Positions 1-64,000 of a stretch of 64,000 nucleotides of DNA are shown here, one piece after another (within the stretch, counting starts at the first letter, position 1; the number at the start of each line of letters is the position of its first letter). Source of the stretch: Dehalococcoidia bacterium (lineage in GTDB: Bacteria > Chloroflexota > Dehalococcoidia > Lucifugimonadales > Lucifugimonadaceae); the NCBI GenBank assembly GCA_965205245.1, contig CBDBGE010000005.1, positions 888,770 to 952,769 of the forward strand, in the 5' to 3' direction. The notes beneath the pieces are model-generated. The model saw only the letters and a program-made list of their open reading frames with translations. It did not search any database and was not told the origin of the DNA. A program made the position numbers and the translations under genes.

Positions 1-290
1 TCGACCAGGAGAAGTGCCAGGGTCTGGGCGCTGTCCAGGCGTACTACGGGTCTGAAATACCCAGAGAGCAACTGGACATCTGCGCGCTGAACAAGACTGA
101 GCCGAACCGGGCCAAGCGCATTGCAAACAACTCCGCGGTGCAGGACTACATCTCGTACTGGCGATTGTTCCTGCCGCTCTCCGCGAAGTCGACCAACTAC
201 ATGATTGGTCCGAAAATCCTTACGTGGGAACCGCACGTCAACACGCAGCCATTCTTCATCGCTCCGTGGACCGTGTCGGTCGAACAGTAA
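1..290 (+). CDS. 5'-truncated CDS, probably the C-terminus of a family-5 ABC solute-binding protein
   Basis: Frame 3..290 is open to the window edge and ends at TAA 288-290 (...EPHVNTQPFFIAPWTVSVEQ*). It lies directly upstream of two DppB/DppC-type permease genes. Function is inferred from context only. Confidence 0.4.
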   Translation, partial: DQEKCQGLGAVQAYYGSEIPREQLDICALNKTEPNRAKRIANNSAVQDYISYWRLFLPLSAKSTNYMIGPKILTWEPHVNTQPFFIAPWTVSVEQ

Positions 291-318
291 AGCGGGTTCT
301 GTGACAAGGTAATGGAAG

Positions 319-349
319 GCGGGGGCCAGCTTGATGGGCTGGTCCCCGC
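319..349 (+). promoter_or_regulatory. GC-rich intercistronic stem-loop after the binding-protein gene
   Basis: GCGGGGGCCAGC-ttgatgg-GCTGGTCCCCGC forms 12 bp including one G.U pair. There is no U-tract. Confidence 0.4.
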
Positions 350-395
350 ACCCATTCCGGGTGACCCTGAAAAACCGTAAGTTCAGGGGCCAGTC

Positions 396-1319
396 TTGCG
401 AAAATACATAATCAGACGCCTCCTGTACGGAATCGTCCTTCTATTTGTTTCCACGGTGTTCATCTTCGCGCTGTCACGCGCCGGTGGCCGGGACCCTCGC
501 GCGATGTACATGAGCGAGAACATCGCCGGTCGGGAAGCGTGGGAGGCCCTGGGCAGGGAGATGGGCCTTCACCGCCCTTTGCCCGTACAGTACGGAATAT
601 GGATGGGTGGAGTCTTTCGCGGCGACTTCGGCACATCGGTCAGGGAACAGCGGGACGCCATGGACGTGGTCCTGGAACGCCTCCCTGCAACGCTGCAACT
701 GGCGGTAGGCGCCATGGCATTCACCGTCCTGCTGGGCGTTCCGCTGGGAGTCCTCTCTGCGGTGAGGCGGAGTTCTCTGTGGGACTACTCGGGCAGGGTT
801 TTCGCCCTGTTGGGCCAAGCGATGCCGGCCTTCTGGCTGGGGATCATGCTGATCATCATCTTCAGTGTCCAGTTCGACCTCCTTCCATCGGGACGCCGGG
901 GAGGGCTCGATCACTACATACTGCCGTCTATCACCGTCGGGTGGTTCACCGCAGCGGGCCTGCTGCGGCTCATGCGTTCCGCCATGCTGGAAATCCTCGA
1001 TTCCGAGTTCGTTACGTACGCGCGTGCCAAGGGTGTGGCCAGTCAGTTGCTTGTATGGAAGCACGCATTCAGAAACGCGCTGATTCCACCACTGACCTAC
1101 GCCGGCTTGCTTCTTGGTTCGTTTCTCACCGGCACCGTCATCGCCGAGCGCGTATTCGCCTGGCCGGGGATCGGCAGGTTAGCCGTGCAGGCCGTCCTCG
1201 ATAACGACTTCCCGATCATGGCGGCCACTATGCTCATCTTCACCACGATCTACGTTGGGACGTCCCTGGTAGTGGACCTGCTGTACGCCTACGTAGACCC
1301 CCGGATTCGTTACGACTAA
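396..1319 (+). CDS. ABC transporter permease, DppB/OppB type
   Basis: 307 aa polytopic protein. The N-terminus MRKYIIRRLLYGIVLLF and the C-terminus ...DLLYAYVDPRIRY are typical of peptide/nickel-family permeases. TTG start. Confidence 0.9.
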   Translation: MRKYIIRRLLYGIVLLFVSTVFIFALSRAGGRDPRAMYMSENIAGREAWEALGREMGLHRPLPVQYGIWMGGVFRGDFGTSVREQRDAMDVVLERLPATLQLAVGAMAFTVLLGVPLGVLSAVRRSSLWDYSGRVFALLGQAMPAFWLGIMLIIIFSVQFDLLPSGRRGGLDHYILPSITVGWFTAAGLLRLMRSAMLEILDSEFVTYARAKGVASQLLVWKHAFRNALIPPLTYAGLLLGSFLTGTVIAERVFAWPGIGRLAVQAVLDNDFPIMAATMLIFTTIYVGTSLVVDLLYAYVDPRIRYD

Positions 1320-1322
1320 CCC

Positions 1323-2226
1323 ATGGCGCTCGAACAGGCAATAGAACTTGAACGGCTTGAACGGCGCGGCATAATGAATTGGGGCGCCATCAGGTTCATG
1401 CGGGAGTGGCCGGTAATACCGGCCGCCATCCTGGTGGTCTTCGCCGTGTTTGCGATTTTTGCGCCGCTGTTGTCGCCGCACGACCCCACGCACGGCCAAC
1501 TGAATGAACGGGCGACTCCTCCGGCCTGGTTGGAGGGAGGATCCACAAGATTCCTGCTCGGTTCCGACACACTCGGCCGCGACGTCTTCAGCAGGATCGT
1601 CTACGGGACCCGGCTTTCCCTCGCCGTGGCGGGCATAGTCCTTGTCGGCGGCGCAGTCGGAGGCACGGCGCTTGGCATGATCTCCGGGTGGTCCGGAGGT
1701 CAGATCGACGAAATCCTGATGCGCATCGTGGACTTCATGATGGCCACGCCCTTCATCCTTGTCGCCCTGGTCCTTGTGATCGTCTTCGGGCCCAGCGTCG
1801 AATTGATCATCATGCTCCTGATCGTGTTCAGTTGGGACAGCTTCGCGCGTCAAATTCGCGGTGAGACCCTCCAACTCAAGACCCGCGACTACATCGCCAG
1901 CCGCCCAGATTTCCGGCGCATCGACCTACAGAATCCTCTTCAGGCACCTGCTGCCGGGCGTGATCAACACGGTGCTGGTCATCATGTCCCTGCGCGTGGG
2001 TAACCTGATAATCACCGAATCGATTCTCAGCTACCTCGGCGTTGGCATACCCCCACCGACGCCGGCCTGGGGCCTGATGGTGGCGGAAGGACGCGACTAC
2101 CTGAACACGGCGTGGTGGATCTCGTTCTTCCCAGGTCTCGCGATCCTGTTCACAGTCCTCGCCTTCAATTTCCTTGGCGACTGGATGCGCGACCGGTTCG
2201 ACCCTCGCCTCCGCCAGCAGATTTGA
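1323..2226 (+). pseudogene. ABC transporter permease, DppC/OppC type, interrupted by a 1-nt frameshift
   Basis: ORFs 1323..2003 and 1861..2226 together make one complete permease. The junction DYIA|AAQISGASTYRILFRHLLPG is restored by deleting one base near 1899. Confidence 0.8.
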
Positions 2227-2247
2227 GCGAAAAAGGTCTCGTCGCAT

Positions 2248-2652
2248 TCAGGCGAGCAATGCCACCCCTTCAGCAGTGGCGGCGCGACTGATCGCTCGGT
2301 CCAGCGTGGCGAGTTCTGCCGCTTCCCTCATTGCCAATTCAAGGTAAAGAGCGTCGTACATAGAGAGCCGGTGCATTTTTGCCAAGTCGAAGGCGATCTG
2401 AAGATCGGGTTCCATGTCAGTTCTGACAGGGAGCTCCTTCAGTGCATCCAGACGTTCACCGATATCCATCGACGAGAGGCGTCCGCGGCGCTCAGCCGTG
2501 AGAAAGGCATTGCGCGTCTCCAAGTGCCAAAGAAAAGGTACCGTGGCGCCATCCATTACCAGTCTTTCCAGAGCTCTATCTGCGCGTGAATCATCTTCGT
2601 CATCGAATAACCACGTCACTACGATCGAGGCGTCGACGACTAGACCGTTCAC
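2248..2652 (-). CDS. vapC: PIN-domain toxin (VapC-like)
   Basis: 134 aa. The N-terminal VVDASIVVTWLFDDED and overall layout fit a PIN ribonuclease. The GTG start overlaps the antitoxin stop (GTGA). Confidence 0.8.
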   Translation of the reverse strand: MNGLVVDASIVVTWLFDDEDDSRADRALERLVMDGATVPFLWHLETRNAFLTAERRGRLSSMDIGERLDALKELPVRTDMEPDLQIAFDLAKMHRLSMYDALYLELAMREAAELATLDRAISRAATAEGVALLA

Positions 2653-2900
2653 AGGCGATGGCCTTCATGTCGCCATGCCAGAATCTCATCAGGAGAAATC
2701 TCGACGCGCCTCCAACCAGCACGGCGGCGGCGGAAACGCTCTACGGCCTTTTTCCGGCTTGCACGGTCCTGTGAATCTGCCGGAACCAGTTGAGCAACCG
2801 GCTTCCCGTGCCGAGTAATAGTGATGGCCTCACCATGCTCGACCGCCCGAAGAAGTTCGGCTAGGCGGGTCTTGGCTTCAGTTGCTTGGATTTCACGCAT
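2649..2900 (-). CDS. Phd/YefM-type antitoxin (VapB partner)
   Basis: MREIQATEAKTRLAELLRAVEHGEAITITRHGKPVAQLVP is a classic Phd/YefM N-terminus. I prefer the ATG at 2900 over the TTG at 2912. It overlaps the toxin gene by 4 nt. Confidence 0.75.
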   Translation of the reverse strand: MREIQATEAKTRLAELLRAVEHGEAITITRHGKPVAQLVPADSQDRASRKKAVERFRRRRAGWRRVEISPDEILAWRHEGHRL

Positions 2901-3052
2901 TTCACATTCCAACCAGTTATTTTAACCATACCTTATTCCTACCGGGTGCCTGGGGCAACAAATCTTGTGTGTCATGTCGGATGCGATTTTCCCACCCTCG
3001 GGGTGCAACAAACGGTGACCTCCGCCGTCTGGAGCTCTGACTGACGGCCAAG

Positions 3053-3082
3053 TTGACTACGTTTCCAGCTTGCGCGTAGTAT
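3053..3082 (+). promoter_or_regulatory. candidate sigma-70-type promoter for the binding-protein gene
   Basis: TTGACT (3053-3058), an 18-nt spacer, then TAGTAT (3077-3082). This lies about 120 nt upstream of the GTG at 3204. Confidence 0.35.
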
Positions 3083-3203
3083 CGCAGCCGTGTCCCATCT
3101 GCGGCGGCACGTACGGATGACCGAGTTTAAGATCGCTCCGTCTTCTCCACATGTCCGGCGCCATGCAACGCCGCCGGCCGCAAGAATTGCGAGAGGTGAT
3201 TCA

Positions 3204-5146
3204 GTGCGAAAACGAGACATGTTCAATTTCTGGGCTATAGCAGTGGTACTGGCCATCGCTGCGGTAGCTCTGTTCGCTGCCTGCGCCGGCGAAGAAGCTG
3301 CCGACCCAACGGCTACGTCCGCGCCTCAGCCTACCGCCACTACCGCGCCGCAAACGGAAGCGACTGCGGCCCCACAGCCAACGGCCACGACGGCGCCACA
3401 GGCGACCGCCGCGCCGACACAGGCTCCGGACGAACCTTCAGAGCCGAAGGACGTGCCCCGCAACCGGACATTCATTGGCGGAAAACTCGGAGAGTCGTTG
3501 GCGCCGGACCCCGAGAACCTCAACCCGTACTACTCGGGCCTGATGGCCGCAGGTCTCCATTTCCTGTACGAGTCGCTGTACTACCTCAACATCTTCGACG
3601 GTGAACTCAAGCCGTGGCTGGCCGATGGGCAGCCGGATTGGAACGACGACTTCACCTCAGTCACGGTGAACCTCAAGGAGGGCATCAAGTGGAGCGACGG
3701 CGAAGCGTTCACGGCAGACGACGTGGTCTTCTCGGTGAACATGGTGATGGAACACCCGACGATGCTCTACTCGCCGAGCCTTAACGAGTTCACCGAAGCC
3801 GTCACCGCCGTGAACGACACCACCGTGCGGTTCGACCTCAAAAAGGCGAACCCCCGGTACATGCTCGACTACTACGGCGCTCACTTCTTCAACGCCATCC
3901 GATTCGTGCCGGAGCACATTTGGAAGGACGTAGAAGACAAAGAGACCTTCAAGAACAACGATCCAGACGCCGGGCTACCGGTGGCCACCGGACCCTACAA
4001 GTACGTGCGCTCCGGTGACACGGAGGCGATCTGGGACGTCCGTGACGACTGGTGGGGAATCGAGACCGGATTTAAGCCCCGTCCGCAGGTTGAAAGGGTG
4101 ATCTGGATCCCACTGGGAACGCCGGACCGGCAGATTGCGCTGGCCGTTGCCAACGACGTGGACTGGCCTGAGACCTTCAGCGCCGGCCCGTTCGAGAGCA
4201 TCCTGGCCCAGAACCCCAACTGGCGCGCCTTCACGGAAGACCGGCCGTACGGTTACATCGACGCGTGTCCATTCGCCATGCACATAAACCACCAGAGCGG
4301 CGCCCTTTCGGACCCCGCTGTCAGGAAGGCGGTCAACTGGGCCATCGACAAAGCCAAGTTCGTCAATCTCGCTCACGAGGGGGTAACGCCGACCTCCGGG
4401 CCGGACAGTTGGCTCGAGCCGTTCATCTGGCCGAACCTCGGCAACCTGCCACATTCAGGGACAATAACCGGGACATCATCGATAAGTACGAAGTCGAACT
4501 CCACAGCCCGGACAGGGCCAGGGAGATCCTGGAACAGGCCGGTTATTCCGAAGGCTCGGATGGATTCAGAGTTGGACCGAATGGTGAAAAGCTGTCGGTG
4601 ACCATCTCGTGGGTACCAACCGGTTACGTTGAATTCCCGGCGCCTGTCGAGTCGCTCGTCAATGACCTCAGGGATGTGGGCTTCGACGCTGCTCAGAAGC
4701 AGATCCAGTGGGGTGCATTCGGCGACATCTACACAGGAGGCTTCGACCTGGCCCTGATATGGGTGTGCGGAAGCACCAAGGACCCATACGCGACGCTCGA
4801 CGGGTTCCACCCGAAATACGTGCCGGACGACCCGACGGAACGCGTCGGGAGCTTCTCACCAAGCCGGTGGACCGGACCGATCGCCGAGCAGTACGGAGAG
4901 GTGGTCGACCAAATGGCCCAGATCCACCCCGACGACATAGATGCCCTGGACCCGCTGGTACGTGAGGCGATGGACCTGTGGTTGTCGGAAATGGTGGCTG
5001 TGCCGCTGTTCCAGTTGCCGTCGATTCGGCCCTATAACGGCACCTACTGGAAAGGGTTCCCGACTGACGAGAACCCGTACAACATCCCGTTCCTCGGCTG
5101 GCAGTCCGGCATAACCATCATCACTGCCATGGAACCCACTCAGTAA
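3204..5146 (+). pseudogene. family-5 ABC solute-binding lipoprotein, interrupted by a 1-nt frameshift
   Basis: An RBS (GAGAGGTGA) precedes GTG 3204. The signal peptide carries the lipobox ...ALFAAC. The body continues in ORF 3090..4601, then switches to ORF 4265..5146 near 4440 (+/-20), reading ...FRDNNRDIIDKYEVELHSPDRAREILEQAGY.... Confidence 0.8.
3303..3446 (+). repeat. Thr/Ala/Pro-rich low-complexity linker after the lipobox Cys
   Basis: DPTATSAPQPTATTAPQTEATAAPQPTATTAPQATAAPTQAPDEPSEP. The unit PQPTATTAPQ occurs twice. Confidence 0.7.
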
Positions 5147-5151
5147 CGGAC

Positions 5152-5184
5152 AAGGCCGGGGGCTGCGAGCCGACCCCCGGCCTT
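5152..5184 (+). terminator. strong GC hairpin after the binding-protein gene (partial terminator or mRNA stabiliser)
   Basis: AAGGCCGGGGG with an 11-nt loop and CCCCCGGCCTT gives 11 perfect bp. It is followed by attcc, a poor U-tract. Confidence 0.45.
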
Positions 5185-5392
5185 ATTCCAGCCCACCAGG
5201 TTTGGTTAAGTCCGCGATGAGGCTACGAGCGTCCTGTCGTTATCGACCGGGCCCGGTGTAGTACTTGCGGTGTACATAGAGATGACGGCGATCAGAGGGC
5301 GGCTGGCAACGGTCGCCGTAGCACGGGCGTCTCTGGGTGCGGACCTCCATTTGAACTTCTGCAGATATGTTGCCGGCCGGAGCGTTTGTTGA

Positions 5393-6397
5393 ATGGGACT
5401 GACCGCAGGATACGTTAGCCGGCGCGTACTACTTTTTCTGGTAGTCGTTTGGGCTGCGGCTTCGATAAATTTCGTCGTTCCACGCCTCGCGCCAGGCGAT
5501 CCCACGGCAGCAATCGTGGCGCGCCTCGAGTCCCAGGGGGGCCGCGTTGAAAACTCAAAGGCGCTGATCCAGGCGTACAGGGAGAAATTCGGGCTCGACA
5601 AGCCGATACTGCTTCAGTACGGCCTGTACCTGAGGAGTTTGCCCAACTTCGACCTTGGTTTCTCCATCAGCTTTTTCCCGACAACGGTAACCGGTCTCAT
5701 CGCCCGGCACCTTCCCTGGACGGTTGGCCTTCTTCTGACCAGCCTCTTCTTTTCATTCGCCGTGGGCAGCATACTGGGGGCGCTTATGGTTTGGCCCAGG
5801 AGCGCGCGGGCATTGAAGGTGGTCGCTCCGTTCACGATGGTCATGGCCGCGATTCCCTACTATCTGATGGCCCTATTGTTGCTCTGGGGACTGGCCTTTA
5901 CGTTTTCCATATTCCCTATATTCGGCGCGGCGGCCATCGGAAGCGAACTGAAAGGATTCGCCAGGTTTGGGGAGATCCTTTACTTCTCTACCCTTCCAGC
6001 GCTTTCGATCGTCATATCGAGCATCGGGCTATGGGCCGTGACCATGAGGGGCATCATGGTGAGTACCCTGGGTGAAGACTTTCTCACCCTGGCCGAGGCG
6101 AAAGGGTTAAGGGGTCCGCGCATCTTTTTCTGGTACGGCATGCGTAACGCCATGCTGCCCCAGGTCACCGGGCTCGCCATCGCCATAGGGCAGGTAATGG
6201 CGGGGTCCGTGATTGTGGAAGTCCTGTTTTCCTACCCCGGGGTCGGACACCTGTTATTCGAGGCGATACGCACGAATGACTATCCGGTTATCCAGGGGAT
6301 CACGTTTTTGCTCGTAGTATCGGCGGCAGGGGCTGTCCTCATCATGGACTTGATGTATCCGCGCCTCGATCCCCGCATCAGTTACGCAGCGAAGTGA
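5393..6397 (+). CDS. ABC transporter permease, DppB/OppB type
   Basis: 334 aa polytopic protein ending ...MDLMYPRLDPRISY. It is a paralog of 396..1319. Confidence 0.9.
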   Translation: MGLTAGYVSRRVLLFLVVVWAAASINFVVPRLAPGDPTAAIVARLESQGGRVENSKALIQAYREKFGLDKPILLQYGLYLRSLPNFDLGFSISFFPTTVTGLIARHLPWTVGLLLTSLFFSFAVGSILGALMVWPRSARALKVVAPFTMVMAAIPYYLMALLLLWGLAFTFSIFPIFGAAAIGSELKGFARFGEILYFSTLPALSIVISSIGLWAVTMRGIMVSTLGEDFLTLAEAKGLRGPRIFFWYGMRNAMLPQVTGLAIAIGQVMAGSVIVEVLFSYPGVGHLLFEAIRTNDYPVIQGITFLLVVSAAGAVLIMDLMYPRLDPRISYAAK

Positions 6398-6400
6398 CAC

Positions 6401-7330
6401 ATGGCCACTGAAGCTCAGACACCACAGATGCCGTCGCGCCCGGGTAACGTGAACCTGTTTGGCGCATTCGGACTGTTACGCCGGATACTGTTTCGCAGTT
6501 GGCCGATGACAGCCGGGGTCGCGATCATCGGGGCATTCCTGATAGGCGGCTGGCTTGGTCCGGTGATACTGGGGCACGAGAAGATCGAACTCGGCGCCGG
6601 AGACTTTGCCGCAAATGCCTCCGGTGAACACTGGCTGGGAACAGACACGTTTGGTCGCGATATCTTCGTTTTCAGCTTCCACGCGCTTCTGCCGACATTG
6701 ACCATCGGCATCATTGCCGGCGGCGCGGCGACGGGAGCTGGCGTAATCCTGGGCCTCATCTCCGGCTACATACGCGGTCCCGTGGACACGGTGATCCGCA
6801 CCATGTCGGACATCGCTATGACCATCCCCTCGCTGGCAGTGCTGATCGTGATCGCCGCCTACGTTCGGACCACGAGCATCGAGATGATGGCCCTCGTGGT
6901 GGCTATCTTCGCCTGGCCGTGGGCGACGCGGGTGATACGCGCCCAGACTCTCACATTGCGGGAAAAAGCATTCGTGACCGTCTCGAAACTGTCCGGCGAG
7001 GGAGAACTGGAGATCGCGTTCAAACAGATCTTCCCGAACCTTCTGCCTTACGTGATGTCTGCATTCGCAGGCACCGTCAACACTGGCATCCTCGCGGCCG
7101 TCGGACTACAGATCCTGGGTCTCGGGCCCGTGGACACGCCGTCACTGGGACTGATGCTGGACGAGTCGTTCCGGGCGGGGGCGTTGATTCGAGGACTATG
7201 GTGGTGGTGGCTGCCGCCAACCGTCTTGCTCGCGTTCCTATTCATCGGCGTCTTCCTGCTCACGGTGGGACTCGACGAAATCGCCAATCCCCGCCTACAG
7301 GCAAGCAAGGGACAAACGGAGGTCGAGTGA
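6401..7330 (+). CDS. ABC transporter permease, DppC/OppC type
   Basis: 309 aa with HWLGTDTFGRDIF and a C-terminal ...GLDEIANPRL, typical of OppC/DppC. Confidence 0.9.
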   Translation: MATEAQTPQMPSRPGNVNLFGAFGLLRRILFRSWPMTAGVAIIGAFLIGGWLGPVILGHEKIELGAGDFAANASGEHWLGTDTFGRDIFVFSFHALLPTLTIGIIAGGAATGAGVILGLISGYIRGPVDTVIRTMSDIAMTIPSLAVLIVIAAYVRTTSIEMMALVVAIFAWPWATRVIRAQTLTLREKAFVTVSKLSGEGELEIAFKQIFPNLLPYVMSAFAGTVNTGILAAVGLQILGLGPVDTPSLGLMLDESFRAGALIRGLWWWWLPPTVLLAFLFIGVFLLTVGLDEIANPRLQASKGQTEVE

Positions 7331-7409
7331 TGTCGAGATCGGACCACCTGCTCTTTAACTCGCGCCGTGAGCGCGCTCAGGCCGGACGGTGATCGAAAGG
7401 ACCCAAGAC

Positions 7410-8282
7410 ATGTCAAACAGGCGCACGAACTGGGGCCGTTGGGGAGAGTCGGATGAGCGGGGCATGCTCAACGAACTCACCCCGGACCGCGTCATGGCGG
7501 CCCTTGCCCTGGTCGGCACCGGCAAGGTCTACAGCCTCGGCGCGCCCGTCGGGCCGGACGGGCCTGTCCACGCGACTCGCAATAAGTCCTGGCACATCAT
7601 GAACGTCATCAACAACAATCCTGAGCCGGGCGGTGAAGGCGGCGCAGACGACATCCTCGTCACCCAGTGCCACGCCTCCACGCACATCGACGCCCTTTGC
7701 CACGCATGGAAGAACAGCGAGCTATACAACGGTCACCCGGCAAGTGAAGTAACCCCGGAGGGCGCGCATAAGTGCGGCGTCCAGAACGTTCAATGGGTCA
7801 TCACCAGGGGCGTGATGCTGGACATACCCGGCCTGAAGGGCCTCGACCGCGTTGACGGCAGGTACGCCGTCACTCCTCAAGACCTCGACGATGCCGCCGA
7901 CCGGCAGGAGTCGGAAATCAGGCCTGGGGACGCCGTCCTTGTAAGGACCGGTTGGTATAAGACGTACGCGGAGGGCGACGTCGATTTCGGCGGCGACTAC
8001 CCCGGCGTCAGCAGGACTGTGTGCGACTGGCTGTACAACCATGACGTAGTCGCTCTCGGCGCGGACAACGTCGCAGTCGAGATATTTCCCCCTGAACCGG
8101 AGTCGAACGGCGGCCTTCCGGTCCACCAGACCATGCTCAACGATCTGGGTGGATACCTGGTCGAATTTCTGAACCTGGAAGAGCTGGCAGAGGACAAGGT
8201 CTACGAGTTCCTGTTCGTAGCCGCTCCGCTCCGCATCAGCGGCGGCGTCGGCAGCCCGATAAACCCGTTGGCCATTGTCTGA
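7410..8282 (+). CDS. cyclase-family protein (kynurenine-formamidase-like metal hydrolase), paralog 1
   Basis: NWGRWGESDERGMLN... and the metal motif CHASTHIDALCH (H-x3-H-x-D-x3-H). An RBS (GAAAGGA) precedes ATG 7410. Confidence 0.8.
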   Translation: MSNRRTNWGRWGESDERGMLNELTPDRVMAALALVGTGKVYSLGAPVGPDGPVHATRNKSWHIMNVINNNPEPGGEGGADDILVTQCHASTHIDALCHAWKNSELYNGHPASEVTPEGAHKCGVQNVQWVITRGVMLDIPGLKGLDRVDGRYAVTPQDLDDAADRQESEIRPGDAVLVRTGWYKTYAEGDVDFGGDYPGVSRTVCDWLYNHDVVALGADNVAVEIFPPEPESNGGLPVHQTMLNDLGGYLVEFLNLEELAEDKVYEFLFVAAPLRISGGVGSPINPLAIV

Positions 8283-8317
8283 ACGGCAAGGAAATCACCA
8301 ACGGCTGTGACGGAAAC

Positions 8318-9187
8318 ATGAGCAGTATGCGGACATCCAACTGGGGGCGCTGGGGCGTCGAGGACGAACGCGGCACTCTAAACATGCTCACGCAGGAGCA
8401 CGTTGGGCAGGCCATCCGGATTCCAACCACCGGTAAGGTCTACAGCCTGGGCGCGCCGGTCGGACGGGAGGGACCGATCGGGCTGCGCAACGACACCCAC
8501 CACTACATGAGCATCATCGACAACGACCCATCACCGGGCGGCAAAGGGTCGGCCGATGATGTGCTGGTCACGCACTGCCACGCATCCACACACATCGACG
8601 GCCTCTGCCACATCTGGTACGACAGCAAGCTCTACAACGACCATTCCGCCTCTGAAGTGACACCAGCCGGAGCCCAGCGGTGCGGCATTCAAAACATCGA
8701 GTGGCTCATTTCTCGAGGCGTGCTGCTGGACATCGCAGCGTCAAAAGGCGTCAAACGACTTGAGAACGACTACGCCATTACCGGGGACGACCTGGATGCG
8801 GCGGCGAAGGCCCAGGGAATAGATATCCGCCCCGGCGACGTGCTCCTGATACGCACAGGCTGGTACACGCGTTACCTGGAGGGCACGGCCGACCTGCGCG
8901 GCGACTACCCGGGGCTTTGCGCGTCCGCGGCAGAGTGGATCACAGCCCACGACCTGTGCGCCATCGGCGCCGACAACGTGGCGGTGGAGATCTGGCCGCC
9001 CCAAATTCCCGACCGTGGACTGCCCATCCACAGGCTAATGCTGAGAGACCTCGGCGGATATCTGATGGAACTGATGAACCTGGAAGACCTCGCTCGCGAC
9101 GGCCACAACGAGTTTCTGTTCGTGGCCGCGCCGCTGAGAATTACCGGCGGCGTAGGTAGTCCAATCAACCCGTTAGCGATCGTGTGA
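8318..9187 (+). CDS. cyclase-family protein, paralog 2
   Basis: Collinear with paralog 1 along its full length. Motif CHASTHIDGLCH. Confidence 0.8.
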   Translation: MSSMRTSNWGRWGVEDERGTLNMLTQEHVGQAIRIPTTGKVYSLGAPVGREGPIGLRNDTHHYMSIIDNDPSPGGKGSADDVLVTHCHASTHIDGLCHIWYDSKLYNDHSASEVTPAGAQRCGIQNIEWLISRGVLLDIAASKGVKRLENDYAITGDDLDAAAKAQGIDIRPGDVLLIRTGWYTRYLEGTADLRGDYPGLCASAAEWITAHDLCAIGADNVAVEIWPPQIPDRGLPIHRLMLRDLGGYLMELMNLEDLARDGHNEFLFVAAPLRITGGVGSPINPLAIV

Positions 9188-9220
9188 TTGATCGACGGTA
9201 AACGCGAAATTGATCGACAA

Positions 9221-10090
9221 ATGAACGAGTTGCGGACATCAAACTGGGGGCGCTGGGGCGTCGATGACGAACGAGGCACGCTCAACTTGCTCACGCCTGA
9301 ACGCGTCACGCAGGCCATACGGACCCCGTCCCGCGGCAAGGTCTACAGCCTCGGCGCGCCTGTCGGCAGGGACGGCCCGATAATCGGTCAGCGCAATACC
9401 ACGCACCACTACATGAGCCGGATCAACAACGACCCATCGCCCGGAGGGCGCGGGTCTGCTGATGACGTTCTGGTCACTCACACCCACGCATCTACTCACA
9501 TCGACGGTCACGGCCACCTGTGGTACGACAACCAGCTTTATAACGGCCACCCGGCCTCGGCCATAACGCCTGACGGGGCAATTAGATGCGGCGTGCAGAA
9601 TGTAGATTGGATCGTCACCCGCGGCGTACTGCTCGATATCCCCACTGCAAAGGGCGTCTTCCGCCTGGAAAACGACTACGCGGTGACCGGGGACGACCTC
9701 GACATAGCGGCCGCGGCTAGTGCTGTGGAAGTCCGGCCGGCGGACGTTGTCCTGGTCCGAACGGGCTGGTACACGCGCTACCTGGACGGAACATCCGAAC
9801 CGAGGGCCGATTCGCCAGGACTAAGCGCATCGGCCGCGGAGTGGATAGCGTCACACGATCTGTGCGCCATCGGCGCCGACAACGCGGCCGTCGAGGTCTG
9901 GCCGCTGGAAACCCCGGGATGGGCGACTATTCACCGGTTGATGCTGAGAGACCTGGGCGGATACATCTTCGAATTCCTTAACCTGGAAGACCTCGCACGC
10001 GATCAAAGCTCCGAGTTCCTCTTCGTCGCCGCGCCGCTGAGGATTGCGGGCGGCGTCGGCAGCCCGATCAACCCCTTGGCGATCGTGTAG
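9221..10090 (+). CDS. cyclase-family protein, paralog 3
   Basis: Collinear with paralogs 1 and 2. The start MNELRTSNWGRWG was chosen by homology. The motif is THASTHIDGHGH, so both flanking Cys are replaced. Confidence 0.8.
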   Translation: MNELRTSNWGRWGVDDERGTLNLLTPERVTQAIRTPSRGKVYSLGAPVGRDGPIIGQRNTTHHYMSRINNDPSPGGRGSADDVLVTHTHASTHIDGHGHLWYDNQLYNGHPASAITPDGAIRCGVQNVDWIVTRGVLLDIPTAKGVFRLENDYAVTGDDLDIAAAASAVEVRPADVVLVRTGWYTRYLDGTSEPRADSPGLSASAAEWIASHDLCAIGADNAAVEVWPLETPGWATIHRLMLRDLGGYIFEFLNLEDLARDQSSEFLFVAAPLRIAGGVGSPINPLAIV

Positions 10091-10094
10091 GCCC

Positions 10095-11105
10095 ATGGTA
10101 GAAGCAGCCGAAAAGCAGGAAACCGTAGCTCAGGCAGACAGCCTGGTCCTGCAGGTGCGCGATCTGACCGTGCACTATCACACCCCGCTCGGGCCGGTGA
10201 AGGCGGTCGAGGGCATCAGCTTCGATCTCAACGAAGGTGAACGGCTCGGTTTGGTCGGCGAGTCCGGTTCAGGCAAGTCGACGACCGCGTTTGCCCTGAT
10301 GCGCCTGATCAAGCCGCCCGGTCAGATCGTCGCCGGTTCAGTCATGTACCGGGGCCGCGAGTTGCTATTTGCCTCACCCGAAGAGATACGGCAGATACGA
10401 TTTGCCGACATCGCCCTGATACCGCAAGGCGCCATGAATTCACTGAATCCGGTCATGAGAATCCGGGAGCAATTGTTCGACACGATTCGCGCTCATGAGA
10501 CCGGACCTTCAACACTGGAACTGACCGACCGGGTGAATGGACTGCTCGAATCTGTCGACCTGCCGCCGACCGTCGCGAACATGTTTCCTCACGAATTGAG
10601 CGGAGGCATGAAGCAGCGCGTCTGCATTGCCATGGCAACGGCCCTCAAGCCGATGATCATCATCGCCGACGAACCGACCAGCGCCCTCGACGTAGTTGTC
10701 CAACGCCAGGTCTTCGAAACGCTCACCCGCGTGCAGGGGGAACTCGGCGCGGCGGTCATTCTCGTCGGGCACGACATGGGCCTGATGGCGCAGTTCGCAG
10801 ACCGGATCAGCGTCATGTACGGCGGAAGGATCGCCGAGGTCTCGCCCGTAAAGGACCTATTCCGCGATCCTTTGCACCCCTACACGAGTGAACTCGTGCG
10901 AAGCCTTCCGTCCTTGGACAGGCGCCAACGTCTACGAGGCATTCCCGGCCTGCCCCCATCGCTGCTCCGACCGCCTCCCGGCTGCATGTTTCACCCCCGC
11001 TGCCCCAAGGTCATGGAGCAGTGCTCCACCGAAATACCCCTTCTGCGCGCGGTCCGTCCAGGCGGGTATACGGCCTGTCACCTGTATGAGGTGGAATCGT
11101 CGTGA
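10095..11105 (+). CDS. ABC transporter ATP-binding protein, DppD/OppD type
   Basis: Walker A GESGSGKST, signature LSGGMKQR, Walker B IIADEPTSALD, and a C-terminal oligopeptide-type extension (PGCMFHPRCP). Confidence 0.9.
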   Translation: MVEAAEKQETVAQADSLVLQVRDLTVHYHTPLGPVKAVEGISFDLNEGERLGLVGESGSGKSTTAFALMRLIKPPGQIVAGSVMYRGRELLFASPEEIRQIRFADIALIPQGAMNSLNPVMRIREQLFDTIRAHETGPSTLELTDRVNGLLESVDLPPTVANMFPHELSGGMKQRVCIAMATALKPMIIIADEPTSALDVVVQRQVFETLTRVQGELGAAVILVGHDMGLMAQFADRISVMYGGRIAEVSPVKDLFRDPLHPYTSELVRSLPSLDRRQRLRGIPGLPPSLLRPPPGCMFHPRCPKVMEQCSTEIPLLRAVRPGGYTACHLYEVESS

Positions 11106-12181
11106 CAGCCCTGCTCGAAGCCCGCAACGTCACGAAACGATTCGGCGGCGGACTGTTCAACAAGCAGTACACAGTGGCCGTGGACAACGTTTCGCTCTCC
11201 GTAGGGGGCACAACCCCCACGGTTACCGCTATCGCCGGTGAAAGCGGGTCGGGCAAGACCACGCTTGCGCGCATGTTGCTCAACATGGTGGAGCCCACCG
11301 AGGGCAGCGTGGAATACAAGGGCAAATCGCTCAGTACGCTCTCACCGCGCGAGCGGAAGGAGTTTCGTCGCGAAGTCCAGGCCATATTCCAGGACCCGTT
11401 CGAGGTGTTCAACCCTTTCTACAAGGTGGACGCCGTACTCAGCACGCCGGCCAGGAAATTCAACTTGGGCTCGTCCAGGGCGGAACGGCGGGAATTGATC
11501 GAACAGGCCCTGGAGATGGCTGGCCTGCTGCCCAATGAGACGTTGGGAAGGTACCCACATCAACTAAGCGGCGGTCAGCGTCAACGCGTAATGGTAGCGC
11601 GGGCCATGTTGATCAGACCGTCCGTCATCCTGGCGGATGAGCCGGTGTCGATGGTCGACGCCTCCCTGCGCGCCACCATACTGGACAGCCTGCTCCTGCT
11701 GAACCGGGACCTGGGAATATCGATCGTCTACATCACCCACGATCTGACGACAGCGTTCCAGGTCTGCGACAACATCATGGTCATGTACCAGGGATCGGCA
11801 GTCGAGGTCGGCAGCGTCGAAAAGGTGATCGGCCAGCCCGAACATCCCTACACGCGCCTGCTGGTGGAGTCGATCCCGTTGCCCGATCCGGAGCGGAAGT
11901 GGGGCGGAGTTGCAGCGGGCCGCAGCACATTGGAGGACCAGGTCCAGGGAACTTCCGGCTGTAAGTTTGCCCCTCGCTGCCCCGCAGTCATGTCGACATG
12001 TCTAGACAGTCTCCCGCCTCTCTTCAAGACCGCCGACCGCCAGGCTTCAGCGTGCTTCCTGTACGAGGATTCCCCGCCGGTAATGGGAGAGGACGCGGCC
12101 GGTATGCTCCTCACCGGCCGGCCCCCCGACTCGTCAACCGACCAGGAGGGACAATCCAACGGGACGCATGAGAACGGCTGA
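11102..12181 (+). CDS. ABC transporter ATP-binding protein, DppF/OppF type
   Basis: Walker A GESGSGKTT, signature LSGGQRQR, Walker B ILADEPVSMVD. The GTG start overlaps the upstream stop (GTGA). Confidence 0.9.
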   Translation: MTALLEARNVTKRFGGGLFNKQYTVAVDNVSLSVGGTTPTVTAIAGESGSGKTTLARMLLNMVEPTEGSVEYKGKSLSTLSPRERKEFRREVQAIFQDPFEVFNPFYKVDAVLSTPARKFNLGSSRAERRELIEQALEMAGLLPNETLGRYPHQLSGGQRQRVMVARAMLIRPSVILADEPVSMVDASLRATILDSLLLLNRDLGISIVYITHDLTTAFQVCDNIMVMYQGSAVEVGSVEKVIGQPEHPYTRLLVESIPLPDPERKWGGVAAGRSTLEDQVQGTSGCKFAPRCPAVMSTCLDSLPPLFKTADRQASACFLYEDSPPVMGEDAAGMLLTGRPPDSSTDQEGQSNGTHENG

Positions 12182-12199
12182 GATTCCTATCATCGAACA

Positions 12200-13135
12200 A
12201 TGAGCACGCATAGATTTTCACAGCCGCTCAACGCTGGCCTGCATCCCGGTAACGTCGTCAGGGTGACGTGGTGGGGCGACTCCACGATCGCCATTCAGAG
12301 CGCCGATCGAACGATCGTCATCGATCCGTCGGCGAACCTGGAGCAGGACGACTTCGATTTCGTGTTCTGCACGCACGAACACTACGCGCATTCCGACCCC
12401 GAAACAGTGGAACGCCTGACGCGCAGCAGCCGTTTCAAACGCATGTACATCGCACGTTCATGTCTCTACCCGTCCGACAAACCCCACGCTCGTTATCTGC
12501 GGTTCCTTAGCGACCCTCTCTGGCAAATAGAGAAGTACGTGATTTTCTATCCCAAGCACTACGATCACACCGTCCCCCGGGGCGCTGAAGGAGACACAGC
12601 GCGATTGGCCGGGACTGGCCGTGGAGCATGGTCGGAGGAGATCGCTTCAGGAGCCTGGTCGCCGGGCGGCGGCACTCCGCGGCCGTTCGCAGGGATCGAC
12701 GAGATTTGGACCGACGGCTGGCACATCGAAGGCATGGAAATGATCGGCGACGACCCCGAGGTGCCGTATCCCGTTCGTGGAGCCATGCCACAGTTGGGCT
12801 TCCTTATAGAAGACCTCAGTTCCGGCGTTTCGTTCTGCCACCTCGGCGCCAATCGAAAGTCCTACCCAGAGATGGAAGCGGTCCGCGGGCGAGTCGACAT
12901 CCTTTTCCTCCATGTCGGCAGAATGAGCCCCGGCGACGAGGATGAGGCGCTGAGACTCATTGCGCCGCGCTGCGTCGTGCCAGTGGGGTGGCGGACCGGG
13001 GTCGAGGCATCAGACGACGGTGATTTTGGGCCGGTGGTGAATCCCGAAAGTTACGTCCAGAGGCTGAATGAAGTCGCCGATGACTTGGGGTTCGCGGTGC
13101 GACAACTATCTCCCGGTGTGGCGTACGGAGTTTAG
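12200..13135 (+). CDS. MBL-fold (UlaG-like) protein with a degenerate metal motif
   Basis: VTWWGDSTIAIQSADRTIVIDP...FCTHEHYAHSDPE. The HxHxDH motif reads HEHYAH, with Asp replaced by Ala. Confidence 0.65.
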   Translation: MSTHRFSQPLNAGLHPGNVVRVTWWGDSTIAIQSADRTIVIDPSANLEQDDFDFVFCTHEHYAHSDPETVERLTRSSRFKRMYIARSCLYPSDKPHARYLRFLSDPLWQIEKYVIFYPKHYDHTVPRGAEGDTARLAGTGRGAWSEEIASGAWSPGGGTPRPFAGIDEIWTDGWHIEGMEMIGDDPEVPYPVRGAMPQLGFLIEDLSSGVSFCHLGANRKSYPEMEAVRGRVDILFLHVGRMSPGDEDEALRLIAPRCVVPVGWRTGVEASDDGDFGPVVNPESYVQRLNEVADDLGFAVRQLSPGVAYGV

Positions 13136-13195
13136 TCACGGCGACTTAATGCCTGGTGAAATACACGCTCACGCGGTCGATGAGGGAACATTGCG

Positions 13196-14143
13196 ATGAA
13201 TGAAAGCACACCCACTCTCGATGTCGGATTGGCCAACGGCTCCGACGTTCGGCTCACGTGGTGGGGCAACGCCACGGTGGTCATCGAGAATGGCGACCGC
13301 GCCATCGTCGTCGATCCATACGTTCACCCCCAACGCGGCAGGTTCCAGTACGCATTCTGCTCCCACGAGCACTACGACCACGCCTACCCCGAAACCGTGA
13401 AGCGCCTGGTCGAGGGAGAGGGATTCAAGAAGATCATTATTCCCAGGTCCTGCCTGTATCCCTCCACCCGCTTTTTCTCGCGCCAGTTGGCGTTCCTGGA
13501 ACCGGAGCAGTACATCGTGCTCTATCCGAAGCACTATGACAGGTCCGCCACCCGTACCGGTGACTCGAAGTACGTGGGCCACTCCGACGCCTGGACCGAA
13601 GGCGAAGAATCGATCTTCCCGGAACCCCGTGAACTGCACATGGACGATTGGCACGTCGAAGGGTTCGAGATGGTCGGAGAGGACCCTGAATTACCGTTTC
13701 CGCTCAGCGGCCCCATGCCGCAACTCGGCTTCTTCATAGAAGAACTGCAGTCCGGCGCGTCTTTCTATCACTTCGGCGACAACCACTGGACCTATGAGGA
13801 AATGTCCGCCGCCGCAGGAAGGCTCGACATAATGCTCCTGCCGATCGGCAAAATGGGGGTCGACGAGGACGCTCGGGCGATGGACCTGATGAAGCCCAAG
13901 ATCGTCATCCCGATCCACTGGAGATACGAAGGGGAGGACTACCCCATTCCCGCCCTGTATCAACGACACGAGCCGCCGGACCAACAGATCCGCGGCTACC
14001 ACCTGCCGCACCCGGGCGACCCACCATACCCCGGCCAGCCGCATAGCCCATTCGAGTACATCGAGCAGTTGGAAGAGCGCGCTCGCGAACGCGGCATCAC
14101 CGTGGCCCAGATCAAGGCGGGAATCCCCCACCGCGTAGTGTGA
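13196..14143 (+). CDS. MBL-fold (UlaG-like) metallo-hydrolase
   Basis: LTWWGNATVVIENGDRAIVVDP...FCSHEHYDHAYPE has an intact HxHxDH motif. It is a paralog of 12200..13135. Confidence 0.7.
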   Translation: MNESTPTLDVGLANGSDVRLTWWGNATVVIENGDRAIVVDPYVHPQRGRFQYAFCSHEHYDHAYPETVKRLVEGEGFKKIIIPRSCLYPSTRFFSRQLAFLEPEQYIVLYPKHYDRSATRTGDSKYVGHSDAWTEGEESIFPEPRELHMDDWHVEGFEMVGEDPELPFPLSGPMPQLGFFIEELQSGASFYHFGDNHWTYEEMSAAAGRLDIMLLPIGKMGVDEDARAMDLMKPKIVIPIHWRYEGEDYPIPALYQRHEPPDQQIRGYHLPHPGDPPYPGQPHSPFEYIEQLEERARERGITVAQIKAGIPHRVV

Positions 14144-14205
14144 TCGCCGTTCGTTCTGCCAACCGACGTGGCCCGCTGTGATCTTCCGTAGACACGGAGT
14201 GTGAA

Positions 14206-15585
14206 ATGTCTGACAAACTCATTAGCCCTGATGCAGCCGAGGAACTTCGACGTTCCGCGCTTGCCCACCTTTGGACTCACAACGGCGCGTGGAACGAGAT
14301 GGCCGAAGAGGGCCTGCCGTTCATCGCTGTACGCGGCAAGGGCGTGCGCATCGTCGACTCGCTCGGGCGGGAATGGATGGACGTGAGCGCCGGGTACCAG
14401 TGCGTCACGGCCGGCCACGGCCGGACCGAGTTAGCGCAAGTTGCCTACGACCAGATGTCGCAACTGGCCTACTTCCCCAATTCCGGCGCCACGCCACCGT
14501 CGATCAAACTGGCCGAAAAACTGGCCCAGATCACACCGGGGAATTTGAACCGTTCGTTCTTCGTCAACGGCGGGTCGGACGCCGTCGAGACGGCTGTCAA
14601 GCTGGCGCGCGCCTACCACAAGCGGAACGGAGAAGCAGGCCGCTACAGGATCATCAGCCGGAAGGGCTCGTACCACGGCGCCCTTGGACTGACCACTTGG
14701 CTCGGCGGGCGGGACATCAACGAGCAACGAGACTACATTCCCGCCTACCCGGGGATGCTGTACGCGCCCCAGCCCAATCCCTACCGGTGCGAATACGGTG
14801 GCCAGACGCCCTCCGAATGCGCCGAGTTGTGCGCAAACGCCATCGAGGAGCTGATCTTGTTTCACGGGCCAGAGACGGTGGCCGCGGTCGTCGCCGACCC
14901 CATTCCCGGCAACGCCGCCGTACCCGGTCCGGAATACTGGCCCCGGCTGCGGGAAATCTGCACGAAGTACGGGGTCGTCCTGATCGGAGACGAGGTGATA
15001 ACGGCCTGGGGACGTACCGGAAGGATGTTTGCAGTGGAGCACTGGGACGTGGTCCCAGACGTCATGACCGTCGCCAAGGGTCTCTCGAGCGCCTACGCCC
15101 CGGTCGGCGCGGTGATAGCCACTGAAGACATAGCGTCGGTATTTTCCGGAGGCGAGCAACACCGGCCGTTCATCCATGCGCTCACGTTCGGCGGCCACCC
15201 CGTCACCACGGCGGTCGCTCTCCGAAACATCGAGATCATCGAACGGGAGGACCTGCCCGGGAACGCGGCCGTACAGGGCAAGTATATGGCCGACAGGTTC
15301 GCCGAAATGCAGGAAAAGTATCCCGTCATCGGACACGTACACGCAATTGGCCTCCAGTTGGGCCTGGAACTGGTGAAGGACCGCGCCACCAAAGAACCGA
15401 TAGCCTCCGAATTCCGCGACATGTTGTCTTCAGAGTTGGAAAAACGGCGACTACTTGTAAGGGCGGGCACGGCAGGTTTCACCCTCTACCCACCCATCTC
15501 GATCTCGTCCGACGAAACGCAAGAACTGGCCGACAAGTTGGACGAGTCGTTCGCTGTAGTTTCGGCAAACCTCGGCCTGAATTAG
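14206..15585 (+). CDS. class-III (omega) PLP-dependent aminotransferase
   Basis: 459 aa with FVNGGSDAVETAVKLAR, LIGDEVITAWGRTGRMFA and the PLP-Lys context MTVAKGLSS. Confidence 0.85.
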   Translation: MSDKLISPDAAEELRRSALAHLWTHNGAWNEMAEEGLPFIAVRGKGVRIVDSLGREWMDVSAGYQCVTAGHGRTELAQVAYDQMSQLAYFPNSGATPPSIKLAEKLAQITPGNLNRSFFVNGGSDAVETAVKLARAYHKRNGEAGRYRIISRKGSYHGALGLTTWLGGRDINEQRDYIPAYPGMLYAPQPNPYRCEYGGQTPSECAELCANAIEELILFHGPETVAAVVADPIPGNAAVPGPEYWPRLREICTKYGVVLIGDEVITAWGRTGRMFAVEHWDVVPDVMTVAKGLSSAYAPVGAVIATEDIASVFSGGEQHRPFIHALTFGGHPVTTAVALRNIEIIEREDLPGNAAVQGKYMADRFAEMQEKYPVIGHVHAIGLQLGLELVKDRATKEPIASEFRDMLSSELEKRRLLVRAGTAGFTLYPPISISSDETQELADKLDESFAVVSANLGLN

Positions 15586-15623
15586 CAGATAATGATGAGT
15601 GAAGGGCTCAAAGAGAAATCTTG

Positions 15624-15836
15624 ATGCACAAGTACGAGATCATCATCTACTGGAGCAACGCAGATGGAGCCTTCGTAGCCGAGGTCCCTGAGCTCCAGGG
15701 ATGTGCTGCGCACGGCGACACGCAGGAAGCGGCGTTAGCCGAAATATGCCAGGCGATGGACCTGTGGGTCGAAACAGCTCGTGAATTCGGCGATAGAGTC
15801 CCGGAACCAAAAGGCGAACGGCTGATGCTGGCGTAA
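15624..15836 (+). CDS. HicB-family (UPF0150) antitoxin-like protein, no HicA partner seen
   Basis: 70 aa. YEIIIYWSNADGAFVAEVPELQGCAAHGDTQEAALAEICQAM is a typical HicB/UPF0150 fold signature. Confidence 0.7.
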   Translation: MHKYEIIIYWSNADGAFVAEVPELQGCAAHGDTQEAALAEICQAMDLWVETAREFGDRVPEPKGERLMLA

Positions 15837-15858
15837 CGCGCCCGCGTTTCGTATGAGT

Positions 15859-15864
15859 TAGAGT
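15859..15864 (+). promoter_or_regulatory. -10-like box TAGAGT, module A
   Basis: It sits at the same position (41 nt before the mini-ORF ATG) as the boxes in modules B and C. No clear -35 box. Confidence 0.3.
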
Positions 15865-15905
15865 GAGACAGTCGTAAATCTCATTTCGTTGCCACCCGCG
15901 TCCAC

Positions 15906-15986
15906 ATGACTCTCTCAATCCACATCCACCCTGCTCTCACGGCCACTTGCCGTGAGCGTTCCATTATTGGGAGGTACCAGGCGTAA
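15906..15986 (+). CDS. 26-codon mini-ORF A (leader peptide or small peptide), not in the ORF track
   Basis: MTLSIHIHPALTATCRERSIIGRYQA*. It aligns without gaps to mini-ORFs B and C and shares their TAA stop. Confidence 0.5.
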   Translation: MTLSIHIHPALTATCRERSIIGRYQA

Positions 15987-16017
15987 CCCGCAGGATGAAA
16001 GCGGCAACTGGACGTAA

Positions 16018-16042
16018 CCTCCCGAAGTCGGGAGGTTTTTTT
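16018..16042 (+). terminator. intrinsic terminator, module A leader
   Basis: CCTCCCG-aagt-CGGGAGG followed by TTTTTTT. Confidence 0.8.
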
Positions 16043-16138
16043 GTGAGGGCGTGTAACCAAAAAAACTTGGCGTTTCACGCCACAGTCTCGAACTCTCGTT
16101 ACGAATGATCACCTGAGCACTGTGCGGAATCGAATCCT

Positions 16139-16969
16139 ATGGAATCTTCGAGTGGCCTACTGCGGGCCGCGCACACAGCCGGCGGCGAGACTGTTGCCGT
16201 GATACGGGCCGTGGCAGGCGCCATGCGGGGTCAGTTCAGCATGAGCCGAAGGACCTTCCAGGACCTTCTGCCAACGGTCACGCACCCGTCCTTCGCCCTG
16301 ATACTGATGGCTGTGTTCGCACACGCGCGACGCGAAGACCTTGCTTCATATGCCCTGGTTGCCCCGTTCCTCATGAGCGTAGCTACGACCGCGGTCTTCG
16401 TGGCGAGCGAAGTGTTGACCCGCGAACGTGACTTTCAGACGCTCGAGTTGTCGGTTGCGAGCCCGGCGTCCTTTCCAGCCGTCCTCTTCACCCGGATCAT
16501 GGTCATCACCCTGATATCGCTAGTCGGCATCGTCGAAAGCTGGCTGATCATACGATTCGTGTTCGGCGCGACCGTCACTATCCATCATCCTGAAGTGTTC
16601 GTGGCGACCATGCTTGTGACCGCGTTCGCCTCGGGCGGCACGGCTCTGATCCCGGCGGCGTTGTTCTGTTTCGCGCAGGCGGCGCGCACTTATCAGAATT
16701 CAATCTTGTATCCCGTCCTGCTGGTCTCGGGCGTTCTGGTACCGGTCGCCGTGCTTCCGGACTGGCTGGAGCCGGTCAGCCGGCTGGTTTACCTGTACTG
16801 GTCGGCGGACCTCCTCAGGGACTCCATGCAGACCGCAACGCCCGAAGGAGTCCTGTGGGGACTGGGAATTATGGCGATTCTGGGCGCGGGATCTGCCTTC
16901 ATTGGCGGCGCGCTGATCATCAGGATGCTCAACTACCTCAGGCAGGAAGGCAGGCTTGGGATCCTGTGA
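16139..16969 (+). CDS. ABC-2 type exporter permease, module A subunit 1
   Basis: 276 aa with about 6 TM segments. It is a full-length homolog of 18106..18936 and 20095..20925. Confidence 0.85.
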   Translation: MESSSGLLRAAHTAGGETVAVIRAVAGAMRGQFSMSRRTFQDLLPTVTHPSFALILMAVFAHARREDLASYALVAPFLMSVATTAVFVASEVLTRERDFQTLELSVASPASFPAVLFTRIMVITLISLVGIVESWLIIRFVFGATVTIHHPEVFVATMLVTAFASGGTALIPAALFCFAQAARTYQNSILYPVLLVSGVLVPVAVLPDWLEPVSRLVYLYWSADLLRDSMQTATPEGVLWGLGIMAILGAGSAFIGGALIIRMLNYLRQEGRLGIL

Positions 16970-17754
16970 ACACCCTGCGCCTCTTCCGATATAGCTTGTT
17001 GGTGGGAATAAGGGAATTCACCTATCTCTGGGACTGGAAGACATGGGCAGGAGGTTGGGTTATCCAGATGCTTGCCTCGGCGGCCCTATTCTCACTCTTC
17101 GCCCGGCTGTTCAATTCTCCCGAACACGAGCAGTTCCTCCTGGTTGGGAACGCGGTGGTCGTTGGCGCAATTGGTGTGGGCTGGGCGATTCCAATGGCCA
17201 CGAGCGACCGGTGGGCCGGGACCTACCCTTTGCTTGTGGTTGCGCCTGCCAGCCTGGTACCCGCGATAGTCGGTCGGACTTCGATCTGGCTGCCCTCCGG
17301 TGTCGCGACTTCGCTCCTGACTTTCCTCATCCTGGGCAGTCTGTTCGATCTGGCGCTGTCCTGGCCGAACTCGCTTCTTATCGTTCCCCTGGTTGCCCTA
17401 ACGTGCGCCAGCGCCTATTGCTTTTCACTCTTCCTCGGTTCCGCGGTCATTCGCATACCCCAAATGCCAACCCTGTTTCTTGTAACCATGACAATGGTGT
17501 TGAGAGCGTTCTGCGGGGTCAGCGTGCCGATAACCTTTTGGCCCGGGTACGTGCAGTTCATGGTCAAGTTGCTCCCGTTGACCCATGGCCTCCAGGCGAT
17601 CCGATTGGTCCTGGACCAGGCCCCTGCCGGCGCGGTTCTCCAGGCCGCCGCTCTCGAGGCCGCGGTGGGGCTGGGTTGGATAACCTTAGCCGTCCTGGCC
17701 ATGGACTTGATGGCCAACGCCGGCCGCAAAGACGGCTCCATCGAATTTGTTTGA
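16966..17754 (+). CDS. ABC-2 type exporter permease, module A subunit 2
   Basis: The GTG start overlaps the upstream stop (GTGA), as in module B. VNTLRLFRYSLLVGIREFTYLWDWKTW... is homologous to 18933..19721. Confidence 0.85.
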   Translation: MNTLRLFRYSLLVGIREFTYLWDWKTWAGGWVIQMLASAALFSLFARLFNSPEHEQFLLVGNAVVVGAIGVGWAIPMATSDRWAGTYPLLVVAPASLVPAIVGRTSIWLPSGVATSLLTFLILGSLFDLALSWPNSLLIVPLVALTCASAYCFSLFLGSAVIRIPQMPTLFLVTMTMVLRAFCGVSVPITFWPGYVQFMVKLLPLTHGLQAIRLVLDQAPAGAVLQAAALEAAVGLGWITLAVLAMDLMANAGRKDGSIEFV

Positions 17755-17823
17755 GTCGCGAGGGCAAAAAACGGGGCTCAGCAGCGCCACCGTGACAAAC
17801 AACCCTCGACCACGGTAAAACTG

Positions 17824-17832
17824 TGGTAGTGT
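17824..17832 (+). promoter_or_regulatory. extended -10-like box TGgTAGTGT, module B
   Basis: TGn plus TAGTGT, ending 41 nt before the mini-ORF ATG. Confidence 0.4.
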
Positions 17833-17873
17833 GGAAAGACGTTAAGTCTCACACCCCTGCCACCATTGTCCGA

Positions 17874-17954
17874 ATGACATTCCTCCTTGACATCCACCGA
17901 GTCCTCATTGTGACCAGCTATGGGTGGCACGCGTTTGGGAGGGACCAATCGTAA
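17874..17954 (+). CDS. 26-codon mini-ORF B, not in the ORF track
   Basis: MTFLLDIHRVLIVTSYGWHAFGRDQS*. Confidence 0.5.
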   Translation: MTFLLDIHRVLIVTSYGWHAFGRDQS

Positions 17955-17985
17955 TTGGCGTGCGGAAGTCGTTGGCTGATTGGGA

Positions 17986-18010
17986 CCTCCCGAAATCGGG
18001 AGGTTTTTTT
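17986..18010 (+). terminator. intrinsic terminator, module B leader (also ends the module A transcript)
   Basis: CCTCCCG-aaat-CGGGAGG followed by TTTTTTT. Confidence 0.85.
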
Positions 18011-18105
18011 GTTAGGAGGCGTAAGTGAACACGAACCTGGATTCTGTCGCCGTCCTCTCGTCGCTGACCAGGGAATAACGTGAGTACCTTGCGGGATCAA
18101 CTGAC

Positions 18106-18936
18106 ATGAGCGTGAGGAATGGCCTGTCGCGGGCCGGACATATGGCCATGGACGGTCCCATGAGCGTCGCCAGACCGCTGGTCGGCGCCACCCGGGCCCA
18201 ATTTCGCATGAGTCGCCGGGACATCCAGGACCTCACCATGGGGATCACGCAGCCGGCATTTACGTTGGTCCTGATGGCCATCTTCAAATACGCGGGCCGC
18301 GATGACCTTGCTCCCTACGCTCTGATCGCTCCGATGCTCATGGGCGTCGGGGGAATGGCAGTGTCCGTCGCCAGCGAGTTACTGACCCGCGAGCGTGAAT
18401 TCCAGACGCTCGAGCTGTCCGTGGCATGCCCCGTTCCATTTCCCCTGGTCATTCTTCCCCGAATACTGGTGGTCACATCGATCTCCCTGTTCGGAATTGT
18501 GGAAAGCTGGTTGATTATCCGCTTCGTCTTCGGCGTTGATGTCACGGTCCACCATTACGGGCTATTCGCTGCGACGATGGTCCTGACCGCGTTCGCTGCC
18601 GGTGGGACGGCCATGATCCCCGCGGCGCTGTTCTGTTTCGCCCAGGCTGCCCGGACTTTCCAGAACTCGATTACTTACCCCGCGTACCTCTTCTCGGGCA
18701 TCCTGGTACCTATCGCCGCGTTCCCGGACTGGCTCGAGCCGGTCAGTCGTCTGATCTTCCTTCACTGGTCCGGGGCCCTTCTTACGGAGTCGATGCAGCC
18801 ATCCGAGCCCGATGGAGTCCTGCTAAAGCTGGGCATCATGGCGGCTCTTGGCATTGGAGCGGCCTTTATCGGGGGCGCGCTAATGGCCAGAATGCTCGAT
18901 TTCCTGAGGCGTGAGGGGAGGTTGGGGATTCTGTGA
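18106..18936 (+). CDS. ABC-2 type exporter permease, module B subunit 1
   Basis: 276 aa polytopic protein, paralog of 16139..16969. Confidence 0.85.
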   Translation: MSVRNGLSRAGHMAMDGPMSVARPLVGATRAQFRMSRRDIQDLTMGITQPAFTLVLMAIFKYAGRDDLAPYALIAPMLMGVGGMAVSVASELLTREREFQTLELSVACPVPFPLVILPRILVVTSISLFGIVESWLIIRFVFGVDVTVHHYGLFAATMVLTAFAAGGTAMIPAALFCFAQAARTFQNSITYPAYLFSGILVPIAAFPDWLEPVSRLIFLHWSGALLTESMQPSEPDGVLLKLGIMAALGIGAAFIGGALMARMLDFLRREGRLGIL

Positions 18937-19721
18937 ATTACCTACGCCAGTTCCGATTTGGCCTGATGGCAGGCATAGGGGAATTCACGTTCATGTGGAA
19001 CTGGAAGACCTGGTTCGGTGGCTGGTTGGTCCAGATGCTGGCGCAAGCCGCTTTCTTCTCGTTGGTCGCCAGGTTGTTCGATTCGCCTGAGCACGAACGG
19101 TTCTTGCTGATCGGTAACGCCCTTGCCGTCGGCGTACACACGGCCTGCTGGGGCATTGTGTCGACCACGTGGGACAGGTGGACAGGCGCTTACCCCCTTC
19201 TCGTAATTGCGCCGACCAGCATGGTACCTGCGGTCATCGGGAGAACCTCCGTTTGGCTGGCTTCGGCCGTGGCAACTTCGCTTTTCACATTCCTGATTCT
19301 TGCCGCGATTTTTGATCTGGGCTTGCCATGGCCTGAAGCTTTGGTCCTTATCCCCCTCGTGTTCTTGACGTGTGCAAGCACTTTTTGTTTCTCGGTATTC
19401 ATCGGCGCACTCATAACGCGTCAGAGCTACCTCCGAAACCTTGTCATGGGAATTGTGAACGTGGTACTGCGAGCCTTCTGTGGGATAGCGGTCCCCATAG
19501 CCTTTTGGCCCGACTACGTGCAGTTCGTAGTCCGGTTGTTGCCCATAACCCACGGCCTGGAGGCCATACGGTTGGTGCTCGACAAGGGACCTGCAACCGA
19601 AATTCTGCTGGCCGCTGCCCTGGAAGCCGCAGTTGGGCTTGGGTGGATCGTACTCATAGTCCTGGTGATGGACCGCATGGCCGATTCCGGTCGCGCCAAC
19701 GGTTCGATCGAGTTCATCTGA
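18933..19721 (+). CDS. ABC-2 type exporter permease, module B subunit 2
   Basis: 262 aa polytopic protein. The GTG start overlaps the upstream stop. Confidence 0.85.
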   Translation: MNYLRQFRFGLMAGIGEFTFMWNWKTWFGGWLVQMLAQAAFFSLVARLFDSPEHERFLLIGNALAVGVHTACWGIVSTTWDRWTGAYPLLVIAPTSMVPAVIGRTSVWLASAVATSLFTFLILAAIFDLGLPWPEALVLIPLVFLTCASTFCFSVFIGALITRQSYLRNLVMGIVNVVLRAFCGIAVPIAFWPDYVQFVVRLLPITHGLEAIRLVLDKGPATEILLAAALEAAVGLGWIVLIVLVMDRMADSGRANGSIEFI

Positions 19722-19810
19722 TAATCGCAAGTACGAGGAGGCTCTCCTCCCGCGTATTGCCAGCCGTACGGCCTGAACATGACATCCACCCCACACCTGC
19801 ACCAATTCTG

Positions 19811-19819
19811 TGGTAGCGT
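19811..19819 (+). promoter_or_regulatory. extended -10-like box TGgTAGCGT, module C
   Basis: TGn plus TAGCGT, ending 42 nt before the mini-ORF ATG. Confidence 0.4.
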
Positions 19820-19861
19820 GAAATGGTCGCGGATCTCATTCCCCCGCCGCCCCTTGCCAAA

Positions 19862-19942
19862 ATGATCTTCCGAATTGACTGCCATTCCGTTCTCGTGGCG
19901 AACTGCTATGAGTGGTCCACTTTTGGGAGGAATCAATCGTAA
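19862..19942 (+). CDS. 26-codon mini-ORF C, not in the ORF track
   Basis: MIFRIDCHSVLVANCYEWSTFGRNQS*. Confidence 0.5.
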   Translation: MIFRIDCHSVLVANCYEWSTFGRNQS

Positions 19943-19974
19943 TTGACGTTTGGACAACGGCAACTGAGTTGGAA

Positions 19975-20000
19975 CCTCCCGAAATCGGGAGGTTCTTTGT
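19975..20000 (+). terminator. intrinsic terminator, module C leader (weaker U-tract)
   Basis: CCTCCCG-aaat-CGGGAGG followed by TTCTTTGT. Confidence 0.7.
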
Positions 20001-20094
20001 TAGAGGGCGTCATTGAACACAAAGCTGGGTTCTGTCGCCTTCCCTTCGTCACTGTATTAACAAGTCAAGTGGGCACGGTGCGGAAACAACTGAC

Positions 20095-20925
20095 ATGAAC
20101 TTGCGGAGTGGCCTGCTGAGGGCCGGACAACTAGCTGTGGGCGGGCTCCTGGCCGTCGTGCGGCCGTTGCTTGGTTCCATCAGGGCCCAGATCACCACTA
20201 CCCGGCGTGACATTCACGACGTCACTATGGGTATCACGCAGCCCGCATTTACGTTTGCCCTGATGGCGGTCTTCAAGTACGCCGGGCGCGAAGACTTGGC
20301 CCCTTACGCCCTGATCGCCCCGATGCTCATGGGTGTGGGCGGCATGGCAGTGTCGGTGGCGAGTGAGGTCATGACACGGGAGCGTGACTTTCAGACTCTC
20401 GAGTTGACCGTCGCAAGCCCAGCGCCGATCCCCGTGATCATCTTCTCCCGGATCATGGTCATCACGTCAATCTCCCTTCTCGGGATTGTCCAAAGCTGGC
20501 TGATCGTCAGGTTTGTCTTTGGTGTGGACGTCACGATCCACCATCCCTGGTTGTTCGCGGCGACGTTGCTGCTGACCGCGTTCGCGGCCGGAGGGACCGC
20601 ACTGATCACCGCGGCCCTGTTCTGTTTCGCGCAAGCAGCCAGGACATTCCAGAACTCGATCACGTTCCCGGCCTATCTCTTCTCCGGGATCCTGGTACCG
20701 ATAGCGGCGTTTCCTGATTGGCTGGAACCGGTAAGCCGGGTGATCTTCCTTTACTGGTCGGGGACCCTGCTCAGGGACGCGATGCAATCGACGACCCCCG
20801 AAGGAGTCTTCGTGAAGCTGGGCATCATGCTGATCCTGGGCGGAAGCGCGGCCTTGATAGGAGGGGCGTTGATTGTTCGCATGCTCAATTACCTCAGGCG
20901 GGAAGGCACGCTGGGGGTCCTGTGA
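20095..20925 (+). CDS. ABC-2 type exporter permease, module C subunit 1
   Basis: 276 aa, paralog of 16139..16969 and 18106..18936. Confidence 0.85.
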   Translation: MNLRSGLLRAGQLAVGGLLAVVRPLLGSIRAQITTTRRDIHDVTMGITQPAFTFALMAVFKYAGREDLAPYALIAPMLMGVGGMAVSVASEVMTRERDFQTLELTVASPAPIPVIIFSRIMVITSISLLGIVQSWLIVRFVFGVDVTIHHPWLFAATLLLTAFAAGGTALITAALFCFAQAARTFQNSITFPAYLFSGILVPIAAFPDWLEPVSRVIFLYWSGTLLRDAMQSTTPEGVFVKLGIMLILGGSAALIGGALIVRMLNYLRREGTLGVL

Positions 20926-21710
20926 ACACGCTGCAACGCATCCGCTTTGGTCTCCTCGTGGGCACGCGGGACTTCACCCTCTATTGGAACTGGAAAACGT
21001 GGTTCGGTGGCTGGATGGTCCAGATGGTGGCCCAGGCAGCCTTCTTCTCCATGTTTGCCAGGCTGTTCGACTCGCCTTACCACGAGCAGTACCTACTTAT
21101 AGGCAATGCAGTCGCTGTCGGCGCGCAAGCGGTGTGTTGGACAATTCCATCCTCGACGTGGGACCGTTGGACTGGAACGTATCCCCTCCTGGTTATTGCG
21201 CCTGCCAGTCAATTCCCAGCCGCCGTCGGACGGAACTCCGTTTGGATGCTATCCGGCATCGCCACTACGCTCGTGGTGTTCGTCATTCTGGGCGCGGTCT
21301 TCAACCTGTCTCTGCCATGGCCCAACACGCTGTTCCTGGTTCCGTTGGTCGTGTTGACGCAGGTCAGCACGTTCTGCTTCGCACAATTCCTCGGGGTCTT
21401 TGTCATACGCCAATACCAAATGCGAAACCTGTTACTTGGCACGGTGACAATGGGCGTAAGAGCGTTCTGCGGCGTAAGTGTGCCTATCGCCTTCTGGCCG
21501 GGCTCTGTCCAGTTCGTCGTCAAATTGTTGCCCATCACCCACGGGCTCGAGGCTATCCGGCTCTTGCTGGACGGGGCGCCCGCACATGCCATTCTCCAAG
21601 CCGCCGCGTTAGAAGCAGTGGTGGGCACGGGTTGGCTTGTCCTTGCAATGTTGGCGATGGATCGCATAGCCGAGTCCGGCCGCAAAAGCGGTTCAATCGA
21701 GTTCATTTGA
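20922..21710 (+). CDS. ABC-2 type exporter permease, module C subunit 2
   Basis: The GTG start at 20922 was chosen by homology (VNTLQRIRFGLLVGTRDFTLYWNWKTW...). The longer track ORF 20718..21710 is an out-of-gene extension. Confidence 0.85.
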   Translation: MNTLQRIRFGLLVGTRDFTLYWNWKTWFGGWMVQMVAQAAFFSMFARLFDSPYHEQYLLIGNAVAVGAQAVCWTIPSSTWDRWTGTYPLLVIAPASQFPAAVGRNSVWMLSGIATTLVVFVILGAVFNLSLPWPNTLFLVPLVVLTQVSTFCFAQFLGVFVIRQYQMRNLLLGTVTMGVRAFCGVSVPIAFWPGSVQFVVKLLPITHGLEAIRLLLDGAPAHAILQAAALEAVVGTGWLVLAMLAMDRIAESGRKSGSIEFI

Positions 21711-21735
21711 AAACCACATGTACGGGGAGGCAGCC

Positions 21736-22677
21736 ATGAACGCAGTAACGACCACGGACCTCCGCAGGGTCTACAAGAGCAGGGACGGCAATCCCGATGT
21801 AGTCGCGCTCGACCGCGTCTCGATGGACATCAGGGAGGGCGAGGTCCATGGGCTCCTGGGACCGAACGGCGCAGGCAAGACTACCCTGGTGAAGGTGCTG
21901 TCTACCGTCCTCCTCCCTACGAGCGGGTCCGCTTCGATACTTGGACACGACGTGGTCCGCGAGACCAAGGCGGTCCGGCCCCTGATCGGCATCGTCCTGG
22001 GCGGCGACCGCGGGCTTTACTGGCGACTGACCGGCCGTCAGAACCTGGAGTACTGGGCTGCGCTCTACAACGTCCCCGCCGGAACGGCGAAGGAACGCAT
22101 CCCTAAGTTGCTGGAAATGGTCGGCCTCACCGACCGCGCCGACTACCTCGTCGAGGGCTACTCCCGCGGAATGCGGCAGCGCATCCACCTTGCCAGGGGG
22201 CTGGTCGGCGACGCGCGCGTGCTTTTCCTCGACGAGCCGACCGCCGGCATGGACCCGTTGGCTTCCCGCGATTTTCGCAACCTCGTCGGGAATCTACGCT
22301 CCGAGGGCCGGACGGTCCTGCTGACTACCCACGATATGGCGGAGGCGGAAGCGGTGTGCGATCGGGTAACGCTCATCGACAAGGGGAAAATCATCGCGGT
22401 CGAGACCCCGCGGTCGCTCAGCAGACTGATCGCCGGCAACGAGCGGATCGACTTCGAGGGCGGTCCGGACGGATTGAAGAACTCTCTACAAACACTGCCG
22501 GGCGTGACTTCAGTGAACCCGCTGCCCGATGGCGGCAACCGCGTGGAACTAGAGGGGGATGACGCCAAGCAGGGCGTCCTGAAGGCCCTCGTAGACGCCG
22601 GAGTCACGACGATATCCACGTCGCGGCCAAGTCTCGAAGAGGTCTACGTCCGGGTGATCGGAGACAAGACGGAATGA
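21736..22677 (+). CDS. ABC-2 exporter ATP-binding protein (DrrA/CcmA-like), the only NBD in the cluster
   Basis: A strong RBS (GGGGAGG) lies 5 nt before ATG 21736. Walker A GPNGAGKTT, signature YSRGMRQR, Walker B LFLDEPTAGMD. Confidence 0.9.
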   Translation: MNAVTTTDLRRVYKSRDGNPDVVALDRVSMDIREGEVHGLLGPNGAGKTTLVKVLSTVLLPTSGSASILGHDVVRETKAVRPLIGIVLGGDRGLYWRLTGRQNLEYWAALYNVPAGTAKERIPKLLEMVGLTDRADYLVEGYSRGMRQRIHLARGLVGDARVLFLDEPTAGMDPLASRDFRNLVGNLRSEGRTVLLTTHDMAEAEAVCDRVTLIDKGKIIAVETPRSLSRLIAGNERIDFEGGPDGLKNSLQTLPGVTSVNPLPDGGNRVELEGDDAKQGVLKALVDAGVTTISTSRPSLEEVYVRVIGDKTE

Positions 22678-22678
22678 G

Positions 22679-22873
22679 CTAACGCGGTCTGCCGGATCGC
22701 GGTCCTAACCGGCGTACGGTTCTGACTAGCCCGCGCAGTAACCGGATCACAAAACGGACGCGTGGCACGACCCAAAACAGTGGATTGCGCCCTGAACGGC
22801 TTCTTCGGGCTTCCAGGTCCGCCTTCGCCGCATCATAGTCGCGCATCAAATGCTGTTGATCGGGCGATGGCAA
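22679..22873 (-). CDS. small Arg-rich protein of unknown function (paralog of 22937..23152)
   Basis: 64 codons from a TTG immediately after an in-frame TAG. It shares PxPD..QQ...(D/E)Y...NP(L/V)F...L(V/I)RTVRR with its neighbour. Start is uncertain. Confidence 0.45.
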   Translation of the reverse strand: MPSPDQQHLMRDYDAAKADLEARRSRSGRNPLFWVVPRVRFVIRLLRGLVRTVRRLGPRSGRPR

Positions 22874-22936
22874 CTAGGCAGACAAATTACGATTCTTCCT
22901 GCGGTACCGCGTTGAAAAGGTGATCGGATACCCGAA

Positions 22937-23152
22937 CTACTGCTTCCGACGTACTGTTCTGATTAGCCAACGAGCGCTGTCGAAAAGCGCCCGCCCGAAG
23001 GCCAAAAACAGCCGCATCAGGGTCGTGATCAGGAACACTGGGTCGCCAACCCACGGCATCCGCCTCCGAGATTTATGACCCTTCTTAAATTCACGATATT
23101 CGTGGATGTAATACTGCTGATTTTGTAGATCTGGAGGTGGCAAGTTGACCAT
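22937..23152 (-). CDS. small Arg-rich or membrane-associated protein of unknown function
   Basis: 71 aa. An RBS (AAGGAA) lies about 8 nt before the ATG. It has a hydrophobic core PVFLITTLMRLFLAF and the C-terminus ...WLIRTVRRKQ. Confidence 0.6.
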   Translation of the reverse strand: MVNLPPPDLQNQQYYIHEYREFKKGHKSRRRMPWVGDPVFLITTLMRLFLAFGRALFDSARWLIRTVRRKQ

Positions 23153-23187
23153 GCTGCTGTTCCTTTTCTTGTGGCTACCTTAGCAAG

Positions 23188-25128
23188 TCAGCGGTAAACC
23201 GTCGCCGCCACGGCCAGATGGTCTGAGGCGAGGCTGTCGTGGGTGGAATAGTCCCGTACCTTCAGGTCCGGACTGGCGAAAACGTAGTCGATACGCTCCC
23301 ACGGCGCGTCCGCCGGATAGGTGTATCCGTCGTAGGTCGCTCCGGAAGCGACGAGCGCGTCGTTGAATCCGGCGTTGGCGATTAACAGCATCTCCGGGTG
23401 GTCCGGGTGCGCGTTGAAGTCTCCCAGCAACACCGTGGTCCGGCCGCTCACCACGGCCCCGAGCACCGCTTCCGCTTGAGGGACCCTGATCGCCGAGTCG
23501 CCGTCACCGGAGTGGAAGTGCGTGGCCACCACGTCTATCGTCTCCCCGCCGTCCACGTCGATCTCCACCGTCAGAAATCCCCTGTCCAGTCGAAGCGTGT
23601 CGTTGTTCGGCATTTCGTGGTTTTGGCGGCTGACAATCGGGAGCCGGCTCAACACCGCATTGCCCCACACCGGATCGGCTGCCGGACCCCACACGTAGTC
23701 CATTTCGAGACGCTGGGAGAGCCATTCGAGCATATCCACCGATCCGTTGATCGCCCAACCTCTCGAAACCTCCTGCAGCGCGACGATGTCGGGCTCCTCG
23801 GCCTCGATGACCCTTGCCATCTCCTCCAAACCGTGGCGGCCGTGAACATCGAATCCCTGGCGGAGGTTGTAGGTCATCACCCGAACCGGGAATCCGTCGC
23901 CCGGGGGCGGAGTCACGTCCTTCCACCGCACCATCATGACCACAGGAAGTAACAGCAGCAGCAGCGCCGCGATACCGGCAGCCCTCGTAACCGACACCCC
24001 CGTCTCGCGCCGACCCATGGCTGCCCGGACCGCCGCCAGGCCGATCAACAAAGCGGCCAGGGGACGAATCACTCCCTGCGGCGCCAGCACATCGATCTGG
24101 TAGGTCGCGTAGTAGATGAACAGGAAGACCAGTAATAACAGCATGCCGACGCCCATCCAGGTCGAAACCCCGCGGCCGGAAGACTCGCCATTGGATTCGA
24201 CCACTGACCTCGCGATGGCCACTAGCAATACTGCGATCACCACCTGGCCGACAAGCATTGCCCCGGCGCCTGCGAAGCCCGACGTATCTGAGGCAACTAC
24301 CGCTATCAGCACACCCCCCAGCAGCAGAACTACCTGCCAGGGCAGGCCCCTACTTTGCCTCGTCAACTCGACCGCTACCACTATTCCGGCCAGGTTGGCC
24401 GCGAGGACCCACGCGAAAACAGCGGGCTGTGGCCAGCCGATCAACGCGGTTTGGTGGGCCACGTTCTGGAACAGAAGGAACTGCAAAACGAGAACCGGCC
24501 CAATGGCCACATACGGCCATGCGATTGCTGCGGACGCCTGGACCTGCTGCTGGCTGTTGACTCTCGCGAGCCGCCACAGGAGCAATCCCTGGGCGGCGGC
24601 CAGGCCCACCACGACGACGTAGACCCCTATGCCCTGAGCCCACGACAGGTCGACCGTGCCGAAAACGCCCTTGACCGCGGTCTCTGCGGAAAGGCCCAGC
24701 AACAGCGCGATCACCGCGTGTGTGGCGGCCTCCCCCTTGCCTGCCGATCGGATCGACCGAAACAGGAGCGGCAGGGACCAAAGGAACACAATCGCTCCAA
24801 GGATCGAGAGGCCTAAGCCGACGGGAAGAGATGAGACGAATTTTTCGGCCAGCCACAACAGGGATAAGAGGCCGACAACGATCGGCAAGGCATTGCGCGG
24901 TCCAAGTGTTCGTCGAACGACCGGCGCAAGAAACCCGCACAGGAACACCACCAGGCCTAACGCGCCAACCATGACCGGGTCTATCTCATGCACCTGTGTC
25001 AGGTTGACGGCCATCCCGACGAACAGCATCCGCAAAAGTTGGACGCCGAACATCACCGTCAGGGCTCCAAACAACAGAGCCGCCAATGACGTCCGGTTAA
25101 CTCTCCAAACGGTGTTCAGACGTCTCAC
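23188..25128 (-). CDS. polytopic membrane protein fused to a C-terminal endonuclease/exonuclease/phosphatase (EEP) domain
   Basis: About 400 aa with 10 or more predicted TM stretches, followed by VRVMTYNLRQGF...PDIVALQEV...LLGDFNAHPD...SDHLAVAATV, which are EEP signature blocks. Confidence 0.75.
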   Translation of the reverse strand: MRRLNTVWRVNRTSLAALLFGALTVMFGVQLLRMLFVGMAVNLTQVHEIDPVMVGALGLVVFLCGFLAPVVRRTLGPRNALPIVVGLLSLLWLAEKFVSSLPVGLGLSILGAIVFLWSLPLLFRSIRSAGKGEAATHAVIALLLGLSAETAVKGVFGTVDLSWAQGIGVYVVVVGLAAAQGLLLWRLARVNSQQQVQASAAIAWPYVAIGPVLVLQFLLFQNVAHQTALIGWPQPAVFAWVLAANLAGIVVAVELTRQSRGLPWQVVLLLGGVLIAVVASDTSGFAGAGAMLVGQVVIAVLLVAIARSVVESNGESSGRGVSTWMGVGMLLLLVFLFIYYATYQIDVLAPQGVIRPLAALLIGLAAVRAAMGRRETGVSVTRAAGIAALLLLLLPVVMMVRWKDVTPPPGDGFPVRVMTYNLRQGFDVHGRHGLEEMARVIEAEEPDIVALQEVSRGWAINGSVDMLEWLSQRLEMDYVWGPAADPVWGNAVLSRLPIVSRQNHEMPNNDTLRLDRGFLTVEIDVDGGETIDVVATHFHSGDGDSAIRVPQAEAVLGAVVSGRTTVLLGDFNAHPDHPEMLLIANAGFNDALVASGATYDGYTYPADAPWERIDYVFASPDLKVRDYSTHDSLASDHLAVAATVYR

Positions 25129-25230
25129 GTGTCACGACTCGAGGCCGGTGAGAACAATTTCGGCTCACGCCTGCTGCAGGCATGGGACAACGAGGCGACG
25201 CATACAAATGGCCGTCAGGGACAGAAAGCC

Positions 25231-25256
25231 AGAAGGCCGGGTCGCCCCGGCCTTCT
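25231..25256 (-). terminator. hairpin terminator after the betaine-binding protein gene
   Basis: AGAAGGCCGGG-tcgc-CCCGGCCTTCT gives 11 perfect bp. On the minus strand it is followed by GGCTTTCTG. Confidence 0.5.
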
Positions 25257-25289
25257 CGCATAAGTACCCTCGGGCGTTCTAATCCCGGA

Positions 25290-26573
25290 TTAACCGTCCA
25301 AAGCCTCATTGACCTTGTCGGCGATGTCGGAAGGTACCCAATCCTCCCAGATCTTGTTGTTGTTGAGGAACCACAACGCAGCTTCGGAAGCTTCGCTGCC
25401 TGGGTTGGCGTCCATCCACTGGAAGATTTCCTTGTAGACGTCGATCGAGAACTCCCATTGCTGCAGGAATCCAATTACGTCCGGCGCCCGCGGAAGCAGG
25501 CTCTTGTGGACAGCTACCAGGACCAACGACTCGTCGAATGCGCACGCCTTGTCGGCGTCCCAGCACTCTTCGGAGTAAGGCTCTTCTTCGAGACGGACCA
25601 GGTCGAGCTTGAGGCCGGGATCGCCCGTGCCCCACATGTAGCCAAGCCACGGCTCTTCCTTCTCGTATGCCGCATAAACCTCGGCGAACATTGCCTCCTG
25701 CGAACCCGGGTTGATTACGTGCAGGTGGTCCACCAGTCCGTAGGCCTCGATCTGCTCGCCATTGACGACCTCACATGACCAGCCGATTACGCATGCGACC
25801 AATCGTGCTTTGCCCCTGCTGTCCGCGGTGGCAAACAGTTCCTGGTACTCAGGTTTCATCAGGTCCTGCGGTGTCTTCAGGTCGGGGTTCTCGTCGGCGA
25901 TGTATTTCGGGATTACGAACGTACTCTGCCAGTCACCGACCAGGCTGGTACCCACAGAGGCCACGTCGCCGATTTCGAGAGCCTTCTCCCAGCCGAGTGA
26001 CTGGTTCGGCAACCAAATCTCCATGGCTACGTGAATGTCACCTTTTTGCAGTCCCTGGAAGTTCGGCAGGGTGGCGCCAAGGACAACGTCGGTCGGATAA
26101 CCGTATCCGTTTTCCACGATGTACTGGGCGATGCGGTTCTGTACCTGTGCGCTTGTCCAGTTCAGGTCGGAGAAGACGATCGTTTCCTTTGGACCCATCA
26201 TCGCCTCTTGAACGACGACTACCGTCTCAACGACTTTCTCAGTGACCGTGACGGGCTTTTCTACGACAACAGTCTCAACAACCTTTTCGGTGACCGTCAC
26301 CGGCTTTTCGACCACAACGGTCTGCACTTCGGTCACCCTCTCGCCCTCGACCATCTTTTCGACCACGACAGTCTCGACGACCTTCTCGGTTACGGTAACC
26401 TGCTTTTCGACTTCTACCGTGACGACCTTCTCGACCACCTCCGGTTCAGAATCACAGGCAACCGCTACAAGAGCCACCGCCATCAGTCCTGCCAAGGCCA
26501 TTATTGTCAGCAATGACCCGATTCCCGATGGGTATCTCGCTCTTTGTGCGAATTCTTTCGTTGCCTTTAACAC
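25290..26573 (-). CDS. proX: glycine betaine/proline-betaine ABC transporter substrate-binding lipoprotein (ProX/OpuAC-like)
   Basis: An RBS (AAGGAG) lies 7 nt before GTG 26573. The signal peptide has a ...VAVAC lipobox. A long V/T/E repeat linker is followed by IVFSDLNWTSAQVQNRIAQYIVENGYGY..., a ProX-type domain. Confidence 0.8.
   Translation of the reverse strand: MLKATKEFAQRARYPSGIGSLLTIMALAGLMAVALVAVACDSEPEVVEKVVTVEVEKQVTVTEKVVETVVVEKMVEGERVTEVQTVVVEKPVTVTEKVVETVVVEKPVTVTEKVVETVVVVQEAMMGPKETIVFSDLNWTSAQVQNRIAQYIVENGYGYPTDVVLGATLPNFQGLQKGDIHVAMEIWLPNQSLGWEKALEIGDVASVGTSLVGDWQSTFVIPKYIADENPDLKTPQDLMKPEYQELFATADSRGKARLVACVIGWSCEVVNGEQIEAYGLVDHLHVINPGSQEAMFAEVYAAYEKEEPWLGYMWGTGDPGLKLDLVRLEEEPYSEECWDADKACAFDESLVLVAVHKSLLPRAPDVIGFLQQWEFSIDVYKEIFQWMDANPGSEASEAALWFLNNNKIWEDWVPSDIADKVNEALDG
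26211..26441 (-). repeat. in-frame tandem ~48-nt repeat encoding a Val/Thr/Glu linker
   Basis: EVVEKVVTVEVEKQVTVTEKVVETVVVEKMVEGERVTEVQTVVVEKPVTVTEKVVETVVVEKPVTVTEKVVETVVVV. The 16-aa unit EKPVTVTEKVVETVVV is repeated exactly twice, with diverged copies on either side. Confidence 0.85.
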
Positions 26574-26652
26574 TACGCACGCTCCTTTCTTGTCTGGGAA
26601 GCCACCCAACGGATCTTAGACGGCTCTATGTCTCCCGGTCCGGGAAATCAAG

Positions 26653-27726
26653 CTAACCACCGGTCCCCAGCAAAACCCGCTGGCGCTCACGCGCTGCGGC
26701 TTGCGTAATCCTGTCGATGATAATCGCCAGGAAGACGATGGCGAGACCGGCGATCGCGCTGTTCCCGGCTTCCTGCCTGCCCAAGGCTCTCAGGACTGCC
26801 TCGCCTAAGCCACCAGCTCCCACGAGTGAGGCTATCACAACCATCGCAAGGGCCATCATGGTCGTTTGGTTTATTCCGGCCATTATGGTTGGCAACGCCA
26901 GTGGGATCTGGACCTTGGTAAGTAGCTGTAACGGAGTGGTCCCGAATGACCGCGCCGCCTCGACCGCCTCAGCCGGTACCTGGCGAATACCCAGGTTGGT
27001 GAGCCGAATTACCGGGGGGACCGCGTAGATCACGGTTGCCATGACAGCCGGCACGATCCCAAGTCCGAAGAATATTATGCCGGGCACCAGGTAGACGAAG
27101 CTCGGCATCGTCTGCATTCCATCCAATATCGGACGCATCAGCGAATCGGCAAATGAGCTTCGTGACCCGACGATTCCGAGGGGAATTCCGATTATCAGCG
27201 AAATGCTGACTGACACGAATATCAGGGCGAGAGTCAACATCGACCCTTCCCACAGGGTGTCGGTTCCGCCGGGAAGCCTTCCCATCATGCCGATCAAAAC
27301 AAGGGCCACTATGGCAAACAACGCCATGACACGGCCGGAGATCTTCCAGGCCGCTAGGCCTACAGCCAGGACGACGACGGGCCAGGGTAACCAAAGAAAG
27401 AAGTCCTCGATGTGGACCACGATCGTAGTTACAACGTTCTTGATTCCGTCGAAAACCCCAGACGCATTTAGAGTCAGCCAGCGTATCCACTCGTCCACCT
27501 TCGTGCCGATCGGCTTTCCCCATTCGGCCGGGAATGCCATGCCGGGACCCCATACGACGAGGCATACGACGAGGGTCGCCACCAGAGCTGCCGCGCTGCC
27601 CGCATACCAGAGCAATTGGTTTTCGAATCTGCCCGGGGTGTTCGTGACAACACCCTTACCGGCTTCGGCGCGGGAATCCTTCGCTAAGTCGGCGAATCTC
27701 GATGTCGCGTTGCTCGCACCAGTCAT
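26653..27726 (-). CDS. proW: glycine betaine ABC transporter permease (ProW/OpuAB-like)
   Basis: 357 aa polytopic protein in an operon with the ProV- and ProX-like genes. Its ATG overlaps the upstream stop (ATGA). Confidence 0.85.
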   Translation of the reverse strand: MTGASNATSRFADLAKDSRAEAGKGVVTNTPGRFENQLLWYAGSAAALVATLVVCLVVWGPGMAFPAEWGKPIGTKVDEWIRWLTLNASGVFDGIKNVVTTIVVHIEDFFLWLPWPVVVLAVGLAAWKISGRVMALFAIVALVLIGMMGRLPGGTDTLWEGSMLTLALIFVSVSISLIIGIPLGIVGSRSSFADSLMRPILDGMQTMPSFVYLVPGIIFFGLGIVPAVMATVIYAVPPVIRLTNLGIRQVPAEAVEAARSFGTTPLQLLTKVQIPLALPTIMAGINQTTMMALAMVVIASLVGAGGLGEAVLRALGRQEAGNSAIAGLAIVFLAIIIDRITQAAARERQRVLLGTGG

Positions 27727-28962
27727 CGCTGCACCTCCTGTTCAAAACCTGGGCCTTCCTCTCCTAGCCCGCCTTCTACCATCCCCGCGAGCAACTCGCC
27801 CCGGTGGATTTCACCAACGAGAATGCCGGATTCGTTGACCACCGCTATCGGATGGTGGGTCTGTGCGGCCAATGGAATGATGTCTTCTATGTAATCGTCA
27901 GGGCTGGCGACCATTGCCGGTTCAAGCTCAACATCTCGCAGTCGCTCAACACGATCGCGTGCTAATGCCGCCGCACGGTCTTCCGTAACGAGGCCTTTGA
28001 GGTCTCCGCTTCGCGGCTCCAGCAGGAATAGACATTGAGTATCCCGGCTCTTCATGATGTGAAGCGCCGCACGCGGTCCCTGCCATTCGTGGACGACCGC
28101 GTCCGTGTCCTGCATGATCGCCCGGGCCTGGATGACCTTGGCCTTCGACACGTCCTGGACAAACTCCGAAACGTAGTCGTCCGCAGGCAGAGTGACGATC
28201 TCTTCGGGCGATCCCCGTTGAATAATCTCTCCGTCCCGCATGATCGCTATGCGGTCCCCAATCTTCAGCGCTTCGTTCAAGGTCATGCGTAATGAACACA
28301 ATTGTCTTGTTAAGCTCCCTCTGGAGTACGATCAGCTGGTCCTGCATCTCCCGTCGTATGAGAGGGTCAAGCCCGCTGAAAGGTTCATCCATCAGGAGCA
28401 CGTCCGAGTCAACCGCCAACGCCCGGGCCAACCCCACCCGCTGCTGCATTCCGCCGCTCATCTCCCGCGGCAAGTAGTCCTCCCAGCCATCGAGTCCAAC
28501 AGTCGCGATCGCCTCGCGAGCGGCTTGATATCTTTCCTCGGTTTCGACACCCCGGACCTCCAGGCCGTAAGCAACGTTGTCCAGGACCCGGCGGTGGGGG
28601 AGGAGACCGTAGTGCTGGAACACCATCGCTACCTTCCGGCGGCGGAATTGGATCAACTCTTCCCTCGTGTACTCGAATATGTCCTCACCGTCGAACAACA
28701 CCCGCCCCTCGGTCGCTTCGATCAGCCTGATCAAACAGCGCACGAGGGTTGATTTTCCGCTGCCCGACAGGCCCATTACGACGAATATTTCACCCGGCGG
28801 CACTCTGATATTGATGTCTCGAAGGCCTACGACAAGATCCATTTCCTCCTGGATCTCATCGCGGCTCTTGCCGGCGTGTTCGGGGGCCAAGGCCCGTTCA
28901 GGCTCATCCCCAAACACCTTCCACAGTCCTTCGACCTTGATCTGGTAATTCTGAGAATTCAT
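27723..28962 (-). pseudogene. proV: glycine betaine ABC transporter ATPase with CBS domains (ProV/OpuAA-like), 1-nt frameshift
   Basis: ORF 27946..28962 supplies Walker A GLSGSGKST, LSGGMQQR and LLMDEPFSGLD up to ...VFITHDL. ORF 27723..28301 continues NEALKIGDRIAIMRDGEIIQ plus the CBS region. An extra C/G at about 28281-28282 separates the two. Confidence 0.85.
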
Positions 28963-29174
28963 TTTTGCGTGGCACTCCGGTGATTTCTTCAGGCGTTAGA
29001 CTACCACCTCGCTTCGTAACAACCGGGCCGGTTCGGTCCGGGGGAAGGTGACACGGTTACCGCCCGCGTCCGACGAATGAGGGTCTGCAGACTTCAGATT
29101 GACTACGTGCCGGTCAAGCCGTACGTTAGTTGCCCGATGAAGTTTGCCGATCAGACATCGGAGGACACGCCAAA

Positions 29175-29867
29175 ATGAGTTCTGACGCGGTCGAATGGGG
29201 ATACGACGGGGCAAAAGGGCCGGAAAACTGGGGATCGCTATCGGAGGAGTACGCGGCTTGCGCCACCGGCAAGCAGCAGTCGCCGGTCGACATCACCGGC
29301 TACGTGGCGGGCGACGCTGAGCCGCTTTCGTTCTCATACGGGACCGACGCTGTAGAGGTCCGCAACGACGGCAAAGCCGTGCATTTCGACTACCCGCCCG
29401 GTAATACGATGAGCATCGGGCAGAAGTCACTGACATTGATCTCGGCGCACATGCACTCGCCCTCGGAACACCTCCTCGACGGCGTCAGTTTTGCGGCGGA
29501 ACTGCATATGATCCACGCAGATGCGGACGGCAACCTGGCCGTGGTCGGGCAATTCTTCAGGCTGGGTGAGTCCAGCCCCGCCGTACAGGCCATTCTCGAT
29601 GCCGCACCGGCTACTGGAGAATCCGTCAGCGACGGTAGGAATCTCAACGCTGGGGATTACACGCCGAACGGGCACGGTTACTATCGCTACGACGGCTCGA
29701 AGACCACGCCACCGTGCGACGAGCCGGTCGACTGGTACGTGATGAGAGAACCGAAGACCATCTCGCAGGATCAGGTCGACCGACTGCTCGCCCTGAGCGG
29801 CGGGCCCAGCAACCGGCCCGTCCAGCCCATCGGCGACCGCGTGATCGTCGCCAGTGCTTGCATCTAA
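29175..29867 (+). CDS. alpha-class carbonic anhydrase without a signal peptide
   Basis: An RBS (GGAGGA) lies 9 nt before ATG 29175. Motifs EWGYDG...QSPVDI...HMHSPSEH...AELHMIH...YRYDGSKTTPPC include the zinc His triad context. Confidence 0.8.
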   Translation: MSSDAVEWGYDGAKGPENWGSLSEEYAACATGKQQSPVDITGYVAGDAEPLSFSYGTDAVEVRNDGKAVHFDYPPGNTMSIGQKSLTLISAHMHSPSEHLLDGVSFAAELHMIHADADGNLAVVGQFFRLGESSPAVQAILDAAPATGESVSDGRNLNAGDYTPNGHGYYRYDGSKTTPPCDEPVDWYVMREPKTISQDQVDRLLALSGGPSNRPVQPIGDRVIVASACI

Positions 29868-29954
29868 GTGCAATCCCGAGGGATCGCGCACAGGAACACG
29901 GCACTTCACGCACGCGTCCTGTCCACAACTTGAATGCAACCGAGGAATCTGTCC

Positions 29955-31451
29955 ATGCCCGAACGCCGCAACCTCGTTTTCATATGCACAGACCAACAAC
30001 GAACAGACACGATGGCCGCGTACGGCAACGACTGGATAGAGACGCCCAATCTCAACAACCTGTCGGCGCGCAGCTTCATCTTCGAAAACGCGTACATAAC
30101 CCAGCCGGTCTGCTCTCCCGCCCGCGCCAGCATCATGACCGGCCTCTACCCGCACTCGGCCGGGGTGATCAAGAACTCCAACCCGCACCGCGCCAACAGC
30201 AATCTGACGCCGGAAGTGCAGACCATCGCCGAGATGATGTCTGACGACTATCTCTGCGCCTACTTCGGCAAGTGGCATCTCGGCGACGACTTGTCGGCGC
30301 AGCACGGATTCGAGCGATGGCTTTCGGTCGAAGACGCCCACGACGATGACTACCCCAACTATCACCGCAAAGAACACCGGTTCAGGAAATCAGACTACTT
30401 CAAGTACCTGGTGTCGAAGGGCCACGTTCCGGAAGGCGACTACGACGGCTACAAGTCGTTCACCCAACATCAACGCGGATTTCTCCCCGAAGAAGACGCC
30501 ATGGCCACGTTCCTCGGTGACAACGCCGCCGAGTTCATCCGTGAACAACAGGACTCGGACCGCCCCTTCATCCTGTACGTGATGATGTTCGAGCCGCACC
30601 CGCCTTACAACGGACCGCTGAACGACCTCTACGATCCGGAAGAACTGCCCGTAGGACCGAATTTCCTGAAAAAGCCGGAAGACAATTTCGCACTGTTCAG
30701 CCGGATTCGGGCAGACCAATACCTTGGCGGCGACGACCGAAGCGAGGAGCTCGAGTCGGAAAGCGACTGGCGAAGACTGCGCGCCCGCTACTACGGCAAC
30801 GTGACCCTCATGGACCGCGGCGTCGGCAAGATCCTGCGCGCCCTCGATGAGACGGGGCAGGCGGACGATACCATGATCGTGTTCACGACTGACCATGCAG
30901 ACTCGCTCGGCGACCGCGGCATGCTCGGCAAACGGGCCTTCTACGACGAGGTAGCGCGAGTGCCGTTACTGTTTCACGTCCCGTGGATTTCCAGAGACGA
31001 GCAACGCCTGCCCGGCCAGTTCGGCCACGTCGATCTCACGCCCACGATCCTCGACCTGCTGGGCCAGGATGTGCCGACACATCTCCAGGGCGCCTCGCGT
31101 GCGCCCGCGCTGCGCGGGCACACAACGTTGGAAGAGGACGACGTCTTTATGCAGTGGCACGGCGAGCCGCCCACCATCAGCCTCGGCAACCCCGACGTCG
31201 AAATCATGGCCGGCGTGCCCTGGCGTTCGATCGTTTCAGGCGAACGTCAACCGGACGGGACCGTTCAGCGCTGGAAGCTGAACCTGTCGCCCGGCGACCA
31301 GTGCGAGCTGTTCGACCTGACAAACGATCCCTGGGAGCAGATCAACCTCTTCGACGATCCGGCCTACCGCGACCGCGTCCGCCTCCTGGCCGGCCGCATC
31401 CGCACCTGGCAGTTCCAGACCGGGGATACGCTGCCCTTACCGGCGGTCTAA
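29955..31451 (+). CDS. Cys-type sulfatase (arylsulfatase family)
   Basis: An RBS (GAGGAA) precedes ATG 29955. LVFICTDQQR...QPVCSPARASIMTG carries the C-x-P-x-R formylglycine motif. No signal peptide. Confidence 0.85.
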   Translation: MPERRNLVFICTDQQRTDTMAAYGNDWIETPNLNNLSARSFIFENAYITQPVCSPARASIMTGLYPHSAGVIKNSNPHRANSNLTPEVQTIAEMMSDDYLCAYFGKWHLGDDLSAQHGFERWLSVEDAHDDDYPNYHRKEHRFRKSDYFKYLVSKGHVPEGDYDGYKSFTQHQRGFLPEEDAMATFLGDNAAEFIREQQDSDRPFILYVMMFEPHPPYNGPLNDLYDPEELPVGPNFLKKPEDNFALFSRIRADQYLGGDDRSEELESESDWRRLRARYYGNVTLMDRGVGKILRALDETGQADDTMIVFTTDHADSLGDRGMLGKRAFYDEVARVPLLFHVPWISRDEQRLPGQFGHVDLTPTILDLLGQDVPTHLQGASRAPALRGHTTLEEDDVFMQWHGEPPTISLGNPDVEIMAGVPWRSIVSGERQPDGTVQRWKLNLSPGDQCELFDLTNDPWEQINLFDDPAYRDRVRLLAGRIRTWQFQTGDTLPLPAV

Positions 31452-32673
31452 CTCGTCGCCGTAAACTCCGCCGCTTCTTCGGAGCCGCCGGTGGCGTCGC
31501 CCTCGCTGTACGAATGCGCACCGGTGCCTGCCAGCCCGCCGCCTTGCACTATCAGGTATTCGTCCCGTATCGGCCGGCCGTCAAAATAGCACTCCAGGAT
31601 TTCCCGGACGCCGGCGGCGTAGCGGGCTTGTGCAGATAGTGACGTGCCCGATGTGTGCGGGGTCAGCGCGTGGTTGGGCGCGCTCCTCCAGGGATGGTCG
31701 TTCGGCGGAGGTTGCGGGAACCACACGTCGCCTGCATACCCTGCCAGTTGGCCGCTCTCCAACGCCCTGACGATAGCATCGCGGTCGCAGATCTTGCCGC
31801 GGGCGGTGTTGACGATGTACGAGCCCCGCTTCATCTTGCTGATCAATTCGTCGTCAAACATGTGCTCCGTCTCGGGGTGGAGCGGGCAGTGGATGCTGAC
31901 CACGTCACAAACGCTGACCAGGGACTCGACGTTGTCGTGGAAGGTGAGACCTAGCTCCTCTTCTACCTCCGCCGGCAGCCTGTGCCTGTCGTTGTAGTGC
32001 AGGTTCACGTCGAACGGCTTCATTCGCTTCAGGACCGCCAGGCCAATTCTTCCTGAAGCCACGACTCCGACGTCCATGCCTTCGATGTCGTACGACCTGG
32101 AGATGGCGTCGGCGATGTTCCAGCCGCCCCTGACTACCCACCCGTATTGCGGGATGTAGTCCCTGACCAACGCCAGCATCTGCATGACAGCGTGTTCTGC
32201 CACGCTGATGCTGTTGCACCAGGTCACCTCTGCCACTGTGATGTTCCTGTTGATCGCAGCCTGGAGATCGACGTGGTCCGATCCGATACCGGCCGTAATG
32301 GCCATCTTCAGGTTGGGCGCTTTCGCGATCCGTTCCGCCGTCAGGTACCCGGGCCAGAAGGGCTGCGAGATGACAACGTCAGCGTCGGGTAACTCGGCCT
32401 CGAACTCGGAGTCGGGCCCGTCCTTGTCCGAAGTCACCACAAAATTGTGCCCACGGTCCTCTAGGAACTCCCTGAGGCCCAGCCCTCCGGAAACCGAACC
32501 CAAAAGGTGACCCGGTGTAAACCCAAGCGAGTCCGGTGTCGGCAGCGACTGGCCATCGGGGTACTGGTCGATGGTCGGGATGTTGTCCAGTAACGGGCAT
32601 ACTCCGGCGGATACCCCGCGATGGGGTCGTCGTACAGGACACACAGAATTTTTTGGGCGGAACCGTCGGTCAT
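31448..32673 (-). pseudogene. fdh: NAD-dependent formate dehydrogenase, 1-nt frameshift near the 5' end
   Basis: Near-collinear with classical NAD-FDH: KILCVLYDDPIAGYPPEYAR | LLDNIPTIDQYPDGQSLPTP...VVTSDKDGPDSEFE...GIGSDHVDL...PLHPETEHM...GDVWFPQPPP...GAHSYS. The N-terminal 25 aa lie in ORF 32461..32673. One T appears to be missing at about 32592-32593. Confidence 0.85.
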
Positions 32674-32759
32674 AGGGCATCTCCAATAGTTGTCTCGGGC
32701 AATTATATGCCCGAATCGGCCGTCCGGCCCCTTCCCTCAACGGGACGGCCGTAAGTCGA

Positions 32760-33842
32760 ATGGGACAGTTTAGAATGTGCGTACCACCGGTGACCGGTAT
32801 GCGGAGCGATATGAGACTTACTTCAAGCGTCGTCGAGATGAGCGATGCGTTCGATGCCATCGAATCTTTCTATGAGCGCGGGTGGAGCGACGGACTGCCG
32901 ATCGTTCCGCCGACGGAAGACGCGGTCGGCAAATTCCTGCAAGCCGCAGGCCTCGAGCCAGGCCACGTGCTGGGAACGGAGCCCGTAAAGGGAGGCGTCG
33001 CCACCGCCGAAAAGGTCGCGATCAACTCGATAATGGCAGGCTGCCGGCCCGAATACATGCCGGTCATCACAGCCGCGGTGGAGGCCATCACGGCCGAAGA
33101 GTTCAACCTTCACGCCATTACGGCCAGCACGATGGGCGCCAGTATTCTCGTGCTCATTAGCGGCCCTGCCGTCACAGACCTCGGCGTTAACTCGGGCATC
33201 TCCGCATTCGGACCGGGCCACCGGGCGAACGCGACAATCGGGCGAGCGCTCCGGCTGATCGTTATCAACCTGTTTGGATCTCGGTCGGGCGAGATAGATA
33301 AGGCGACGCTCGGCCATCCCGGCAAGTACACCTGGTGCTTCGGAGAGTCGGCTGACCGGTCTCCGTGGGTGCCGATTCACGCGGACATGGGCTCGCCTGC
33401 AGACGGCAGCGCGGTAACGCTGGTCTCGGCCCTGAGCGGCATACAGGTCGGTGAGCATGCGGCGAACACCCCCGAGGGTATCCTCGACGCATTTGTAAAC
33501 GCATTCTGGGCCACCGCGCCCGGGATGAGCGAGGTGCTGATAGTGCTGTGCCCGGAACACGTGGCTTTCTTCCGGGACGCCGGCTGGCCGAAATCACGCG
33601 TGGGCGAGTACCTTTATGAAGTCACAAAACGTCCGGCCTCGCTGTGGTCAAATCCGACGCCGAGGTCCCACAATGTGGTGGGCAGCGAGCCGGCCAGCGC
33701 GCTCGAACGGCCCGAGTCGGCAATTGTGACGGTGGCCGGCGCTGACGGCGGCGGATGGAGCGCGGTGATACCGACCTGGTCGAACGGCCACCGGTCGAAA
33801 GTGGTCACCAGGCCCGTTACTATGACGGCAAACAACTCATAG
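32760..33842 (+). CDS. conserved hypothetical protein (start uncertain)
   Basis: Long ORF with coding-like composition (...FYERGWSDGLPIVPPTE...). I recognise no motif. Alternative starts lie at 32811 and 32838. Confidence 0.6.
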   Translation: MGQFRMCVPPVTGMRSDMRLTSSVVEMSDAFDAIESFYERGWSDGLPIVPPTEDAVGKFLQAAGLEPGHVLGTEPVKGGVATAEKVAINSIMAGCRPEYMPVITAAVEAITAEEFNLHAITASTMGASILVLISGPAVTDLGVNSGISAFGPGHRANATIGRALRLIVINLFGSRSGEIDKATLGHPGKYTWCFGESADRSPWVPIHADMGSPADGSAVTLVSALSGIQVGEHAANTPEGILDAFVNAFWATAPGMSEVLIVLCPEHVAFFRDAGWPKSRVGEYLYEVTKRPASLWSNPTPRSHNVVGSEPASALERPESAIVTVAGADGGGWSAVIPTWSNGHRSKVVTRPVTMTANNS

Positions 33843-33865
33843 CGACTGCAAGGGAGGCATTCCCC

Positions 33866-34411
33866 ATGACCAACCAGGAAACCCTACGCGTGATGGACCC
33901 GACCTTCGTCCCTGCAGTCGCGTCGCCGGCCATGGCAGAAAGGCCGCGCGACCTGAACGGCAAGACGGTAGGTCTGCTGGCCAACGACAAGCTGAACGCC
34001 CCGGAACTGCTCGACGCAATACACGAGGTCCTCACTGACAGCTTCTCCCTGGCGCCCGCTCACCGCGTGAACAAGGGCAACGCAAGCAATCCCGCCGACC
34101 CAGACCTGCTCGACAAGATCGCAGGCGACGTGGACGTGGTGATCACTGCAAACGGCGACTGAGGGAGCTGCTCGTCGTGCAGTCTGCACGACTCCATAGA
34201 ACTCGAAAAGCGCGGCGTCCCCGCGGTGGCCATCTGCACGGAGCCGTTCGAGACCAGCGCCCGCGCCATGGCAAACCTGGGCGGTATGCCCGACTACCCG
34301 TTCGCGGTGGTCGAACACCCGATAGGCAGCCTGACGCCGGAACAACTGCACCAGCGGGCCATCGAAGCGGCGCCGCAGGTCATCAGGACACTGCTGGCCC
34401 GTCCGGAGTGA
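33866..34411 (+). CDS. probable selenoprotein with in-frame UGA in a D-U-G-S-C motif (UGSC-type)
   Basis: An RBS (AGGGAGG) lies 8 nt before ATG 33866. ORFs 33755..34162 and 34226..34411 are in the same frame, separated only by TGA 34160-34162, with no other stop between them. Read-through gives ...VVITANGD-U-GSCSSCSLHDSIELEKRGVPAVAICTEPF.... Confidence 0.7.
34174..34192 (+). promoter_or_regulatory. SECIS-like hairpin 11 nt downstream of the in-frame UGA
   Basis: GTCGTGCA-gtc-TGCACGAC gives 8 bp, or 7 bp with an AGUCU loop. The apical loop contains G and U. Confidence 0.5.
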
Positions 34412-34429
34412 CGAGCTAAGGCGGGCCCG

Positions 34430-35134
34430 CTATGTTCGAAACAGTCCCAGGAATCGGTCCTCGTACTCTTCGAACAGGTCCCATTTCTTCAGTTCCCGCA
34501 TAACCTCCGACGGCTCGATACTCCCTTGCCTGGCGCCTTCGAGCATGCGCTCGACGCGCCGGCGGGCGTCCGCCGGAACGCCGTCCGACATCTCCAACAT
34601 TCCGGCGGACCGCATCTGCGCAACGTTCCTTTGGGCCGAGTCGTTAGTCAACTCGTAGATGAACTTGATCAGCGACACGTCCCACAATTCGTCGATGCCG
34701 ATTATCACCGCTTCGAGCCCCGATTCGCGGGCGTCCAGGTCCCGTGCGATCCGGCTCGCCACCTCGTCGACGCCGCCCGAAACGATATCCATGCCGCCCG
34801 GCTCGTTCTTGTACGAATAGAGGAGGCCCGGCGAGTCCGGACCCTGGGTGCGGGCGAGTTGCTCCAGGAACTCCCGCGCTCCGGCGCTGAACGACTCCGT
34901 CTTCAGCAGGAAATAGGGAGTCACCACCTGCGGCCTTTCGGCCTTGACAACTCCACCGCGAACAACAGTTTCCACGGTCTCGACCGGGTTCACGTCCCGA
35001 AACGCGGGTTCGGTAACCAGGTGGTACCTGATCTTGGTTACACCGAACGTCTCGAGCGCCTGCCGCGGCGGCCGGACGACCCGAGTGCGCTCGAGGACCA
35101 TGTCAAAACGGGGGTCTCTTCTTCGCTCTTTCAC
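34430..35134 (-). CDS. hypothetical protein
   Basis: 234-codon ORF from a GTG, with an alternative ATG at 35101. No recognisable motif. Confidence 0.55.
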   Translation of the reverse strand: MKERRRDPRFDMVLERTRVVRPPRQALETFGVTKIRYHLVTEPAFRDVNPVETVETVVRGGVVKAERPQVVTPYFLLKTESFSAGAREFLEQLARTQGPDSPGLLYSYKNEPGGMDIVSGGVDEVASRIARDLDARESGLEAVIIGIDELWDVSLIKFIYELTNDSAQRNVAQMRSAGMLEMSDGVPADARRRVERMLEGARQGSIEPSEVMRELKKWDLFEEYEDRFLGLFRT

Positions 35135-35465
35135 ACTATGAATATTAACCGCTTGCTATCGACAAGACCCAGGCGGCGTGGCATTGAACGCAAAATGAAT
35201 TGATCAACAGCCGCCTGTCAGACCCCCAGCCATGTCATCTGTATGTTGAAAATGTCCCAGATACGCTCTCAGACGACCACTCGTAGGGGCGTCTCTTGTG
35301 GGCGCCCGTGAGGGCGGGGCGCGGCAACTGACGCAATGCCATTTCGTGATCTGTTTGGGACTCTTTAGACGCCCTCTTAGCCCCTAAAAGGCCGTAGCGC
35401 CCCGAATCATGCTGCACACGCAGGACCATGGCAGACCGCCCACCACAGCGTAGCGCCTTAACGCC

Positions 35466-35500
35466 GTCTCAGATCCCTCGTCTTCGCTCGGGATGACATA
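35466..35500 (-). repeat. short interspersed motif (ATGTCATCCCGAGCGAAGACGAGGGATCT on the minus strand)
   Basis: A related copy lies at 52622..52652 on the plus strand (ATGTCGTCCTTGAGCGAAGCGAAGGACCT). Confidence 0.45.
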
Positions 35501-35587
35501 TAAACCTACGGATGACAAGCAAGGTCTTGTGGTGACGTGTAGTGCCCTTTGGATGACAACGTAGCAGACCAGTGTTTCGGGATGAGA
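35491..35587 (+). repeat. four direct GGATGA(C/G)A octamers in a long non-coding gap
   Basis: The octamers start at 35491, 35510, 35551 and 35580, giving spacings of 19, 41 and 29 nt. Confidence 0.4.
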
Positions 35588-35671
35588 TTTGGAGCGCGCA
35601 GGCGAAAGCCCGCTAATGGAGAATTGACATCCGGGGCTAACCGCTCGAATGAACTCAGGTTAATCGGCCGG

Positions 35672-36547
35672 TCAACCGGCCAACATCTCTTCGATGTTCG
35701 CCTCGAGTTGCTCCAGGTATTCGCCGTAAGAATTGTTCTGGTAGAAGAGCTGTTCCTGGCCGTCGGCGCTGTCATACCAGGCAAAGTGCCCCGGTTCGGA
35801 CTGGTAGACCGCTTCCTCCGGATCCACCTCGACCAGCTTGAAGAAGTCCTCCACGTAACGGGCGCCGGTCATTCGCCATGTCGGGCCGCCGCTGACGATG
35901 TGCGCCCGGCCAGTCGGCACAGAGGGATCGGTCGCTGAGATCAACGCCGATACCGCGTCATCGCGGTGCACGAACTCGATCTGCTGGTCGGGTCGAAACG
36001 GCCACTCGGCGGGCGGTTCCTGGAAAACCGGTATGGCCACCCCGCTGATCCGCAGGGCGATCCAATCGAGGCCCGATTCCCGAACGAGTTGCTCGGACTC
36101 GGCTTTCGAGCGGGCGTAGTGGTCGTCCGGCGTCATGGGGTCGCATGCCGTGACGATGCGGCCGGGCTCCGCCGGACGACCGTATACGCTGACGGACGAA
36201 CTGAACACCACCCTGGCGCCCGGCGCCAACCGGCCCATCCCTTCGAGCAGGACCCTAGTCCCCTCTACGTTGACGCGGTTGGTCAACTCGGGGTTGGATT
36301 CGGACACCGGTGGCAGGATGGCGGCGAGGTGGACTAACGTTTCTACCCCGTCGACGGCCGCGGCAACGTCCGACGTCGAGGTGATATCTCCCGATGCGAC
36401 CTCTATTTCCTCGTCCGCATCGAATGGCGAAAAATCGGCCGACGGTAGATCAAAGACGCGAACGCGTTTGCCCGCGTTTCGCAATTCCCCGACCACCAGG
36501 CGGCCCATGCTGCCGGCGCCGCCTGTGACGAGTATCGGGCGGCTCAA
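35672..36547 (-). CDS. NAD-dependent epimerase/dehydratase (extended SDR)
   Basis: The N-terminus ILVTGGAGSMGRLVV is a GxxGxxG Rossmann motif. 291 aa. Confidence 0.8.
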   Translation of the reverse strand: MSRPILVTGGAGSMGRLVVGELRNAGKRVRVFDLPSADFSPFDADEEIEVASGDITSTSDVAAAVDGVETLVHLAAILPPVSESNPELTNRVNVEGTRVLLEGMGRLAPGARVVFSSSVSVYGRPAEPGRIVTACDPMTPDDHYARSKAESEQLVRESGLDWIALRISGVAIPVFQEPPAEWPFRPDQQIEFVHRDDAVSALISATDPSVPTGRAHIVSGGPTWRMTGARYVEDFFKLVEVDPEEAVYQSEPGHFAWYDSADGQEQLFYQNNSYGEYLEQLEANIEEMLAG

Positions 36548-36834
36548 GTCAGGACTGCGCCCGGTTGATCGAGCTTTTCATCCATCTCCGCTACGATGGC
36601 CTCCAGGGCGTCGATCCCCGCCGGGCCTCCGCCGTTCTCCAGGCCTGCGGCCGCCTTCTTCGCCTTGTTTGCCAGCGGCACGCCGGCCAGCGACTTGAAG
36701 AAGAACTTCTCCCTCATGCCTTCCATCTTGTCGGCCGCATCACTCAGGCGTGTTGCGTCGCCGTCGTCGAGGTTCTCCGCGGCCGCCCTGGTGCTGGCGA
36801 CGGCCGCGTCCAACAGGTCCTGAGCGCGTCCCAT
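36544..36834 (-). CDS. hypothetical small protein
   Basis: 96 aa. An RBS (GGGAGAAGAG) lies upstream of the ATG. It overlaps the downstream epimerase gene by 4 nt. Confidence 0.55.
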   Translation of the reverse strand: MGRAQDLLDAAVASTRAAAENLDDGDATRLSDAADKMEGMREKFFFKSLAGVPLANKAKKAAAGLENGGGPAGIDALEAIVAEMDEKLDQPGAVLT

Positions 36835-36888
36835 GTTTGTATCTCTTCTCCCTGGCTTTTCTTGTCCGGAATCGACCTCGAAAGCGAG

Positions 36889-38361
36889 TTAGTCGCTCGA
36901 GTGCCTGACCACCTCTTCACCCGGGTGCCACATTTCCCGGCCGTTCGATTTCTTGACCGGAATTTGGGTGCCGTCGCCGTGATAGGGCGAGTAGGAGTCC
37001 GACGTCACCTTCGGACCGTCGTGCAGCTTGACAGCATCCATGTCGACCTCTTCGAGCCGGTCAAACCCTCGGCCGCCGTGCCGGTCCGCCGGGAACGGCT
37101 GGAACTTCTCGAATAACCGCTGGTACCGGAGCCTCGTCGGGCGCGGGTCCAGCGGGAAGCGGAACTTGTCGTTGCCCGCAGGCTTCACGTCGACCAAGTC
37201 GTACTTGCGGCTTCCCAGCCCTATCACCACTCCCGTGTTGATCGTCGTCTGTTCGCTGAGACCTTCGATGGCCGCGCCCGCCAGGTCGAACTTCCGCTCG
37301 CCGGGCTCCTCTACACCCATCTCTTCGGCCAGCGACCCCGGAATGCCCGGCGCGTGCCTCGCCTTGTCTACGCAAGCCTGGTCGATTGCCACCGGGTCGC
37401 TGCTTGCAAATATGCCCAGGTGGGGAACTATCGGCACGTCTGAGAATCCGCCGCAGTCGCACTTGGGCGACACGTCGAGCGCGAGGTTGAGGAACCCCAC
37501 TTTCGGAACGGTCTTCATGACGCCCAGCGCCGCGTCGGCGATTGCTATGTCGGTCGCGTCGAAGAGGTCCTGGGAGGGCTCGAAAATACCGCGCGGGTTC
37601 ATGACCCCCATGCATCCCAGGCACCCGATGCAGGCCTCTCTATCCCAGGCGATCTTTTCGTCTTCAGTGATCTTGAACAGGCCGTGCGGGCAGCAGTCCT
37701 CGATGATGTCCCACTCAGGGTCGTTGTCCTTGCCTGCGAACGCGTCGGGATTGAATTCAATTACGTCGCCGATCCCGTATCGCGGGTGCCTGCCCATGTG
37801 GACGTTGAACTTGCCGCGCTTCGACTGCGCCCCGATTCCGAGGTTTTTGATTGCGCCCCCAATGACACCCATGCCGTGACCCTTGAAGTGGGTAAGGGTA
37901 ATGAGCACGTCTGCGGCGGCAATTGCCTGTGCTACATAGGCTTCTTTGAGGAGATAGCCCTCGGGAATGTCGACCCGGTAGTCGCTGGTGCCGATATATC
38001 CGTCCGCGCAGATGAACGGGCAGCCCAGCGTGGCCGAAGTAAATCCGTTGCGCGCCGCCGTCTCGAGCAGGTCAAGTTCGTTGGCCCGGCTCGAAAAAGG
38101 ACCGTAGGTCAGCGTCGTCGTGTCGCACACGAACGGCCTGCCACCCAACTCCTTCACCCTGTCGGCAACGGCCCTGGCGTAGACGGGCCGCAGGTATGCG
38201 GTGTTGTTCCATTCGCCGCAGTGGACCTTGATGGCGACCACATCGCCGGGTGAAACCAGCTTGTCAAACCCCGCGGCGTCGAAAACCGTCAACGTCTTCG
38301 CAACCAAACTCGTATCTGCCGATTCGCTTCGGGCATCCATGAAGTAAACAGCCGGTTCCAT
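36889..38361 (-). CDS. DUF362-like protein with a ferredoxin-type Cys cluster
   Basis: A strong RBS (AGGAGG) lies 5 nt before ATG 38361. Motifs GDVVAIKVHCGE..., THFKGHGMGVIGGAIKNLG and CIGCLGCMGV suggest a 4Fe-4S insert. The family call is from memory. Confidence 0.6.
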   Translation of the reverse strand: MEPAVYFMDARSESADTSLVAKTLTVFDAAGFDKLVSPGDVVAIKVHCGEWNNTAYLRPVYARAVADRVKELGGRPFVCDTTTLTYGPFSSRANELDLLETAARNGFTSATLGCPFICADGYIGTSDYRVDIPEGYLLKEAYVAQAIAAADVLITLTHFKGHGMGVIGGAIKNLGIGAQSKRGKFNVHMGRHPRYGIGDVIEFNPDAFAGKDNDPEWDIIEDCCPHGLFKITEDEKIAWDREACIGCLGCMGVMNPRGIFEPSQDLFDATDIAIADAALGVMKTVPKVGFLNLALDVSPKCDCGGFSDVPIVPHLGIFASSDPVAIDQACVDKARHAPGIPGSLAEEMGVEEPGERKFDLAGAAIEGLSEQTTINTGVVIGLGSRKYDLVDVKPAGNDKFRFPLDPRPTRLRYQRLFEKFQPFPADRHGGRGFDRLEEVDMDAVKLHDGPKVTSDSYSPYHGDGTQIPVKKSNGREMWHPGEEVVRHSSD

Positions 38362-38464
38362 CGGGGCCTCCTGACGCATCTCGGGGTGTCCTGCATTCAG
38401 TAAGTGGAACTATACCCGACCGGAGCAATTCGGGCGCGTTTTTCGTAGAAAGCTGGCGCCCTGT

Positions 38465-39724
38465 TTAAGCTGCCCGCGTAGGTCCTACGATTCCCGCTTC
38501 GAACAGGCGCGCGATCTCTTCATCGCCCAAGTTGGCGATGTCCCGGAGAATCTCCGCTGTGTGTTCGGCAAACCTGGGGGTTGGGCGGCGTACCGATGCG
38601 GGTGTCTCTGAGAACTGCCAAGGGAAACCAAGCGATGGGTGTTTTCCAACCCCGGCCGAGTAGTCGACATCTACGAAAAAGTCGCGATGTCCATATTGAG
38701 GATCGTCAAGTAGGTCGGCCATGCTCATCACCGCGCCGGCCGGCACGCCCGCGGCCTGCAGGATGTTCATCGCGTCACCGGGAGAACGTCGGACCGTCCA
38801 AGACTCCACGATCTCTTCCGAGGCCTGGCGATTCTTCAGTCGACTTTCAGCAGTGGCGAACCGTTCATCTCCCAGCAGTTCGGCGCGCCCGACGCACTCC
38901 AGCAGCGCGTTCCATTCCTCGTCGCTGGTCACCGAAACGGCGATCCAATTGTCGTCTCCCTCGCAGGGAAAGCACCCGTGCGGCGACCACGCGGGGTGAC
39001 CGTTCGCGCGAGGACCGGGAGGGTCCCCCGTTTCGGCCAGTTCGATCAACGGCTCCGGCATTGCGAACGTGACCGCCTCGCGCTGGGCGATTTCGATGTG
39101 CTGGCCCTCCCCGGTCGCGTCACGATGCCAGAGCGCCGTCAGGATGGCCGAAACGGCAAACAGGGCAACGGTGGGATCGGGGTAGAAGACTCCGGTCGAC
39201 ATCGGTGTTTCGGGGTCGTAGCCGGTTATTGCCGCAAGTCCGACCAGGCACTCCTGTTGCGGACCGAAAGCGACGAACCCGCTGTCAGGGCCGGTCGCCC
39301 CAAACGCCGGCATGGAGACCATCACCAGGTCCGGTTTGACTGTCCTGAGTTGTTCGAAGTCGATGCCCAGTCGCTGCGTGACACCGACGCTGAAGTTCTC
39401 GATCACAACGTCTGCAGATGCGACCAAGGACTTGAGTAGTTCGACTCCCTCGTCCGCCTTCAGGTCGATGGCGATGCTGCGTTTGTTGCGGTTGTACTCC
39501 ACGAATCTCCCGGCCCGGTTCCGCGGTTCATCGCCCGGGTCGTCGTCCGGATACGTGCCCCCGGATGACACGTTCGGGTCCGCCGGTCCGCGCTCGGGAT
39601 CGGGGCGATGCGGACCCTCGACCTTGACAATGTCGGCGCCGAGGTCGCCGAGCATGCGCGTTGAATAAGGCCCTGACCAGACCTGGGAAAGGTCGACAAC
39701 CCGTATTCCGTCCAACGGTCCCAT
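38465..39724 (-). CDS. family-III CoA-transferase (CaiB/BaiF)
   Basis: The N-terminus LDGIRVVDLSQVWSGPYSTRMLGDLGADIVKVE is a canonical CaiB-family signature. Confidence 0.85.
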   Translation of the reverse strand: MGPLDGIRVVDLSQVWSGPYSTRMLGDLGADIVKVEGPHRPDPERGPADPNVSSGGTYPDDDPGDEPRNRAGRFVEYNRNKRSIAIDLKADEGVELLKSLVASADVVIENFSVGVTQRLGIDFEQLRTVKPDLVMVSMPAFGATGPDSGFVAFGPQQECLVGLAAITGYDPETPMSTGVFYPDPTVALFAVSAILTALWHRDATGEGQHIEIAQREAVTFAMPEPLIELAETGDPPGPRANGHPAWSPHGCFPCEGDDNWIAVSVTSDEEWNALLECVGRAELLGDERFATAESRLKNRQASEEIVESWTVRRSPGDAMNILQAAGVPAGAVMSMADLLDDPQYGHRDFFVDVDYSAGVGKHPSLGFPWQFSETPASVRRPTPRFAEHTAEILRDIANLGDEEIARLFEAGIVGPTRAA

Positions 39725-39728
39725 TCCT

Positions 39729-40943
39729 TTACACGACCTTCATTTCGGCTAGTCTGTCGAATTCCTCGACCCCAACGCCGAGTTCGTCTAGGAACACGTC
39801 GCGGGTGTGCTCGCCCAACGCCGGCGCCGGTCGGTTCGTCCAGCCAATTTGTTGGGCCCGGTACGGCCGTGACGGCAAGTCGACCTCGTCGCCATCGGGC
39901 AATTTGGTCTTTTCCAAATATTCCCGCGCCCTGAGATGCTCGGAGTTGACGACATCGTTCGCGTTCGCGACATACGCGGCGGCCAGCCCGCCGGTCTGCG
40001 CGCGCTTGTAAACGTCTTCCTTGCCGTGGCCCATCAGCCAATCGGTGAAGACCGTTTGCAGCATGTCTGCATTTGCCACCCTGCCCTCTTCCGTCTCCAG
40101 CGCCGGGTCGTCCATTTCCGTCCGGCCGATCATCTTTGCGAAGGGTCGCCACCAATTGCGGTTTCCGCCCCGTCCTCCGACGATCACCCACCCGTCGGCA
40201 CATCTCCGAAGGCTGCCCGGGACCTCGGTCTTGGGTTCAACCCTGTTCGGTGTTTGGCCCGTGTAGGTCTGCCGTTTGAGGGCCGCGCCCGCAACACTGG
40301 TCCATGCCTCCAGAATTGAGACATCGACGAACTGCCCGCGCCCTGTTCGTTTGCGAGACAGGAGCGCAGCCATGGCGGCGACGTACCCGTGCAGGCCGCC
40401 GTGGACCTGTGCAAAGTGGCCGCCCTTCTGCAACGGAGGCTTGCCCGGCACACCGGCGAGTTTCATCTCACCGCTCATGGCGTGAAGCACAATCTCGGTC
40501 GCCGCGAAGTCTGCGCACGGGCCGGAACGGCCGAATGGAGTTATCGACACGTGGACCAGCCGCGGGAACTTCTTCTGGGCAGCTCTGGTCACGTCGGGTT
40601 CGGGTCCAAGAGCGCCCTCACGCGTGCCGTCGATTAGAACGTCGGAAGCGGCCAGCAATTGCGCCAGCGCGCCCTTGCCGTCCGTACTGCCGACATCGAG
40701 CGTAACGCTGCGCTTCGACATGTTCAGGTAATGAAAATACCCCGGCGAATGCCCGTTGCGGTGCGACTCGGCGTCCGGCCCGGTCTGACGCCCATCCCCA
40801 TCCCGACGGGGCGGTTCGACCTTGATCACGTCTGCGCCCTGGGCGGCAAACATCTTTCCGGCGAACGACTCGGCGATGCCCTGCCCCATCTCCACCACCC
40901 GCAGGCCGTTGAGCGTCGGCGTCGCCGGTCCGTTTGAGCGCAC
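39729..40943 (-). CDS. family-III CoA-transferase (CaiB/BaiF)
   Basis: LNGLRVVEMGQGIAESFAGKMFAAQGADVIKVE. GTG start. Confidence 0.85.
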   Translation of the reverse strand: MRSNGPATPTLNGLRVVEMGQGIAESFAGKMFAAQGADVIKVEPPRRDGDGRQTGPDAESHRNGHSPGYFHYLNMSKRSVTLDVGSTDGKGALAQLLAASDVLIDGTREGALGPEPDVTRAAQKKFPRLVHVSITPFGRSGPCADFAATEIVLHAMSGEMKLAGVPGKPPLQKGGHFAQVHGGLHGYVAAMAALLSRKRTGRGQFVDVSILEAWTSVAGAALKRQTYTGQTPNRVEPKTEVPGSLRRCADGWVIVGGRGGNRNWWRPFAKMIGRTEMDDPALETEEGRVANADMLQTVFTDWLMGHGKEDVYKRAQTGGLAAAYVANANDVVNSEHLRAREYLEKTKLPDGDEVDLPSRPYRAQQIGWTNRPAPALGEHTRDVFLDELGVGVEEFDRLAEMKVV

Positions 40944-40945
40944 GT

Positions 40946-41833
40946 CTATACCAGACCGAGTTCGGCCGCTTCGGCCAGCGTGTTTCTAGCGCGTTCCACG
41001 ACCGGGACGTCCACCATTGCGCCATCGAGGTCCAGGGAGCCCCGTCCTTCTGCCGAGGCCGCGTCCCAGGCCGACATCACGCGCCGCGCATACTCAATTT
41101 CGTCCGGTTGCGGTCCGAACAAGCGCCGGATCGGTCCCAGTTGGGCCGGGTGAATGGCGAACTTGCCCTTGAAGCCCAATTGTGCGGCTTCGGCGATGTC
41201 CGACTCCAGGCCTTCGGAGTCACGGAAGTTCACGTATGGGGTGTCCAGTGGGGTCACACCGGCTGCATGAGCCGCCAGGGCGACGAGCCCTCGCGGGATC
41301 CGCACCTCCTCGCCAGACGACGTGCGCCTGATTCCCACGTCTCGTGTGTAGTCCTCCGCGCCGAACGTGATCGCGGAAATCCGTTCCGACGCGCAGGCGA
41401 TTTCGTACGCGTGTTGGACCGCAGCCGCCGTCTCTATCCACAAGACCAGTTTCGTCTGACCGGAGGACAGCCCGGCACTCACTTCAGCGGCATCCAGCAG
41501 TCGGCCGTACTCTGAAATATCGGTTGGCGAGGTGATCTTTCCGACGCTGATCGCAAACACATCCGGATGGACGACCGCCGCGATGTCGTCCTCCGCCAGC
41601 CCCGTGTCGAGCGAATTGACCCTGACCACTATTCTTTGACCGGCTTTCGCCAGGGCGGGGACCATGTCGGCGACGAGGTCCCGCGCCGCAGCCTTTTCGG
41701 CGATAGGCACCGAGTCTTCCAGATCGGCCACTACAGCGTCGGTCGCGAACCCGGTCGCCTTTTCCAGCATCGACCGGCGATTGCCGGGTACGAAGATCGG
41801 ATTGCGGATTCTTGACTGACCGTTAGAGTTCAT
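40946..41833 (-). CDS. HpcH/HpaI-CitE family acyl-CoA lyase (citryl-, malyl- or citramalyl-CoA lyase-like)
   Basis: IFVPGNRRSMLEKATGFATDAVVADLEDSV... is typical of CitE-like lyases. Confidence 0.8.
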   Translation of the reverse strand: MNSNGQSRIRNPIFVPGNRRSMLEKATGFATDAVVADLEDSVPIAEKAAARDLVADMVPALAKAGQRIVVRVNSLDTGLAEDDIAAVVHPDVFAISVGKITSPTDISEYGRLLDAAEVSAGLSSGQTKLVLWIETAAAVQHAYEIACASERISAITFGAEDYTRDVGIRRTSSGEEVRIPRGLVALAAHAAGVTPLDTPYVNFRDSEGLESDIAEAAQLGFKGKFAIHPAQLGPIRRLFGPQPDEIEYARRVMSAWDAASAEGRGSLDLDGAMVDVPVVERARNTLAEAAELGLV

Positions 41834-41857
41834 CTGCTACGGGAACCGTGCTCACGT

Positions 41858-42766
41858 CTAGGAGTGCAGTCCATCGAGCCAATCCGTCACCACCGCAATG
41901 AACTGATTCGGATTATCGCCCGGTACTAGGTGCCCGGCGCGTTCGACCTCCACGACCTTGCAGTTCTGCATGCGCCCCGCCATCTCGGCTGCCGTTTCGG
42001 GGGCAAGTATGTCGCTTTCAGCGCCGCGCACCACCAATGTCGGGCACGAAATTTGCTCCAGCCGCCGCCACTGTTCATCGGCCGGCACATTCTCGCGGGG
42101 TCGGTTCGGGTCCCTGAGCACGCGGTCGTATTTCCAGGTCCACTTGCCGTTGGGTGCCTGCCGGACCTTGTGTATCAACGTGTCCCGGACCTCCTGCACG
42201 CTGCGTCGCGGGTTGTACTTGTGGATGCGCTCCACGAACTCTTCCCACGTGTCCAGTTCGTCCGGCAGCGTGACGAAGTCCATGATCCGCCTGCCGCCTG
42301 ACTGGCGGGTACGAGGAGCCTTGGGCCAGGTAGGGCCGGAGTCGACGATGACCAGTCCGCGCACCTTTTCGGGGCGGCGCGACGCGTACACATACGAACT
42401 TCGGCCGCCCATCGACAGGCCGACGAGCGTCACGGGAACGCCGCCGAACTGGTCTATGAACCGGTCGAGGTCGCGCTGGTGGGCGGCCGTCGAGTAATCG
42501 GAATCTTCCGCCCAGTCGCTGTCCCCGTGCCCGCGTGCGTCGAGGCTGATTACCCGGTGTTTCTGGCCCAGGGCCAGCGCCGTGTAGTCCCACGAGTGGG
42601 CGTTCTGTGCAAACCCGTGCAGCAGTATGACCGGCGGCGCGTCTTTCGGCCCCCAGTCCAGGTAGCTAAGCTCCAGTTCGCCGGTATCGAACCTGCGTTC
42701 CGTCGGCGACAGTTCGTCGGCAAATAGGACTCCGGCCTTGCGCGCCGCTTCGTAGAGTGTGGCCAT
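41858..42766 (-). CDS. alpha/beta-fold hydrolase
   Basis: VILLHGFAQNAHSWD and the nucleophile elbow GLSMGG. Confidence 0.8.
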   Translation of the reverse strand: MATLYEAARKAGVLFADELSPTERRFDTGELELSYLDWGPKDAPPVILLHGFAQNAHSWDYTALALGQKHRVISLDARGHGDSDWAEDSDYSTAAHQRDLDRFIDQFGGVPVTLVGLSMGGRSSYVYASRRPEKVRGLVIVDSGPTWPKAPRTRQSGGRRIMDFVTLPDELDTWEEFVERIHKYNPRRSVQEVRDTLIHKVRQAPNGKWTWKYDRVLRDPNRPRENVPADEQWRRLEQISCPTLVVRGAESDILAPETAAEMAGRMQNCKVVEVERAGHLVPGDNPNQFIAVVTDWLDGLHS

Positions 42767-42918
42767 GGGCAAAATGTATAACGGAAACTGGCGGTAGTCG
42801 AACGTTTTCGGCCAACGACCCGGCCTGAAAACATCTGCCCCGTGCAGCGCCTAGCCGGTAAGATCATCTGGCTCGCAGGCAACCGCGCCGGGGCGTTACA
42901 GATAAGGAACGATGCGAC

Positions 42919-43431
42919 TTGGAAACTGTCGAAGAAAAGCGGTGGGAGTACGAAGCCGTGGAGGTGGGTCAGAAGGGGACACCCTTCACCGTCGAGGTCA
43001 CAAGCGACCTTATATCGAAGTACGCGCAACGCGTGCGAAATCCAAACCCGGCCTACCAGGAGGAGGACGAACAGCTCCTCGCCATGCCCACCATGGTGAT
43101 TGCAGCCGCTCCCTTGCGACGCTTCGACGTTGCCGAGGCGAACGGCTACGTGGCGCTGGAACTCGTCCAGGACAATCCCCGTCAGACACCGTTTGCCAAG
43201 TGCGAAGTACGGTGGCACAGCCCGATGCGCGCTGGCGACACCATAACCAGCGTCGGCAGTGTGGTCGACAAGTACGAGCGGCGCGGCAGTAAATTCGTGA
43301 CTTTCAGGGTCGAAGCCCGGAACCAGCACGACGAGTTGGTAGCCGAATACGACTACACGAGCATCTTCGAATACGCGAAGGGCCAGAAACACGCGGCCGA
43401 CCAGGGCAAAGCCACGGAGGTTTCCCGGTAA
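42919..43431 (+). CDS. MaoC-N/hotdog-fold hydratase subunit
   Basis: 170 aa hotdog-like protein with a TTG start. It is translationally coupled (TAATG) to the next hotdog gene. Confidence 0.65.
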   Translation: METVEEKRWEYEAVEVGQKGTPFTVEVTSDLISKYAQRVRNPNPAYQEEDEQLLAMPTMVIAAAPLRRFDVAEANGYVALELVQDNPRQTPFAKCEVRWHSPMRAGDTITSVGSVVDKYERRGSKFVTFRVEARNQHDELVAEYDYTSIFEYAKGQKHAADQGKATEVSR

Positions 43432-43871
43432 TGACTGACCAGCACGTTACCTACGACTCGATAGCGGTGGGGGACGAGATCCCGTCGTTCGAGACCTATG
43501 AGACCCAGGAGACGATAGACAACACCCGGATGCCGGAAATCACCGCCAGACCGCCGCGGCCGAATATCCACACCGATCCCGAATTTGCCAGGAAGGGACT
43601 GTTTGCCGGCACGGTAAACGGCGGCGTCATCACGATGGCCTACGTCACGACCATGCTGGAGCGATGGTTTCCCGCAGCCAGCTTCTACGAAGGCGGCAGG
43701 CTGGAGTTCAAAGCGATCCAGCCTTTCCGGCCAGGCGACACCGTGGTCTTCACCGGCGTCGTGACGGGAAAGCGCCGGGTCAACGGCAAGGGCCTCATCG
43801 ACTGCGAAATCAAGGGCACGAACCAACTCGGCCAGCTAATGGGATTCGCCACCGCCACTCTGTCCGTTTAG
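43431..43871 (+). CDS. MaoC-like (R)-specific enoyl-CoA hydratase subunit
   Basis: 146 aa. NIHTDPEFARKGLFAGTVNGGV is the MaoC dehydratase motif region. Confidence 0.75.
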   Translation: MTDQHVTYDSIAVGDEIPSFETYETQETIDNTRMPEITARPPRPNIHTDPEFARKGLFAGTVNGGVITMAYVTTMLERWFPAASFYEGGRLEFKAIQPFRPGDTVVFTGVVTGKRRVNGKGLIDCEIKGTNQLGQLMGFATATLSV

Positions 43872-43954
43872 GGCTGCGCGGCAGGCCTTTTCCATGGTCA
43901 CCAGGGCGAACAGGGGCGAGGGGAAGAGTGTGCTCCGAACGTAGTTGCAGGCAA

Positions 43955-44275
43955 ATGCGCCGCATTGTGGAGGTCTTCAACACAGGAGACGTGTCGTCAC
44001 TGGACTCGCTGGTTTCGCCCAAATACGTGGATCACCAGGGCATCGGTGGCTCGAAGATATTCGGGACCAGTGGATTCGCCAGCTTGGTGACACGGGCCAG
44101 ACAAGGCCATCCACTGCTACGTGTCGAAATCCTGGAGATCAGTGTCGATGGGGACCGGGTTACGGCCCGGCTTATCTGGACTGAGGCCGATTATGATGCA
44201 AGTCGACAGACGATCGATACCATCCGATTCTCCGACGGGTTGGCGGTTGAGCATTGGGGGGAGCGGTTGGACTGA
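43955..44275 (+). CDS. SnoaL-like / NTF2-fold protein (predicted ester cyclase family)
   Basis: MRRIVEVFNTGDVSSLDSLVSPKYVDHQG... is a typical SnoaL-like N-terminus. The RBS is weak and the start uncertain. Confidence 0.6.
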   Translation: MRRIVEVFNTGDVSSLDSLVSPKYVDHQGIGGSKIFGTSGFASLVTRARQGHPLLRVEILEISVDGDRVTARLIWTEADYDASRQTIDTIRFSDGLAVEHWGERLD

Positions 44276-44363
44276 TACCCGCCCTCTTGGTATCACTTCG
44301 GTGTGAGTCGGACACCACTCAGTGACGAGGTTTTGTAGTTACCGAACAACGCCGGAGCTACTT

Positions 44364-44423
44364 CAAAGGACCAACCAACTCGGTCAGCTAATGGGTTTCG
44401 CCACCGCCACTATGTCCGTTTAG
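44364..44423 (+). pseudogene. orphan duplicate of the last ~60 nt of the MaoC-like gene (43811..43871)
   Basis: It still encodes NQLGQLMGFATATMSV*, against NQLGQLMGFATATLSV* at the real gene end. A 1-nt indel further upstream breaks the frame. Confidence 0.75.
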
Positions 44424-44442
44424 GACCCGCGCCCTACCGGCC

Positions 44443-46860
44443 TCAGATTACGTCCCTGGCCCGCAGTCCGGCGAGTTCGGTCGCGGACTTACCCAGCAGT
44501 TCGGCGAGTATTTCGTCCGTGTGGGCCCCAAGGTCCGGCGGGAGTCTTCGAATGTCCGGCGTCCGACCGTCTATTCGCGCCGCTGCGCCGGGGAACAGGT
44601 CGAGGTGCGGGTGGTCGAGGCGATGCCAGAAGTCGGGCGAAGGCACCTCATCCCTCTCCACAACGTCTGAATTCAGCGTTACGGCAGCGGCGGGCACCCC
44701 GGCCCGCTGCAACCTGTCGGCCAACTCCCACGCGTCCTGAGGGGCGGTCCATGACGCGATGCACTCGTCCAACTCCTCGCGCAAACGCACCCGACCGCTC
44801 AGATCGCAAAAACGGCTGTCAATCGCCCAGACTTCGCCGTTCGCCGCGCTGCACAGGTTGTCCCACTCCCGCTCGCTCCCGACGGCAATCGATATCCAAC
44901 GGTCCTCGCCGCTACAAGGATAGACACCGTGGGGAGACGCGGTAGGGCTCGTGTTGCCGACCGTCGACGCAATCGTGCCGTTGAGCGAGTATTCCAGCAG
45001 CGCCTCGCCGATCATGTTGACGAGGGCCTCCGCCTGCGACAGGTCGATGCGCTGGCCGCGGCCGGTCCCTTCCCGCCGGTACAAGGCCATCGCAATGGCT
45101 GCGGCGCCGTGCACGCCTGCGACCGGGTCCGGCCAGATGTTCACCGAGTTCCGGGGAGCGCCGCCCTCGTACCCCGTCATGGACGCCACACCGGCGTATC
45201 CCTCCATGGTGGCGCCGTTGCTGACGTATCTCGAATGCGGACCGGAACTGCCGAATCCGGGCATGGAAATCACGACGATCCCGGGATTTATCTTCGACAC
45301 TACGTCGTATCCGAGCCCTAGCCGGTCCAACACACCTGCCGAGAAGTTGTCCGCTATCACGTCACAGTGCCGGACCAACTCCTTGAATAGCGACTTCCCC
45401 TCCTCGGTCTTTAGGTTCAGGATCAGAGACCGCTTGGAGCGGTTGAGCTTCAGCCAGTTTCGCCCCTTGTTGTAGATCTTCTGCCCATCCACGTCGTGGT
45501 CCACCGAGATCACCCCGCGCCACGCGTCCATCCGTTTCCACCACTCCAGCTTCAGCACGTCGGCGCCCCAGTCGCCCAGGACCATCGTCATCGTCGGACC
45601 GGCCAGCCGATGCGTGAGGTCCAGAATTCGAACGCCGTCGAGCGGCAACCTGCTGGGACCCGCCTCCCCGGCGCCGTTGGTCATACCGCTGCGCCCGGGA
45701 TTCGTCCGGGTCTCAACAAGCCCGTTGTCACGTCCGAGAAGCGGCGCGGCTTCCAGTTGGCCGGCGGGCGATTCACCGAGAATGAATGGCGGACCCGGAA
45801 AATCGACCTTGCCGACGCCCGGGACCGACACCTGCCTGAAGAATCCACGTTCCCTGAAATGAACGGATTCGACTACGGCTCTGGCGTCGTTGACTTTCGT
45901 AAACAGCACCCGCTTCGACTGGGCCTCGGTCTGCGCATCTTCGCCTCGTTTCGTTGAAAGCCATTCGCGTATCTCTTCCTTCAGAGCGCGTTCGTTGGCG
46001 TGGAATGCGGGTTGGGTCGCGAAACGCGGGTCTTCGGCCAGTTCCGGCTTCCCGATCACTTCAGCGATCGCGCCGATCTGGAAGTAGTAGAGCTGCACCG
46101 ACACGTGCCCGTCGAGGCAAGGCATGACAGCCGACGCATGTTCTCGCCGTTCGTCGGCCGGTTCATCCACCACCGCGGACGAACTGTAGTCGGACATGTG
46201 CGTGAAGAACTTCGTGGCAGACTCAACGGTTGATGAGTCGATGTGACAGCCGACACCGTCCCTGCGCGCCCGGAAAGCCGCGAACATCGTCAGCGCGCAG
46301 GCGTGGGCCCCGGCCATGTAGTGGGCCTGGTAGCCCCCGGCCTTCAGGGGCGGACGACCCCGCCCTCCGACGAGCGACATCAGGCCGCTCATGGCGTAGA
46401 GGTTCAGTTCCGAAATGCTGTATTCGTGAAACTTGCTGCCGGGCGGCGCGATCGGGATCGAGGTAACTACCAGGCGCGGGTTCAAGGACCGCAACGAGGC
46501 AGGTGAAATACCAAGCGACCCAAGGCGCCCCGTTTCGAAGTCCTCGACCAGCACGTCCGAGTTCACCGCGAGTTCCTCGACTGCGGTCCTGCCGTCCCCG
46601 GACTCGATGTCAAGTTCGACGCTGCCCTTGTTGGCGTTCAGGTAGGCAAACAGGACCGATTCCTGCCGACCGTTTTCGTCGCTATAAAACGGCGGTACCG
46701 CCCGCAGAGGGTCGCCATCGCCGGGCTGCTCCACCTTGGTGACCTCTGCTCCGAACATCGCGAGCAGCCTGGTGCAATAGGCGCCGGCAATGCCGCGCGA
46801 TAGATCCAGTACGCGCATTCCGGTCAGCGCAGACGCCGCGGTGGGTTCAACTTTGTTCAT
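44443..46860 (-). CDS. tandem-fused double family-III CoA-transferase
   Basis: Two complete CaiB-like modules sit in one ORF, each with the N-terminal signature: LTGMRVLDLSRGIAGAYCTRLLAMFGAEVTKVE and LDGVRILDLTHRLAGPTMTMVLGDWGADVLKLE. Confidence 0.8.
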   Translation of the reverse strand: MNKVEPTAASALTGMRVLDLSRGIAGAYCTRLLAMFGAEVTKVEQPGDGDPLRAVPPFYSDENGRQESVLFAYLNANKGSVELDIESGDGRTAVEELAVNSDVLVEDFETGRLGSLGISPASLRSLNPRLVVTSIPIAPPGSKFHEYSISELNLYAMSGLMSLVGGRGRPPLKAGGYQAHYMAGAHACALTMFAAFRARRDGVGCHIDSSTVESATKFFTHMSDYSSSAVVDEPADERREHASAVMPCLDGHVSVQLYYFQIGAIAEVIGKPELAEDPRFATQPAFHANERALKEEIREWLSTKRGEDAQTEAQSKRVLFTKVNDARAVVESVHFRERGFFRQVSVPGVGKVDFPGPPFILGESPAGQLEAAPLLGRDNGLVETRTNPGRSGMTNGAGEAGPSRLPLDGVRILDLTHRLAGPTMTMVLGDWGADVLKLEWWKRMDAWRGVISVDHDVDGQKIYNKGRNWLKLNRSKRSLILNLKTEEGKSLFKELVRHCDVIADNFSAGVLDRLGLGYDVVSKINPGIVVISMPGFGSSGPHSRYVSNGATMEGYAGVASMTGYEGGAPRNSVNIWPDPVAGVHGAAAIAMALYRREGTGRGQRIDLSQAEALVNMIGEALLEYSLNGTIASTVGNTSPTASPHGVYPCSGEDRWISIAVGSEREWDNLCSAANGEVWAIDSRFCDLSGRVRLREELDECIASWTAPQDAWELADRLQRAGVPAAAVTLNSDVVERDEVPSPDFWHRLDHPHLDLFPGAAARIDGRTPDIRRLPPDLGAHTDEILAELLGKSATELAGLRARDVI

Positions 46861-46944
46861 ATTGGTAGTGACGTAGCAGTCCCCGGCCGCAAACATGACC
46901 CCAGGTACGAGGCTGCAAAATGGCGGCAACAATCCTACGAAATT

Positions 46945-46973
46945 TTCAGCCTTCTTGGGATGTTTGCTAGAAT
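46945..46973 (+). promoter_or_regulatory. candidate promoter with an extended -10
   Basis: TTCAGC, a 17-nt spacer, then TGcTAGAAT. It lies 30 nt upstream of TTG 47004. Confidence 0.35.
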
Positions 46974-47003
46974 CCGCCGACGTTCACACTGGGGGTAACG
47001 CAA

Positions 47004-47846
47004 TTGGCTTTCAAACTAGGATATTCGACTTACGCGCTCGGAATGGTCGACCCGTTCGAGGCTGTCCGCAAGTGCAGGGAAATTGGTTACGAAGCGATCG
47101 AAATATGCGTTAAGGACGAATGGCCGACGTTCCCGGCAAGGTTCGACAGCACACAACAGAAAAAACTGGGAGACCTCTGCCGCGAGTTGGGATTCCCGTC
47201 ACCGATCATCTTCGGCAACATCAACGTTTGCGCAAGTGAAGACCAGGCGGAAGCCGTGCTGGCGGATGCACGGGCCAAGTTCGTCCTGGCACAGAACGTC
47301 CATTACGACGACACCCCCATACTGCTGACCACGACGGCAGGCCACGAAGCTATGCCCTGGGACGCCGGAGGAAAGGAACAGACCCGCGATTCATTCCTCC
47401 GCCTGGCCGATGTCGCGGCAGAGTACGACGTCATAATCGCGATCGAAGCTCACGCCGGTACGGACTTCGAGACGCCGGAAAAGGCCGCGTGGGTCATTGA
47501 GCAGACTCAACACCCTAACCTCAAGCTCGATCTTGACATCAGCCATTTCTACGTCGAGGGCGCAGAGGTGGCCCACAGCGTCGACGTTTGCGCGCCGCAC
47601 TCCGTGATGGTCCACATCAAGGACGGCCACAAGGACGAAGAGGGGGGTGTTCATTACTGCCTGACCGGCGCAGGCACGATCGACATCCCCCTGTTCATGA
47701 CGGCGCTCCGAAATAACGGACTCGAAGACATGCCGGTCTACAACGAGGTGAGCATGCAGCAGTCCGGCCAGCCGGACTACGATCCCTGGGGTACCGCGCA
47801 GTTCTGCTACGACGCGTTGGACAAGGCAAGGAAGGCAGTCGGCTAG
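47004..47846 (+). CDS. sugar-phosphate isomerase/epimerase (xylose-isomerase-like TIM barrel)
   Basis: 280 aa. The pattern FKLGYSTYAL...IGYEAIEI...IAIEAH...VHIKD is typical of AP-endonuclease-2/XylA-like TIM barrels. Confidence 0.7.
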   Translation: MAFKLGYSTYALGMVDPFEAVRKCREIGYEAIEICVKDEWPTFPARFDSTQQKKLGDLCRELGFPSPIIFGNINVCASEDQAEAVLADARAKFVLAQNVHYDDTPILLTTTAGHEAMPWDAGGKEQTRDSFLRLADVAAEYDVIIAIEAHAGTDFETPEKAAWVIEQTQHPNLKLDLDISHFYVEGAEVAHSVDVCAPHSVMVHIKDGHKDEEGGVHYCLTGAGTIDIPLFMTALRNNGLEDMPVYNEVSMQQSGQPDYDPWGTAQFCYDALDKARKAVG

Positions 47847-47892
47847 ACGACTGGACCGCCCCGCCGGAGAACCAACGGCGGACAGCGCCAAT

Positions 47893-48318
47893 ATGCGCCC
47901 AATCGGCATTCGGACCATCAACCACCAGGCGATGCCGTTCATGGATAAAGAGCGGGCGCTGGGATTCTGGCGCGACCTGCTTGGGCTGAAGCTGGTCCCG
48001 TCCCAGGAGGGGCCCGGCGGCGACAACCTGATCTGGCTCGAGGCGGCCGACGGCACGATGGTCCACCTACTCAGACGGGCGCCGGAAAGTCCACCCAACC
48101 GTCACACCGCCTTCGAGGTAGAGGACTTCGATCACGCTCTCGCGACCATGCGGGAAGCCGGTTTCGAGATAATCAAGGGTCCCCTGGAGCGGGCCGACGG
48201 CCAGAGGGCCTTTTACGTTTACGACCCCGAGGGCAACCGCGTGGAATTCACCACAGGGAGCGGCCTGAAGGCGTCGGACCGCGTCGTGGACGATGGCGGC
48301 TCCACGCGAGTGCCTTGA
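47893..48318 (+). CDS. VOC (glyoxalase/bleomycin-resistance/dioxygenase) family protein
   Basis: INHQAMPF...HTAFEVEDFD...FYVYDPEGNRVEF. Confidence 0.75.
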   Translation: MRPIGIRTINHQAMPFMDKERALGFWRDLLGLKLVPSQEGPGGDNLIWLEAADGTMVHLLRRAPESPPNRHTAFEVEDFDHALATMREAGFEIIKGPLERADGQRAFYVYDPEGNRVEFTTGSGLKASDRVVDDGGSTRVP

Positions 48319-48348
48319 CGCAAGTACCGGCCTGCGCCAGACCCGCCG

Positions 48349-49398
48349 TTACAATAACGCCTCGTTCAGCCTGACCCCGAATCCCGGCTCGTCCGTCAAC
48401 TGCACGCGCCCGTCCACCGGCTGGGGCGCGTCGAGCCAGACCACGTCCTTCGGGGCGTCCCTGGGTCCCATCACCATCTCGGCAAGCTGCTGGCAGCCCG
48501 ATCCTGCGATCAAGTGGAGTCCCCACGGCTCGCCACCGCGATGCGGCACAACGGGCACGCCAGCCTTGTTCGCTAGTTCGAGGATTCTAAGTCCAGCCGT
48601 TATCCCGCCGCACCACGTAATGTCCGGCTGCCAAACGTCCAACGCGCCGGCGCGTGCGATCTCGCGGAACCCATGGTGCGTGAATTCGTGCTCTCCGCCG
48701 GCTATCAGCGTCTCCCCCACTCTACCTCTCAACCCGGCCTGTCCAGCCAGGTCGTCCGGAGTAAGTACGTCTTCGAACCAGTGCACGTTCAAATCACGCA
48801 GCCGCCTTCCCATCTCCAACGTGACATCTGCCGTCCACGTCATATACGTGTCGATCATGACCTCCGCATTCGGTCCAAGAATCCGACGCACCGCGGCCAC
48901 CTGCTCTTCAGCCTTGTCGTAGTCAGATTCCTTTCCCGTCCAGCGATGGGGAATCTTCTGGCCGGTTATGCCAAGCTCGCCATACCAGCGTGAGTCCCCG
49001 CCGGTCGCATACACCGGCACCGAGTCACGGCGCGGCCCGCCGATCAAGTCCCTCACCGGCCGTCCCTCGGCCCGCCCGAGCGCGTCCCACAATGCGAGGT
49101 CGATACCGCTCAACGCCATGATCGCCGCGCCCTTCCGGCCGTATGGAATGGATGCCGCGTACAGATCATCCCAGATGGCGGCAATGTCGGACGGGGAATC
49201 GACCCGTGCCCCGACTGCAAGTTCCGCCATGTGCCGGTTGACGATTTCGACCGCTGCAACCCCACCCCCGCCGTATCCAAACCCAACGGTCCCAACATCG
49301 GTGTCTACCCGCACGACGATTTGCCACAGGTGCGTGCGCCAGGACGGCGGCACATGCCGATAACGTGGATAAACGGCCGTGATTGACGTGATCTTCAT
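48349..49398 (-). CDS. enolase-superfamily enzyme (mandelate racemase/muconate lactonizing, acid-sugar dehydratase-like)
   Basis: MKITSITAV...VRVDTDVGTVGFGYGGG... and a C-terminal barrel region. 349 aa from ATG 49398. Confidence 0.75.
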   Translation of the reverse strand: MKITSITAVYPRYRHVPPSWRTHLWQIVVRVDTDVGTVGFGYGGGGVAAVEIVNRHMAELAVGARVDSPSDIAAIWDDLYAASIPYGRKGAAIMALSGIDLALWDALGRAEGRPVRDLIGGPRRDSVPVYATGGDSRWYGELGITGQKIPHRWTGKESDYDKAEEQVAAVRRILGPNAEVMIDTYMTWTADVTLEMGRRLRDLNVHWFEDVLTPDDLAGQAGLRGRVGETLIAGGEHEFTHHGFREIARAGALDVWQPDITWCGGITAGLRILELANKAGVPVVPHRGGEPWGLHLIAGSGCQQLAEMVMGPRDAPKDVVWLDAPQPVDGRVQLTDEPGFGVRLNEALL

Positions 49399-49465
49399 AT
49401 TGCCGAAATGTCTCCTGGCGCGGCTTTCGCCTCCACCGCGCAGCAAACACGACTGCGCCGGCGGA

Positions 49466-50689
49466 TCAATCCACCCGCGGCGTCACCGTGCCGTACACGC
49501 CGTCGTAGCCGGGATCGACATCTACCCGGCCCTCTCGAACGGCCAGAACAGCTTGCGCGAGCCGCGTCCCTGAAACGCGTTCAAGATCGGCTGACGGTGC
49601 GCCCGTAAGCACGTTCAACTCACCCACGAACTCGTCCACCAGCGCCTTGTAATGCCGCCCTACCGTCTTCGTGGCGGGGCCGACCGACAGGCTGAATGAA
49701 AGCAATTCCCTCAACGGGACGAGCGACCGAAACGGCGGCCGGTGTTCCGGCCCTGTGACGAGTCCATCGCCATCAACTGCGGCACAGCCAGGCTTCGCCG
49801 CCAACTCGGTCACCCGGTTCAGGACACCTAGCGTAAGCGGCTTACCGCAGGCCGGGCACGTCGACACCTGCCCGTCTCCACCGCCCGGCTCGAACCGCAC
49901 GCCACACTTCCGGTGGCCGTCAAGGTGATACTTCCCATGGCCGGGGTGAAATTCGACTGTCTCGACGATGTCCTGGTTCCGCACCGCGTTGGCGAGAGAC
50001 GTGAAATTCGGTTCCGCCCTGAACACCGTCAACTCCCTGCCCATATTTCGCGGCGAATGGGCATCCGAGAACGACAAGATCGACCGCGAATCCACGTCCG
50101 GCACCATCCAATTCATGGCGGGGTCGCTCGACAGCCCCGTCTCGATGGCCGGGATGCGGTCCGCGGCGTCACCAAAGCACTCTTCGACCGAGTCGAAGCC
50201 CGATTTCGAGCCGTACATGCCGTACCAGGGAGTCCACACGTGGGCCGGTATGACGACGCACCTTTCGTCGGCCCTCCACGCAATCCCGGCCATGTCCCGC
50301 GCGGATAGCTTCAGCATCGGACGCCCGTCGGACGACAGGTTCTGGACTGTTGCGAGTCGCCTGTTTATTTGGTCGACGGCGTCGAAGTCGGGCGCCCAGA
50401 CCAGGAGATGCACCCGCCGGCTCTTCCCATCGTGCCGCCAGATGCAAGAGACCTCCGTGGCGAGCAAGAATTTGCCGCCGTGCGCCGTGTACACGCCCTC
50501 GTCGAACTCCGTCAGTTCGCCGCGCATCTCCTCCATCCACGCCGGGTGCGTGAAGTCCGGGGCCGCGAGCAGATCGATGCCCTTGGCGCGGCCCGAGTAA
50601 GCCAACGCGCGGAGATCGAGAGACCGGCTGGTCGCTAGCGAATAGCGGGAGTGGAGATGGAGGTCGGCGACAAGGCGGGAGGATGCCAC
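49466..50689 (-). CDS. endonuclease Q-like PHP-domain protein with a zinc finger
   Basis: ADLHLHSRYS, ETGLSSDP, SFSDAHSP, GKYHLDGHRKCG and CPACGKPLTLGVLNRV are laid out as in EndoQ/TIGR00375-type proteins. The family is recognised from memory. Confidence 0.65.
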   Translation of the reverse strand: MASSRLVADLHLHSRYSLATSRSLDLRALAYSGRAKGIDLLAAPDFTHPAWMEEMRGELTEFDEGVYTAHGGKFLLATEVSCIWRHDGKSRRVHLLVWAPDFDAVDQINRRLATVQNLSSDGRPMLKLSARDMAGIAWRADERCVVIPAHVWTPWYGMYGSKSGFDSVEECFGDAADRIPAIETGLSSDPAMNWMVPDVDSRSILSFSDAHSPRNMGRELTVFRAEPNFTSLANAVRNQDIVETVEFHPGHGKYHLDGHRKCGVRFEPGGGDGQVSTCPACGKPLTLGVLNRVTELAAKPGCAAVDGDGLVTGPEHRPPFRSLVPLRELLSFSLSVGPATKTVGRHYKALVDEFVGELNVLTGAPSADLERVSGTRLAQAVLAVREGRVDVDPGYDGVYGTVTPRVD

Positions 50690-50698
50690 CCCGCCAGT

Positions 50699-51877
50699 TT
50701 AACCGCCCGCGGCTTCGGCCGACTCGCGTCGTTCGTGGATCGTCCTCAGCAGGTGCACGCCGAGAAGCAAAATCGCACCCGTGAGGGCAAATGCGGCCAC
50801 GGCCACCTGTGCGCCGTACACTTCCGCCAGTGCTCCTACCACCATGCCGCCAACCGGCTGCATCCCGATCACGAGGAAGCGGAGGCTGAGAACGCGTCCC
50901 CGCATCCCGTCCGGCACCAGCATTTGAACACCGGTCATGTTGTTGACCATGAACGCCGTCATCGCCATGGAGGTGAGGGTGATCAGCACGATCGAAAGCG
51001 GGAACCATGACGATGCCGCGAAGGCGGTCAGCGTCAACGCGGCTATGACCCCGGTCGCGATGGCGACCTTTCTCTGGTCAAACCCGCCGGCCAGGGTGAC
51101 AATTCCCAGTGATCCGGCCAATGATCCGCACCCGGCGGCGAGCACGAGGTTGCCCAGCGCCGCGGGTCCCACGTTGAGGACCTTCGCCGCGAATATCGGC
51201 ATTAGCGCCTGGACGGGGCCAATCGTGAACGTGACTATCAACGCGCCGACCATCATCGTTCTCAGCGCAGTCGAATCGAACGTGAACGACAGGCCGGACT
51301 TCAGCGTGGTCATCATGGGTTCGCGTCGATTCGTGGAGGCCACCGGCCGGGGGCGGTGCAGAATGCCGTAAGCAACTATGGCCGGCAACATCATCGCCGC
51401 GCTCACGCCGAGCGCCCAATCGGGCCCCGACTTGGCTATCAGGAATCCGGCCGCAGAAGCGCCCACTATCTGGGCGGTGCTGTAAGTCGTCATCGACAGC
51501 CCGACCGCGGTCCTCAACTGTTCCCGGTGGACGAGCCCACCAACAAGCGTCTGCCGCGCCGGCATGGCCAGGGCAAACCCGATGCCGTTCCAGAATGAGA
51601 TGGCAATCAGGTGCCACCACGCCAGCAGGTCCATCAATGCCAGCAGCGTCACGACCGCGAACCCGGCGAATGTAGAAATGTCCGCAGCGACGATGACCTT
51701 CCGCCGGTCCAGCCGGTCGGCGAGCACCCCGCCGAACAACGACAGGAACAGCATCGGCAACATCATGCCGGCGACGACCATCGCCACGAGGAATGGCGAG
51801 CTCGTCAACCGCTCCATCATCCAACCCCTGGTAAGGGTCTGCATGGCGAAAGCGGTGAAAGTGACGAAGCCGGCCAT
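50699..51877 (-). CDS. MFS transporter
   Basis: 392 aa with about 12 TM. The frame is open for a further 62 codons upstream (..GQFRLYW precedes the ATG) but has no ATG, GTG or TTG there. Confidence 0.8.
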   Translation of the reverse strand: MAGFVTFTAFAMQTLTRGWMMERLTSSPFLVAMVVAGMMLPMLFLSLFGGVLADRLDRRKVIVAADISTFAGFAVVTLLALMDLLAWWHLIAISFWNGIGFALAMPARQTLVGGLVHREQLRTAVGLSMTTYSTAQIVGASAAGFLIAKSGPDWALGVSAAMMLPAIVAYGILHRPRPVASTNRREPMMTTLKSGLSFTFDSTALRTMMVGALIVTFTIGPVQALMPIFAAKVLNVGPAALGNLVLAAGCGSLAGSLGIVTLAGGFDQRKVAIATGVIAALTLTAFAASSWFPLSIVLITLTSMAMTAFMVNNMTGVQMLVPDGMRGRVLSLRFLVIGMQPVGGMVVGALAEVYGAQVAVAAFALTGAILLLGVHLLRTIHERRESAEAAGG

Positions 51878-52230
51878 CCAGTAAAGGCGGAACTGGCCTG
51901 ACCTGATTACCCCGAGAGGGTGGTCTCTGCGAGCGACGCGGGAGCGTCGCTTCGTTTGCCGCGCGGCTGTAGTTGTTGCGGGTCCGGTGATAGTAGCCGT
52001 GGCGGCGTCCCTCTTACGTTGACGCTGTTCGAGGGTTCGCCGGTACCCCCGGCGCCAGACCCGTCAGCGCTTAGTTGAATCTAGTATCCGCCTACGTTTT
52101 TCGTAACACAAGCGTTTTTTAACTGGATTTCGGCCAAGTTTGGGGCAACGCGTAATCGCCCAAGGCCGGTTTTAAGACGTGATACTGTTCGCAACATCGT
52201 CGATTTTGTCAGTCGGATCGGAGGCGACGA

Positions 52231-52476
52231 GTGACGCTGGAGCACAAGGGTTACGTGGGTATGATCGCCTACGACGATGTCGCGGAAGTGCTCTATGCCA
52301 AGGTAATTAACAGCGGGCCCTACTCGGTGGCAGAGGCAGAGGCGACCGATGTCGAGAGCATTAAGAGGGAGTTCCGCAAGTCTATTGACCTTTATTTGGA
52401 TTCATGCGCCGAAGACGGTGTAGAGACAGTGCCGCCAACGGAGGAGCCGGTGGAGTCCCGAGCTACTGCTGGATAG
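52231..52476 (+). CDS. HicB-family antitoxin-like protein (N-terminal domain only), no HicA partner seen
   Basis: HKGYVGMIAYDDVAEVLYAKVINS...SIKREFRKSIDLYLDSCAEDG fits the HicB (COG4226-type) pattern. GTG start. Confidence 0.6.
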   Translation: MTLEHKGYVGMIAYDDVAEVLYAKVINSGPYSVAEAEATDVESIKREFRKSIDLYLDSCAEDGVETVPPTEEPVESRATAG

Positions 52477-52621
52477 CCCCAATTTCCGTTGGGGTGGCGG
52501 CTCGTCCCAGCCCAACCCACTCGGCAAACGTGTTGAAACGCCAACCCATGGCCGGACCCTTGCGCCGGGCCAGACTGAATTACCCTGGGCAAGCCCCATA
52601 TCACCCTGCCGACCCCCTCTT

Positions 52622-52652
52622 CATGTCGTCCTTGAGCGAAGCGAAGGACCTC
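52622..52652 (+). repeat. second copy of the short interspersed motif
   Basis: ATGTCGTCCTTGAGCGAAGCGAAGGACCT, related to the minus strand of 35466..35500. Confidence 0.45.
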
Positions 52653-52789
52653 CCGTCCATCCAACAACCACACTCGCCTCTCAGACAGACCCCGGCTCCG
52701 ATCCAGCATCCAGGAGCGCGTGGCTGCGCGCAAACCGCAACCACGTAAATCCCAGTCCTCCGCCCCTCACGCGTATAAAATCAAAACTA

Positions 52790-52864
52790 CGGGGCGTGGC
52801 GCAGCGGAAGCGCACCTGCTTTGGGAGCAGGGGGTCGTGGGTTCGATTCCCGCCGCCCCGACCA
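52790..52864 (+). tRNA. tRNA-Pro(UGG): tRNA-Pro, anticodon UGG
   Basis: The cloverleaf was folded by hand. Acceptor stem CGGGGCG/CGCCCCG has the C1-G72 pair. The anticodon loop is TT-TGG-GA with G37. The T-arm is GTGGG-TTCGATT-CCCGC. Discriminator A and the CCA end are encoded. Confidence 0.9.
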
Positions 52865-52900
52865 ATCCCCTTTACGAGAGCCCACGGGAGTGAGCCGCGA

Positions 52901-54904
52901 TCAGCCGTCCCGGCCGGTCCCCGAAAACTCCTTGCCCAGTTCGACGAAGAACTCCAGCGAATCGGGGTTCGACATCGCGTCGCGGTTGATGACCTTCCCC
53001 GCTTCGGCCCCCGTAATGATCCGCTTCACCGGCACTTCCAGCTTCTTGTCATTCAACGTCTTCGGCACCTCTGGTATGGCATAAATCCGGTCCGGCGAGT
53101 GCCGCGGCGACAGTAACCGGCGAAGCCTGGCCTTGACGCGGTCCTGCAAATCATCGTCGAATTCCGCGCCTTCGCTCAGTCGCAGGAACAACAGCAGTTG
53201 TCCTTGTTCGCCCGGTAGACCGGTATCGATGACGAGGCTGTCCTGCACCTCGTCCATCTCTTCGACGACCCTGTAAAACTCGCTCGTCCCCAGGCGCACC
53301 CCGCTCCTGTTGAGCGTGGAGTCAGAGCGTCCGTAGACGACGAAAGTCCCGCGCTCAGTCTTCTTGACCCAGTCTCCGTGCCGCCACGCGCCCGGGAAGT
53401 CCTCGTAGTAGCTTTCCTGGTACCGCTCGCCGTCGGGATCGTTCCAGAAGAAGAGGGGCATCGAGGGTAGCGGTTCCGTCAGGACAAGCTCGCCTACCTC
53501 GTTCGTCACGGGTTTGCCCCCGGGATCGAACGCCTCGACCTTGCTCCCGAGGCACGCCGCCTGTATCTCACCGGCGTGGACCGGCAACAGCGGGACCGGA
53601 CCGATGAATCCGGTGCACACGTCAGTCCCGCCGCAAAACGACCCCACGTGAACGTCCGACCCTATGTGGTCGTAGATCCACTGGAAACCCTCTGGCGACA
53701 ACGGCGCGGCGGTAGAACCAACGCCCTTCACCCGGTGCAGGTCGAACTCCTTGCCCGGCCGTATCCCTTCCTTCATGCAGGCGTGGATGAACGGCGCGCT
53801 CGTGCCGAAGTATGTCGACTTCGTCTCTTCGGCGAGGTCCCAGAGGTTGCGCATATCCGGGTACACCGGGTTGCCGTCGTACAGCACGACCGTCATTCCA
53901 AGCATCAGGCCGCTGACGTCGAAATTCCACATCATCCAACCGGTGGTGCTGAACCACAGCATCGTGTCGTCGCTGCCAAGATTGAACTGCAACGACTGGC
54001 ACTTGATGTGTTCCAGGATCACTCCGCCGTGCCCGTGCACTATCGGCTTTGGCAGGCCCGTAGTCCCGGACGAAAACAGTACCCACAGAGGATGTCCAAA
54101 CGGAACGGGCTCGAAATCGATCTCCGTCGCGTCCCGCTCGGCGTCGCGCCAGTACATGGCGTTCTGCAGGCCGTCGAGGGGCGGCTGTTCGAACAAATAC
54201 GGGATGACGACCAGGTGTTCCACAGACGGTATCTGGCTCTGTATCTCTGCGGCCTGTTCCAGCCGCGGAAAGTCCTTTCCGCTGAAGCGGTAGCCGTCCG
54301 CGGCAAACAGGACCTTCGGCGCGATCTGCTGGAGACGTTCCACGACGCTGCGGATCCCGAACTCGGGAGCGCAGGTCGCCCATATGGCGCCGATGCTCGT
54401 CGCGGCCAAGCATGCTATGGCCGTTTCCGGGATGTTCGGCGCGTACGCCGCGACGCGGTCGCCCTTTCGCACACCCATCGCCCGCAGTCCGGCTGCCATG
54501 CGCGCGACCTGGTCGTGTACCTCCCGGTACGTCATGACGTTCGTCGGCCGGATCTCGGACTTGGAGATGAAAGCGGGATGGTCATCCCGTCGCCGCAGCA
54601 CGTGCTCAGCGTAGTTGAGCGTGGCGCCCGGGAACCACTCGCCGGGCATGCGCCGTTCCGCCAGGACCCGCGAGTGGGGGCTGTGCGAAATGATCTCGAA
54701 GTAGTCCCAGATAGCTCCCCAGAATCCTTCGAGATCGTCGACCGACCACTGGAGCAACTCGTCGTAGTCAGCAAACCGCAGGTCCCGCGTCTGCCCGAGC
54801 CACTCCATGAACTTGGTTACGTTCGAATTAGACCTTAGTTCTTCGGTAGGTTCCCACAGCAAGGTCCCTTCCTTGACCGGCCCGGGGGCGCTGTCCTGGT
54901 TCAT
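52901..54904 (-). CDS. acetoacetyl-CoA synthetase (acetoacetate-CoA ligase)
   Basis: 667 aa. The N-terminus LWEPTEELRSNSNVTKFMEWL...FADYDELLQWSVDDLEGFWGAIWDYFEI and the AMP-binding blocks (FSSGTTGLPKPIVH) are typical. Confidence 0.8.
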   Translation of the reverse strand: MNQDSAPGPVKEGTLLWEPTEELRSNSNVTKFMEWLGQTRDLRFADYDELLQWSVDDLEGFWGAIWDYFEIISHSPHSRVLAERRMPGEWFPGATLNYAEHVLRRRDDHPAFISKSEIRPTNVMTYREVHDQVARMAAGLRAMGVRKGDRVAAYAPNIPETAIACLAATSIGAIWATCAPEFGIRSVVERLQQIAPKVLFAADGYRFSGKDFPRLEQAAEIQSQIPSVEHLVVIPYLFEQPPLDGLQNAMYWRDAERDATEIDFEPVPFGHPLWVLFSSGTTGLPKPIVHGHGGVILEHIKCQSLQFNLGSDDTMLWFSTTGWMMWNFDVSGLMLGMTVVLYDGNPVYPDMRNLWDLAEETKSTYFGTSAPFIHACMKEGIRPGKEFDLHRVKGVGSTAAPLSPEGFQWIYDHIGSDVHVGSFCGGTDVCTGFIGPVPLLPVHAGEIQAACLGSKVEAFDPGGKPVTNEVGELVLTEPLPSMPLFFWNDPDGERYQESYYEDFPGAWRHGDWVKKTERGTFVVYGRSDSTLNRSGVRLGTSEFYRVVEEMDEVQDSLVIDTGLPGEQGQLLLFLRLSEGAEFDDDLQDRVKARLRRLLSPRHSPDRIYAIPEVPKTLNDKKLEVPVKRIITGAEAGKVINRDAMSNPDSLEFFVELGKEFSGTGRDG

Positions 54905-54974
54905 TCAGCCAAGTCCCTTCTGTCCACTGGTCGTTGGTACGAAAACAGCCCGCCAGGCAGATCACACCTTCAAT

Positions 54975-55108
54975 CGTCTTACCGGGGTAACCCGGTACCC
55001 ACGGTGGGGCGCGGAGGTGGGTACGCTCGACATAGTCAACTCCCATCCGACAAACACCGCCTCATTTTCATCACCTTGTGTGTTCTAAACAAGGCCATGG
55101 TGATTGCC
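54975..55108. other. conserved 134-nt non-coding element, copy 1
   Basis: It aligns without gaps to 58275..58408, with 100 of 134 positions identical by my hand count. Hairpin TACCGGG-GTAA-CCCGGTA lies at 54980-54997, and stem CCCAC/GTGGG at 54998-55002 and 55017-55021. Confidence 0.6.
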
Positions 55109-55143
55109 CTGATAATGGCCCCGTCATCCGGTACGCGACAAAG

Positions 55144-56508
55144 CTACCCAGTTCCACCCTCTTCACCAAACCGCTCCATGATCAGCGCTGCGTGCTTAGC
55201 GCCGAGTAAGAAATCTTCAACCGTGATGTTCTCATTGGGCGCGTGAATCTTATGGGAAGGGTGGTCGACCCCGCTCGTCGATATGGGAATTCCCAGCGTC
55301 ACACCGAAGTCGTACCAGGGGCCGGTTCCGGGCATGTTCGGAGCGATAACCGGCTTGCGGCCGTATATCTCCTCCGCGGTGGCCGCAACCAGCTGCACCC
55401 ACGGCGAGTCGATGTCGGTACGCGCCGGATTTACAGCGCCCATCAGGACAATTTCGACATCCTCAAATCCCTGCGCATCCAGGTGCGCCCGCACCTTGTC
55501 GAATATGTCGCGCGGCCTCATATCGGGCACGAGCCGGAAGTCCATCTTGGCCGACGCCTCTGCCGGCAACACCGTCTTCATCCCCTCCCCGGTGTACCCC
55601 GACAACATCCCGGCGATATTGGCGGTTGGGTCGAACAGCAGGTTGGTTTTCAGTTCGTCCCCTTCAACGTCGCCCACGAACGAGTCCGCGCCAAACGTCA
55701 CCTTCCAGCTTGGACCCTCGTCCGGCAGCTTGGCCGTCGCAGCCGTCTCTTTTGGCGTGGCGGGCTTGATGTCATCGTAGAACCCGGGCACCTTGATTCG
55801 CCCATCGACGTCTCTGATGGCCGCCAGCGCGTGCACGAGCCTCCACGGCGCCGACGGCAAAATCGCGGCAAAGGATGAATGGGCGTCCCCGCTTAGTTGC
55901 CGGGCCCGCACGTCGATCGTGAGGACACCCTTCAACCCCTGGTACAGGAACGGGTCGTTGTTGAGGTTGCGCCCTCCGCCCTCCCAGATGCACGCGTCCG
56001 CCTTGAAGTCGTCGCCGCGCTCCGCAATGACCGGGCGGAGGTTACGGCTGCCGATCTCCTCCTCACCCTCGGCGAAGAACTTCAATTTGCACGGCAGTTC
56101 GCCGCGGACATCCTGGAACGCCTTGATGGCGGCGAGGCGCGCCACGATGTTCCCCTTGTCGTCCGACATACCTCGGCCGTATAACCGGTCGCCGCGGCGC
56201 TCAGGTTCGAACGGGTCCGACTCCCACAATTCCAGCGGGTCAGTCGGTTGCACGTCGTAGTGCGTGTAGAAAAGCAGCGCCTTATCGGACGCGCCGTCCG
56301 ACGTGCCAAGTACGACCGGATTGCCGTCGTTGGGTACTGGAATGATCTCGACGTCCAGCCCGGCAGACTCGAACATCTGCTTGACCAGCCCCGGCGCCTT
56401 GTCGAACCCAATGCCCTGTGCCGAGATGCTCGGCTGCCGCACGAGGTCCATGAGCATCGCAATGCTCTCGTCGATGTGTTCCTCTATGTGGGCGTAGATG
56501 TCCTGCAT
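55144..56508 (-). CDS. M20-family metallopeptidase/dipeptidase
   Basis: An RBS (GGGGAG) lies 6 nt before ATG 56508. LLFYTHYDVQPTDPLELWESDPFEPERRGDRLYGRGMSDDKGN is a classic M20 block. Confidence 0.85.
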   Translation of the reverse strand: MQDIYAHIEEHIDESIAMLMDLVRQPSISAQGIGFDKAPGLVKQMFESAGLDVEIIPVPNDGNPVVLGTSDGASDKALLFYTHYDVQPTDPLELWESDPFEPERRGDRLYGRGMSDDKGNIVARLAAIKAFQDVRGELPCKLKFFAEGEEEIGSRNLRPVIAERGDDFKADACIWEGGGRNLNNDPFLYQGLKGVLTIDVRARQLSGDAHSSFAAILPSAPWRLVHALAAIRDVDGRIKVPGFYDDIKPATPKETAATAKLPDEGPSWKVTFGADSFVGDVEGDELKTNLLFDPTANIAGMLSGYTGEGMKTVLPAEASAKMDFRLVPDMRPRDIFDKVRAHLDAQGFEDVEIVLMGAVNPARTDIDSPWVQLVAATAEEIYGRKPVIAPNMPGTGPWYDFGVTLGIPISTSGVDHPSHKIHAPNENITVEDFLLGAKHAALIMERFGEEGGTG

Positions 56509-56592
56509 GGGACGCTCCCCGGGATGTAGGTATTTTTCCAATGCGCTTGATGGTAGCGTTTGCAGACCAGGTGAATTATCAGGCAGGCGCTA

Positions 56593-57414
56593 ATGATTAT
56601 CGACACGCACGCACATATCTACTCCGAAGACCTCGAGACCTACCCCACGATCGACGATCCGCTGCGTCCCCCGCCCGGCACTGGAACTCCGGAGGGTCTC
56701 CAGGATGCTATGCGGTCGTCCGGTGTGGACCGCGCAATGCTGGTCCAGACCAGCACCTTCTACGGATGGGACAACACCTTCGTGCGAGACACCGGCGCGG
56801 GGTCAGGCGATTGGGCCCGTTCGGTCGTGACGCTCGACCCGGAAGACCCGCACAGCCCTGACGTCCTGTTCGCCCTTCACGAGAGAGCAAACGCGCGCGC
56901 TTTGAGGACCTACCCGGTGGACCACCGGGACTACGACCACCCCGGCAACCGGCGACTGATCGCAGCCGCACGCGATCTTGGAATGACCGTCAACGCCCTC
57001 CTGGGAGAAGTCCGCTCGGCCGGTGAACTGGCAACGATACTGGCGGACTTCCCGGACTGCAATTTCGTGCTCGATCACTGCCTCGCACTGGCAATCGGGC
57101 CCGACTTCGACTCCAAGCTGGGCCGCTTAATCGAACTGGCGTCGTTTCCCAACCTGCACGCCAAGCTCACGTTTCTGCCCACAGGCACGCGCGAGCCATT
57201 CCCGTTCCCGGACATGCACGGCGCGTGCCGGCGCATCATCGACGCGTACGGACCTGACCGCTGTGTGTGGGGCTCCGACTACCCCACGGAACTATGGTGC
57301 CCAAACGTCACCTATACCCAGCACCTCGAACTGTTCCAAGAACACCTGGGGCTATCCCCCGAGGAGCAGCAGGCCATTCTCGGCGGCACCGCCGAAAGGC
57401 TGTGGTTCGGCTAA
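56593..57414 (+). CDS. amidohydrolase-2 family metal-dependent hydrolase
   Basis: The N-terminus MIIDTHAHIY and C-terminal WGSDYP are typical of the PF04909-type TIM-barrel hydrolases. Confidence 0.75.
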   Translation: MIIDTHAHIYSEDLETYPTIDDPLRPPPGTGTPEGLQDAMRSSGVDRAMLVQTSTFYGWDNTFVRDTGAGSGDWARSVVTLDPEDPHSPDVLFALHERANARALRTYPVDHRDYDHPGNRRLIAAARDLGMTVNALLGEVRSAGELATILADFPDCNFVLDHCLALAIGPDFDSKLGRLIELASFPNLHAKLTFLPTGTREPFPFPDMHGACRRIIDAYGPDRCVWGSDYPTELWCPNVTYTQHLELFQEHLGLSPEEQQAILGGTAERLWFG

Positions 57415-57442
57415 CGTCGGCGCGGGACCGAAGCGGTCGTTA

Positions 57443-58225
57443 CTACTCCTCCACCGGGGTGCCGCCGGTCAGCAGACCGCCATCCACTGTGATCGTCTGG
57501 CCATTGACGTAACTGCCCAGGTCAGACGCCAGGAAAATGGCCGCCCCCGCGATGTCGTTCGGCACACCGCCGCGCCTGCTGGGGATCTGGGGCAAGGCGT
57601 AGTTCGCGTGCTGTCCGCGGGTCGGCTCTTCCTCGGGCGTCAGTACGCGCGAGTCGATGTAGCCGGGCGCTATGCAGTTGGAATTGATGCCGGTGCCGGC
57701 AAGATCTTGCGCCATGCTGAAGACCATGCGGTTGAGGCCCGCCTTGGCGATTCCGTAGATGGCGTCCTCGGGCCATGCGCGAAGGCTGTGCACGCTGCTG
57801 ATCGAGATAATGCTGCCGCCGCTGCCCTGGGCGATCATCTCCCTGGCGGCCCGCTGCGAGCAGAACACGTATCCCTTGAGCGCATTGCCAATTTGGAAGT
57901 CCCACATCTCTTCTGTTATTTCAGTGAAAGTCGCGTTGTCCCCTGAGACTGCGTTGTTCACCAGCACGTCAATCCGCCCGTGCTCGGCGACGAATTCATC
58001 GAACATGCGCGTGCGATCGGCGGCGCTGCTGATGTCGGCCAGGTGCCACGACGCCTTGCGTCCCAGGCCTTCTATGCCCGCGATGGTCTTTTCGGCCTCG
58101 GAGTCACGTTCGATGTCGTTGATTCCGATGTCCGCGCCCTGTGCTGCGAACGCGGCGGCGATTCCCGCGCCGATCCCCCGCCGCGAGCCGGTGATCAGCG
58201 CCTTCTTTCCTTCCAACAGTCCCAT
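57443..58225 (-). CDS. short-chain dehydrogenase/reductase (FabG-like)
   Basis: LEGKKALITGSRRGIGAGIA (TGxxxGIG) and the catalytic context YGIAKAG. Confidence 0.85.
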   Translation of the reverse strand: MGLLEGKKALITGSRRGIGAGIAAAFAAQGADIGINDIERDSEAEKTIAGIEGLGRKASWHLADISSAADRTRMFDEFVAEHGRIDVLVNNAVSGDNATFTEITEEMWDFQIGNALKGYVFCSQRAAREMIAQGSGGSIISISSVHSLRAWPEDAIYGIAKAGLNRMVFSMAQDLAGTGINSNCIAPGYIDSRVLTPEEEPTRGQHANYALPQIPSRRGGVPNDIAGAAIFLASDLGSYVNGQTITVDGGLLTGGTPVEE

Positions 58226-58274
58226 TTGGTCCCTCCCATTACATTGTTATGAACGTTAGCCGGGCAGCCCCCCT

Positions 58275-58408
58275 CGTCTTACCGGCGAAAGCCGGTATCC
58301 ATGGTGGGGCCCGGAGGTGGATGCGTTCTACATGTTCAACCCCCACCCGACAGGCGACACCCCAATTTCATCACCCCGTGCGGTCTTGACAATGCCACAA
58401 TGATTCTG
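58275..58408. other. conserved 134-nt non-coding element, copy 2
   Basis: Hairpin TACCGGC-GAAA-GCCGGTA lies at 58280-58297, and stem TCCAT/GTGGA at 58298-58302 and 58317-58321. Confidence 0.6.
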
Positions 58409-58417
58409 CGATTTTCG

Positions 58418-59207
58418 TTACCTTAATTCGCCGCCCGAAGCGATCATTCCGCCGTCGACCAAAAGCGTTTCCCCGTTGACGTAGCCGCCCATGTCGGAAC
58501 ACAGGAACGTGACCGCGCCGGCAATGTCACTGGGAACACCACCGCGTTGCGCAGGTATTCGCGCCTTGATTCCCGGCCGGTCCTTCATGTCATCCGGCTG
58601 CGGCTCCAGCCCGTACTCCGGCAGGCTATTGTCGATGTAGCCGGGCGCAATGCAGTTCGCCCTGACGCCCGTGCCGGCCAGGTCCACGGCCAGCCCCTTC
58701 ACCATCCTGCGCAGCGCAGCCTTGGCGACGCCGTACGCGGTCCAGTCCGTAAACGCCCTAAATGCGTGGACAGAGGCAAGGCAAACGATGCTTCCGCCGC
58801 TACCCTGACGGACCATCTCCCGCGCCGCCTGCTGGGACGCAAAGAAGTAACCCCTTCAGCGACAGGTCCATCACCTGGTCCCAAAACTCCTCATCCGTTT
58901 CGAACAACGGCCTGGATTGGGGTTGGAATATCGCGTTGTTGACCAGGATGTCGATCCTGCCATGCACGTCGAGGAAGGAGTCGATCATCCCGTTGATTTC
59001 ATCCAGTCGGCTGACGTCGGCGATGTGCACGGACGCGGAGCTACCGCGTTCTTTCGCAAGCGCGGCAGTCTGACGGGTGACCTCGTCGTCGAGGATGTCG
59101 TTCACGCCAACGTCAGCGCCCTCCGCGGCCAACCGCACGGCGATGCCTCGCCCGATGCCCTTCCGGGCCCCCGTAACCAGCGCTTTCTTTCCGTCCAGCA
59201 GTCCCAT
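58418..59207 (-). pseudogene. short-chain dehydrogenase/reductase, 1-nt frameshift in a G4/C4 run
   Basis: ORF 58800..59213 gives LDGKKALVTGARKGIGRGIA...DLSLKG. Removing one C from the CCCC at 58851-58854 continues with YFFASQQAAREMVRQGSGGSIV... of ORF 58418..58816. Confidence 0.85.
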
Positions 59208-59296
59208 TTCCAATCTCTGCGATCTATCGTGCGTGTCGGATTCCCTCGGCGCCGCATCCTATCAGGCTCGCCGCGAAGCATCCCGCAGCGGAGTTC

Positions 59297-62200
59297 TCAG
59301 TGGATGGCGAGTTGTGTCCGTGCCGCTCCTAATGCCTGGGCCTTGGCGGCTTCGATGTCCGGCAGTTCGAATTCACAGGGTTGGCCTGCAAGGGCCGGGC
59401 GGGCAAACACGAGCACGGCCCGGACCACGCGGGCAGACGTGGTCTCGTCCACAACCGCCGCGTAGGCGCCTATCTGCGCCAGGTACGGCCCGGCCATCTC
59501 CGCCAATGTCCGGCCGCGCACGGCGTCGGTCTTGTAGTCGACGATCACCAGTTCGCCTGGAGCTGTTTCAAAAACCAGGTCAATCACGCCTTCAAGCGAC
59601 TTCCCCTGACCCACGCCTGCTGCGACCGGCGTCTCCCGCCAATACCGTCCGGACTTGACGGCCTCCCTCACCACGGCCGAACCGAGTACCGCTTTCGCCA
59701 GGTCGGCCACATCGTCCGCGAACTCCGCCACGCCGTGTGCGGCCGCCTGTTTCCCGGCAAGCTCGACCAGTCCATCGCCCGATTCCTGGTCGATCTCCTG
59801 CAGCACAGCATGGACCGCCGAGCCCAGTTTCGTAGCAGCCCGACCCTTGCGCCACGGCTCCAGGCCGTACGTGTCTGACGACTCCTTTTGTGGAGGCAAG
59901 GGTTGCTCGCGCGCCTTCAGCGACGTGGCAGTTACCGACTGCCGGACGCCCGACGCGGCAACCGCGGCCGCAATATCGGACACCCAGGTTTCCATGCCGG
60001 CCTTGTCACCCCAGGGTTTGACAATCGGATGCCTGTCAGCCGCAACCACGCCTCCTGTTGGCGTGTACTGTTCGCTCAGCGCGGAAGTGGCGTCCAAGAA
60101 TCCGGCGAGTTTCGCGGCGAGCGTGGATCTGTCGCCGCTTTTTCGATAAAGGCTTACGAAGAGGTGATCCCGGGCGCGTGTGGCGGCCACGTACATCAAC
60201 CGGACCGCCTCTGCTTCGCCGATCTGTTTCCTCTTGTCCGCGATGGACTCGTACCCAACGGTCTCGAATCTCGCCTGGCGATTGCCCAGCCCTACCGCCG
60301 CGCCGACCAAAGCCTCCGGATCAGTGTCGAACACGGCCGCATCCGGACGGCTGCCCGAACTTGTGTTCAAGCCCGTAATGGCCACACCCGGGAATTCGAG
60401 ACCCTTGGCGCCATGGATTGTCATGACGCGCACCGCATCGTTCCCGATGATCGAAGGGGCGCTCTCTATCATGCTCTCGCCCACCGACTGGCGGACGCGG
60501 AGCCAGTCGACGAACTCCCGCAGAGAATGACGACCGGAGTTTTGGACCGAGCGCGCCATTTCAAGAACCAGGTCGATGCGCCGGTGACGTTGGCTCCAGT
60601 CCTCCCCGAGAGCCGCGACTTCACGCACCATGCGGTCCCTGAAGAAGGTCTCGATCAATTCAGGGGTGGTCGCCTGGTTCCGCATCTGGTGGTATCCGGC
60701 CAGTTCGGTAAGGCACCTTCCCACGTACAGGTCTACGTCAAGGACGGGGTCGACGTAGTCGAATCGGTAGCCTGCATCCGCCCATTCCCAGAGGTCAACG
60801 TCGCTGCAACCGAACGCTGGAGATCGAAGAGCGCCGACAATGGCCACCTGGTCGGTCGGATCGTCAATCGCCGACAGGCAGTTCAGTGTGTCGCGGAGTT
60901 CCTGCGTCTGGAACAGGCGCGACTCGCCCTGCACCAGGAATGGGACGCCGGCATCTCCAAGGGCCTGTTCAAGGACCGGGAGGGCCGTCCGACGCGGCAT
61001 GAGAATGCACAAGTCCCCGAATGAAGACGCCCGTACCTTCCCATCCTCACCTCTTACGGAATGCATGCCCGCGCCGAACTCTGTTGCCACCCTGGCTATC
61101 GCCTCTGCCTCATCGACACGGACGTCATCGACCGAGTTCACGTCGATTTCGCCCCCGAGGATGCGCACGCGATCCGGCTGGCCCTGGGAGTCGGGTCCAG
61201 TGTCGTCGGTCAGTCCCGGTTCCAGATCCACGTACGGGGCCTGGAATTGTTGGCCGCCGGCCATCCACTTCCCGAAGACGTGATTCACCCAGAGAAGAAT
61301 TTCGCGTCGCGACCGGAAGTTTGCGGTCAGTCCTGCATCTTCAATCGAGGCGGACTCGCGAAACCGCTCAGTCATCTGGACGTCGGCGCGCCTGAACGCG
61401 TAAATCGACTGTTTGGGATCGCCCACTACAAATAGGGAGCCTGGCGCGAATCTCAGATCCGCGCCCCGACCGGCCAGCAGTTCCACGATCTCGACCTGCA
61501 GCGGGTCCGTGTCCTGGAACTCATCCACGAACAGGCGCTTGTATTGGCCCTGAAAGCGCCGGAGAGCTTCGGGGTCGTCCCGCAGCATGTCGCGCGCCCA
61601 GACGAGCAGATCGTGGAAAGTCGCCTTACCTGTCCGCCGCCGTTCCTCTACCTGCCCCCGCACCATGCGCGCGACCGAGGAGACCAGTTGCCCGATGACG
61701 ACCGTTCGATTCTCAGAAAGCCACTGCAGCAGGTATTCGTGGAGGTCCGCTAGCCCGTCGCGCAGGTCCTCAAGAGCAGACCTCCCCTCATCGCCCGGCC
61801 AGTTGGTCATGCTGCCCAGCCGCCTCGTTGAGCGCCCTAGAGTCTCTTCGCTCGCCAGCAACGCCTCAACCCTTTCAGGGTTGTCAGACAGTCGGATCAC
61901 TTCCCTCACGAGGGGCAGCGCATTTCGCGTGATGTGGACGAATAGCTTGTCGTCGGGATCGTCGCAAAACCCGACGAGCCGGTCCCAATTTGCCGCCAAC
62001 GATTCCAGGCGGCCGACGTCTATGGGTTCCGCGTTATTGCTCGATACGAACGTGTCCGGATCGATCAAATCGTGGTTTTTGTCCAGTTCCCATGCGACCG
62101 TTTTGAGCTTTCCCATCGGGTCGCCTAGTCCGAGCCGGGACGCCTTTTCGAGGGCCGAAACGAAGTCCTGATCGGCAAGGACCCTTTCCAGCCAGGCGTC

Positions 62201-62626
62201 CCATGCGTCGTCGAAATTCAGCCGGGCTTCGGATTCGTCCAACACATCCAGTACGAGCGGGAGTCCGGCGTTGAGCGGCATCTCCGACAGCATGGACCTG
62301 GCGAACCCGTGGATCGTCTGAATGGCGGCGAAGTCGATATCGCTGAGGGCCGCGCTCAGCCGCTCTTTCTCTACCGTCGAAGGGCTGCCATCGTTCAGTT
62401 CTTCCTCGAATCGGGCGCGAATCCGCAGGACGAGTTCAGATGCCGCGTCTTCCGTGAACGTAATGGCGGCAATGTCGCCAATCTTGGCCTTACCGGTTTT
62501 GATCGTGTTGAACAGGCGCTCTACCAGGACCCTAGTCTTGCCGGTGCCCGCACCCGCTTCGACGAACAGGTTGAGGTCCAGCAGTTCCTCGATCCTGTCC
62601 CGCTCCTGCTGATCGGAAACCGTCAT
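59297..62626 (-). CDS. addA: UvrD-type helicase fused to a RecB-family nuclease (AddA/AdnB-like)
   Basis: Walker A FVEAGAGTGKT, UvrD helicase blocks, and the C-terminal nuclease motif GVIDLVFETAPGELVIVDYKTD. ATG 62626 overlaps the upstream stop (ATGA). Confidence 0.8.
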   Translation of the reverse strand: MTVSDQQERDRIEELLDLNLFVEAGAGTGKTRVLVERLFNTIKTGKAKIGDIAAITFTEDAASELVLRIRARFEEELNDGSPSTVEKERLSAALSDIDFAAIQTIHGFARSMLSEMPLNAGLPLVLDVLDESEARLNFDDAWDAWLERVLADQDFVSALEKASRLGLGDPMGKLKTVAWELDKNHDLIDPDTFVSSNNAEPIDVGRLESLAANWDRLVGFCDDPDDKLFVHITRNALPLVREVIRLSDNPERVEALLASEETLGRSTRRLGSMTNWPGDEGRSALEDLRDGLADLHEYLLQWLSENRTVVIGQLVSSVARMVRGQVEERRRTGKATFHDLLVWARDMLRDDPEALRRFQGQYKRLFVDEFQDTDPLQVEIVELLAGRGADLRFAPGSLFVVGDPKQSIYAFRRADVQMTERFRESASIEDAGLTANFRSRREILLWVNHVFGKWMAGGQQFQAPYVDLEPGLTDDTGPDSQGQPDRVRILGGEIDVNSVDDVRVDEAEAIARVATEFGAGMHSVRGEDGKVRASSFGDLCILMPRRTALPVLEQALGDAGVPFLVQGESRLFQTQELRDTLNCLSAIDDPTDQVAIVGALRSPAFGCSDVDLWEWADAGYRFDYVDPVLDVDLYVGRCLTELAGYHQMRNQATTPELIETFFRDRMVREVAALGEDWSQRHRRIDLVLEMARSVQNSGRHSLREFVDWLRVRQSVGESMIESAPSIIGNDAVRVMTIHGAKGLEFPGVAITGLNTSSGSRPDAAVFDTDPEALVGAAVGLGNRQARFETVGYESIADKRKQIGEAEAVRLMYVAATRARDHLFVSLYRKSGDRSTLAAKLAGFLDATSALSEQYTPTGGVVAADRHPIVKPWGDKAGMETWVSDIAAAVAASGVRQSVTATSLKAREQPLPPQKESSDTYGLEPWRKGRAATKLGSAVHAVLQEIDQESGDGLVELAGKQAAAHGVAEFADDVADLAKAVLGSAVVREAVKSGRYWRETPVAAGVGQGKSLEGVIDLVFETAPGELVIVDYKTDAVRGRTLAEMAGPYLAQIGAYAAVVDETTSARVVRAVLVFARPALAGQPCEFELPDIEAAKAQALGAARTQLAIH

Positions 62627-64000
62627 TCGGAAAGCCCCCGGTACGCTTCCAGGCCGGGCCCCTCGCGCTTCAGGTCCCAAGTGGCCATGCGGTCGGCCGG
62701 GCATACCGCGTCGTACGGGCACCACCGGCAGTTTTCCAGCGTCGTCCTGCCTTCCCTCCAGCCCGGTCTGCCCCTCGGCGACGGCGGGAAAACGCCGTTC
62801 TTGATACCGCCCGCGATTGTTGACACGACCTTCTCGAACCGGCCTGCCGAATCGGGTTGGTCCGCCAGATCCGGCTTCAGAACGCCCCCACCCTTCTCGA
62901 AAACGAACCAGTAAGCGGCCTGCACCACCGGCTTATCGGCGTCAGGGTGCTCAATGGCCGACGCCGCCCTTGCGTAAAGCGGCAACTGAAGGTGCCGTCC
63001 CTCCTTGACCGGGTCGTCTTCCAGGCCGCCGTAGCTGCCGGAGCCACCGGTCTTATAGTCGAATACGATGACTCGACTACCGTCGTCTGACCTGTCGATA
63101 CGGTCGACTTTTCCTCTGAACAGTACGGTTTCACCGTCTCCAATCGGGACAGCCACCGCCGGCGCGGTCGAACTACTAAATCCGAAGTCAAACTCGGCTT
63201 CGTAAGGCTTCACGCCCCATTCGGCCATCATCTCCGACTCAGCCGACAACCAACGTTCCAGTTTTCTCTCCACCGAGTCGCGTTCCATGGCCAGCAACGC
63301 CCGAGGCACAGAAGAACCTTCCCCTTCGAACTCATCGAACGCCTCAGCCGTCAACGTCTTGATCAGGTCCAACTCCTCCGCTCGTCCATCGATCTGTCGC
63401 CTGGTGCGTTCCAAAACGAAATGCTCCAGGACCTGGTGCACGATGGACCCCCGTTCGAGCGGCGTGATCCCCGGTTCGTCCTCAGGCCGTTCGGTCGGCT
63501 CCACTCCGGCGACGTACCCGAGAAAGTACTGGTACGGGCAGTTGGCCCAGGACTCCAGGCGTGACGCCGAAACTAAGCCGAGGTCGGCTCTGATCGATCC
63601 GTGTGCAGTCAGGTTCCCGTCAAACACCGTCCACGCGCTGGTCTGCCTGGCATCTTCGAGCCCCAGGGCTCTGCCAACCGGTGAACCGGGGTCTGACGCG
63701 AGAAAGTGATCGCCTCGCGCCCCTGACGAGCAACGCCACGTGTCTGCGGACTTCAAGGCGTACTCGTGTTCGCTGGCGGGGAACCAAATGTCCGCGTGGG
63801 CAGGTATCTCGTCCGGCAGGATAACCACTGGATTACCGGGACCGTTCTTAGCCAGGTCTGTCGGCTGCAGCAACCGGTTGCAAGTAACCTCACGCGCGGC
63901 CTCGAGGAACCAGCGCGAAGGCCGGGTGCCGCGACGCGCGCCCGCTTCACCGCGAGGCCAGTAGAGATGCTGCTCCGGCGCTGTATTGCACGCGATCAGG
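62623..64000 (-). CDS. addB: AddB-like PD-(D/E)XK nuclease subunit with an Fe-S Cys motif, 5' end outside the window
   Basis: The frame stays open to position 64000. Motifs are SRLESWANCPYQYFL, VIVFDYKTG and CRWCPYDAVC (C...CxxCx5C). Confidence 0.75.
   Translation of the reverse strand, partial: LIACNTAPEQHLYWPRGEAGARRGTRPSRWFLEAAREVTCNRLLQPTDLAKNGPGNPVVILPDEIPAHADIWFPASEHEYALKSADTWRCSSGARGDHFLASDPGSPVGRALGLEDARQTSAWTVFDGNLTAHGSIRADLGLVSASRLESWANCPYQYFLGYVAGVEPTERPEDEPGITPLERGSIVHQVLEHFVLERTRRQIDGRAEELDLIKTLTAEAFDEFEGEGSSVPRALLAMERDSVERKLERWLSAESEMMAEWGVKPYEAEFDFGFSSSTAPAVAVPIGDGETVLFRGKVDRIDRSDDGSRVIVFDYKTGGSGSYGGLEDDPVKEGRHLQLPLYARAASAIEHPDADKPVVQAAYWFVFEKGGGVLKPDLADQPDSAGRFEKVVSTIAGGIKNGVFPPSPRGRPGWREGRTTLENCRWCPYDAVCPADRMATWDLKREGPGLEAYRGLSE

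Follow-up and report, generated by a model that had tools for sequence, protein, structure and literature searches.

By its sequence, the segment at 15855-22677 of the window (the whole stretch of 64,000 nucleotides analysed) is predicted to be a chromosomal array of three paralogous cassettes, A, B and C, each made of an attenuator leader, a permease gene P1 and a translationally coupled permease gene P2; a single ATPase gene closes the array (Table 1). Each leader was shown in silico to be a transcription attenuator, that is, a terminator/antiterminator switch, and this RNA switch was previously uncatalogued. We consider it fairly probable that the three cassettes share the ATPase and that ribosome-controlled attenuators induce the array as a whole. 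Its role is most likely the efflux of toxic compounds or antibiotics.

Three permease cassettes and one ATPase gene

A preliminary description of the locus had reported three units of a leader, a 276-aa and a 262-aa permease gene, with a GTGA overlap in each pair, and the open reading frames bear this out. The repeat with which it described the units is also real, its periods being 1967 and 1989 nt rather than the 1968 and 1987 nt given. The assignment to the ABC-2 class was supported by a profile search, in which all six permeases matched Pfam ABC2_membrane, five of them above the gathering score. An AF2 model of C1 (pLDDT 72.7) matched KpsM, Wzm and TarG at TM 0.6-0.7. P1 and P2 are about 25% identical, and each P1/P2 pair is predicted to form a heterodimeric type V (ABC-2) membrane domain.

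The single ATPase gene had been credited with a strong ribosome-binding site, and its Shine-Dalgarno (SD) sequence is by far the strongest of the seven genes, those of the permease genes being weak. The best NCBIfam match of the product is drrA (274.7 bits, below the cut-off of 312), and the closest PDB sequences are ABCA7/3/4/1, 4yer and Rv1218c. No second DrrA-like ATPase emerged from a tblastn search of the 64-kb window, where the remaining ATPases, at just 27-32% identity, are parts of oligopeptide and OpuA importers.

Table 1. Coordinates of the leaders, permease genes and ATPase gene in the window
Feature	Position	Strand	Details
Leader/attenuator A	15855..16042	+	-10-like box TAGAGT 15859-15864; leader ORF 15906-15986; P1 hairpin 15936-15956; antiterminator arms 15967-15980, 16012-16025; terminator stem 16015-16038, U-run to 16042
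A1, 276-aa ABC-2 permease, module type alpha	16139..16969	+	Pfam PF01061, 64.9 bits; 88% identical to L001_m1; dN/dS 0.12
A2, 262-aa ABC-2 permease, GTG start overlapping A1 stop (GTGA)	16966..17754	+	Pfam PF01061, 30.9 bits; 95% identity to L001 orthologue; dN/dS 0.05
Leader/attenuator B	17822..18010	+	Box TGTGGTAGTGT 17822-17832; leader ORF 17874-17954; P1 hairpin 17904-17924; antiterminator arms 17935-17948, 17980-17993; terminator 17983-18006, U-run to 18010
B1, 276-aa ABC-2 permease, type beta	18106..18936	+	Pfam 56.2 bits; 94% identical to L001_m2; dN/dS 0.08
B2, 262-aa ABC-2 permease, GTGA overlap	18933..19721	+	Pfam 28.0 bits; 89% identity to L001 orthologue; dN/dS 0.12
Leader/attenuator C	19809..19998	+	Box TGTGGTAGCGT 19809-19819; leader ORF 19862-19942; P1 hairpin 19892-19912; antiterminator arms 19923-19936, 19969-19982; terminator 19972-19995, then weaker T-tract (TTCTTT)
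C1, 276-aa ABC-2 permease, type gamma	20095..20925	+	Pfam 63.7 bits; AF2 model; dN/dS 0.09
C2, 262-aa ABC-2 permease, GTGA overlap	20922..21710	+	Pfam 19.6 bits (below the cut-off of 26.9); 66% identical to A2 and B2; 92% to L001 orthologue; dN/dS 0.09
Single ATPase (NBD) gene 21736-22677, DrrA/ABCA-like, DrrA1-3_C domain	21724..22677	+	SD GGGGAGG 21724-21730; Pfam PF00005 + PF13732; NCBIfam drrA; dN/dS 0.07

Between paralogues, identity is 63-74% at the protein level and 67-75% at the DNA level, which rules out an assembly duplication, as the preliminary description had already maintained. A three-module array is also present in a related complete chromosome (L001), conserved one-for-one at 88-95% protein identity. 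The dN/dS ratios, 0.05 to 0.12 for all six permease genes and 0.07 for the ATPase gene (dS ~0.5-0.6), indicate purifying selection, and the view of three old, selected modules of heterodimer type stands. In related Dehalococcoidia, the syntenic locus holds one, two or three modules of at least six types in differing combinations. The P1 and P2 trees are congruent. Proteins of the same module type (six types in all) are 86-96% identical, those of different types 56-75%. The ATPase is 86-96% identical across the clade, and nucleotide identity between the window and L002 rises from ~70% to ~90% at ~21700, the P2/ATPase junction. By alignment, the cassettes are thus shown to be old paralogue types and not recent copies, with a break in similarity at that junction.

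Leader attenuators

The three intergenic leaders are homologous (65-70% nucleotide identity), and the promoter-like box and leader previously ascribed to each pair are conserved in all three. Over ~185 nt, a leader consists of a promoter-like extended -10 box, a 5' UTR of ~30 nt and a 26-codon ORF, within which lies a covarying hairpin. The antiterminator, which also covaries, pairs GGGAGG with CCUCCC. Its 5' arm, GGGAGG (15969-15974 in leader A), is formed by codons 22-23 of the leader ORF (GGG AGG), and CCUCCC serves a second time as 5' arm of the invariant terminator (CCUCCC-loop-GGGAGG-U6-7). The preliminary description had overlooked both the leader ORF and the terminator/antiterminator switch in each leader.

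This structure was derived from alignments, RNAalifold, pair counts and a terminator scan, which called 16016-16037 in leader A and 17982-18007 in leader B. In an alignment of 13 diverged leaders, the stretch that begins with the ATG and closes with the U-run has a constant length (136-138 nt). RNAalifold folded the full length into hairpin plus terminator and, once the 3' terminator arm was removed, into hairpin plus antiterminator. For hairpin and antiterminator, 94% of cells pair, with double changes at six pairs (0 of 500 shuffles), compared to 32-52% in slid controls; the terminator is invariant, with 96% pairing. A consistent anti-antiterminator could not be defined in the leaders. In two of them the terminator lies only 35 nt from the P1 start, and the promoter must therefore be upstream of the terminator.

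Among all loci examined, the switch motif was restricted to the region upstream of these modules. In relatives, some modules are preceded by another long leader that lacks the switch, and L024_m1 has no leader; the family can thus do without the attenuator.

Candidate control by the ribosome

If the leaders work like those of trp and BmrB/BmrCD, a ribosome reaching codon 17 or later in time would cover GGGAGG, the terminator would form and transcription would stop; the geometry allows this, a P-site at codon 17 or later being enough to occlude the antiterminator arm. A slowed or stalled ribosome would leave GGGAGG free, the antiterminator would form first and RNA polymerase would read into the permease genes. 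As with BmrB/BmrCD, a slowing of translation would then probably be the inducing signal. The leader ORF showed neither a run of a regulatory codon nor a known arrest motif. An equilibrium energy scan gave no stall position favouring the antiterminator, and the attenuation model therefore needs kinetic control.

The leader ORF itself is kept in all 13 leaders at an average identity of 69%: 81 nt, an invariant ATG and TAA, no in-frame stop, and frame 0 as the sole stop-free frame. The ORF of L024_m2, judged by eye, is likewise intact. Third-position excess was not found in the ORF and its dN/dS is 0.4-0.7, so only the kept frame, start, stop and length argue for its translation.

These same properties bear on another reading, which we regard as rather unlikely: the attenuators may be real but ribosome-independent, with an incidental 26-codon frame and a small-molecule ligand or RNA-binding protein deciding between terminator and antiterminator. 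This factor would bind to the conserved hairpin and 5' UTR, as in a riboswitch or PyrR/TRAP-like control. The covarying hairpin, the near-neutral ORF lacking codon-position periodicity, and the absence of synonymous changes from GGG AGG and the NCG-UAA end, which places the constraints at the RNA level, are all consistent with such a factor. So is the missing SD before the ORF, a trait shared by most genes in the window. However, neither the invariance of start, stop and length nor the single open frame would be expected from an incidental ORF, and the diverged L003/L004 leaders, an independent variant with the same fold, keep a 37-codon ORF with a good SD (AGGAG N7 ATG) that ends just past an in-frame GGG AGG. 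Moreover, no Rfam riboswitch matched the leaders and the hairpin loop sequence is not conserved. One candidate factor is a 70-aa HicB-like/UPF0150 protein encoded at 15624-15836, just upstream of the first leader; a HicB-like gene adjoins the array in many loci, but several leader-bearing loci have no HicB gene beside the inner cassettes.

Under ribosome control, a transcript from an upstream cassette would run into the next attenuator, with the ATPase gene behind the last one. The membrane pair had been proposed to be chosen at the transcriptional level. This does not fit the layout: the sole ATPase gene lies 3' of the third attenuator and no separate promoter is visible for it, so that A or B cannot obtain ATPase unless attenuator C is read through. 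Leader similarity, moreover, does not track module type, which speaks against leaders specific to modules. For these two reasons joint induction fits better than a free choice. A single signal, translation stress such as that caused by ribosome-targeting compounds, would most likely switch on the whole array, and ATPase would be made from every promoter.

Use of the ATPase and related systems

Judging from gene content, the single DrrA/ABCA-like ATPase most likely serves all three pairs from a common pool. Sharing is the most economical reading because arrays of one to three modules end in exactly one DrrA-type ATPase gene in 17 of 17 distinct Dehalococcoidia-clade loci (the count covers distinct loci that include the array 3' end). 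It appears quite improbable that only module C uses this ATPase, with A and B powered by ATPases encoded elsewhere or working without it. The gene does directly adjoin C2 only, and attenuators B and C would end A- and B-initiated transcripts before it; the L003 chromosome has two paralogues of this ATPase (P0099, P0102), and in L024 one module lies 47 nt behind a different ATPase gene. Against this, the window holds no other DrrA-like ATPase, and no cognate-type ATPase separates the modules in the multi-module arrays of six genomes (the window, L001, L005, L014, L015 and L023). Purifying selection acts on A and B just as it does on C and the ATPase gene, and the only P1 homologues on the L001 chromosome are the three array copies. 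Finally, the loop after TM2, which we take to be the coupling region of ABC-2 permeases, carries a motif common to the paralogue types (SE..TRER.FQTLE in P1, DRW.G.YPLL in P2).

LanFEG and SagGHI have two ABC-2 permeases each, and a small ORF, a leaky terminator and an ABC-2 pair resemble precursor-plus-transporter operons. That the 26-codon ORFs are functional peptides (bacteriocin-like or signalling), each pair a dedicated exporter or immunity pump and the hairpin-terminator only a setting of the peptide-to-transporter ratio is nonetheless hardly credible. The ATPase does match galliderm_ABC, but weakly (137.8 against a cut-off of 309.75); the peptides evolve almost neutrally (dN/dS 0.4-0.7), the leader A peptide shares only 14 of 26 residues with L001 although the flanking proteins are 88-95% identical, RNA pairing explains the invariant positions, there is no leader-cleavage motif and no modification or processing gene nearby, and leader similarity does not follow module type.

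Shared ATPases are established for ECF transporters (the EcfAA'T module of group II) and for MceG (Mce/YrbE), each Mce set being a heterodimeric permease pair. The MsmX/MsiK multitask ATPases of type I sugar importers also serve several membrane-domain sets from one gene (PMC7658222), as we infer for the array. The claim that no such system had been described therefore seems to hold for the layout only: a row in cis of type V exporter pairs, each behind an attenuator of its own, is apparently new, whereas the underlying principles, including the shared NBD, are known. MsmX/MsiK, MceG and ECF are importers or lipid-trafficking systems of other folds, and the ATPase they share is usually encoded by an orphan gene outside the permease operons; in the array, a type V exporter, the ATPase gene comes last in cis.

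Like trp and phe leaders, the array leaders have a leader ORF, alternative hairpins and an intrinsic terminator. They differ in lacking a regulatory codon run and in preceding exporter rather than biosynthetic genes, and two of the three match Rfam Phe_leader (RF01859) only weakly (27 and 25 bits, far below the gathering score of 55). BmrB/BmrCD, a Bacillus subtilis multidrug ABC exporter under ribosome-mediated transcription attenuation (PMC4191407), is closer in logic: a promoter upstream of a short ORF, the ORF 5' of ABC exporter genes and overlapping a terminator and a less stable antiterminator, and slowed translation leading to read-through, as is proposed for the array. In both, the role of an anti-antiterminator is not clear-cut. 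There is, however, no sequence similarity, and BmrCD is a heterodimer of type IV (ABC_membrane) half-transporters that carry their NBDs fused, in contrast to a type V array with a separate ATPase. BmrB has 53 codons and contains the terminator, whereas the 26-codon ORF ends inside the antiterminator loop, and the array switch is repeated three times.

The transporter resembles DrrAB/DrrABC (daunorubicin resistance; mycobacterial DrrA-DrrB-DrrC) in its ATPase, with ABC_tran and DrrA1-3_C domains, and in having two different ~260-aa ABC-2 permeases, like DrrB/DrrC. It scores below the Drr family cut-offs for the permeases (about 21 against 223) as for the ATPase, and it differs in its permease-permease-ATPase order and in having three permease pairs per ATPase gene.

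Gene layout and family of the array

The array consists, in order, of box and attenuator A, the permease genes A1 and A2, box and attenuator B, B1 and B2, box and attenuator C, C1 and C2 and, after 25 nt, the ATPase gene (table). ORF listing and translation agreed with the preliminary description on three consecutive permease pairs of 276 and 262 aa (P1 and P2); in all three pairs the GTG start of P2 overlaps the TGA stop of P1 as GTGA. The repeat itself held, with periods of 1967 and 1989 nt where 1968 and 1987 nt had been given. Also borne out were the clear divergence of the copies (paralogues share 63 to 74% of their protein and 67 to 75% of their DNA sequence, and P1 and P2 about 25%), the single ATPase gene with a strong Shine-Dalgarno sequence (SD) after the array, and a promoter-like box and leader for each module, the box being conserved in three homologous leaders. 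A terminator scan of the array revealed none between the stop of a P2 gene and the next leader.

Features of the array and its surroundings (window positions unless a locus is named)
Feature	Position	Strand	Remarks
MBL-fold gene (Lactamase_B_3)	12200-13135	+	tandem paralogue
MBL-fold gene (Lactamase_B_3)	13196-14143	+	tandem paralogue
HicB-like/UPF0150 ORF	15624-15836	+	70 aa; directly 5' of first leader
Leader A	15855-16042		putative attenuator
NCG-TAA, leader A	15981-15986		A5 columns 122-126
A1, permease	16139-16969	+	276 aa; ABC2_membrane 64.9 bits
A2, permease	16966-17754	+	262 aa; ABC2_membrane 30.9 bits
GTGACATCCAC(C) box	17791-17802		5' of leader B
Leader B	17822-18010		putative attenuator
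NCG-TAA, leader B	17949-17954		A5 columns 122-126
B1, permease	18106-18936	+	276 aa; ABC2_membrane 56.2 bits
B2, permease	18933-19721	+	262 aa; ABC2_membrane 28.0 bits
GTGACATCCAC(C) box	19777-19788		5' of leader C
Leader C	19809-19998		putative attenuator
NCG-TAA, leader C	19937-19942		A5 columns 122-126
C1, permease	20095-20925	+	276 aa; ABC2_membrane 63.7 bits
C2, permease	20922-21710	+	262 aa; ABC2_membrane 19.6 bits
ATPase	21736-22677	+	ABC_tran and DrrA1-3_C domains; GGGGAGG six bases 5' of ATG
Gene-free stretch	22678-23187		510 nt, 3' of ATPase
Part resembling L017	22709-22895		like region past TPP gene in L017
Long leader, L005	~7600-8004
Long leader, L015	~5600-5987
Long leader, L017/L021/L022	~7630-8000
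Long leader, L026	8367-9000
Second ABC-2 system, L024	6448-8953		left edge of array
Second ABC-2 system, L014	2021-4593		left edge of array

In an HMM search, all six permeases matched ABC2_membrane (PF01061), five of them above the gathering score of 26.9; C2 falls below it, yet is 66% identical to A2 and B2. A P1 profile matched no PDB sequence, and the fold search alone was informative. It was made with C1, the sole permease modelled (AlphaFold2, pLDDT 72.7, pTM 0.71, a moderate confidence), and Foldseek retrieved KpsM, Wzm, TarG, NosY and ABCG/ABCH from the PDB (TM 0.6 to 0.72, probability 1.00). The type V fold is defined by an N-terminal interface helix and six TM helices, as in Wzm, KpsM, TarG and ABCG, and with this model the permeases are assigned to the type V (ABC-2) exporter membrane domains. 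Two unlike permeases per transporter are also used by DrrB/DrrC, LanE/LanG and YbhR/YbhS.

The ATPase is of the DrrA/ABCA class and carries the Pfam domains PF00005 and PF13732. Its closest solved sequences (PDB sequence search) are the NBDs of ABCA7/3/4/1, T. maritima 4yer, Rv1218c and NosF, and its best NCBIfam match is drrA (TIGR01188), at 274.7 bits below the cut-off of 312.45. The permeases match drrB and nodJ remotely only, with 20.6 to 22.7 bits for drrB (TIGR01247) against a cut-off of 223.05. By these scores, the locus is related to the DrrAB daunorubicin-resistance subfamily without being a member. A LanFEG lantibiotic protection system was rejected: the ATPase reaches 137.8 bits against a cut-off of 309.75 (TIGR03740), and the flanks hold an importer, MBL-fold proteins, an aminotransferase and HicB, not lantibiotic or two-component genes.

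Leaders preceding the modules

The three intergenic regions of the array align with each other, and leaders of this kind precede 14 distinct modules among the loci examined. Alignment A5 comprises 13 leaders, 69% identical on average. About 40 nt 5' of the leader ORF lies the promoter-like box, [C/T]GTG[G/T]TAG[C/A/T][G/T]T, which resembles an extended -10 (TGnTAnnnT). Codons 11-17 contain a hairpin with compensatory changes (CUCACGGC/GCCGUGAG, CUCGCGG/CCGCGAG, CUCAUGGC/GCCAUGAG) and codons 22-23 are GGGAGG, at 15969-15974 in leader A, followed after 9 nt by the TAA stop in 13 of 13 leaders. Then comes the terminator, CCUCCC-tetraloop-GGGAGG with a run of U6-7, which ends 136 to 138 nt from the ATG in all 13. 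Terminators A and B were found by a pattern scan, the T-tract of C being weaker (TTCTTT).

RNAalifold predicted the hairpin and the terminator from the full alignment. When the 3' terminator arm was removed, it predicted the hairpin and a long-range helix, the antiterminator (UUGGGAGG-nn-YCAG ... CUGR-nn-CCUCCCGA); CCUCCC, at 16018-16023 in leader A, is common to both helices. For hairpin plus antiterminator, 94% of cells pair and six pairs are changed on both sides (0 of 500 shuffles), compared to 32 to 52% pairing in slid controls; the antiterminator by itself has 92% of cells paired and four pairs with double changes. The terminator shows 96% pairing and an invariant sequence, as would be expected of a CCUCCC that has two partners to match. 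The composite motif was found solely 5' of these modules in all loci examined. In the first modules of L001 and L014, two of the related Dehalococcoidia loci (L001 to L027), P1 begins just 35 nt past the terminator. The promoter must accordingly lie upstream of the terminator, making the latter an attenuator and not the end of a preceding unit. The leaders, judged from their sequence, appear to be attenuators with an intrinsic terminator between promoter and first structural gene. The more distant ones of L003 and L004 differ in sequence and share the design: a 37-codon ORF with AGGAG-N7-ATG ends one codon past an in-frame GGG AGG, then comes GGCCUCCC...GGGGGCC-U5, and the RNA folds into terminator or antiterminator like the A5 leaders.

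As a rule the terminator exceeds the antiterminator in stability, by 0 to 12 kcal/mol. On this reckoning, the antiterminator would have to win kinetically, as described for BmrB, the leader peptide that controls the exporter BmrCD by attenuation (PMC4191407); the array leaders resemble that system in having the weaker antiterminator. An energy scan over ribosome positions gave no stall site at which the antiterminator was thermodynamically preferred, and its one clear outcome was occlusion from codon 17 on. A search for an anti-antiterminator, in which pyrimidine-rich early codons pair with GGGAGG, gave no consistent one, the position of the partner varying between copies. GGGAGG was also considered as an SD for a downstream start and rejected, as no start codon is conserved at a workable spacing in A5.

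The leader ORF (ATG, 25 codons and TAA, 81 nt) has no in-frame stop, and stops occur in the other frames. It is so placed that a translating ribosome would mask the antiterminator: in a position scan, the antiterminator arm lay within the footprint of any ribosome whose P-site had reached codon 17. Could the leader then be an RNA-only switch, with no role for translation? This is possible, and several observations speak against translation or are neutral. The window-type ORFs have no SD (nor do most window genes), the alignment shows no third-position excess, dN/dS is 0.4 to 0.7, and neither GGG AGG nor the final NCG-UAA shows synonymous variation. In favour of translation are the start, stop, length and open frame of the ORF, invariant across the 13 leaders, the SD in L003 and L004 and the masking geometry from codon 17. 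The last sense codon is always NCG, followed by TAA, and CG-UAA is invariant while the first base of NCG, hence the amino acid, varies; this is a constraint at the RNA level or on termination context. Overall, the pattern fits an ORF whose translation, rather than product, would matter, and it argues against a functional peptide. No run of sensing codons was found in the leader ORFs, and R-x-R occurs near the C-terminus of the leader peptide in some copies only. Pausing at GGG AGG on rare codons was dismissed, AGG making up 16% of Arg codons and GGG 22% of Gly codons.

Rfam gave no match at gathering score for the leader element, the best being sub-threshold matches to Phe_leader (27 and 25 bits against 55). 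Most Dehalococcoidia members are uncultured and, to our knowledge, cis-regulatory RNA is little described among them. With these leaders the class would gain a terminator/antiterminator switch that is compact, easy to test and absent from Rfam.

Two other elements were observed near the modules. A conserved box, GTGACATCCAC(C), lies 5' of non-first leaders in the window and in L001, L005, L014, L015 and L023. It stands ~29-30 nt 5' of the -10-like box, too far for a normal -35; a regulator may bind there, or the box may belong to the duplication unit. A different, longer leader (370 to 630 nt) precedes mostly modules of the type called epsilon below; it has a TGCTAAAAT-like box, no GGGAGG/CCUCCC switch and, in most copies, the conserved end ...CCCGAAATG. 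This 'type 2' leader (~400 nt) had no Rfam match.

Related loci and module types

A scan of a genome collection gave five loci, all in Dehalococcoidia MAGs, and L014-L027 were added by protein search and look-up of contigs. Most are syntenic with the window. One flank has an oligopeptide importer, two or three MBL-fold genes, a class III aminotransferase and, in many cases, a HicB-like gene of 70 aa. The modules and the ATPase follow, and beyond them there are usually a TPP enzyme, an oppositely oriented Exo_endo_phos gene and OpuAC. According to tblastn maps, three modules are present in the window and L001, two in L005, L014, L015, L023 and L024, and one in L002, L003, L004, L017-L022 and L025-L027 (L016 is the same as L015, its sequence stopping before the ATPase). 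One DrrA-type ATPase gene closes every array whose sequence reaches its end.

Trees of P1 and of P2 agree with each other and separate six module types (m1 to m3 giving module order): alpha (m1 of the window and L001 and, roughly, L014 m1); beta (m2 of the window and L001); gamma (m3 of the window and L001, m2 of L005 and L024); delta (L002, m2 of L014, L015 and L023); epsilon (m1 of L005 and L023, L017, L021, L022 and, roughly, L015 m1); and zeta (L003, L004). Modules are 86 to 96% identical within a type, equal to the ATPases of the same genomes, and 56 to 75% between types. The paralogue types therefore predate these genomes, which differ in the types carried. Public data contain ~14 P1 clusters at 80% identity. 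Between the window and L002, nucleotide identity in a sliding comparison rises from ~70% to ~90% exactly at the P2/ATPase junction. Faster evolution of the permeases than of the ATPase (96% identity to L002 for the ATPase, 71% for the permeases) was rejected, the contrast being an artefact of setting unlike paralogue types side by side; within one type, permease and ATPase identities are the same. Scanning metagenomes with the P1 profile yielded no more than eight single-module loci, all of them distant (40 to 49% identical, no leader), and these brought nothing new for aligning the leaders.

Compared with L001, the six permease genes of the window have dN/dS of 0.05 to 0.12 and the ATPase gene 0.07 (dS ~0.5-0.6). 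These ratios indicate that none of the three modules is a relic.

Several observations concern the flanks. The tandem MBL-fold genes are present in two or three copies in relatives, so tandem copy number varies in a neighbouring gene family as well. The HicB-like ORF of the window has no adjoining HicA and is only 38 nt from the aminotransferase gene; such a gene borders the array in L001, L002, L005, L014, L023, L024 and L026, and its product could act in trans or be a bystander. A TPP-dependent enzyme gene, present at the matching site in L014-L022, L024, L026 and L027, appears to be missing from the gene-free stretch of the window, of which one part alone resembles L017 (table). L024 and L014 contain a complete second ABC-2 system (two ABC2_membrane_6 permeases and their own ATPase). 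In L024 it ends 47 nt before a leaderless module; in L014 it is flanked by a duplicated aminotransferase fragment and HicB gene, which suggests insertion by recombination.

Proposed ATPase use and induction of the array

The other ABC ATPases of the 64-kb window belong to oligopeptide-type and OpuA-type importers only and are 27 to 32% identical to that of the array. Gene content across loci is one to three modules per ATPase gene, with all window modules under purifying selection, and a protein search recovered only three P1 homologues from the 3.41-Mb L001 chromosome, OZ220681.1. From this we infer that one ATPase may serve several membrane pairs. The principle is established: one ATPase is shared in Mce systems and group II ECF transporters, and MsmX/MsiK serve several type I importer membrane units (PMC7658222). 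The mce operon is the subject of another paper (PMC1810536). Leader-peptide attenuation of an ABC exporter is likewise established, for BmrCD, antibiotic-responsive attenuators being reviewed in PMC5418344. The statement that no system of this layout had been described therefore holds in part: in the limited literature searched, where absence is not proof of novelty, we found no tandem ABC-2 permease pairs with one ATPase. What is apparently new, within that literature, is a cis-array in which an attenuator recurs and one to three exchangeable heterodimeric type V cassettes precede a single terminal ATPase gene.

The preliminary description had the membrane pair selected at the transcriptional level, and the layout speaks against this. 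A transcript passing one attenuator would meet the next, and the ATPase gene would be transcribed only on read-through of attenuator C. The three switches have the same core, so they would probably answer one signal. Leader likeness follows genome and position, not module type: gamma leaders (L005 m2, L024 m2) and delta leaders (L014 m2, L015 m2) are 84 to 89% alike. We thus favour joint induction of the whole array over independent selection of one pair; every promoter would contribute ATPase, and its translation would rely on the strongest SD. BmrCD and other antibiotic-responsive attenuators suggest, by analogy, slowed translation as the most likely inducing signal and efflux of toxic compounds as the most likely function. 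Neighbouring genes gave no clue to the substrate.

A more elaborate reading, which we consider improbable, is a population-level cassette system: the divergent leader peptides would be drug-specific sensors of ribosome arrest, with which a cell could switch on, using basal ATPase, the exporter pair suited to the translation inhibitor encountered, and at least six to ten heterodimeric types would be gained, lost and recombined at one chromosomal site before a conserved universal ATPase. If true, the array would be a programmable exporter system coupled to sensors, close to the idea first proposed.

If the ATPase is truly shared, type V (ABC-2) exporters would join importers under the 'multitask NBD' principle, with the whole heterodimeric membrane domain as the variable part, duplicated, lost and exchanged as a cassette. 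The array would then offer a natural system for identifying permease residues that set substrate specificity against a constant motor. Tandem 'orphan' ABC-2 permease pairs should not be annotated as pseudogenes or assembly errors.

The L003 chromosome (3,645,043 bases) contains two ATPase paralogues, P0099 and P0102 (79% and 80% identical), so that some genomes have a second locus of the ATPase family.

Follow-up and report, generated by a model that had tools for sequence, protein, structure and literature searches.

Ribosomes that occupy a short upstream ORF are known to switch on resistance and efflux genes. In the ermC, cat, cmlA, lmo0919 and msr leaders such occupancy refolds the RNA and turns on the downstream resistance or efflux gene; vmlR, lmo0919 and msr were identified by Term-seq. 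In erm and cat the control is translational: the ribosome-binding site is freed, and specific nascent-peptide motifs are required. Arrest peptides, including the 24-residue TnaC, rely on conserved residues inside the exit tunnel. The BmrCD exporter is built of fused half-transporters. The vmlR leader, too, is an upstream short ORF whose occupancy by a ribosome refolds the RNA and activates the resistance gene (PMC9226507). In Bacillus subtilis, translation of the 53-codon leader ORF bmrB, which contains the terminator, gates this intrinsic terminator ahead of the two-gene ABC exporter bmrCD; expression is induced by ribosome-targeting antibiotics, slow translation favours the antiterminator, and the peptide sequence is not considered the sensor (PMC4191407).

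The window analysed here is a 64,000-nucleotide stretch of a Dehalococcoidia genome (Chloroflexota). It carries three leader elements in series, one ahead of each of three ABC-2 permease gene pairs, with a single ATPase gene behind the third. The genes preceding the elements are a hicB-like gene, permease A2 and permease B2, respectively. We consider it fairly probable that each element is a transcription attenuator of the trp or bmrB kind, responding to ribosome occupancy of a leader ORF. Each of the three ORFs has an extended -10-like box ahead of it and an intrinsic terminator behind it:

15859..15864, + strand: -10-like box of leader A, TAGAGT, candidate promoter
15906..15986, + strand: leader ORF A, 26 codons, MTLSIHIHPALTATCRERSIIGRYQA then stop; ATG and TAA invariant and no indels across 13 copies
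16139..17754, + strand: ABC-2 permease pair A (16139-16969 and 16966-17754), PF01061 hits
17827..17832, + strand: -10-like box of leader B, TAGTGT preceded by TGG
17874..17954, + strand: leader ORF B, 26 codons, MTFLLDIHRVLIVTSYGWHAFGRDQS then stop, read from the sequence
18106..19721, + strand: ABC-2 permease pair B (18106-18936 and 18933-19721)
19814..19819, + strand: -10-like box of leader C, TAGCGT preceded by TGG
19862..19942, + strand: leader ORF C, 26 codons, MIFRIDCHSVLVANCYEWSTFGRNQS then stop, read from the sequence
20095..21710, + strand: ABC-2 permease pair C (20095-20925 and 20922-21710), 63-66% identical to pair A
21718..22677, + strand: sole ATPase of the cluster (ABC_tran plus DrrA1-3_C), 8 nucleotides past pair C

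A sequence-only reading had first pointed to these ORFs. The frames and peptides it gave are exact, residues M1, H8, L11, G22, R23 and Q25 and the TAA are identical in A, B and C, the ORFs align without gaps between gapped flanks, and the boxes lie 41-42 nucleotides before each ATG. Because the three copies are tandem-duplication paralogues, their mutual similarity alone is weak evidence. Ten further copies of the 26-codon element were found in related Dehalococcoidia assemblies, giving a comparison set of 13; many homologous permease operons have no such element at all. Across the 13 copies, which come from 7 genomes or assemblies, the ATG, the TAA and the 26-codon length are kept without exception. 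Only 7 of 110 other non-stem columns (6%) are invariant, and at this rate the rough probability that all six ATG and TAA columns would be invariant is 7e-8. No indel falls within the ORF, alignment gaps being confined to columns 1, 26, 144 and 175, and its junction and loop lengths are constant whereas the flanks carry indels. Leader C alone has an additional in-frame ATG, 13 codons upstream. All 13 copies have kept the -10-like box, TAG(C/A/T)(G/T)T, and in 12 of them it is preceded by TGn, as in an extended -10; its match to consensus suggests a promoter.

The RNA structure of the element consists of a hairpin (P1) within the ORF and two mutually exclusive helices formed by segments located at and beyond the end of the ORF:

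15936..15956, + strand: hairpin P1 of leader A, codons 11-17, CUCACGGC-loop-GCCGUGAG
15969..15982, + strand: segment 2 of leader A, GGGAGG plus CCAG, codons 22-26, antiterminator 5' strand
16008..16023, + strand: segment 3 of leader A, CUGG...CCUCCC, antiterminator 3' strand and terminator 5' arm
16016..16042, + strand: intrinsic terminator A, AACCUCCCGAAGUCGGGAGGUU plus U7, from a terminator scan
17904..17924, + strand: hairpin P1 of leader B, from the covariation analysis
17937..17950, + strand: segment 2 of leader B, GGGAGGGACCAAUC
17977..17990, + strand: segment 3 of leader B, GAUUGGGACCUCCC
17982..18010, + strand: intrinsic terminator B, from the terminator scan
19892..19912, + strand: hairpin P1 of leader C, from the covariation analysis
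19925..19938, + strand: segment 2 of leader C, GGGAGGAAUCAAUC
19967..19980, + strand: segment 3 of leader C, GAGUUGGAACCUCCC
19971..19998, + strand: intrinsic terminator C, read from the sequence, with the interrupted U-run UUCUUU (DNA TTCTTT)

Hairpins with U-runs follow all three ORFs, as the sequence-only reading had stated; terminator C, with its interrupted T-run, was missing from the simple scan that listed A and B. P1 is paired in 97% of cells over the 13 copies and has two pairs with compensatory changes; in copy A, a U-A pair is replaced by C-G and a G.U pair by G-C. For the antiterminator helix, which joins alignment columns 101-114 to columns 142-156, pairing reaches 90%, with compensatory changes in three pairs. 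Its covariation score exceeds those of all 500 shuffles, and partners slid by one to three columns pair in only 34-46% of cells. In leader B, CCAAUC:GAUUGG replaces CCAGUC:GAC(C)UGG by compensatory change. The upstream GGGAGG does not vary among the 13 copies and matches the terminator 3' arm exactly. As judged from these alignments, codons 22-26 form one strand of an antiterminator, pairing with the terminator 5' arm in competition with the terminator. Computed energies are -19.5 kcal/mol for the antiterminator and -15.8 kcal/mol for the terminator of leader A, -28.1 and -16.9 kcal/mol for those of leader B, and range over the copies from -16 to -28 and from -15 to -20 kcal/mol.

Two distant loci, L003 and L004, have the same antiterminator and terminator layout as the 26-codon class, with a 37-codon ORF of unrelated sequence. 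This ORF has an AGGAG Shine-Dalgarno sequence 7 nucleotides before its ATG and ends in GGG AGG ACC UAG, such that the stop codon again lies where the antiterminator strand ends on its 3' side. The available set is thus 13 plus 2 sequences from one bacterial class, and since many of these are paralogous, statistical power is limited.

The elements might instead be pure RNA switches (a riboswitch, or a site bound by a small RNA or an RNA-binding protein) in which a ligand or factor recognised by P1 and its surroundings decides between antiterminator and terminator, and the frame is untranslated or its translation irrelevant. Conservation does track RNA helices rather than codons, and the open frame by itself is not significant: when the observed substitutions were re-placed in simulations, 7-12% of runs kept all 13 copies stop-free (P 0.07-0.12), and the +1 frame is nearly as open, with a stop in one of the 13. 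As had been noted for A, B and C, no Shine-Dalgarno sequence was found before the 26-codon ORFs in any of the 13 copies, an absence common here given that about 40% of the window's long ORFs show it. Moreover, L003 and L004 also contain the motifs CAUCCAC and GAGUGGUC, there in another reading frame with respect to GGG AGG. Against this, the ATG and TAA are invariant islands amid variable surroundings, lengths inside the ORF are fixed where the flanks vary, and in L003 and L004 another ORF, preceded by a good Shine-Dalgarno sequence, has its end at the equivalent position with respect to GGGAGG. There is a single conserved 8-bp hairpin rather than a multi-helix core of the ligand-pocket type, and no Rfam family matches the leaders: the sole hit, Phe_leader, scores 17.6-27 bits, far short of its gathering score of 55. 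On balance we regard a pure RNA switch as unlikely.

It is more doubtful still that there is no switch, with the hairpin and U-run simply ending the upstream gene, the permease promoter lying downstream, and GGGAGG and the ORF carried along as baggage of duplication. Every terminator does come after a gene, and the promoter proposed upstream is a consensus match at which a sigma-70 scan placed no site. However, a plain terminator needs neither the invariant upstream GGGAGG nor a covarying antiterminator extension, and the box, ATG and TAA are kept in all copies where neutral columns have undergone about 2.7-3 changes each on the tree.

Conservation in the leader acts on the RNA and not on the peptide. 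Parsimony changes are spread evenly over codon positions 1, 2 and 3 (55, 51 and 43), amino-acid identity is 0.47 in frame versus 0.53 and 0.47 out of frame, and orthologous leader pairs differ by 8-14 nonsynonymous and 0-3 synonymous codons. In contrast, the adjacent permease gene has a normal coding pattern, diverging by 0.27-0.33 at third codon positions and by 0.01-0.11 at first and second ones. The constant residues L11, G22 and R23 and their neighbours are stem nucleotides, "G22 R23" being GGGAGG, the exact duplicate of the terminator 3' arm. Of the "conserved mini-ORFs" described earlier, the frame is therefore conserved and the peptide is not: the CAC/CAT, GTC/GTT and CAG/CAA synonymous differences and conservative replacements are present but unrepresentative, and the comparison of homologues that had been suggested, in which the 26-codon frame is intact, reveals no synonymous excess. 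What selection maintains is a start and a stop codon at a fixed distance, together with the RNA helices. Hence the second interpretation offered earlier, that the ORFs encode secreted or membrane peptides serving as cargo, immunity or partner of the exporter with a leaky terminator setting stoichiometry, is rejected as highly improbable despite the location directly upstream of every permease pair and the constant 26-residue length, since amino-acid-level selection is absent, the listed peptides contain by eye (no prediction tool was used) no signal sequence, double-glycine cleavage motif or hydrophobic span, and no modification enzymes lie among the annotated neighbours. Comparative sequence thus separates two readings that had been thought inseparable from sequence.

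The first of these, a regulatory leader coupled to the terminator, fits the anatomy, in that the last five codons are the covarying antiterminator strand, and is further backed by the constant start, stop and length and by the end point of the L003 and L004 ORF. In such an attenuator, the position of the ribosome on the leader ORF probably sets read-through. Transcription would start a few bases past the extended -10-like box, so that the 26-codon ORF, presumably translated, comes after a C/U-rich 5' UTR about 35 nucleotides long. Codons 22-26 (GGG AGG AAY CAR NCG, segment 2) can pair with segment 3 (GAYUGG-AA-CCUCCC), located 24-30 nucleotides past the stop codon, to form the antiterminator; alternatively segment 3 can pair with the second GGGAGG (segment 4), which is followed by the U-run, to form the terminator. 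A ribosome at the UAA would cover segment 2, leaving segments 3 and 4 to pair and terminate transcription before the permeases (OFF). One slowed or stalled at roughly codons 5-16 would melt P1 and any upstream pyrimidine-rich partner and free segment 2, so that the antiterminator would form first and RNA polymerase would enter the permease pair (ON). Without a ribosome, C/U-rich upstream sequence is predicted to hold segment 2 and favour termination. This sequestration is predicted to be worth 6-15 kcal/mol, and the terminator is present in the full-length minimum-energy fold of 11 of the 13 copies; because the upstream partner (an anti-antiterminator) varies in position among copies, this OFF state is a thermodynamic prediction only. 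With selection on RNA features and not on the peptide, the switch probably reports the speed of the lead ribosome. The inducing signal is a guess, as the leader ORFs have neither a run of regulatory codons nor a conserved stall motif; the likeliest would be impaired translation, for example by ribosome-targeting compounds, inducing a DrrAB-like ABC-2 exporter.

The elements are probably a known kind of switch, absent from Rfam. Like the enterobacterial leaders trpL, hisL, pheL, leuL, thrL and ilvL, they have a short leader ORF with the terminator after it, three mutually exclusive pairings (1:2, the 2:3 antiterminator and the 3:4 intrinsic terminator) and a stop codon placed such that a finishing ribosome masks segment 2. 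Phe_leader, far below threshold, is their only Rfam match, and the bit scores given above indicate no sequence homology. They differ from those leaders in having no codon run for a single amino acid, in a 1:2 pairing partner that is not fixed, in controlling exporter permeases rather than biosynthetic enzymes, and in their host, a member of the Dehalococcoidia. The arrest peptides TnaC, SecM and MifM are likewise encoded by small ORFs upstream of a regulated gene, and TnaC is similar in length to the 26 residues here; however, the true frame here shows no more amino-acid conservation than the out-of-frame translations. The antibiotic-responsive ermC, cat, cmlA, vmlR, lmo0919 and msr leaders also have a short ORF upstream, but in contrast to erm and cat the output here would be transcription termination, with no peptide motif under selection. 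In comparison with bmrB-bmrCD, whose sequences are not homologous, the ORF is 26 codons with the terminator after it, the exporter has ABC-2 permeases that are not fused to its one ATPase, the switch occurs three times in succession, and the antibiotic induction shown for bmrCD is, for these leaders, a guess.

Each of the three ABC-2 permease pairs in the window (pairs A, B and C) is preceded by a leader with the same order of elements. A sequence read of 15500-20400 bore out the sequence-only reading on their layout: there are three 26-codon frames encoding the peptides that it quoted, and a TAG(A/T/C)GT box stands 41-42 nucleotides before each start codon. The stem of a GC-rich hairpin, CCUCCCGAAnUCGGGAGG, follows about 30 nucleotides after the end of each ORF and leads into a U-run; a terminator scan lists copies A and B, and the U-run of copy C is interrupted. 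In each copy the first gene of the permease pair (PF01061) lies about 150 nucleotides downstream of the ORF. The pairs are paralogues, 63-66% identical, and the sole ATPase of the cluster (ABC_tran plus DrrA1-3_C) is encoded 8 nucleotides 3' of pair C.

Features of the locus, in window coordinates
15621-15836, + strand: HicB-like/UPF0150 gene, 71 residues, preceding leader A
15906-15986: leader ORF A, 26 codons, ATG to TAA
17874-17954: leader ORF B, 26 codons, ATG to TAA
17888-17897: (G)TGACATCCAC motif
19780-19789: (G)TGACATCCAC motif
19862-19942: leader ORF C, 26 codons, ATG to TAA

The serial arrangement is attributable to tandem duplication of a unit composed of promoter, leader, terminator and permease pair, of which related genomes carry one to three. 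Three switches in series, with the sole ATPase gene after the third, form an uncommon layout, which is testable. The (G)TGACATCCAC motif is found about 29 nucleotides before the -10 box of second and third leaders (also at related loci L001, L005, L006 and L016) and recurs within codons 5-8 of several ORFs. With 8 matches in the window versus 4 expected, it shows no enrichment there and was rejected as an operator repeat; in first copies the terminal part of the hicB-like gene (GGCGTGAC...) aligns with the upstream copy, which is thus probably a duplication leftover. Most related loci (L012 9487-9699; L016 3530-3742 and 7547-7759; L023 5409-5621) likewise encode a HicB-like/UPF0150 protein of 70-71 residues immediately before their first leader, with no HicA partner visible, and at L006 (~7352-7560) the homologous frame is broken by an in-frame stop. 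The stretches of about 95 nucleotides between terminator and permease ATG (16043-16138, 18011-18105 and 20000-20094) lack a Shine-Dalgarno sequence and close with a conserved GTGCGGAAnCAAnTGAcATG, which may mark an additional level of control, at translation, or an uncommon signal for initiation.

When one genome per species was scanned, permease homologues turned up at five Dehalococcoidia MAG loci. Searching proteins and then looking up twelve contigs added more loci, and ENA, NCBI and Logan contigs were the sources of further leader copies, with hits in the ENA assemblies ERZ25067264, ERZ25072076, ERZ25069580 and ERZ28763718. An nhmmer profile of the leader recovered 13 distinct copies, which were aligned.

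Distinct leader copies by locus
Window: 3
L001, a syntenic orthologue with permeases 88-94% identical: 3
L002: 1
L005: 1
L006 (the same as L007): 1
L012: 2
L016: 2

At two more distant loci, L003 and L004, the place of the 26-codon ORF is taken by one of 37 codons, with an AGGAG Shine-Dalgarno sequence 7 nucleotides before its ATG and a -10 box, TGCTAATAT, better than that of the 26-codon class. A terminator comes after this ORF, whose end reads ...UCC GGG AGG ACC UAG. The leader is absent from the homologous operons at L008-L011, L013, L015 and L017-L024 and from the first pair at L006, and six of the twelve contig look-ups gave permease operons without it (P0013, P0055, P0083, P0037, P0041, P0043, P0038, P0029). 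Two scans of JGI metagenomes found no match with permease peptide patterns or with a leader DNA pattern.

Several operons that lack the attenuator (L008 9930-10003, L010, L011, L023 5960-5983 and L006 7950-7992) keep ...CAGTCCCGTAATCG..., then CCCTCCCGAA abutting the permease ATG. Judged by its CGTAA and CCUCCC, with neither GGGAGG nor terminator, this stretch resembles a leftover or variant form of the leader, and it may reflect loss of the switch. The surroundings of the exporter (window ~5400-15600 and 21718-25128) are syntenic with L006, L008, L009 and L012, with one to three permease pairs per genome in this neighbourhood. The genes before the exporter encode a peptide ABC importer (SBP_bac_5, BPD_transp_1, ABC_tran plus oligo_HPY), cyclases, two to three Lactamase_B_3 proteins and a class-III aminotransferase, and those after it a TPP enzyme, an Exo_endo_phos protein and an OpuAC transporter. 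L016 has a second, unrelated ABC-2 operon (4033-6605; an ABC2_membrane_6 pair plus ATPase), which has no leader of this type and sits after a duplicated segment containing an aminotransferase fragment and a HicB-like gene.

The leader RNA can form two mutually exclusive helices. Codons G22-R23 read GGGAGG in every copy, the same sequence as the 3' arm of the terminator, and are complementary to its 5' arm, CCUCCC. The antiterminator is formed by GGGAGG-nn-YCARUC (GGGAGG and the next eight bases; segment 2) and GAYUGR-nn-CCUCCC (the terminator 5' arm with its extension; segment 3). It is 90% paired across the 13 copies, and three of its pairs show compensatory changes, as in CCAAUC:GAUUGG in leader B versus CCAGUC:GAC(C)UGG in L001b. 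None of 500 shuffles reaches its covariation score, and control partners shifted by 1-3 columns are paired in 34-46% of cells. The terminator, in which segment 3 pairs with a second GGGAGG (segment 4), consists of a GC-rich hairpin of 9-11 base pairs followed by the U-run and is 97% paired across copies. Predicted energies are -16 to -28 kcal/mol for the antiterminator and -15 to -20 kcal/mol for the terminator, which is present in the full-length minimum-energy fold of 11 of the 13 copies. L003 and L004 fold into the same two alternatives.

Beyond these two expression-platform helices only one hairpin is conserved. This element, P1, spans codons 11-17 (CUC AUG GCn ... nGC UAU GAG) and comprises eight base pairs with a constant 5-nucleotide loop; it is 97% paired, with two covarying pairs among the 13 copies, and accounts for L11 and the C/S-Y-E region of the peptide. 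Segment 2 is also predicted to pair with C/U-rich sequence upstream, for a gain of 6-15 kcal/mol. A fixed helix between codons 2-4 and GGGAGG, proposed by RNAalifold from three copies, was discarded because the position of this upstream partner varies over the per-sequence folds of all 13. The start context of a genuine gene at 57443-58225 (- strand) has GGGAGGGACCAAATG, nearly identical to the end of leader B, GGGAGGGACCAAUCGUAA; the antiterminator strand thus also resembles a strong Shine-Dalgarno sequence.

The ORF is preserved as a frame but not as a peptide. All 13 copies keep the ATG, the 26 codons and the TAA, and alignment gaps fall solely outside the ORF (columns 1, 26, 144 and 175). 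ATG and TAA are fully invariant, compared with 7 of 110 (6%) of the other non-stem columns. However, the "conserved peptide" of the sequence-only reading is a frame lying over conserved RNA helices, and synonymous and nonsynonymous changes show no coding pattern: orthologous leader pairs differ by 8-14 nonsynonymous and 0-3 synonymous codons. Mean column entropy is 0.77, 0.66 and 0.65 at codon positions 1, 2 and 3, with 55, 51 and 43 parsimony changes, respectively. Divergence of the adjacent permease genes in the same genome pair is 0.06-0.11, 0.01-0.05 and 0.27-0.33 at the three positions. Parsimony changes per site number 2.2-2.9 in non-stem ORF columns, 2.9 in the 5' UTR and 3.0 in the spacer, and mean amino-acid identity is 0.47 for the true frame versus 0.53 and 0.47 for the other two. 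This substitution pattern is non-coding, and we infer that the peptide evolves at about the neutral rate where RNA helices impose no constraint. An open frame is not significant in itself, since 7-12% of simulations in which substitutions were re-placed at random on the tree leave 13 of 13 copies stop-free. For annotation this is a caution: a gap-free and seemingly conserved mini-ORF can persist through RNA helices and start and stop constraints while its peptide is unselected.

The layout is that of a trp-type leader-ORF transcription attenuator, and we favor as the probable reading, from sequence comparison, that the ORF is translated and that the outcome depends on ribosome position. A regulatory leader coupling the ribosome to the terminator had been suggested previously, and the covarying antiterminator and the retained ATG, TAA and length support it in outline. 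The short 5'-leader ORF has a conserved start and stop, an intrinsic terminator lies between it and the first structural gene, and the 5' strand of the antiterminator that excludes this terminator should be within reach of the ribosome, whose footprint extends about 12-15 nucleotides to either side of the P site. A ribosome that has reached the stop codon, with codon 26 in the P site, would cover GGGAGG, so that segment 3 could fold into the terminator. If the ribosome were halted earlier in the ORF, segment 2 would stay available to capture segment 3 once made, and transcription would go on. With no ribosome on the leader, the predicted upstream pairing of segment 2 would favor termination. 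P1, followed after about 11 nucleotides by a U-rich stretch and a G, could be a pause site that synchronizes RNA polymerase and ribosome, by analogy with the his and trp leaders.

An RNA-only switch in which the ORF is fortuitous would account for conservation at the nucleotide level, and it retains a minor share of the probability. However, it leaves unexplained both the invariance of start and stop amid variable surroundings and the second class, whose different ORF has a good Shine-Dalgarno sequence and likewise terminates at the antiterminator strand's 3' edge. These features, together with the constant ORF length, argue that the ORF matters. The absence of a Shine-Dalgarno sequence from the 26-codon leaders weakens this case without overturning it; of the long ORFs in the window about 40%, the permease genes among them, have none. 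A plain terminator, with the ORF and the upstream GGGAGG as duplication baggage, is improbable, as it leaves the covarying antiterminator unexplained. A functional peptide, including the exporter cargo or partner raised by the sequence-only reading, is rejected as very improbable because every coding test contradicts it.

With selection on neither a residue nor a codon run, the attenuator most plausibly senses general ribosome speed. The A, B and C leader types predate the species splits. We consider it unlikely that the three serial attenuators are non-redundant and that each leader type answers a different cue, for example through a factor or ligand on P1 that blocks the ribosome, so that the cell picks a permease pair for the shared ATPase; if true, the locus would be a combinatorial RNA-gated exporter switch, a hybrid of riboswitch and leader-peptide attenuator. 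Dehalococcoidia are mostly uncultured, and experimental studies of gene regulation in them are, as far as we know, few. A clear leader-ORF attenuator with comparative support would indicate that the class uses trp/bmrB-type coupling of transcription to translation, and would mark the ABC-2 exporter cluster as inducible, possibly via translation stress. By analogy with bmrB-bmrCD (PMC4191407), our guess is that impaired translation induces the DrrAB-like exporter.

Rfam 15 scans of 8 kb and 291 nucleotides, to E = 10, returned solely sub-threshold Phe_leader (RF01859; 17.6-27 bits versus a gathering score of 55), aligned mainly on the terminator. An amino-acid-sensing leader of the trp, his, phe, leu or thr type was rejected on this score and for want of a cognate codon run. 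Arrest or sensor peptides such as ErmCL, TnaC and SecM do not fit, as codon-position changes, frame identities and ortholog codon differences reveal no amino-acid motif under purifying selection. None of the 13 peptides has tandem residue repeats, inspection of the listed peptides by eye shows neither a double-glycine motif nor a hydrophobic span, and no modification enzymes were found beside the ORFs; a bacteriocin, RiPP precursor or small membrane subunit was dismissed for lack of peptide-level selection and of adjacent enzymes. Riboswitches of any Rfam family were set aside, there being no curated-model match and no multi-helix ligand-binding core; one of an undescribed class is conceivable. 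ANTAR, T-box and RAT-type antitermination do not fit the layout, given the single hairpin, its 5-nucleotide loop and the absence of a specifier or T-box sequence.

The element is therefore uncatalogued and of an established attenuator type, and could enter Rfam as a cis-regulatory family. It would work as classical leader-peptide attenuators do, although it has none of the regulatory codon runs of amino-acid leaders. It would likewise work as bmrB-bmrCD does, but compared with bmrB its ORF is shorter, its terminator lies outside the ORF, and the genes controlled are ABC-2 permeases.

Follow-up and report, generated by a model that had tools for sequence, protein, structure and literature searches.

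What are the short open reading frames and hairpins that recur ahead of each pair of permease genes in an uncultivated Dehalococcoidia MAG lineage for? In the window (the whole 64,000-nt stretch of DNA that was analysed), three exporter-gene modules stand in tandem, each preceded by a 26-codon leader ORF and a predicted RNA switch:

16139-17754, + strand: module A, two ABC-2 permease genes (16139-16969, 16966-17754; Pfam ABC2_membrane)
18106-19721, + strand: module B, two ABC-2 permease genes (18106-18936, 18933-19721; Pfam, weak DrrB-family NCBIfam matches)
20095-21710, + strand: module C, two ABC-2 permease genes (20095-20925, 20922-21710; Pfam)
21718-22677, + strand: DrrA-like ABC ATPase gene, single (Pfam ABC_tran and DrrA1-3_C)

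The genes under putative leader control appear, by family matching, to be DrrAB-like ABC-2 exporter genes, the ATPase scoring 274.6 bits against NCBIfam drrA, under the cut-off of 312. We propose, with a probability of about 0.65, that each module opens with a ribosome-mediated transcription attenuator that gates these exporter genes. That a drug ABC exporter can be controlled by an attenuator of this kind is established (PMC4191407), and the nearest known analogue is Bacillus subtilis bmrB-bmrCD. This type of control is well known; what is new is the sequence family, which occurs in an unusual host.

The leaders combine an ORF with an intrinsic terminator:

15906-15986, + strand: leader ORF A, 26 codons and TAA, MTLSIHIHPALTATCRERSIIGRYQA (start, length, frame and stop kept in 14/14 homologues)
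17874-17954, + strand: leader ORF B, 26 codons and TAA, MTFLLDIHRVLIVTSYGWHAFGRDQS (same conservation test)
19862-19942, + strand: leader ORF C, 26 codons and TAA, MIFRIDCHSVLVANCYEWSTFGRNQS (same conservation test)
16016-16042, + strand: intrinsic terminator A, AACCTCCCG-AAGT-CGGGAGGTT with a T7 run (scan; hairpin -15.3 kcal/mol)
17984-18010, + strand: intrinsic terminator B, T7 after the hairpin (sequence, terminator scan, alignment, folding)
19973-20000, + strand: intrinsic terminator C, weaker T-tract TTCTTTGTT (sequence, alignment, folding)

An earlier note on this DNA had described three CCTCCCG-4 nt-CGGGAGG hairpins (16018-16035, 17986-18003 and 19975-19992) followed by T-tracts, the third weaker, and its coordinates and tracts are exact. 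In a terminator scan of the window, hairpins A and B ranked within the top three hits, and hairpin C was not called. Across 14 leaders the terminator helix is near-invariant and 97% paired, with hairpin energies of -12.7 to -15.7 kcal/mol. The note had also placed GGGAGG in frame at codons 22-23 of all three mini-ORFs (15969-15974, 17937-17942, 19925-19930), 43, 43 and 44 nt before CCTCCC and with the first base of TAA 15 nt after its first G, all of which is correct by direct reading of the sequence.

Could these be plain terminators of the preceding transcription unit, GGGAGG being a mere Gly-Arg codon pair or a coincidence of tandem duplication? The hexamer is not rare (43 copies in 64 kb, against 55 expected, hence unenriched by itself), and the three copies are paralogues whose shared features are not independent. 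The arrangement GGGAGG-N30-60-CCTCCC-N3-8-GGGAGG nevertheless occurs three times in the window versus never in 100 shuffles. Because the window copies are paralogous, the decisive test is comparison across homologues, for which we added 11 leaders of 26 codons found in related Dehalococcoidia and three sequence-unrelated 37-codon leaders. All 14 distinct homologous leaders keep GGGAG, with ORFs that diverge at ~25-30% of positions, and the full GGGAGG recurs in the three unrelated ones; among the 14, 13 have G as the sixth base and L026a reads GGGAGC. GGG accounts for only 21% of the glycine codons in the window's genes, and AGG for 16% of those for arginine. In the leaders the third base of codon 22 (GGG) never varies and codon 23 is changed in L026a only (AGG to AGC), giving third-position pairwise differences of 0.00 and 0.14 versus 0.58-0.71 at codons 2, 8 and 13. 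Moreover, the single-module loci L002, L003, L004 and L025 carry the leader with no permease module upstream, and compensatory changes lengthen the helix beyond the hexamer (see below). The comparative data thus already weigh against plain terminators, a disfavoured reading that we consider very improbable.

The elements also travel together. The leader element lies directly 5' of the first permease gene in every copy (15 copies, at nine loci plus the window), and a profile search of all 304 kb of sequence in the analysis found it at no other place. Homologues without the leader ORF are also without the terminator, the absence of one element being the absence of all. The earlier note had named a terminator kept without the upstream GGGAGG as evidence against its proposal; a terminator without upstream GGGAG was found at none of the homologous loci checked.

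What GGGAGG pairs with becomes apparent in the alignment:

15967-15980, + strand: antiterminator 5' strand A, TT-GGGAGG-TA-CCAG (alignment columns 104-117; begins with the final two bases of codon 21 and runs through codon 25)
16012-16025, + strand: antiterminator 3' strand A, ends in CCTCCCGA (alignment columns 150-163; overlaps the terminator 5' arm)
17935-17948, + strand: antiterminator 5' strand B, TT-GGGAGG-GA-CCAA (alignment, covariation, folding)
17980-17993, + strand: antiterminator 3' strand B, TTGG-GA-CCTCCC-GA (alignment, covariation, folding)
19923-19936, + strand: antiterminator 5' strand C, TT-GGGAGG-AA-TCAA (alignment, covariation, folding)
19969-19982, + strand: antiterminator 3' strand C, TTGG-AA-CCTCCC-GA (alignment, covariation, folding)

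Codons 21-25 pair with 14 nt ending in CCUCCC, GGGAGG being the base of a longer helix. The suggestion that GGGAGG/CCTCCC pairing excludes the terminator is backed within the reach of sequence comparison, but the helix consists of 12 counted pairs and an internal loop (columns 104-111 with 156-163, 114-117 with 150-153), not of 6 bp. It is 94% paired in 14 leaders, with four compensatory pairs changed on both sides; these values were matched in just 1 of 500 shuffles, a control that ignores phylogeny in a small sample of 14 related sequences, and sliding the partner strand by 1-3 columns collapses the pairing. A hairpin around the stop codon, which the earlier note had read as compensatory between B and C (CCAAT-cgta-ATTGG and TCAAT-cgta-ATTGA), is present in these copies, but only 63% of cells pair across the 14 homologues, no better than in shuffles. 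Its bases in B and C are those of the antiterminator 5' strand, and their changes have counterparts immediately 5' of CCUCCC (compare TCAGTC/GACTGA of L001C with CCAG/CTGG of L001B).

The RNAalifold consensus minimum-energy fold of the 14 distinct leaders consists of the antiterminator and one further hairpin, P1, with six pairs kept through two-sided changes:

15936-15956, + strand: P1 in ORF A, codons 11-17, CTCACGGC/GCCGTGAG (columns 73-80 with 86-93)
17904-17924, + strand: P1 in ORF B (RNAalifold, alignment)
19892-19912, + strand: P1 in ORF C (RNAalifold, alignment)

The P1 helix is 97% paired in the 14 leaders and includes two compensatory pairs; U-rich sequence follows ~11 nt past it, just before GGGAGG. 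Most likely P1 either holds back the ribosome or makes RNA polymerase pause, in such a way that the two machines are synchronised.

How would the attenuator work? Transcription would start from an extended -10-like element and yield a ~170-nt 5' leader encoding the 26-codon ORF. Its final sense codons, GGG AGG NAN CNN, would supply the 5' strand of the antiterminator, a long and imperfect hairpin, and CCUCCC would serve twice, as the end of the antiterminator 3' strand and as the terminator 5' arm (CCUCCCG, tetraloop, CGGGAGG, U-tract). When translation is prompt, the ribosome would stand at UAA while RNA polymerase copies the next ~60 nt; by unwinding and covering codons 21-26 it would leave CCUCCC to pair with the downstream GGGAGG, and transcription would end ahead of the permease genes. 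Should the ribosome instead come late, move slowly or stall with its P site no further than about codon 16, the antiterminator would form first, and RNA polymerase would read into both permease genes and, in the case of the last module, on into the DrrA-like ATPase gene that the modules share. The inducing signal is most likely impaired leader translation, for example by ribosome-targeting compounds, which would turn on the DrrAB-like exporter in the manner of B. subtilis bmrB-bmrCD; since the leader ORFs contain no regulatory codon run and no recognisable arrest motif, this signal is a guess.

Folding predictions bear on both states. Locally, GGGAGG and CCUCCC are paired in the minimum-energy structure of 14/14 leaders, and at -18.4 to -32.0 kcal/mol (copy B, -32.0) the antiterminator is, by these models, more stable than the terminator hairpin. 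When the whole upstream leader is included in the nascent fold, the full antiterminator is the minimum-energy solution in 6/14 and a partial one in two; in the remainder GGGAGG pairs with the 5' half of the ORF, which is rich in pyrimidines. At equilibrium the terminator is preferred in 11/14 full-length leaders, the antiterminator state lying -5.5 to +12 kcal/mol from it. The proposal that an absent ribosome allows read-through is thus backed only in part, and a default ON state therefore relies on kinetics. The converse claim, that a ribosome at the stop codon masks GGGAGG, fits its position, and when the bases under the footprint of such a ribosome are constrained as unpaired, the model folds 13/14 leaders into the terminator.

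Promoter-like sequence precedes each leader:

15859-15864, + strand: -10-like hexamer TAGAGT, module A (homologous to TGnTAGnGT elsewhere; putative promoter)
17822-17832, + strand: extended -10-like element TGTGGTAGTGT, module B (kept in 26-codon leaders; putative promoter)
19809-19819, + strand: extended -10-like element TGTGGTAGCGT, module C (kept in 26-codon leaders; putative promoter)

Modules B and C have the extended consensus TGnTAGnGT and module A TAGAGT only, for which a sigma-70 scan found no -35/-10 pair. The earlier note had downstream modules and the ATPase gene depend on read-through. This fits the ATPase gene, which starts 7 nt past the last permease gene and is the only gene here without its own leader, but each module has its own conserved -10-like element, and the modules are therefore not reliant solely on upstream read-through.

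Are the mini-ORFs themselves the functional product? They could be small peptide genes (a bacteriocin/RiPP precursor, signal peptide or transporter substrate), each belonging to one permease pair, with the hairpin as a leaky terminator that sets the peptide:transporter mRNA ratio, an arrangement known from many lantibiotic operons. Every divergent permease pair comes with one divergent peptide, and the peptides follow permease orthology groups; the N-terminal residues T2, F5, D/N6, I7 and H8 find no explanation in RNA structure; and some peptides end in Thr. Peptide identity is however ~35-45% versus ~65% for the permeases, the C-terminal residue varies (A, S, P or T), and the 14 leaders display no third-position excess and hence no clear purifying selection on the peptide. 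An upstream aminotransferase matches the daptide RiPP aminotransferase only sub-threshold (218 bits, cut-off 450) and far better generic families (396 bits), while the gene contexts of the leaders are unrelated, with the transporter the sole constant neighbour. As peptide genes would also leave the covarying antiterminator and frozen GGGAGG unexplained, we regard them as improbable.

Is the ORF translated at all? An RNA-only switch, comparable to a riboswitch or protein-dependent attenuator, would keep a real terminator and antiterminator and leave the decision to a ligand, protein, tRNA or small RNA sensed by P1 and the 5' UTR. The three codon positions vary almost equally (0.38/0.36/0.42), RNA helices explain most conserved residues (L11, M12, A13, C15, Y16, E17, G22, R23), and the invariant CGUAA at the ORF end, next to an unconstrained first base of codon 26, resembles nucleotide-level constraint. 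The 5' UTR contains conserved blocks, and no Shine-Dalgarno motif precedes the 26-codon ORFs, although the motif is generally rare before this window's genes. Against this, ATG, frame, length and TAA are invariant in 14/14 leaders and the 81-nt ORF is free of indels, which do occur in the 5' UTR and spacer; Thr2 and His8 are retained through synonymous changes. An Rfam search gave no family match, and RNAalifold found P1 rather than a conserved multi-helix aptamer. Given the equal codon-position variability, it is therefore ORF architecture, not purifying selection, that supports coding.

The ribosome-mediated attenuator gains further from the 37-codon leaders (L003, L004 and L023), which, judged from sequence, are a second, unrelated leader of equal design, and which also argue against the RNA-only switch, leaving it unlikely in our view. 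They have a clear, conserved AGGAG ribosome-binding site 8 nt before ATG, and their ORFs end in the in-frame GGG AGG ACC TAG followed by a CCUCC-containing terminator. L023 shows a compensatory G-C to A-U change, and the antiterminators of these leaders reach -21 to -26 kcal/mol versus -11 to -13 for their terminators.

The exporter region of the window comprises three tandem modules (A, B and C), each with a leader and two ABC-2 permease genes, and a single DrrA-like ATPase gene that starts 7 nt after the last permease gene. The earlier note, made from the sequence alone, had located a mini-ORF, a GGGAGG hexamer, a TAA and a perfect hairpin in each leader, and all of these coordinates were borne out by our reading of 15700-20300. 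Features of the region are:

15621-15836, HicB-like/UPF0150 gene, 71 residues, directly 5' of the first leader
15906-15986, 17874-17954 and 19862-19942, 26-codon leader ORFs of A, B and C
15969, 17937 and 19925, starts of GGG-AGG, codons 22-23 of these ORFs
16018-16035, 17986-18003 and 19975-19992, perfect hairpins CCTCCCG-N4-CGGGAGG
16043-16138, 18011-18105 and 20001-20094, terminator-to-permease stretches
21718-22677, DrrA-like ATPase gene

The hairpins of A and B are followed by T7 and that of C by a weaker TTCTTTGTT. The distance from GGGAGG to CCTCCC is 43-44 nt, and the first base of TAA lies 15 nt past the first G. GGGAGG by itself is not enriched in the window; the composite GGGAGG/CCTCCC/GGGAGG motif occurs three times, against none in 100 shuffles. 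The predicted terminator (a hairpin of 8-9 bp with a tetraloop, then U6-8) follows the leader ORF and precedes the structural genes. Because the window copies are paralogues (mean column identity of the leaders is 74% at the DNA level, and the permeases are ~65% identical), it is comparison with other genomes that provides the meaningful test.

A permease-based genome scan yielded five Dehalococcoidia MAG loci, a metagenome scan only distant permeases (40-49% identity), and a protein search 61 relatives, among which 11 contig loci were examined. In these loci (numbered L001 to L027), a 26-codon leader is found 5' of permease-1 in L001 (three copies), L002, the second module of L005, L014, L016 (two), L025 and L026 (two); the 26-codon set amounts to 14 distinct sequences including the three window copies, the L014 leader being identical to that of L015. 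A second type of leader, with 37 codons, is present in L003, L004 and L023: it has a conserved AGGAG 8 nt 5' of the ATG, an ORF ending in ...TCC GGG AGG ACC TAG, a CUCAC-AGC-GUGAG hairpin after the ORF and then a terminator with CCUCC in its 5' arm. A profile of the 26-codon leaders did not detect the 37-codon type and found no additional copy in the 304 kb scanned. Leader ORF, terminator and GGGAGG are all absent at position 4005 of L005, at 6006 of L014, and from L006-L013, L017-L022, L024 and L027. Given that this leaderless set contains both the distant permease homologues at 40-49% identity (L006-L013) and several closer clades, the leader family is small. No homologue with the terminator but without GGGAGG, which the earlier note had named as evidence against its proposed switch between terminator and antiterminator, was found among the loci; the sole deviation is GGGAGC in L026a, one of the two L026 leaders. 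Plain terminators accompanied by a coincidental GGGAGG are therefore disfavoured, the hexamer being conserved in diverged and even unrelated leaders.

The RNA structure argues in the same direction. When the 14 leaders of 26 codons were aligned (alignment A5) and folded with RNAalifold, the consensus minimum-energy fold was the antiterminator rather than the terminator. A first helix pairs columns 104-111 with 156-163 (UU-GGGAGG/CCUCCC-GA) and a second pairs columns 114-117 with 150-153 (CCAG/CUGG), with a 2x2 internal loop between them; sliding the partner strand by 1-3 columns makes the pairing collapse. A further hairpin, P1, lies inside the leader ORF (codons 11-17).

Helices in the alignment of 14 leaders (columns; share of cells paired; number of two-sided pair changes; shuffles with at least the observed covariation score)
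Antiterminator: 104-117 with 150-163; 94%; 4; 1/500
P1: 73-80 with 86-93; 97%; 2; 1/500, in a joint test with the terminator
Terminator: 154-162 with 167-175; 97%; 0, nearly invariant; tested jointly with P1
Stop-codon hairpin: 114-118 with 123-127; 63%; 1; 165/500

Compensation in the antiterminator is seen from CCAG/CUGG in L001B to UCAG/CUGA in L001C and CCGG/CCGG in L016b, and in P1 from CUCAU/AUGAG to CUCAC/GUGAG (window A) and CUCGCGG/CCGCGAG (L001A). Little variation in the terminator is to be expected, as CCUCCC has to fit two partners at once. Judged from the sequences, antiterminator and terminator would be mutually exclusive, with one strand in common, and computational support for a structural switch is good. 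In contrast, the small hairpin that had been drawn around the stop codon did not survive the comparison: it is not conserved, pairs no better than shuffles, and its bases are those of the antiterminator strand.

Most other candidate structures and reading frames fared no better. Pairing of the pyrimidine-rich codons 2-9 with GGGAGG, as a 1:2 helix of the trp kind, was rejected: RNAduplex gave values like those of shuffled sequences (z -2 to +0.9), and the leaders have no conserved register in common. A possible mini-hairpin, UCCA/UGGG (columns 97-100 with 105-108), is 95% paired, but 172/500 shuffles are as good. Spacer, 5' UTR and terminator-to-permease stretch yielded no conserved structure with RNAalifold. 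Reading frames that cross the terminator, or lead from the U-tract to the permease start (for example 17955-18083 and 19943-20098), were discarded, since indels disrupt their frames and the region is deleted in L001A and L016a. Nor could GGGAGG be the Shine-Dalgarno sequence of a downstream start, as no conserved start codon lies at a fitting distance.

The earlier note had suggested comparing the two conformers by folding, and the outcome is divided. Locally, from region 2 to the 5' arm of the terminator, GGGAGG pairs with CCUCCC in the minimum-energy structure of 14/14 leaders and the antiterminator is the stronger fold (-18.4 to -32.0 kcal/mol, compared with -12.7 to -15.7 for the terminator hairpins); the same holds for the 37-codon leaders (-21 to -26 against -11 to -13). 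Over the whole leader, the nascent minimum-energy fold contains the complete antiterminator in six of the 14 and part of it in two. When the leader is complete, the terminator is preferred at equilibrium in 11/14, with an energy difference (antiterminator state minus terminator state) of -5.5 to +12 kcal/mol. The local and whole-leader results together indicate that the default state hinges on folding kinetics. In the models, 13/14 leaders fold into the terminator once the footprint of a ribosome whose A site holds the stop codon is masked, and the antiterminator 5' strand, which spans the end of codon 21 through codon 25, would fit the geometry of ribosome positions; the modelled switch thus appears plausible and balanced.

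Such a switch would need a translated leader ORF. ATG, 26 codons and TAA are invariant in 14/14 leaders, with start, length, frame and stop all kept; the 81-nt ORF is free of indels, which do occur in the flanking 5' UTR and spacer. Synonymous changes retain Thr2 (ACT/ACA/ACC/ACG) and His8 (CAC/CAT). The 37-codon ORF and its ribosome-binding site are kept in 3/3 loci, with an end on GGG AGG in the same frame and synonymous codon exchanges for Pro, Tyr, Ala, Arg and Phe. An RNA switch that works without translation is disfavoured by this ORF conservation and by the existence of a second leader type with a ribosome-binding site. A riboswitch test gave no Rfam match, and upstream of the expression platform the only conserved structure is the single hairpin P1. 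Against translation speak the lack of a Shine-Dalgarno sequence in the 26-codon ORFs (such motifs are scarce before most window genes too), the even variability of their codon positions (below) and the coincidence of most conserved leader residues with RNA helices. Leader codons are somewhat rarer than those of window genes (codon adaptation index 0.48-0.63 vs 0.59-0.76). The hexamer itself is constrained as nucleotides: the third base of GGG does not vary and AGG is altered (AGC) in L026a alone, so that pairwise difference at third positions is 0.00 for codon 22 and 0.14 for codon 23, compared with 0.58-0.71 at comparable synonymous sites, and GGG and AGG are minority codons (21% and 16%).

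A functional exported peptide or RiPP precursor is also disfavoured. The three codon positions of the 26-codon ORFs vary almost equally (0.38/0.36/0.42), which gives no sign of peptide-level selection, the C-terminus is variable, and the enzyme context is inconsistent, the transporter being the sole constant neighbour; the covarying antiterminator would moreover be left unexplained. Several leader peptides end in Thr, a residue modified in daptides, which is probably a coincidence, and the class-III aminotransferase at 14206-15585 matches the daptide RiPP aminotransferase family with 218 bits (cut-off 450) and generic families far higher. The ORF pattern is what would be expected of a leader peptide whose translation outweighs its sequence.

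We propose that a ribosome arriving at the stop codon in step with RNA polymerase would cover codons 21-26 and leave CCUCCC free for the terminator, keeping the module OFF. If instead the ribosome is late or stalls, its P site having come no further than about codon 16, the stronger and earlier-made antiterminator would stay and turn the module ON. P1 may pause RNA polymerase or slow the ribosome; a U-rich sequence follows ~11 nt after it, directly 5' of GGGAGG. Our best guess for the cue is that ribosome-targeting compounds impair translation; it draws on the analogy with bmrB-bmrCD (PMC4191407), mef/mel (PMC4335068) and vmlR (PMC9226507) and on the DrrAB-like exporter downstream.

Two further ideas are, taken together, unlikely. 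In one, the tandem modules would form a multi-channel sensor-exporter array: leader peptides have diverged in step with their own permease pair, and each could act as a nascent-chain sensor that stalls the ribosome for a different compound, possibly the substrate of that pair, with all channels sharing one ATPase whose gene would be reached only via read-through of the last leader. In the other, the anti-Shine-Dalgarno of the terminating ribosome might compete directly with the terminator arm for GGGAGG, which resembles a Shine-Dalgarno sequence, CCUCCC mimicking the 16S rRNA 3' end. In the 26-codon type, 6 nt separate GGGAGG from the last sense codon downstream, as is typical between a Shine-Dalgarno sequence and the P site; the spacing of 0 nt in the 37-codon type counts against such competition.

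It had also been suggested that the terminators end the transcript of the preceding module, making downstream modules and the ATPase gene dependent on read-through. The first part stands: the scan found no other terminator between modules, so that those of the leaders would stop transcripts from the preceding one. Strict dependence on read-through, however, does not extend to the modules, each of which has its own extended -10-like element ~45 nt 5' of the leader ATG (TGnTAGnGT in the majority of copies, TAGAGT alone in window A); this is all that is conserved there, a sigma-70 scan at the leaders having found no -35/-10 pair. Only the ATPase gene would, from its position, depend strictly on read-through of the last leader. 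The terminator-to-permease stretch, ~95 nt in most copies and ~35 nt in L001A (L001 5960-6000) and L016a (L016 5950-5988), is conserved only in its last ~25 nt (GUGCGGAAACAACUGACAUG).

Other small elements surround the leaders. A motif (G/A)TGACATCCAC lies ~30 nt 5' of the -10-like element of downstream modules (window 19780-19790 and 17811-17816; L005 5702-5712; L014 7685-7695), with near-copies inside leader ORFs (for example window 17889-17899), both where the ORF starts (ATGACATCC) and over codons 5-9 (TTGACATCCAC). In first modules, the upstream copy coincides with the HicB-like gene's stop codon (GGCGTGAC...), so that the motif may be a remnant of a duplication junction; alternatively, it could be a repeated protein-binding site. 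Some copies have an additional upstream ATG just 3' of the -10-like element (window 19823-19861; L005 ~5745-5786), which is not kept across copies: in window C it shares the frame of the leader ORF, and in copies of the L005b type it starts an ORF of 13 codons, the TGA of which overlaps with the leader ATG (ATGA).

The logic of the element is that of classical leader-peptide attenuation, and literature searches returned no description of this leader element. Its closest functional analogue is bmrB-bmrCD of Bacillus subtilis, where ribosome-mediated transcription attenuation controls a multidrug ABC exporter (PMC4191407). Both have a short leader ORF 5' of ABC exporter genes, no regulatory run of amino-acid codons, and an intrinsic terminator overlapped by an antiterminator, and in both prompt translation would lead to termination and a slowed or stalled ribosome to read-through. 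Antibiotic induction is demonstrated for bmrB (PMC4191407) and conjectural for the present element. They also differ in design: in bmrB the terminator and the alternative stem-loops lie within the leader ORF, whereas here the ORF ends inside the antiterminator 5' strand and the terminator follows 31-32 nt past the stop codon; BmrCD is a heterodimer of type-I (ABC_membrane) half-transporters, as opposed to ABC-2 permease pairs with a separate DrrA-like ATPase; and here the device occurs in up to three tandem copies and in another host phylum. The leaders of amino-acid operons (trpL, hisL, pheL, thrL, leuL) have the same opposition of a 2:3 antiterminator and a 3:4 terminator, a stop codon placed so that the terminating ribosome covers segment 2, and an upstream hairpin that may serve as a polymerase pause signal. 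Unlike them, the element has no well-defined 1:2 helix and precedes an exporter, not a biosynthetic pathway; none of 17 leader peptides has a tandem-repeated residue as a cognate codon run would give, and Rfam returned sub-threshold matches only (Phe_leader RF01859, 27.0 and 25.4 bits for a gathering score of 55, E 0.33 and 0.79), which cover two window terminators. An amino-acid operon leader is thus excluded by the lack of a codon run, the non-biosynthetic downstream genes and the sub-threshold score. The leaders of mef(E)/mel(msrD) (PMC4335068, PMC10314930) and vmlR (PMC9226507) are antibiotic-inducible transcription attenuators of resistance genes, and RNA polymerase pausing contributes at vmlR (PMC9226507). 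As there, a leader ORF and a terminator precede an efflux or resistance gene (here a putative one) and stalling would relieve termination. In those systems, where the regulated proteins are mostly of the ABC-F or MFS kind, drug-dependent arrest sites or peptides are defined; no arrest motif was recognised here. Like ermC and ermB, the element uses a short leader peptide as a ribosome-based sensor that would switch RNA structures. Those leaders unmask a ribosome-binding site (translational control); here, the start codon of the regulated gene comes ~95 nt (in L001A and L016a ~35 nt) after a canonical hairpin and U-tract, which indicates transcriptional control.

Leader-peptide attenuators are textbook devices, found mostly in amino-acid operons or clinical resistance genes and, to our knowledge, almost only in Proteobacteria, Firmicutes and Actinobacteria. 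The element would be a clear, comparatively supported case in uncultivated Dehalococcoidia (Chloroflexota), on DrrAB-like ABC-2 exporter genes; it belongs to no Rfam family and comes in two sequence-unrelated versions with a common design. It is new in sequence, and differs from bmrB-bmrCD in architecture, transporter class, phylum and tandem repetition; the kind of control is already known, and the present understanding of attenuation is unchanged. If confirmed, the element could provide an annotation marker for inducible exporter cassettes in Dehalococcoidia genomes and a compact, portable sensor of translation status, and it would raise the question of how one ATPase gene is shared among permease pairs that number one to three and are each gated separately.

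The genes are assigned to the DrrAB/ABC-2 exporter superfamily with all NCBIfam matches below cut-off (drrA 274.6 vs 312, drrB 28 vs 223). One, two or three permease pairs accompany the ATPase gene depending on the genome (window 21710-21718; L002, L005, L014, L016, L026), and in the two-module genomes L005 and L014 the first pair is of a different permease clade and has no leader. Upstream are an Opp-type importer, three cyclase paralogues, two metallo-beta-lactamase-fold genes, a class-III aminotransferase gene and the HicB-like gene, which has no visible HicA partner. Aminotransferase gene, HicB-like gene, leader and permease genes follow one another in this order in L001, L002, L016, L025 and L026 as well. 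The three tandem "putative cyclase" paralogues (PF04199) and the two tandem metallo-beta-lactamase-fold paralogues (7389-10090 and 12200-14143), between the Opp-type importer and the aminotransferase, look like a conserved catabolic or salvage cluster. A leaderless transporter homologue 81% identical to window module B (L017 3039-6639; L018 532-4132) sits after genes for a Peptidase_C39_2/BtrH_N protein and an AMP-binding enzyme, which hints at natural-product export for the transporter family in another context. L016 (101-5747) carries a second, different ABC-2 transporter of the ABC2_membrane_6 type, and an aminotransferase-fragment and HicB-like segment is duplicated 5' of its leader modules, which points to recent rearrangement. 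Lastly, the strongest terminator-like hairpin of the scanned region (25231-25256, minus strand; 11 bp with 8 G-C pairs, AGAAGGCCGGG-GCGA-CCCGGCCTTCT) lies between convergent or adjacent genes and bears no relation to the leaders.
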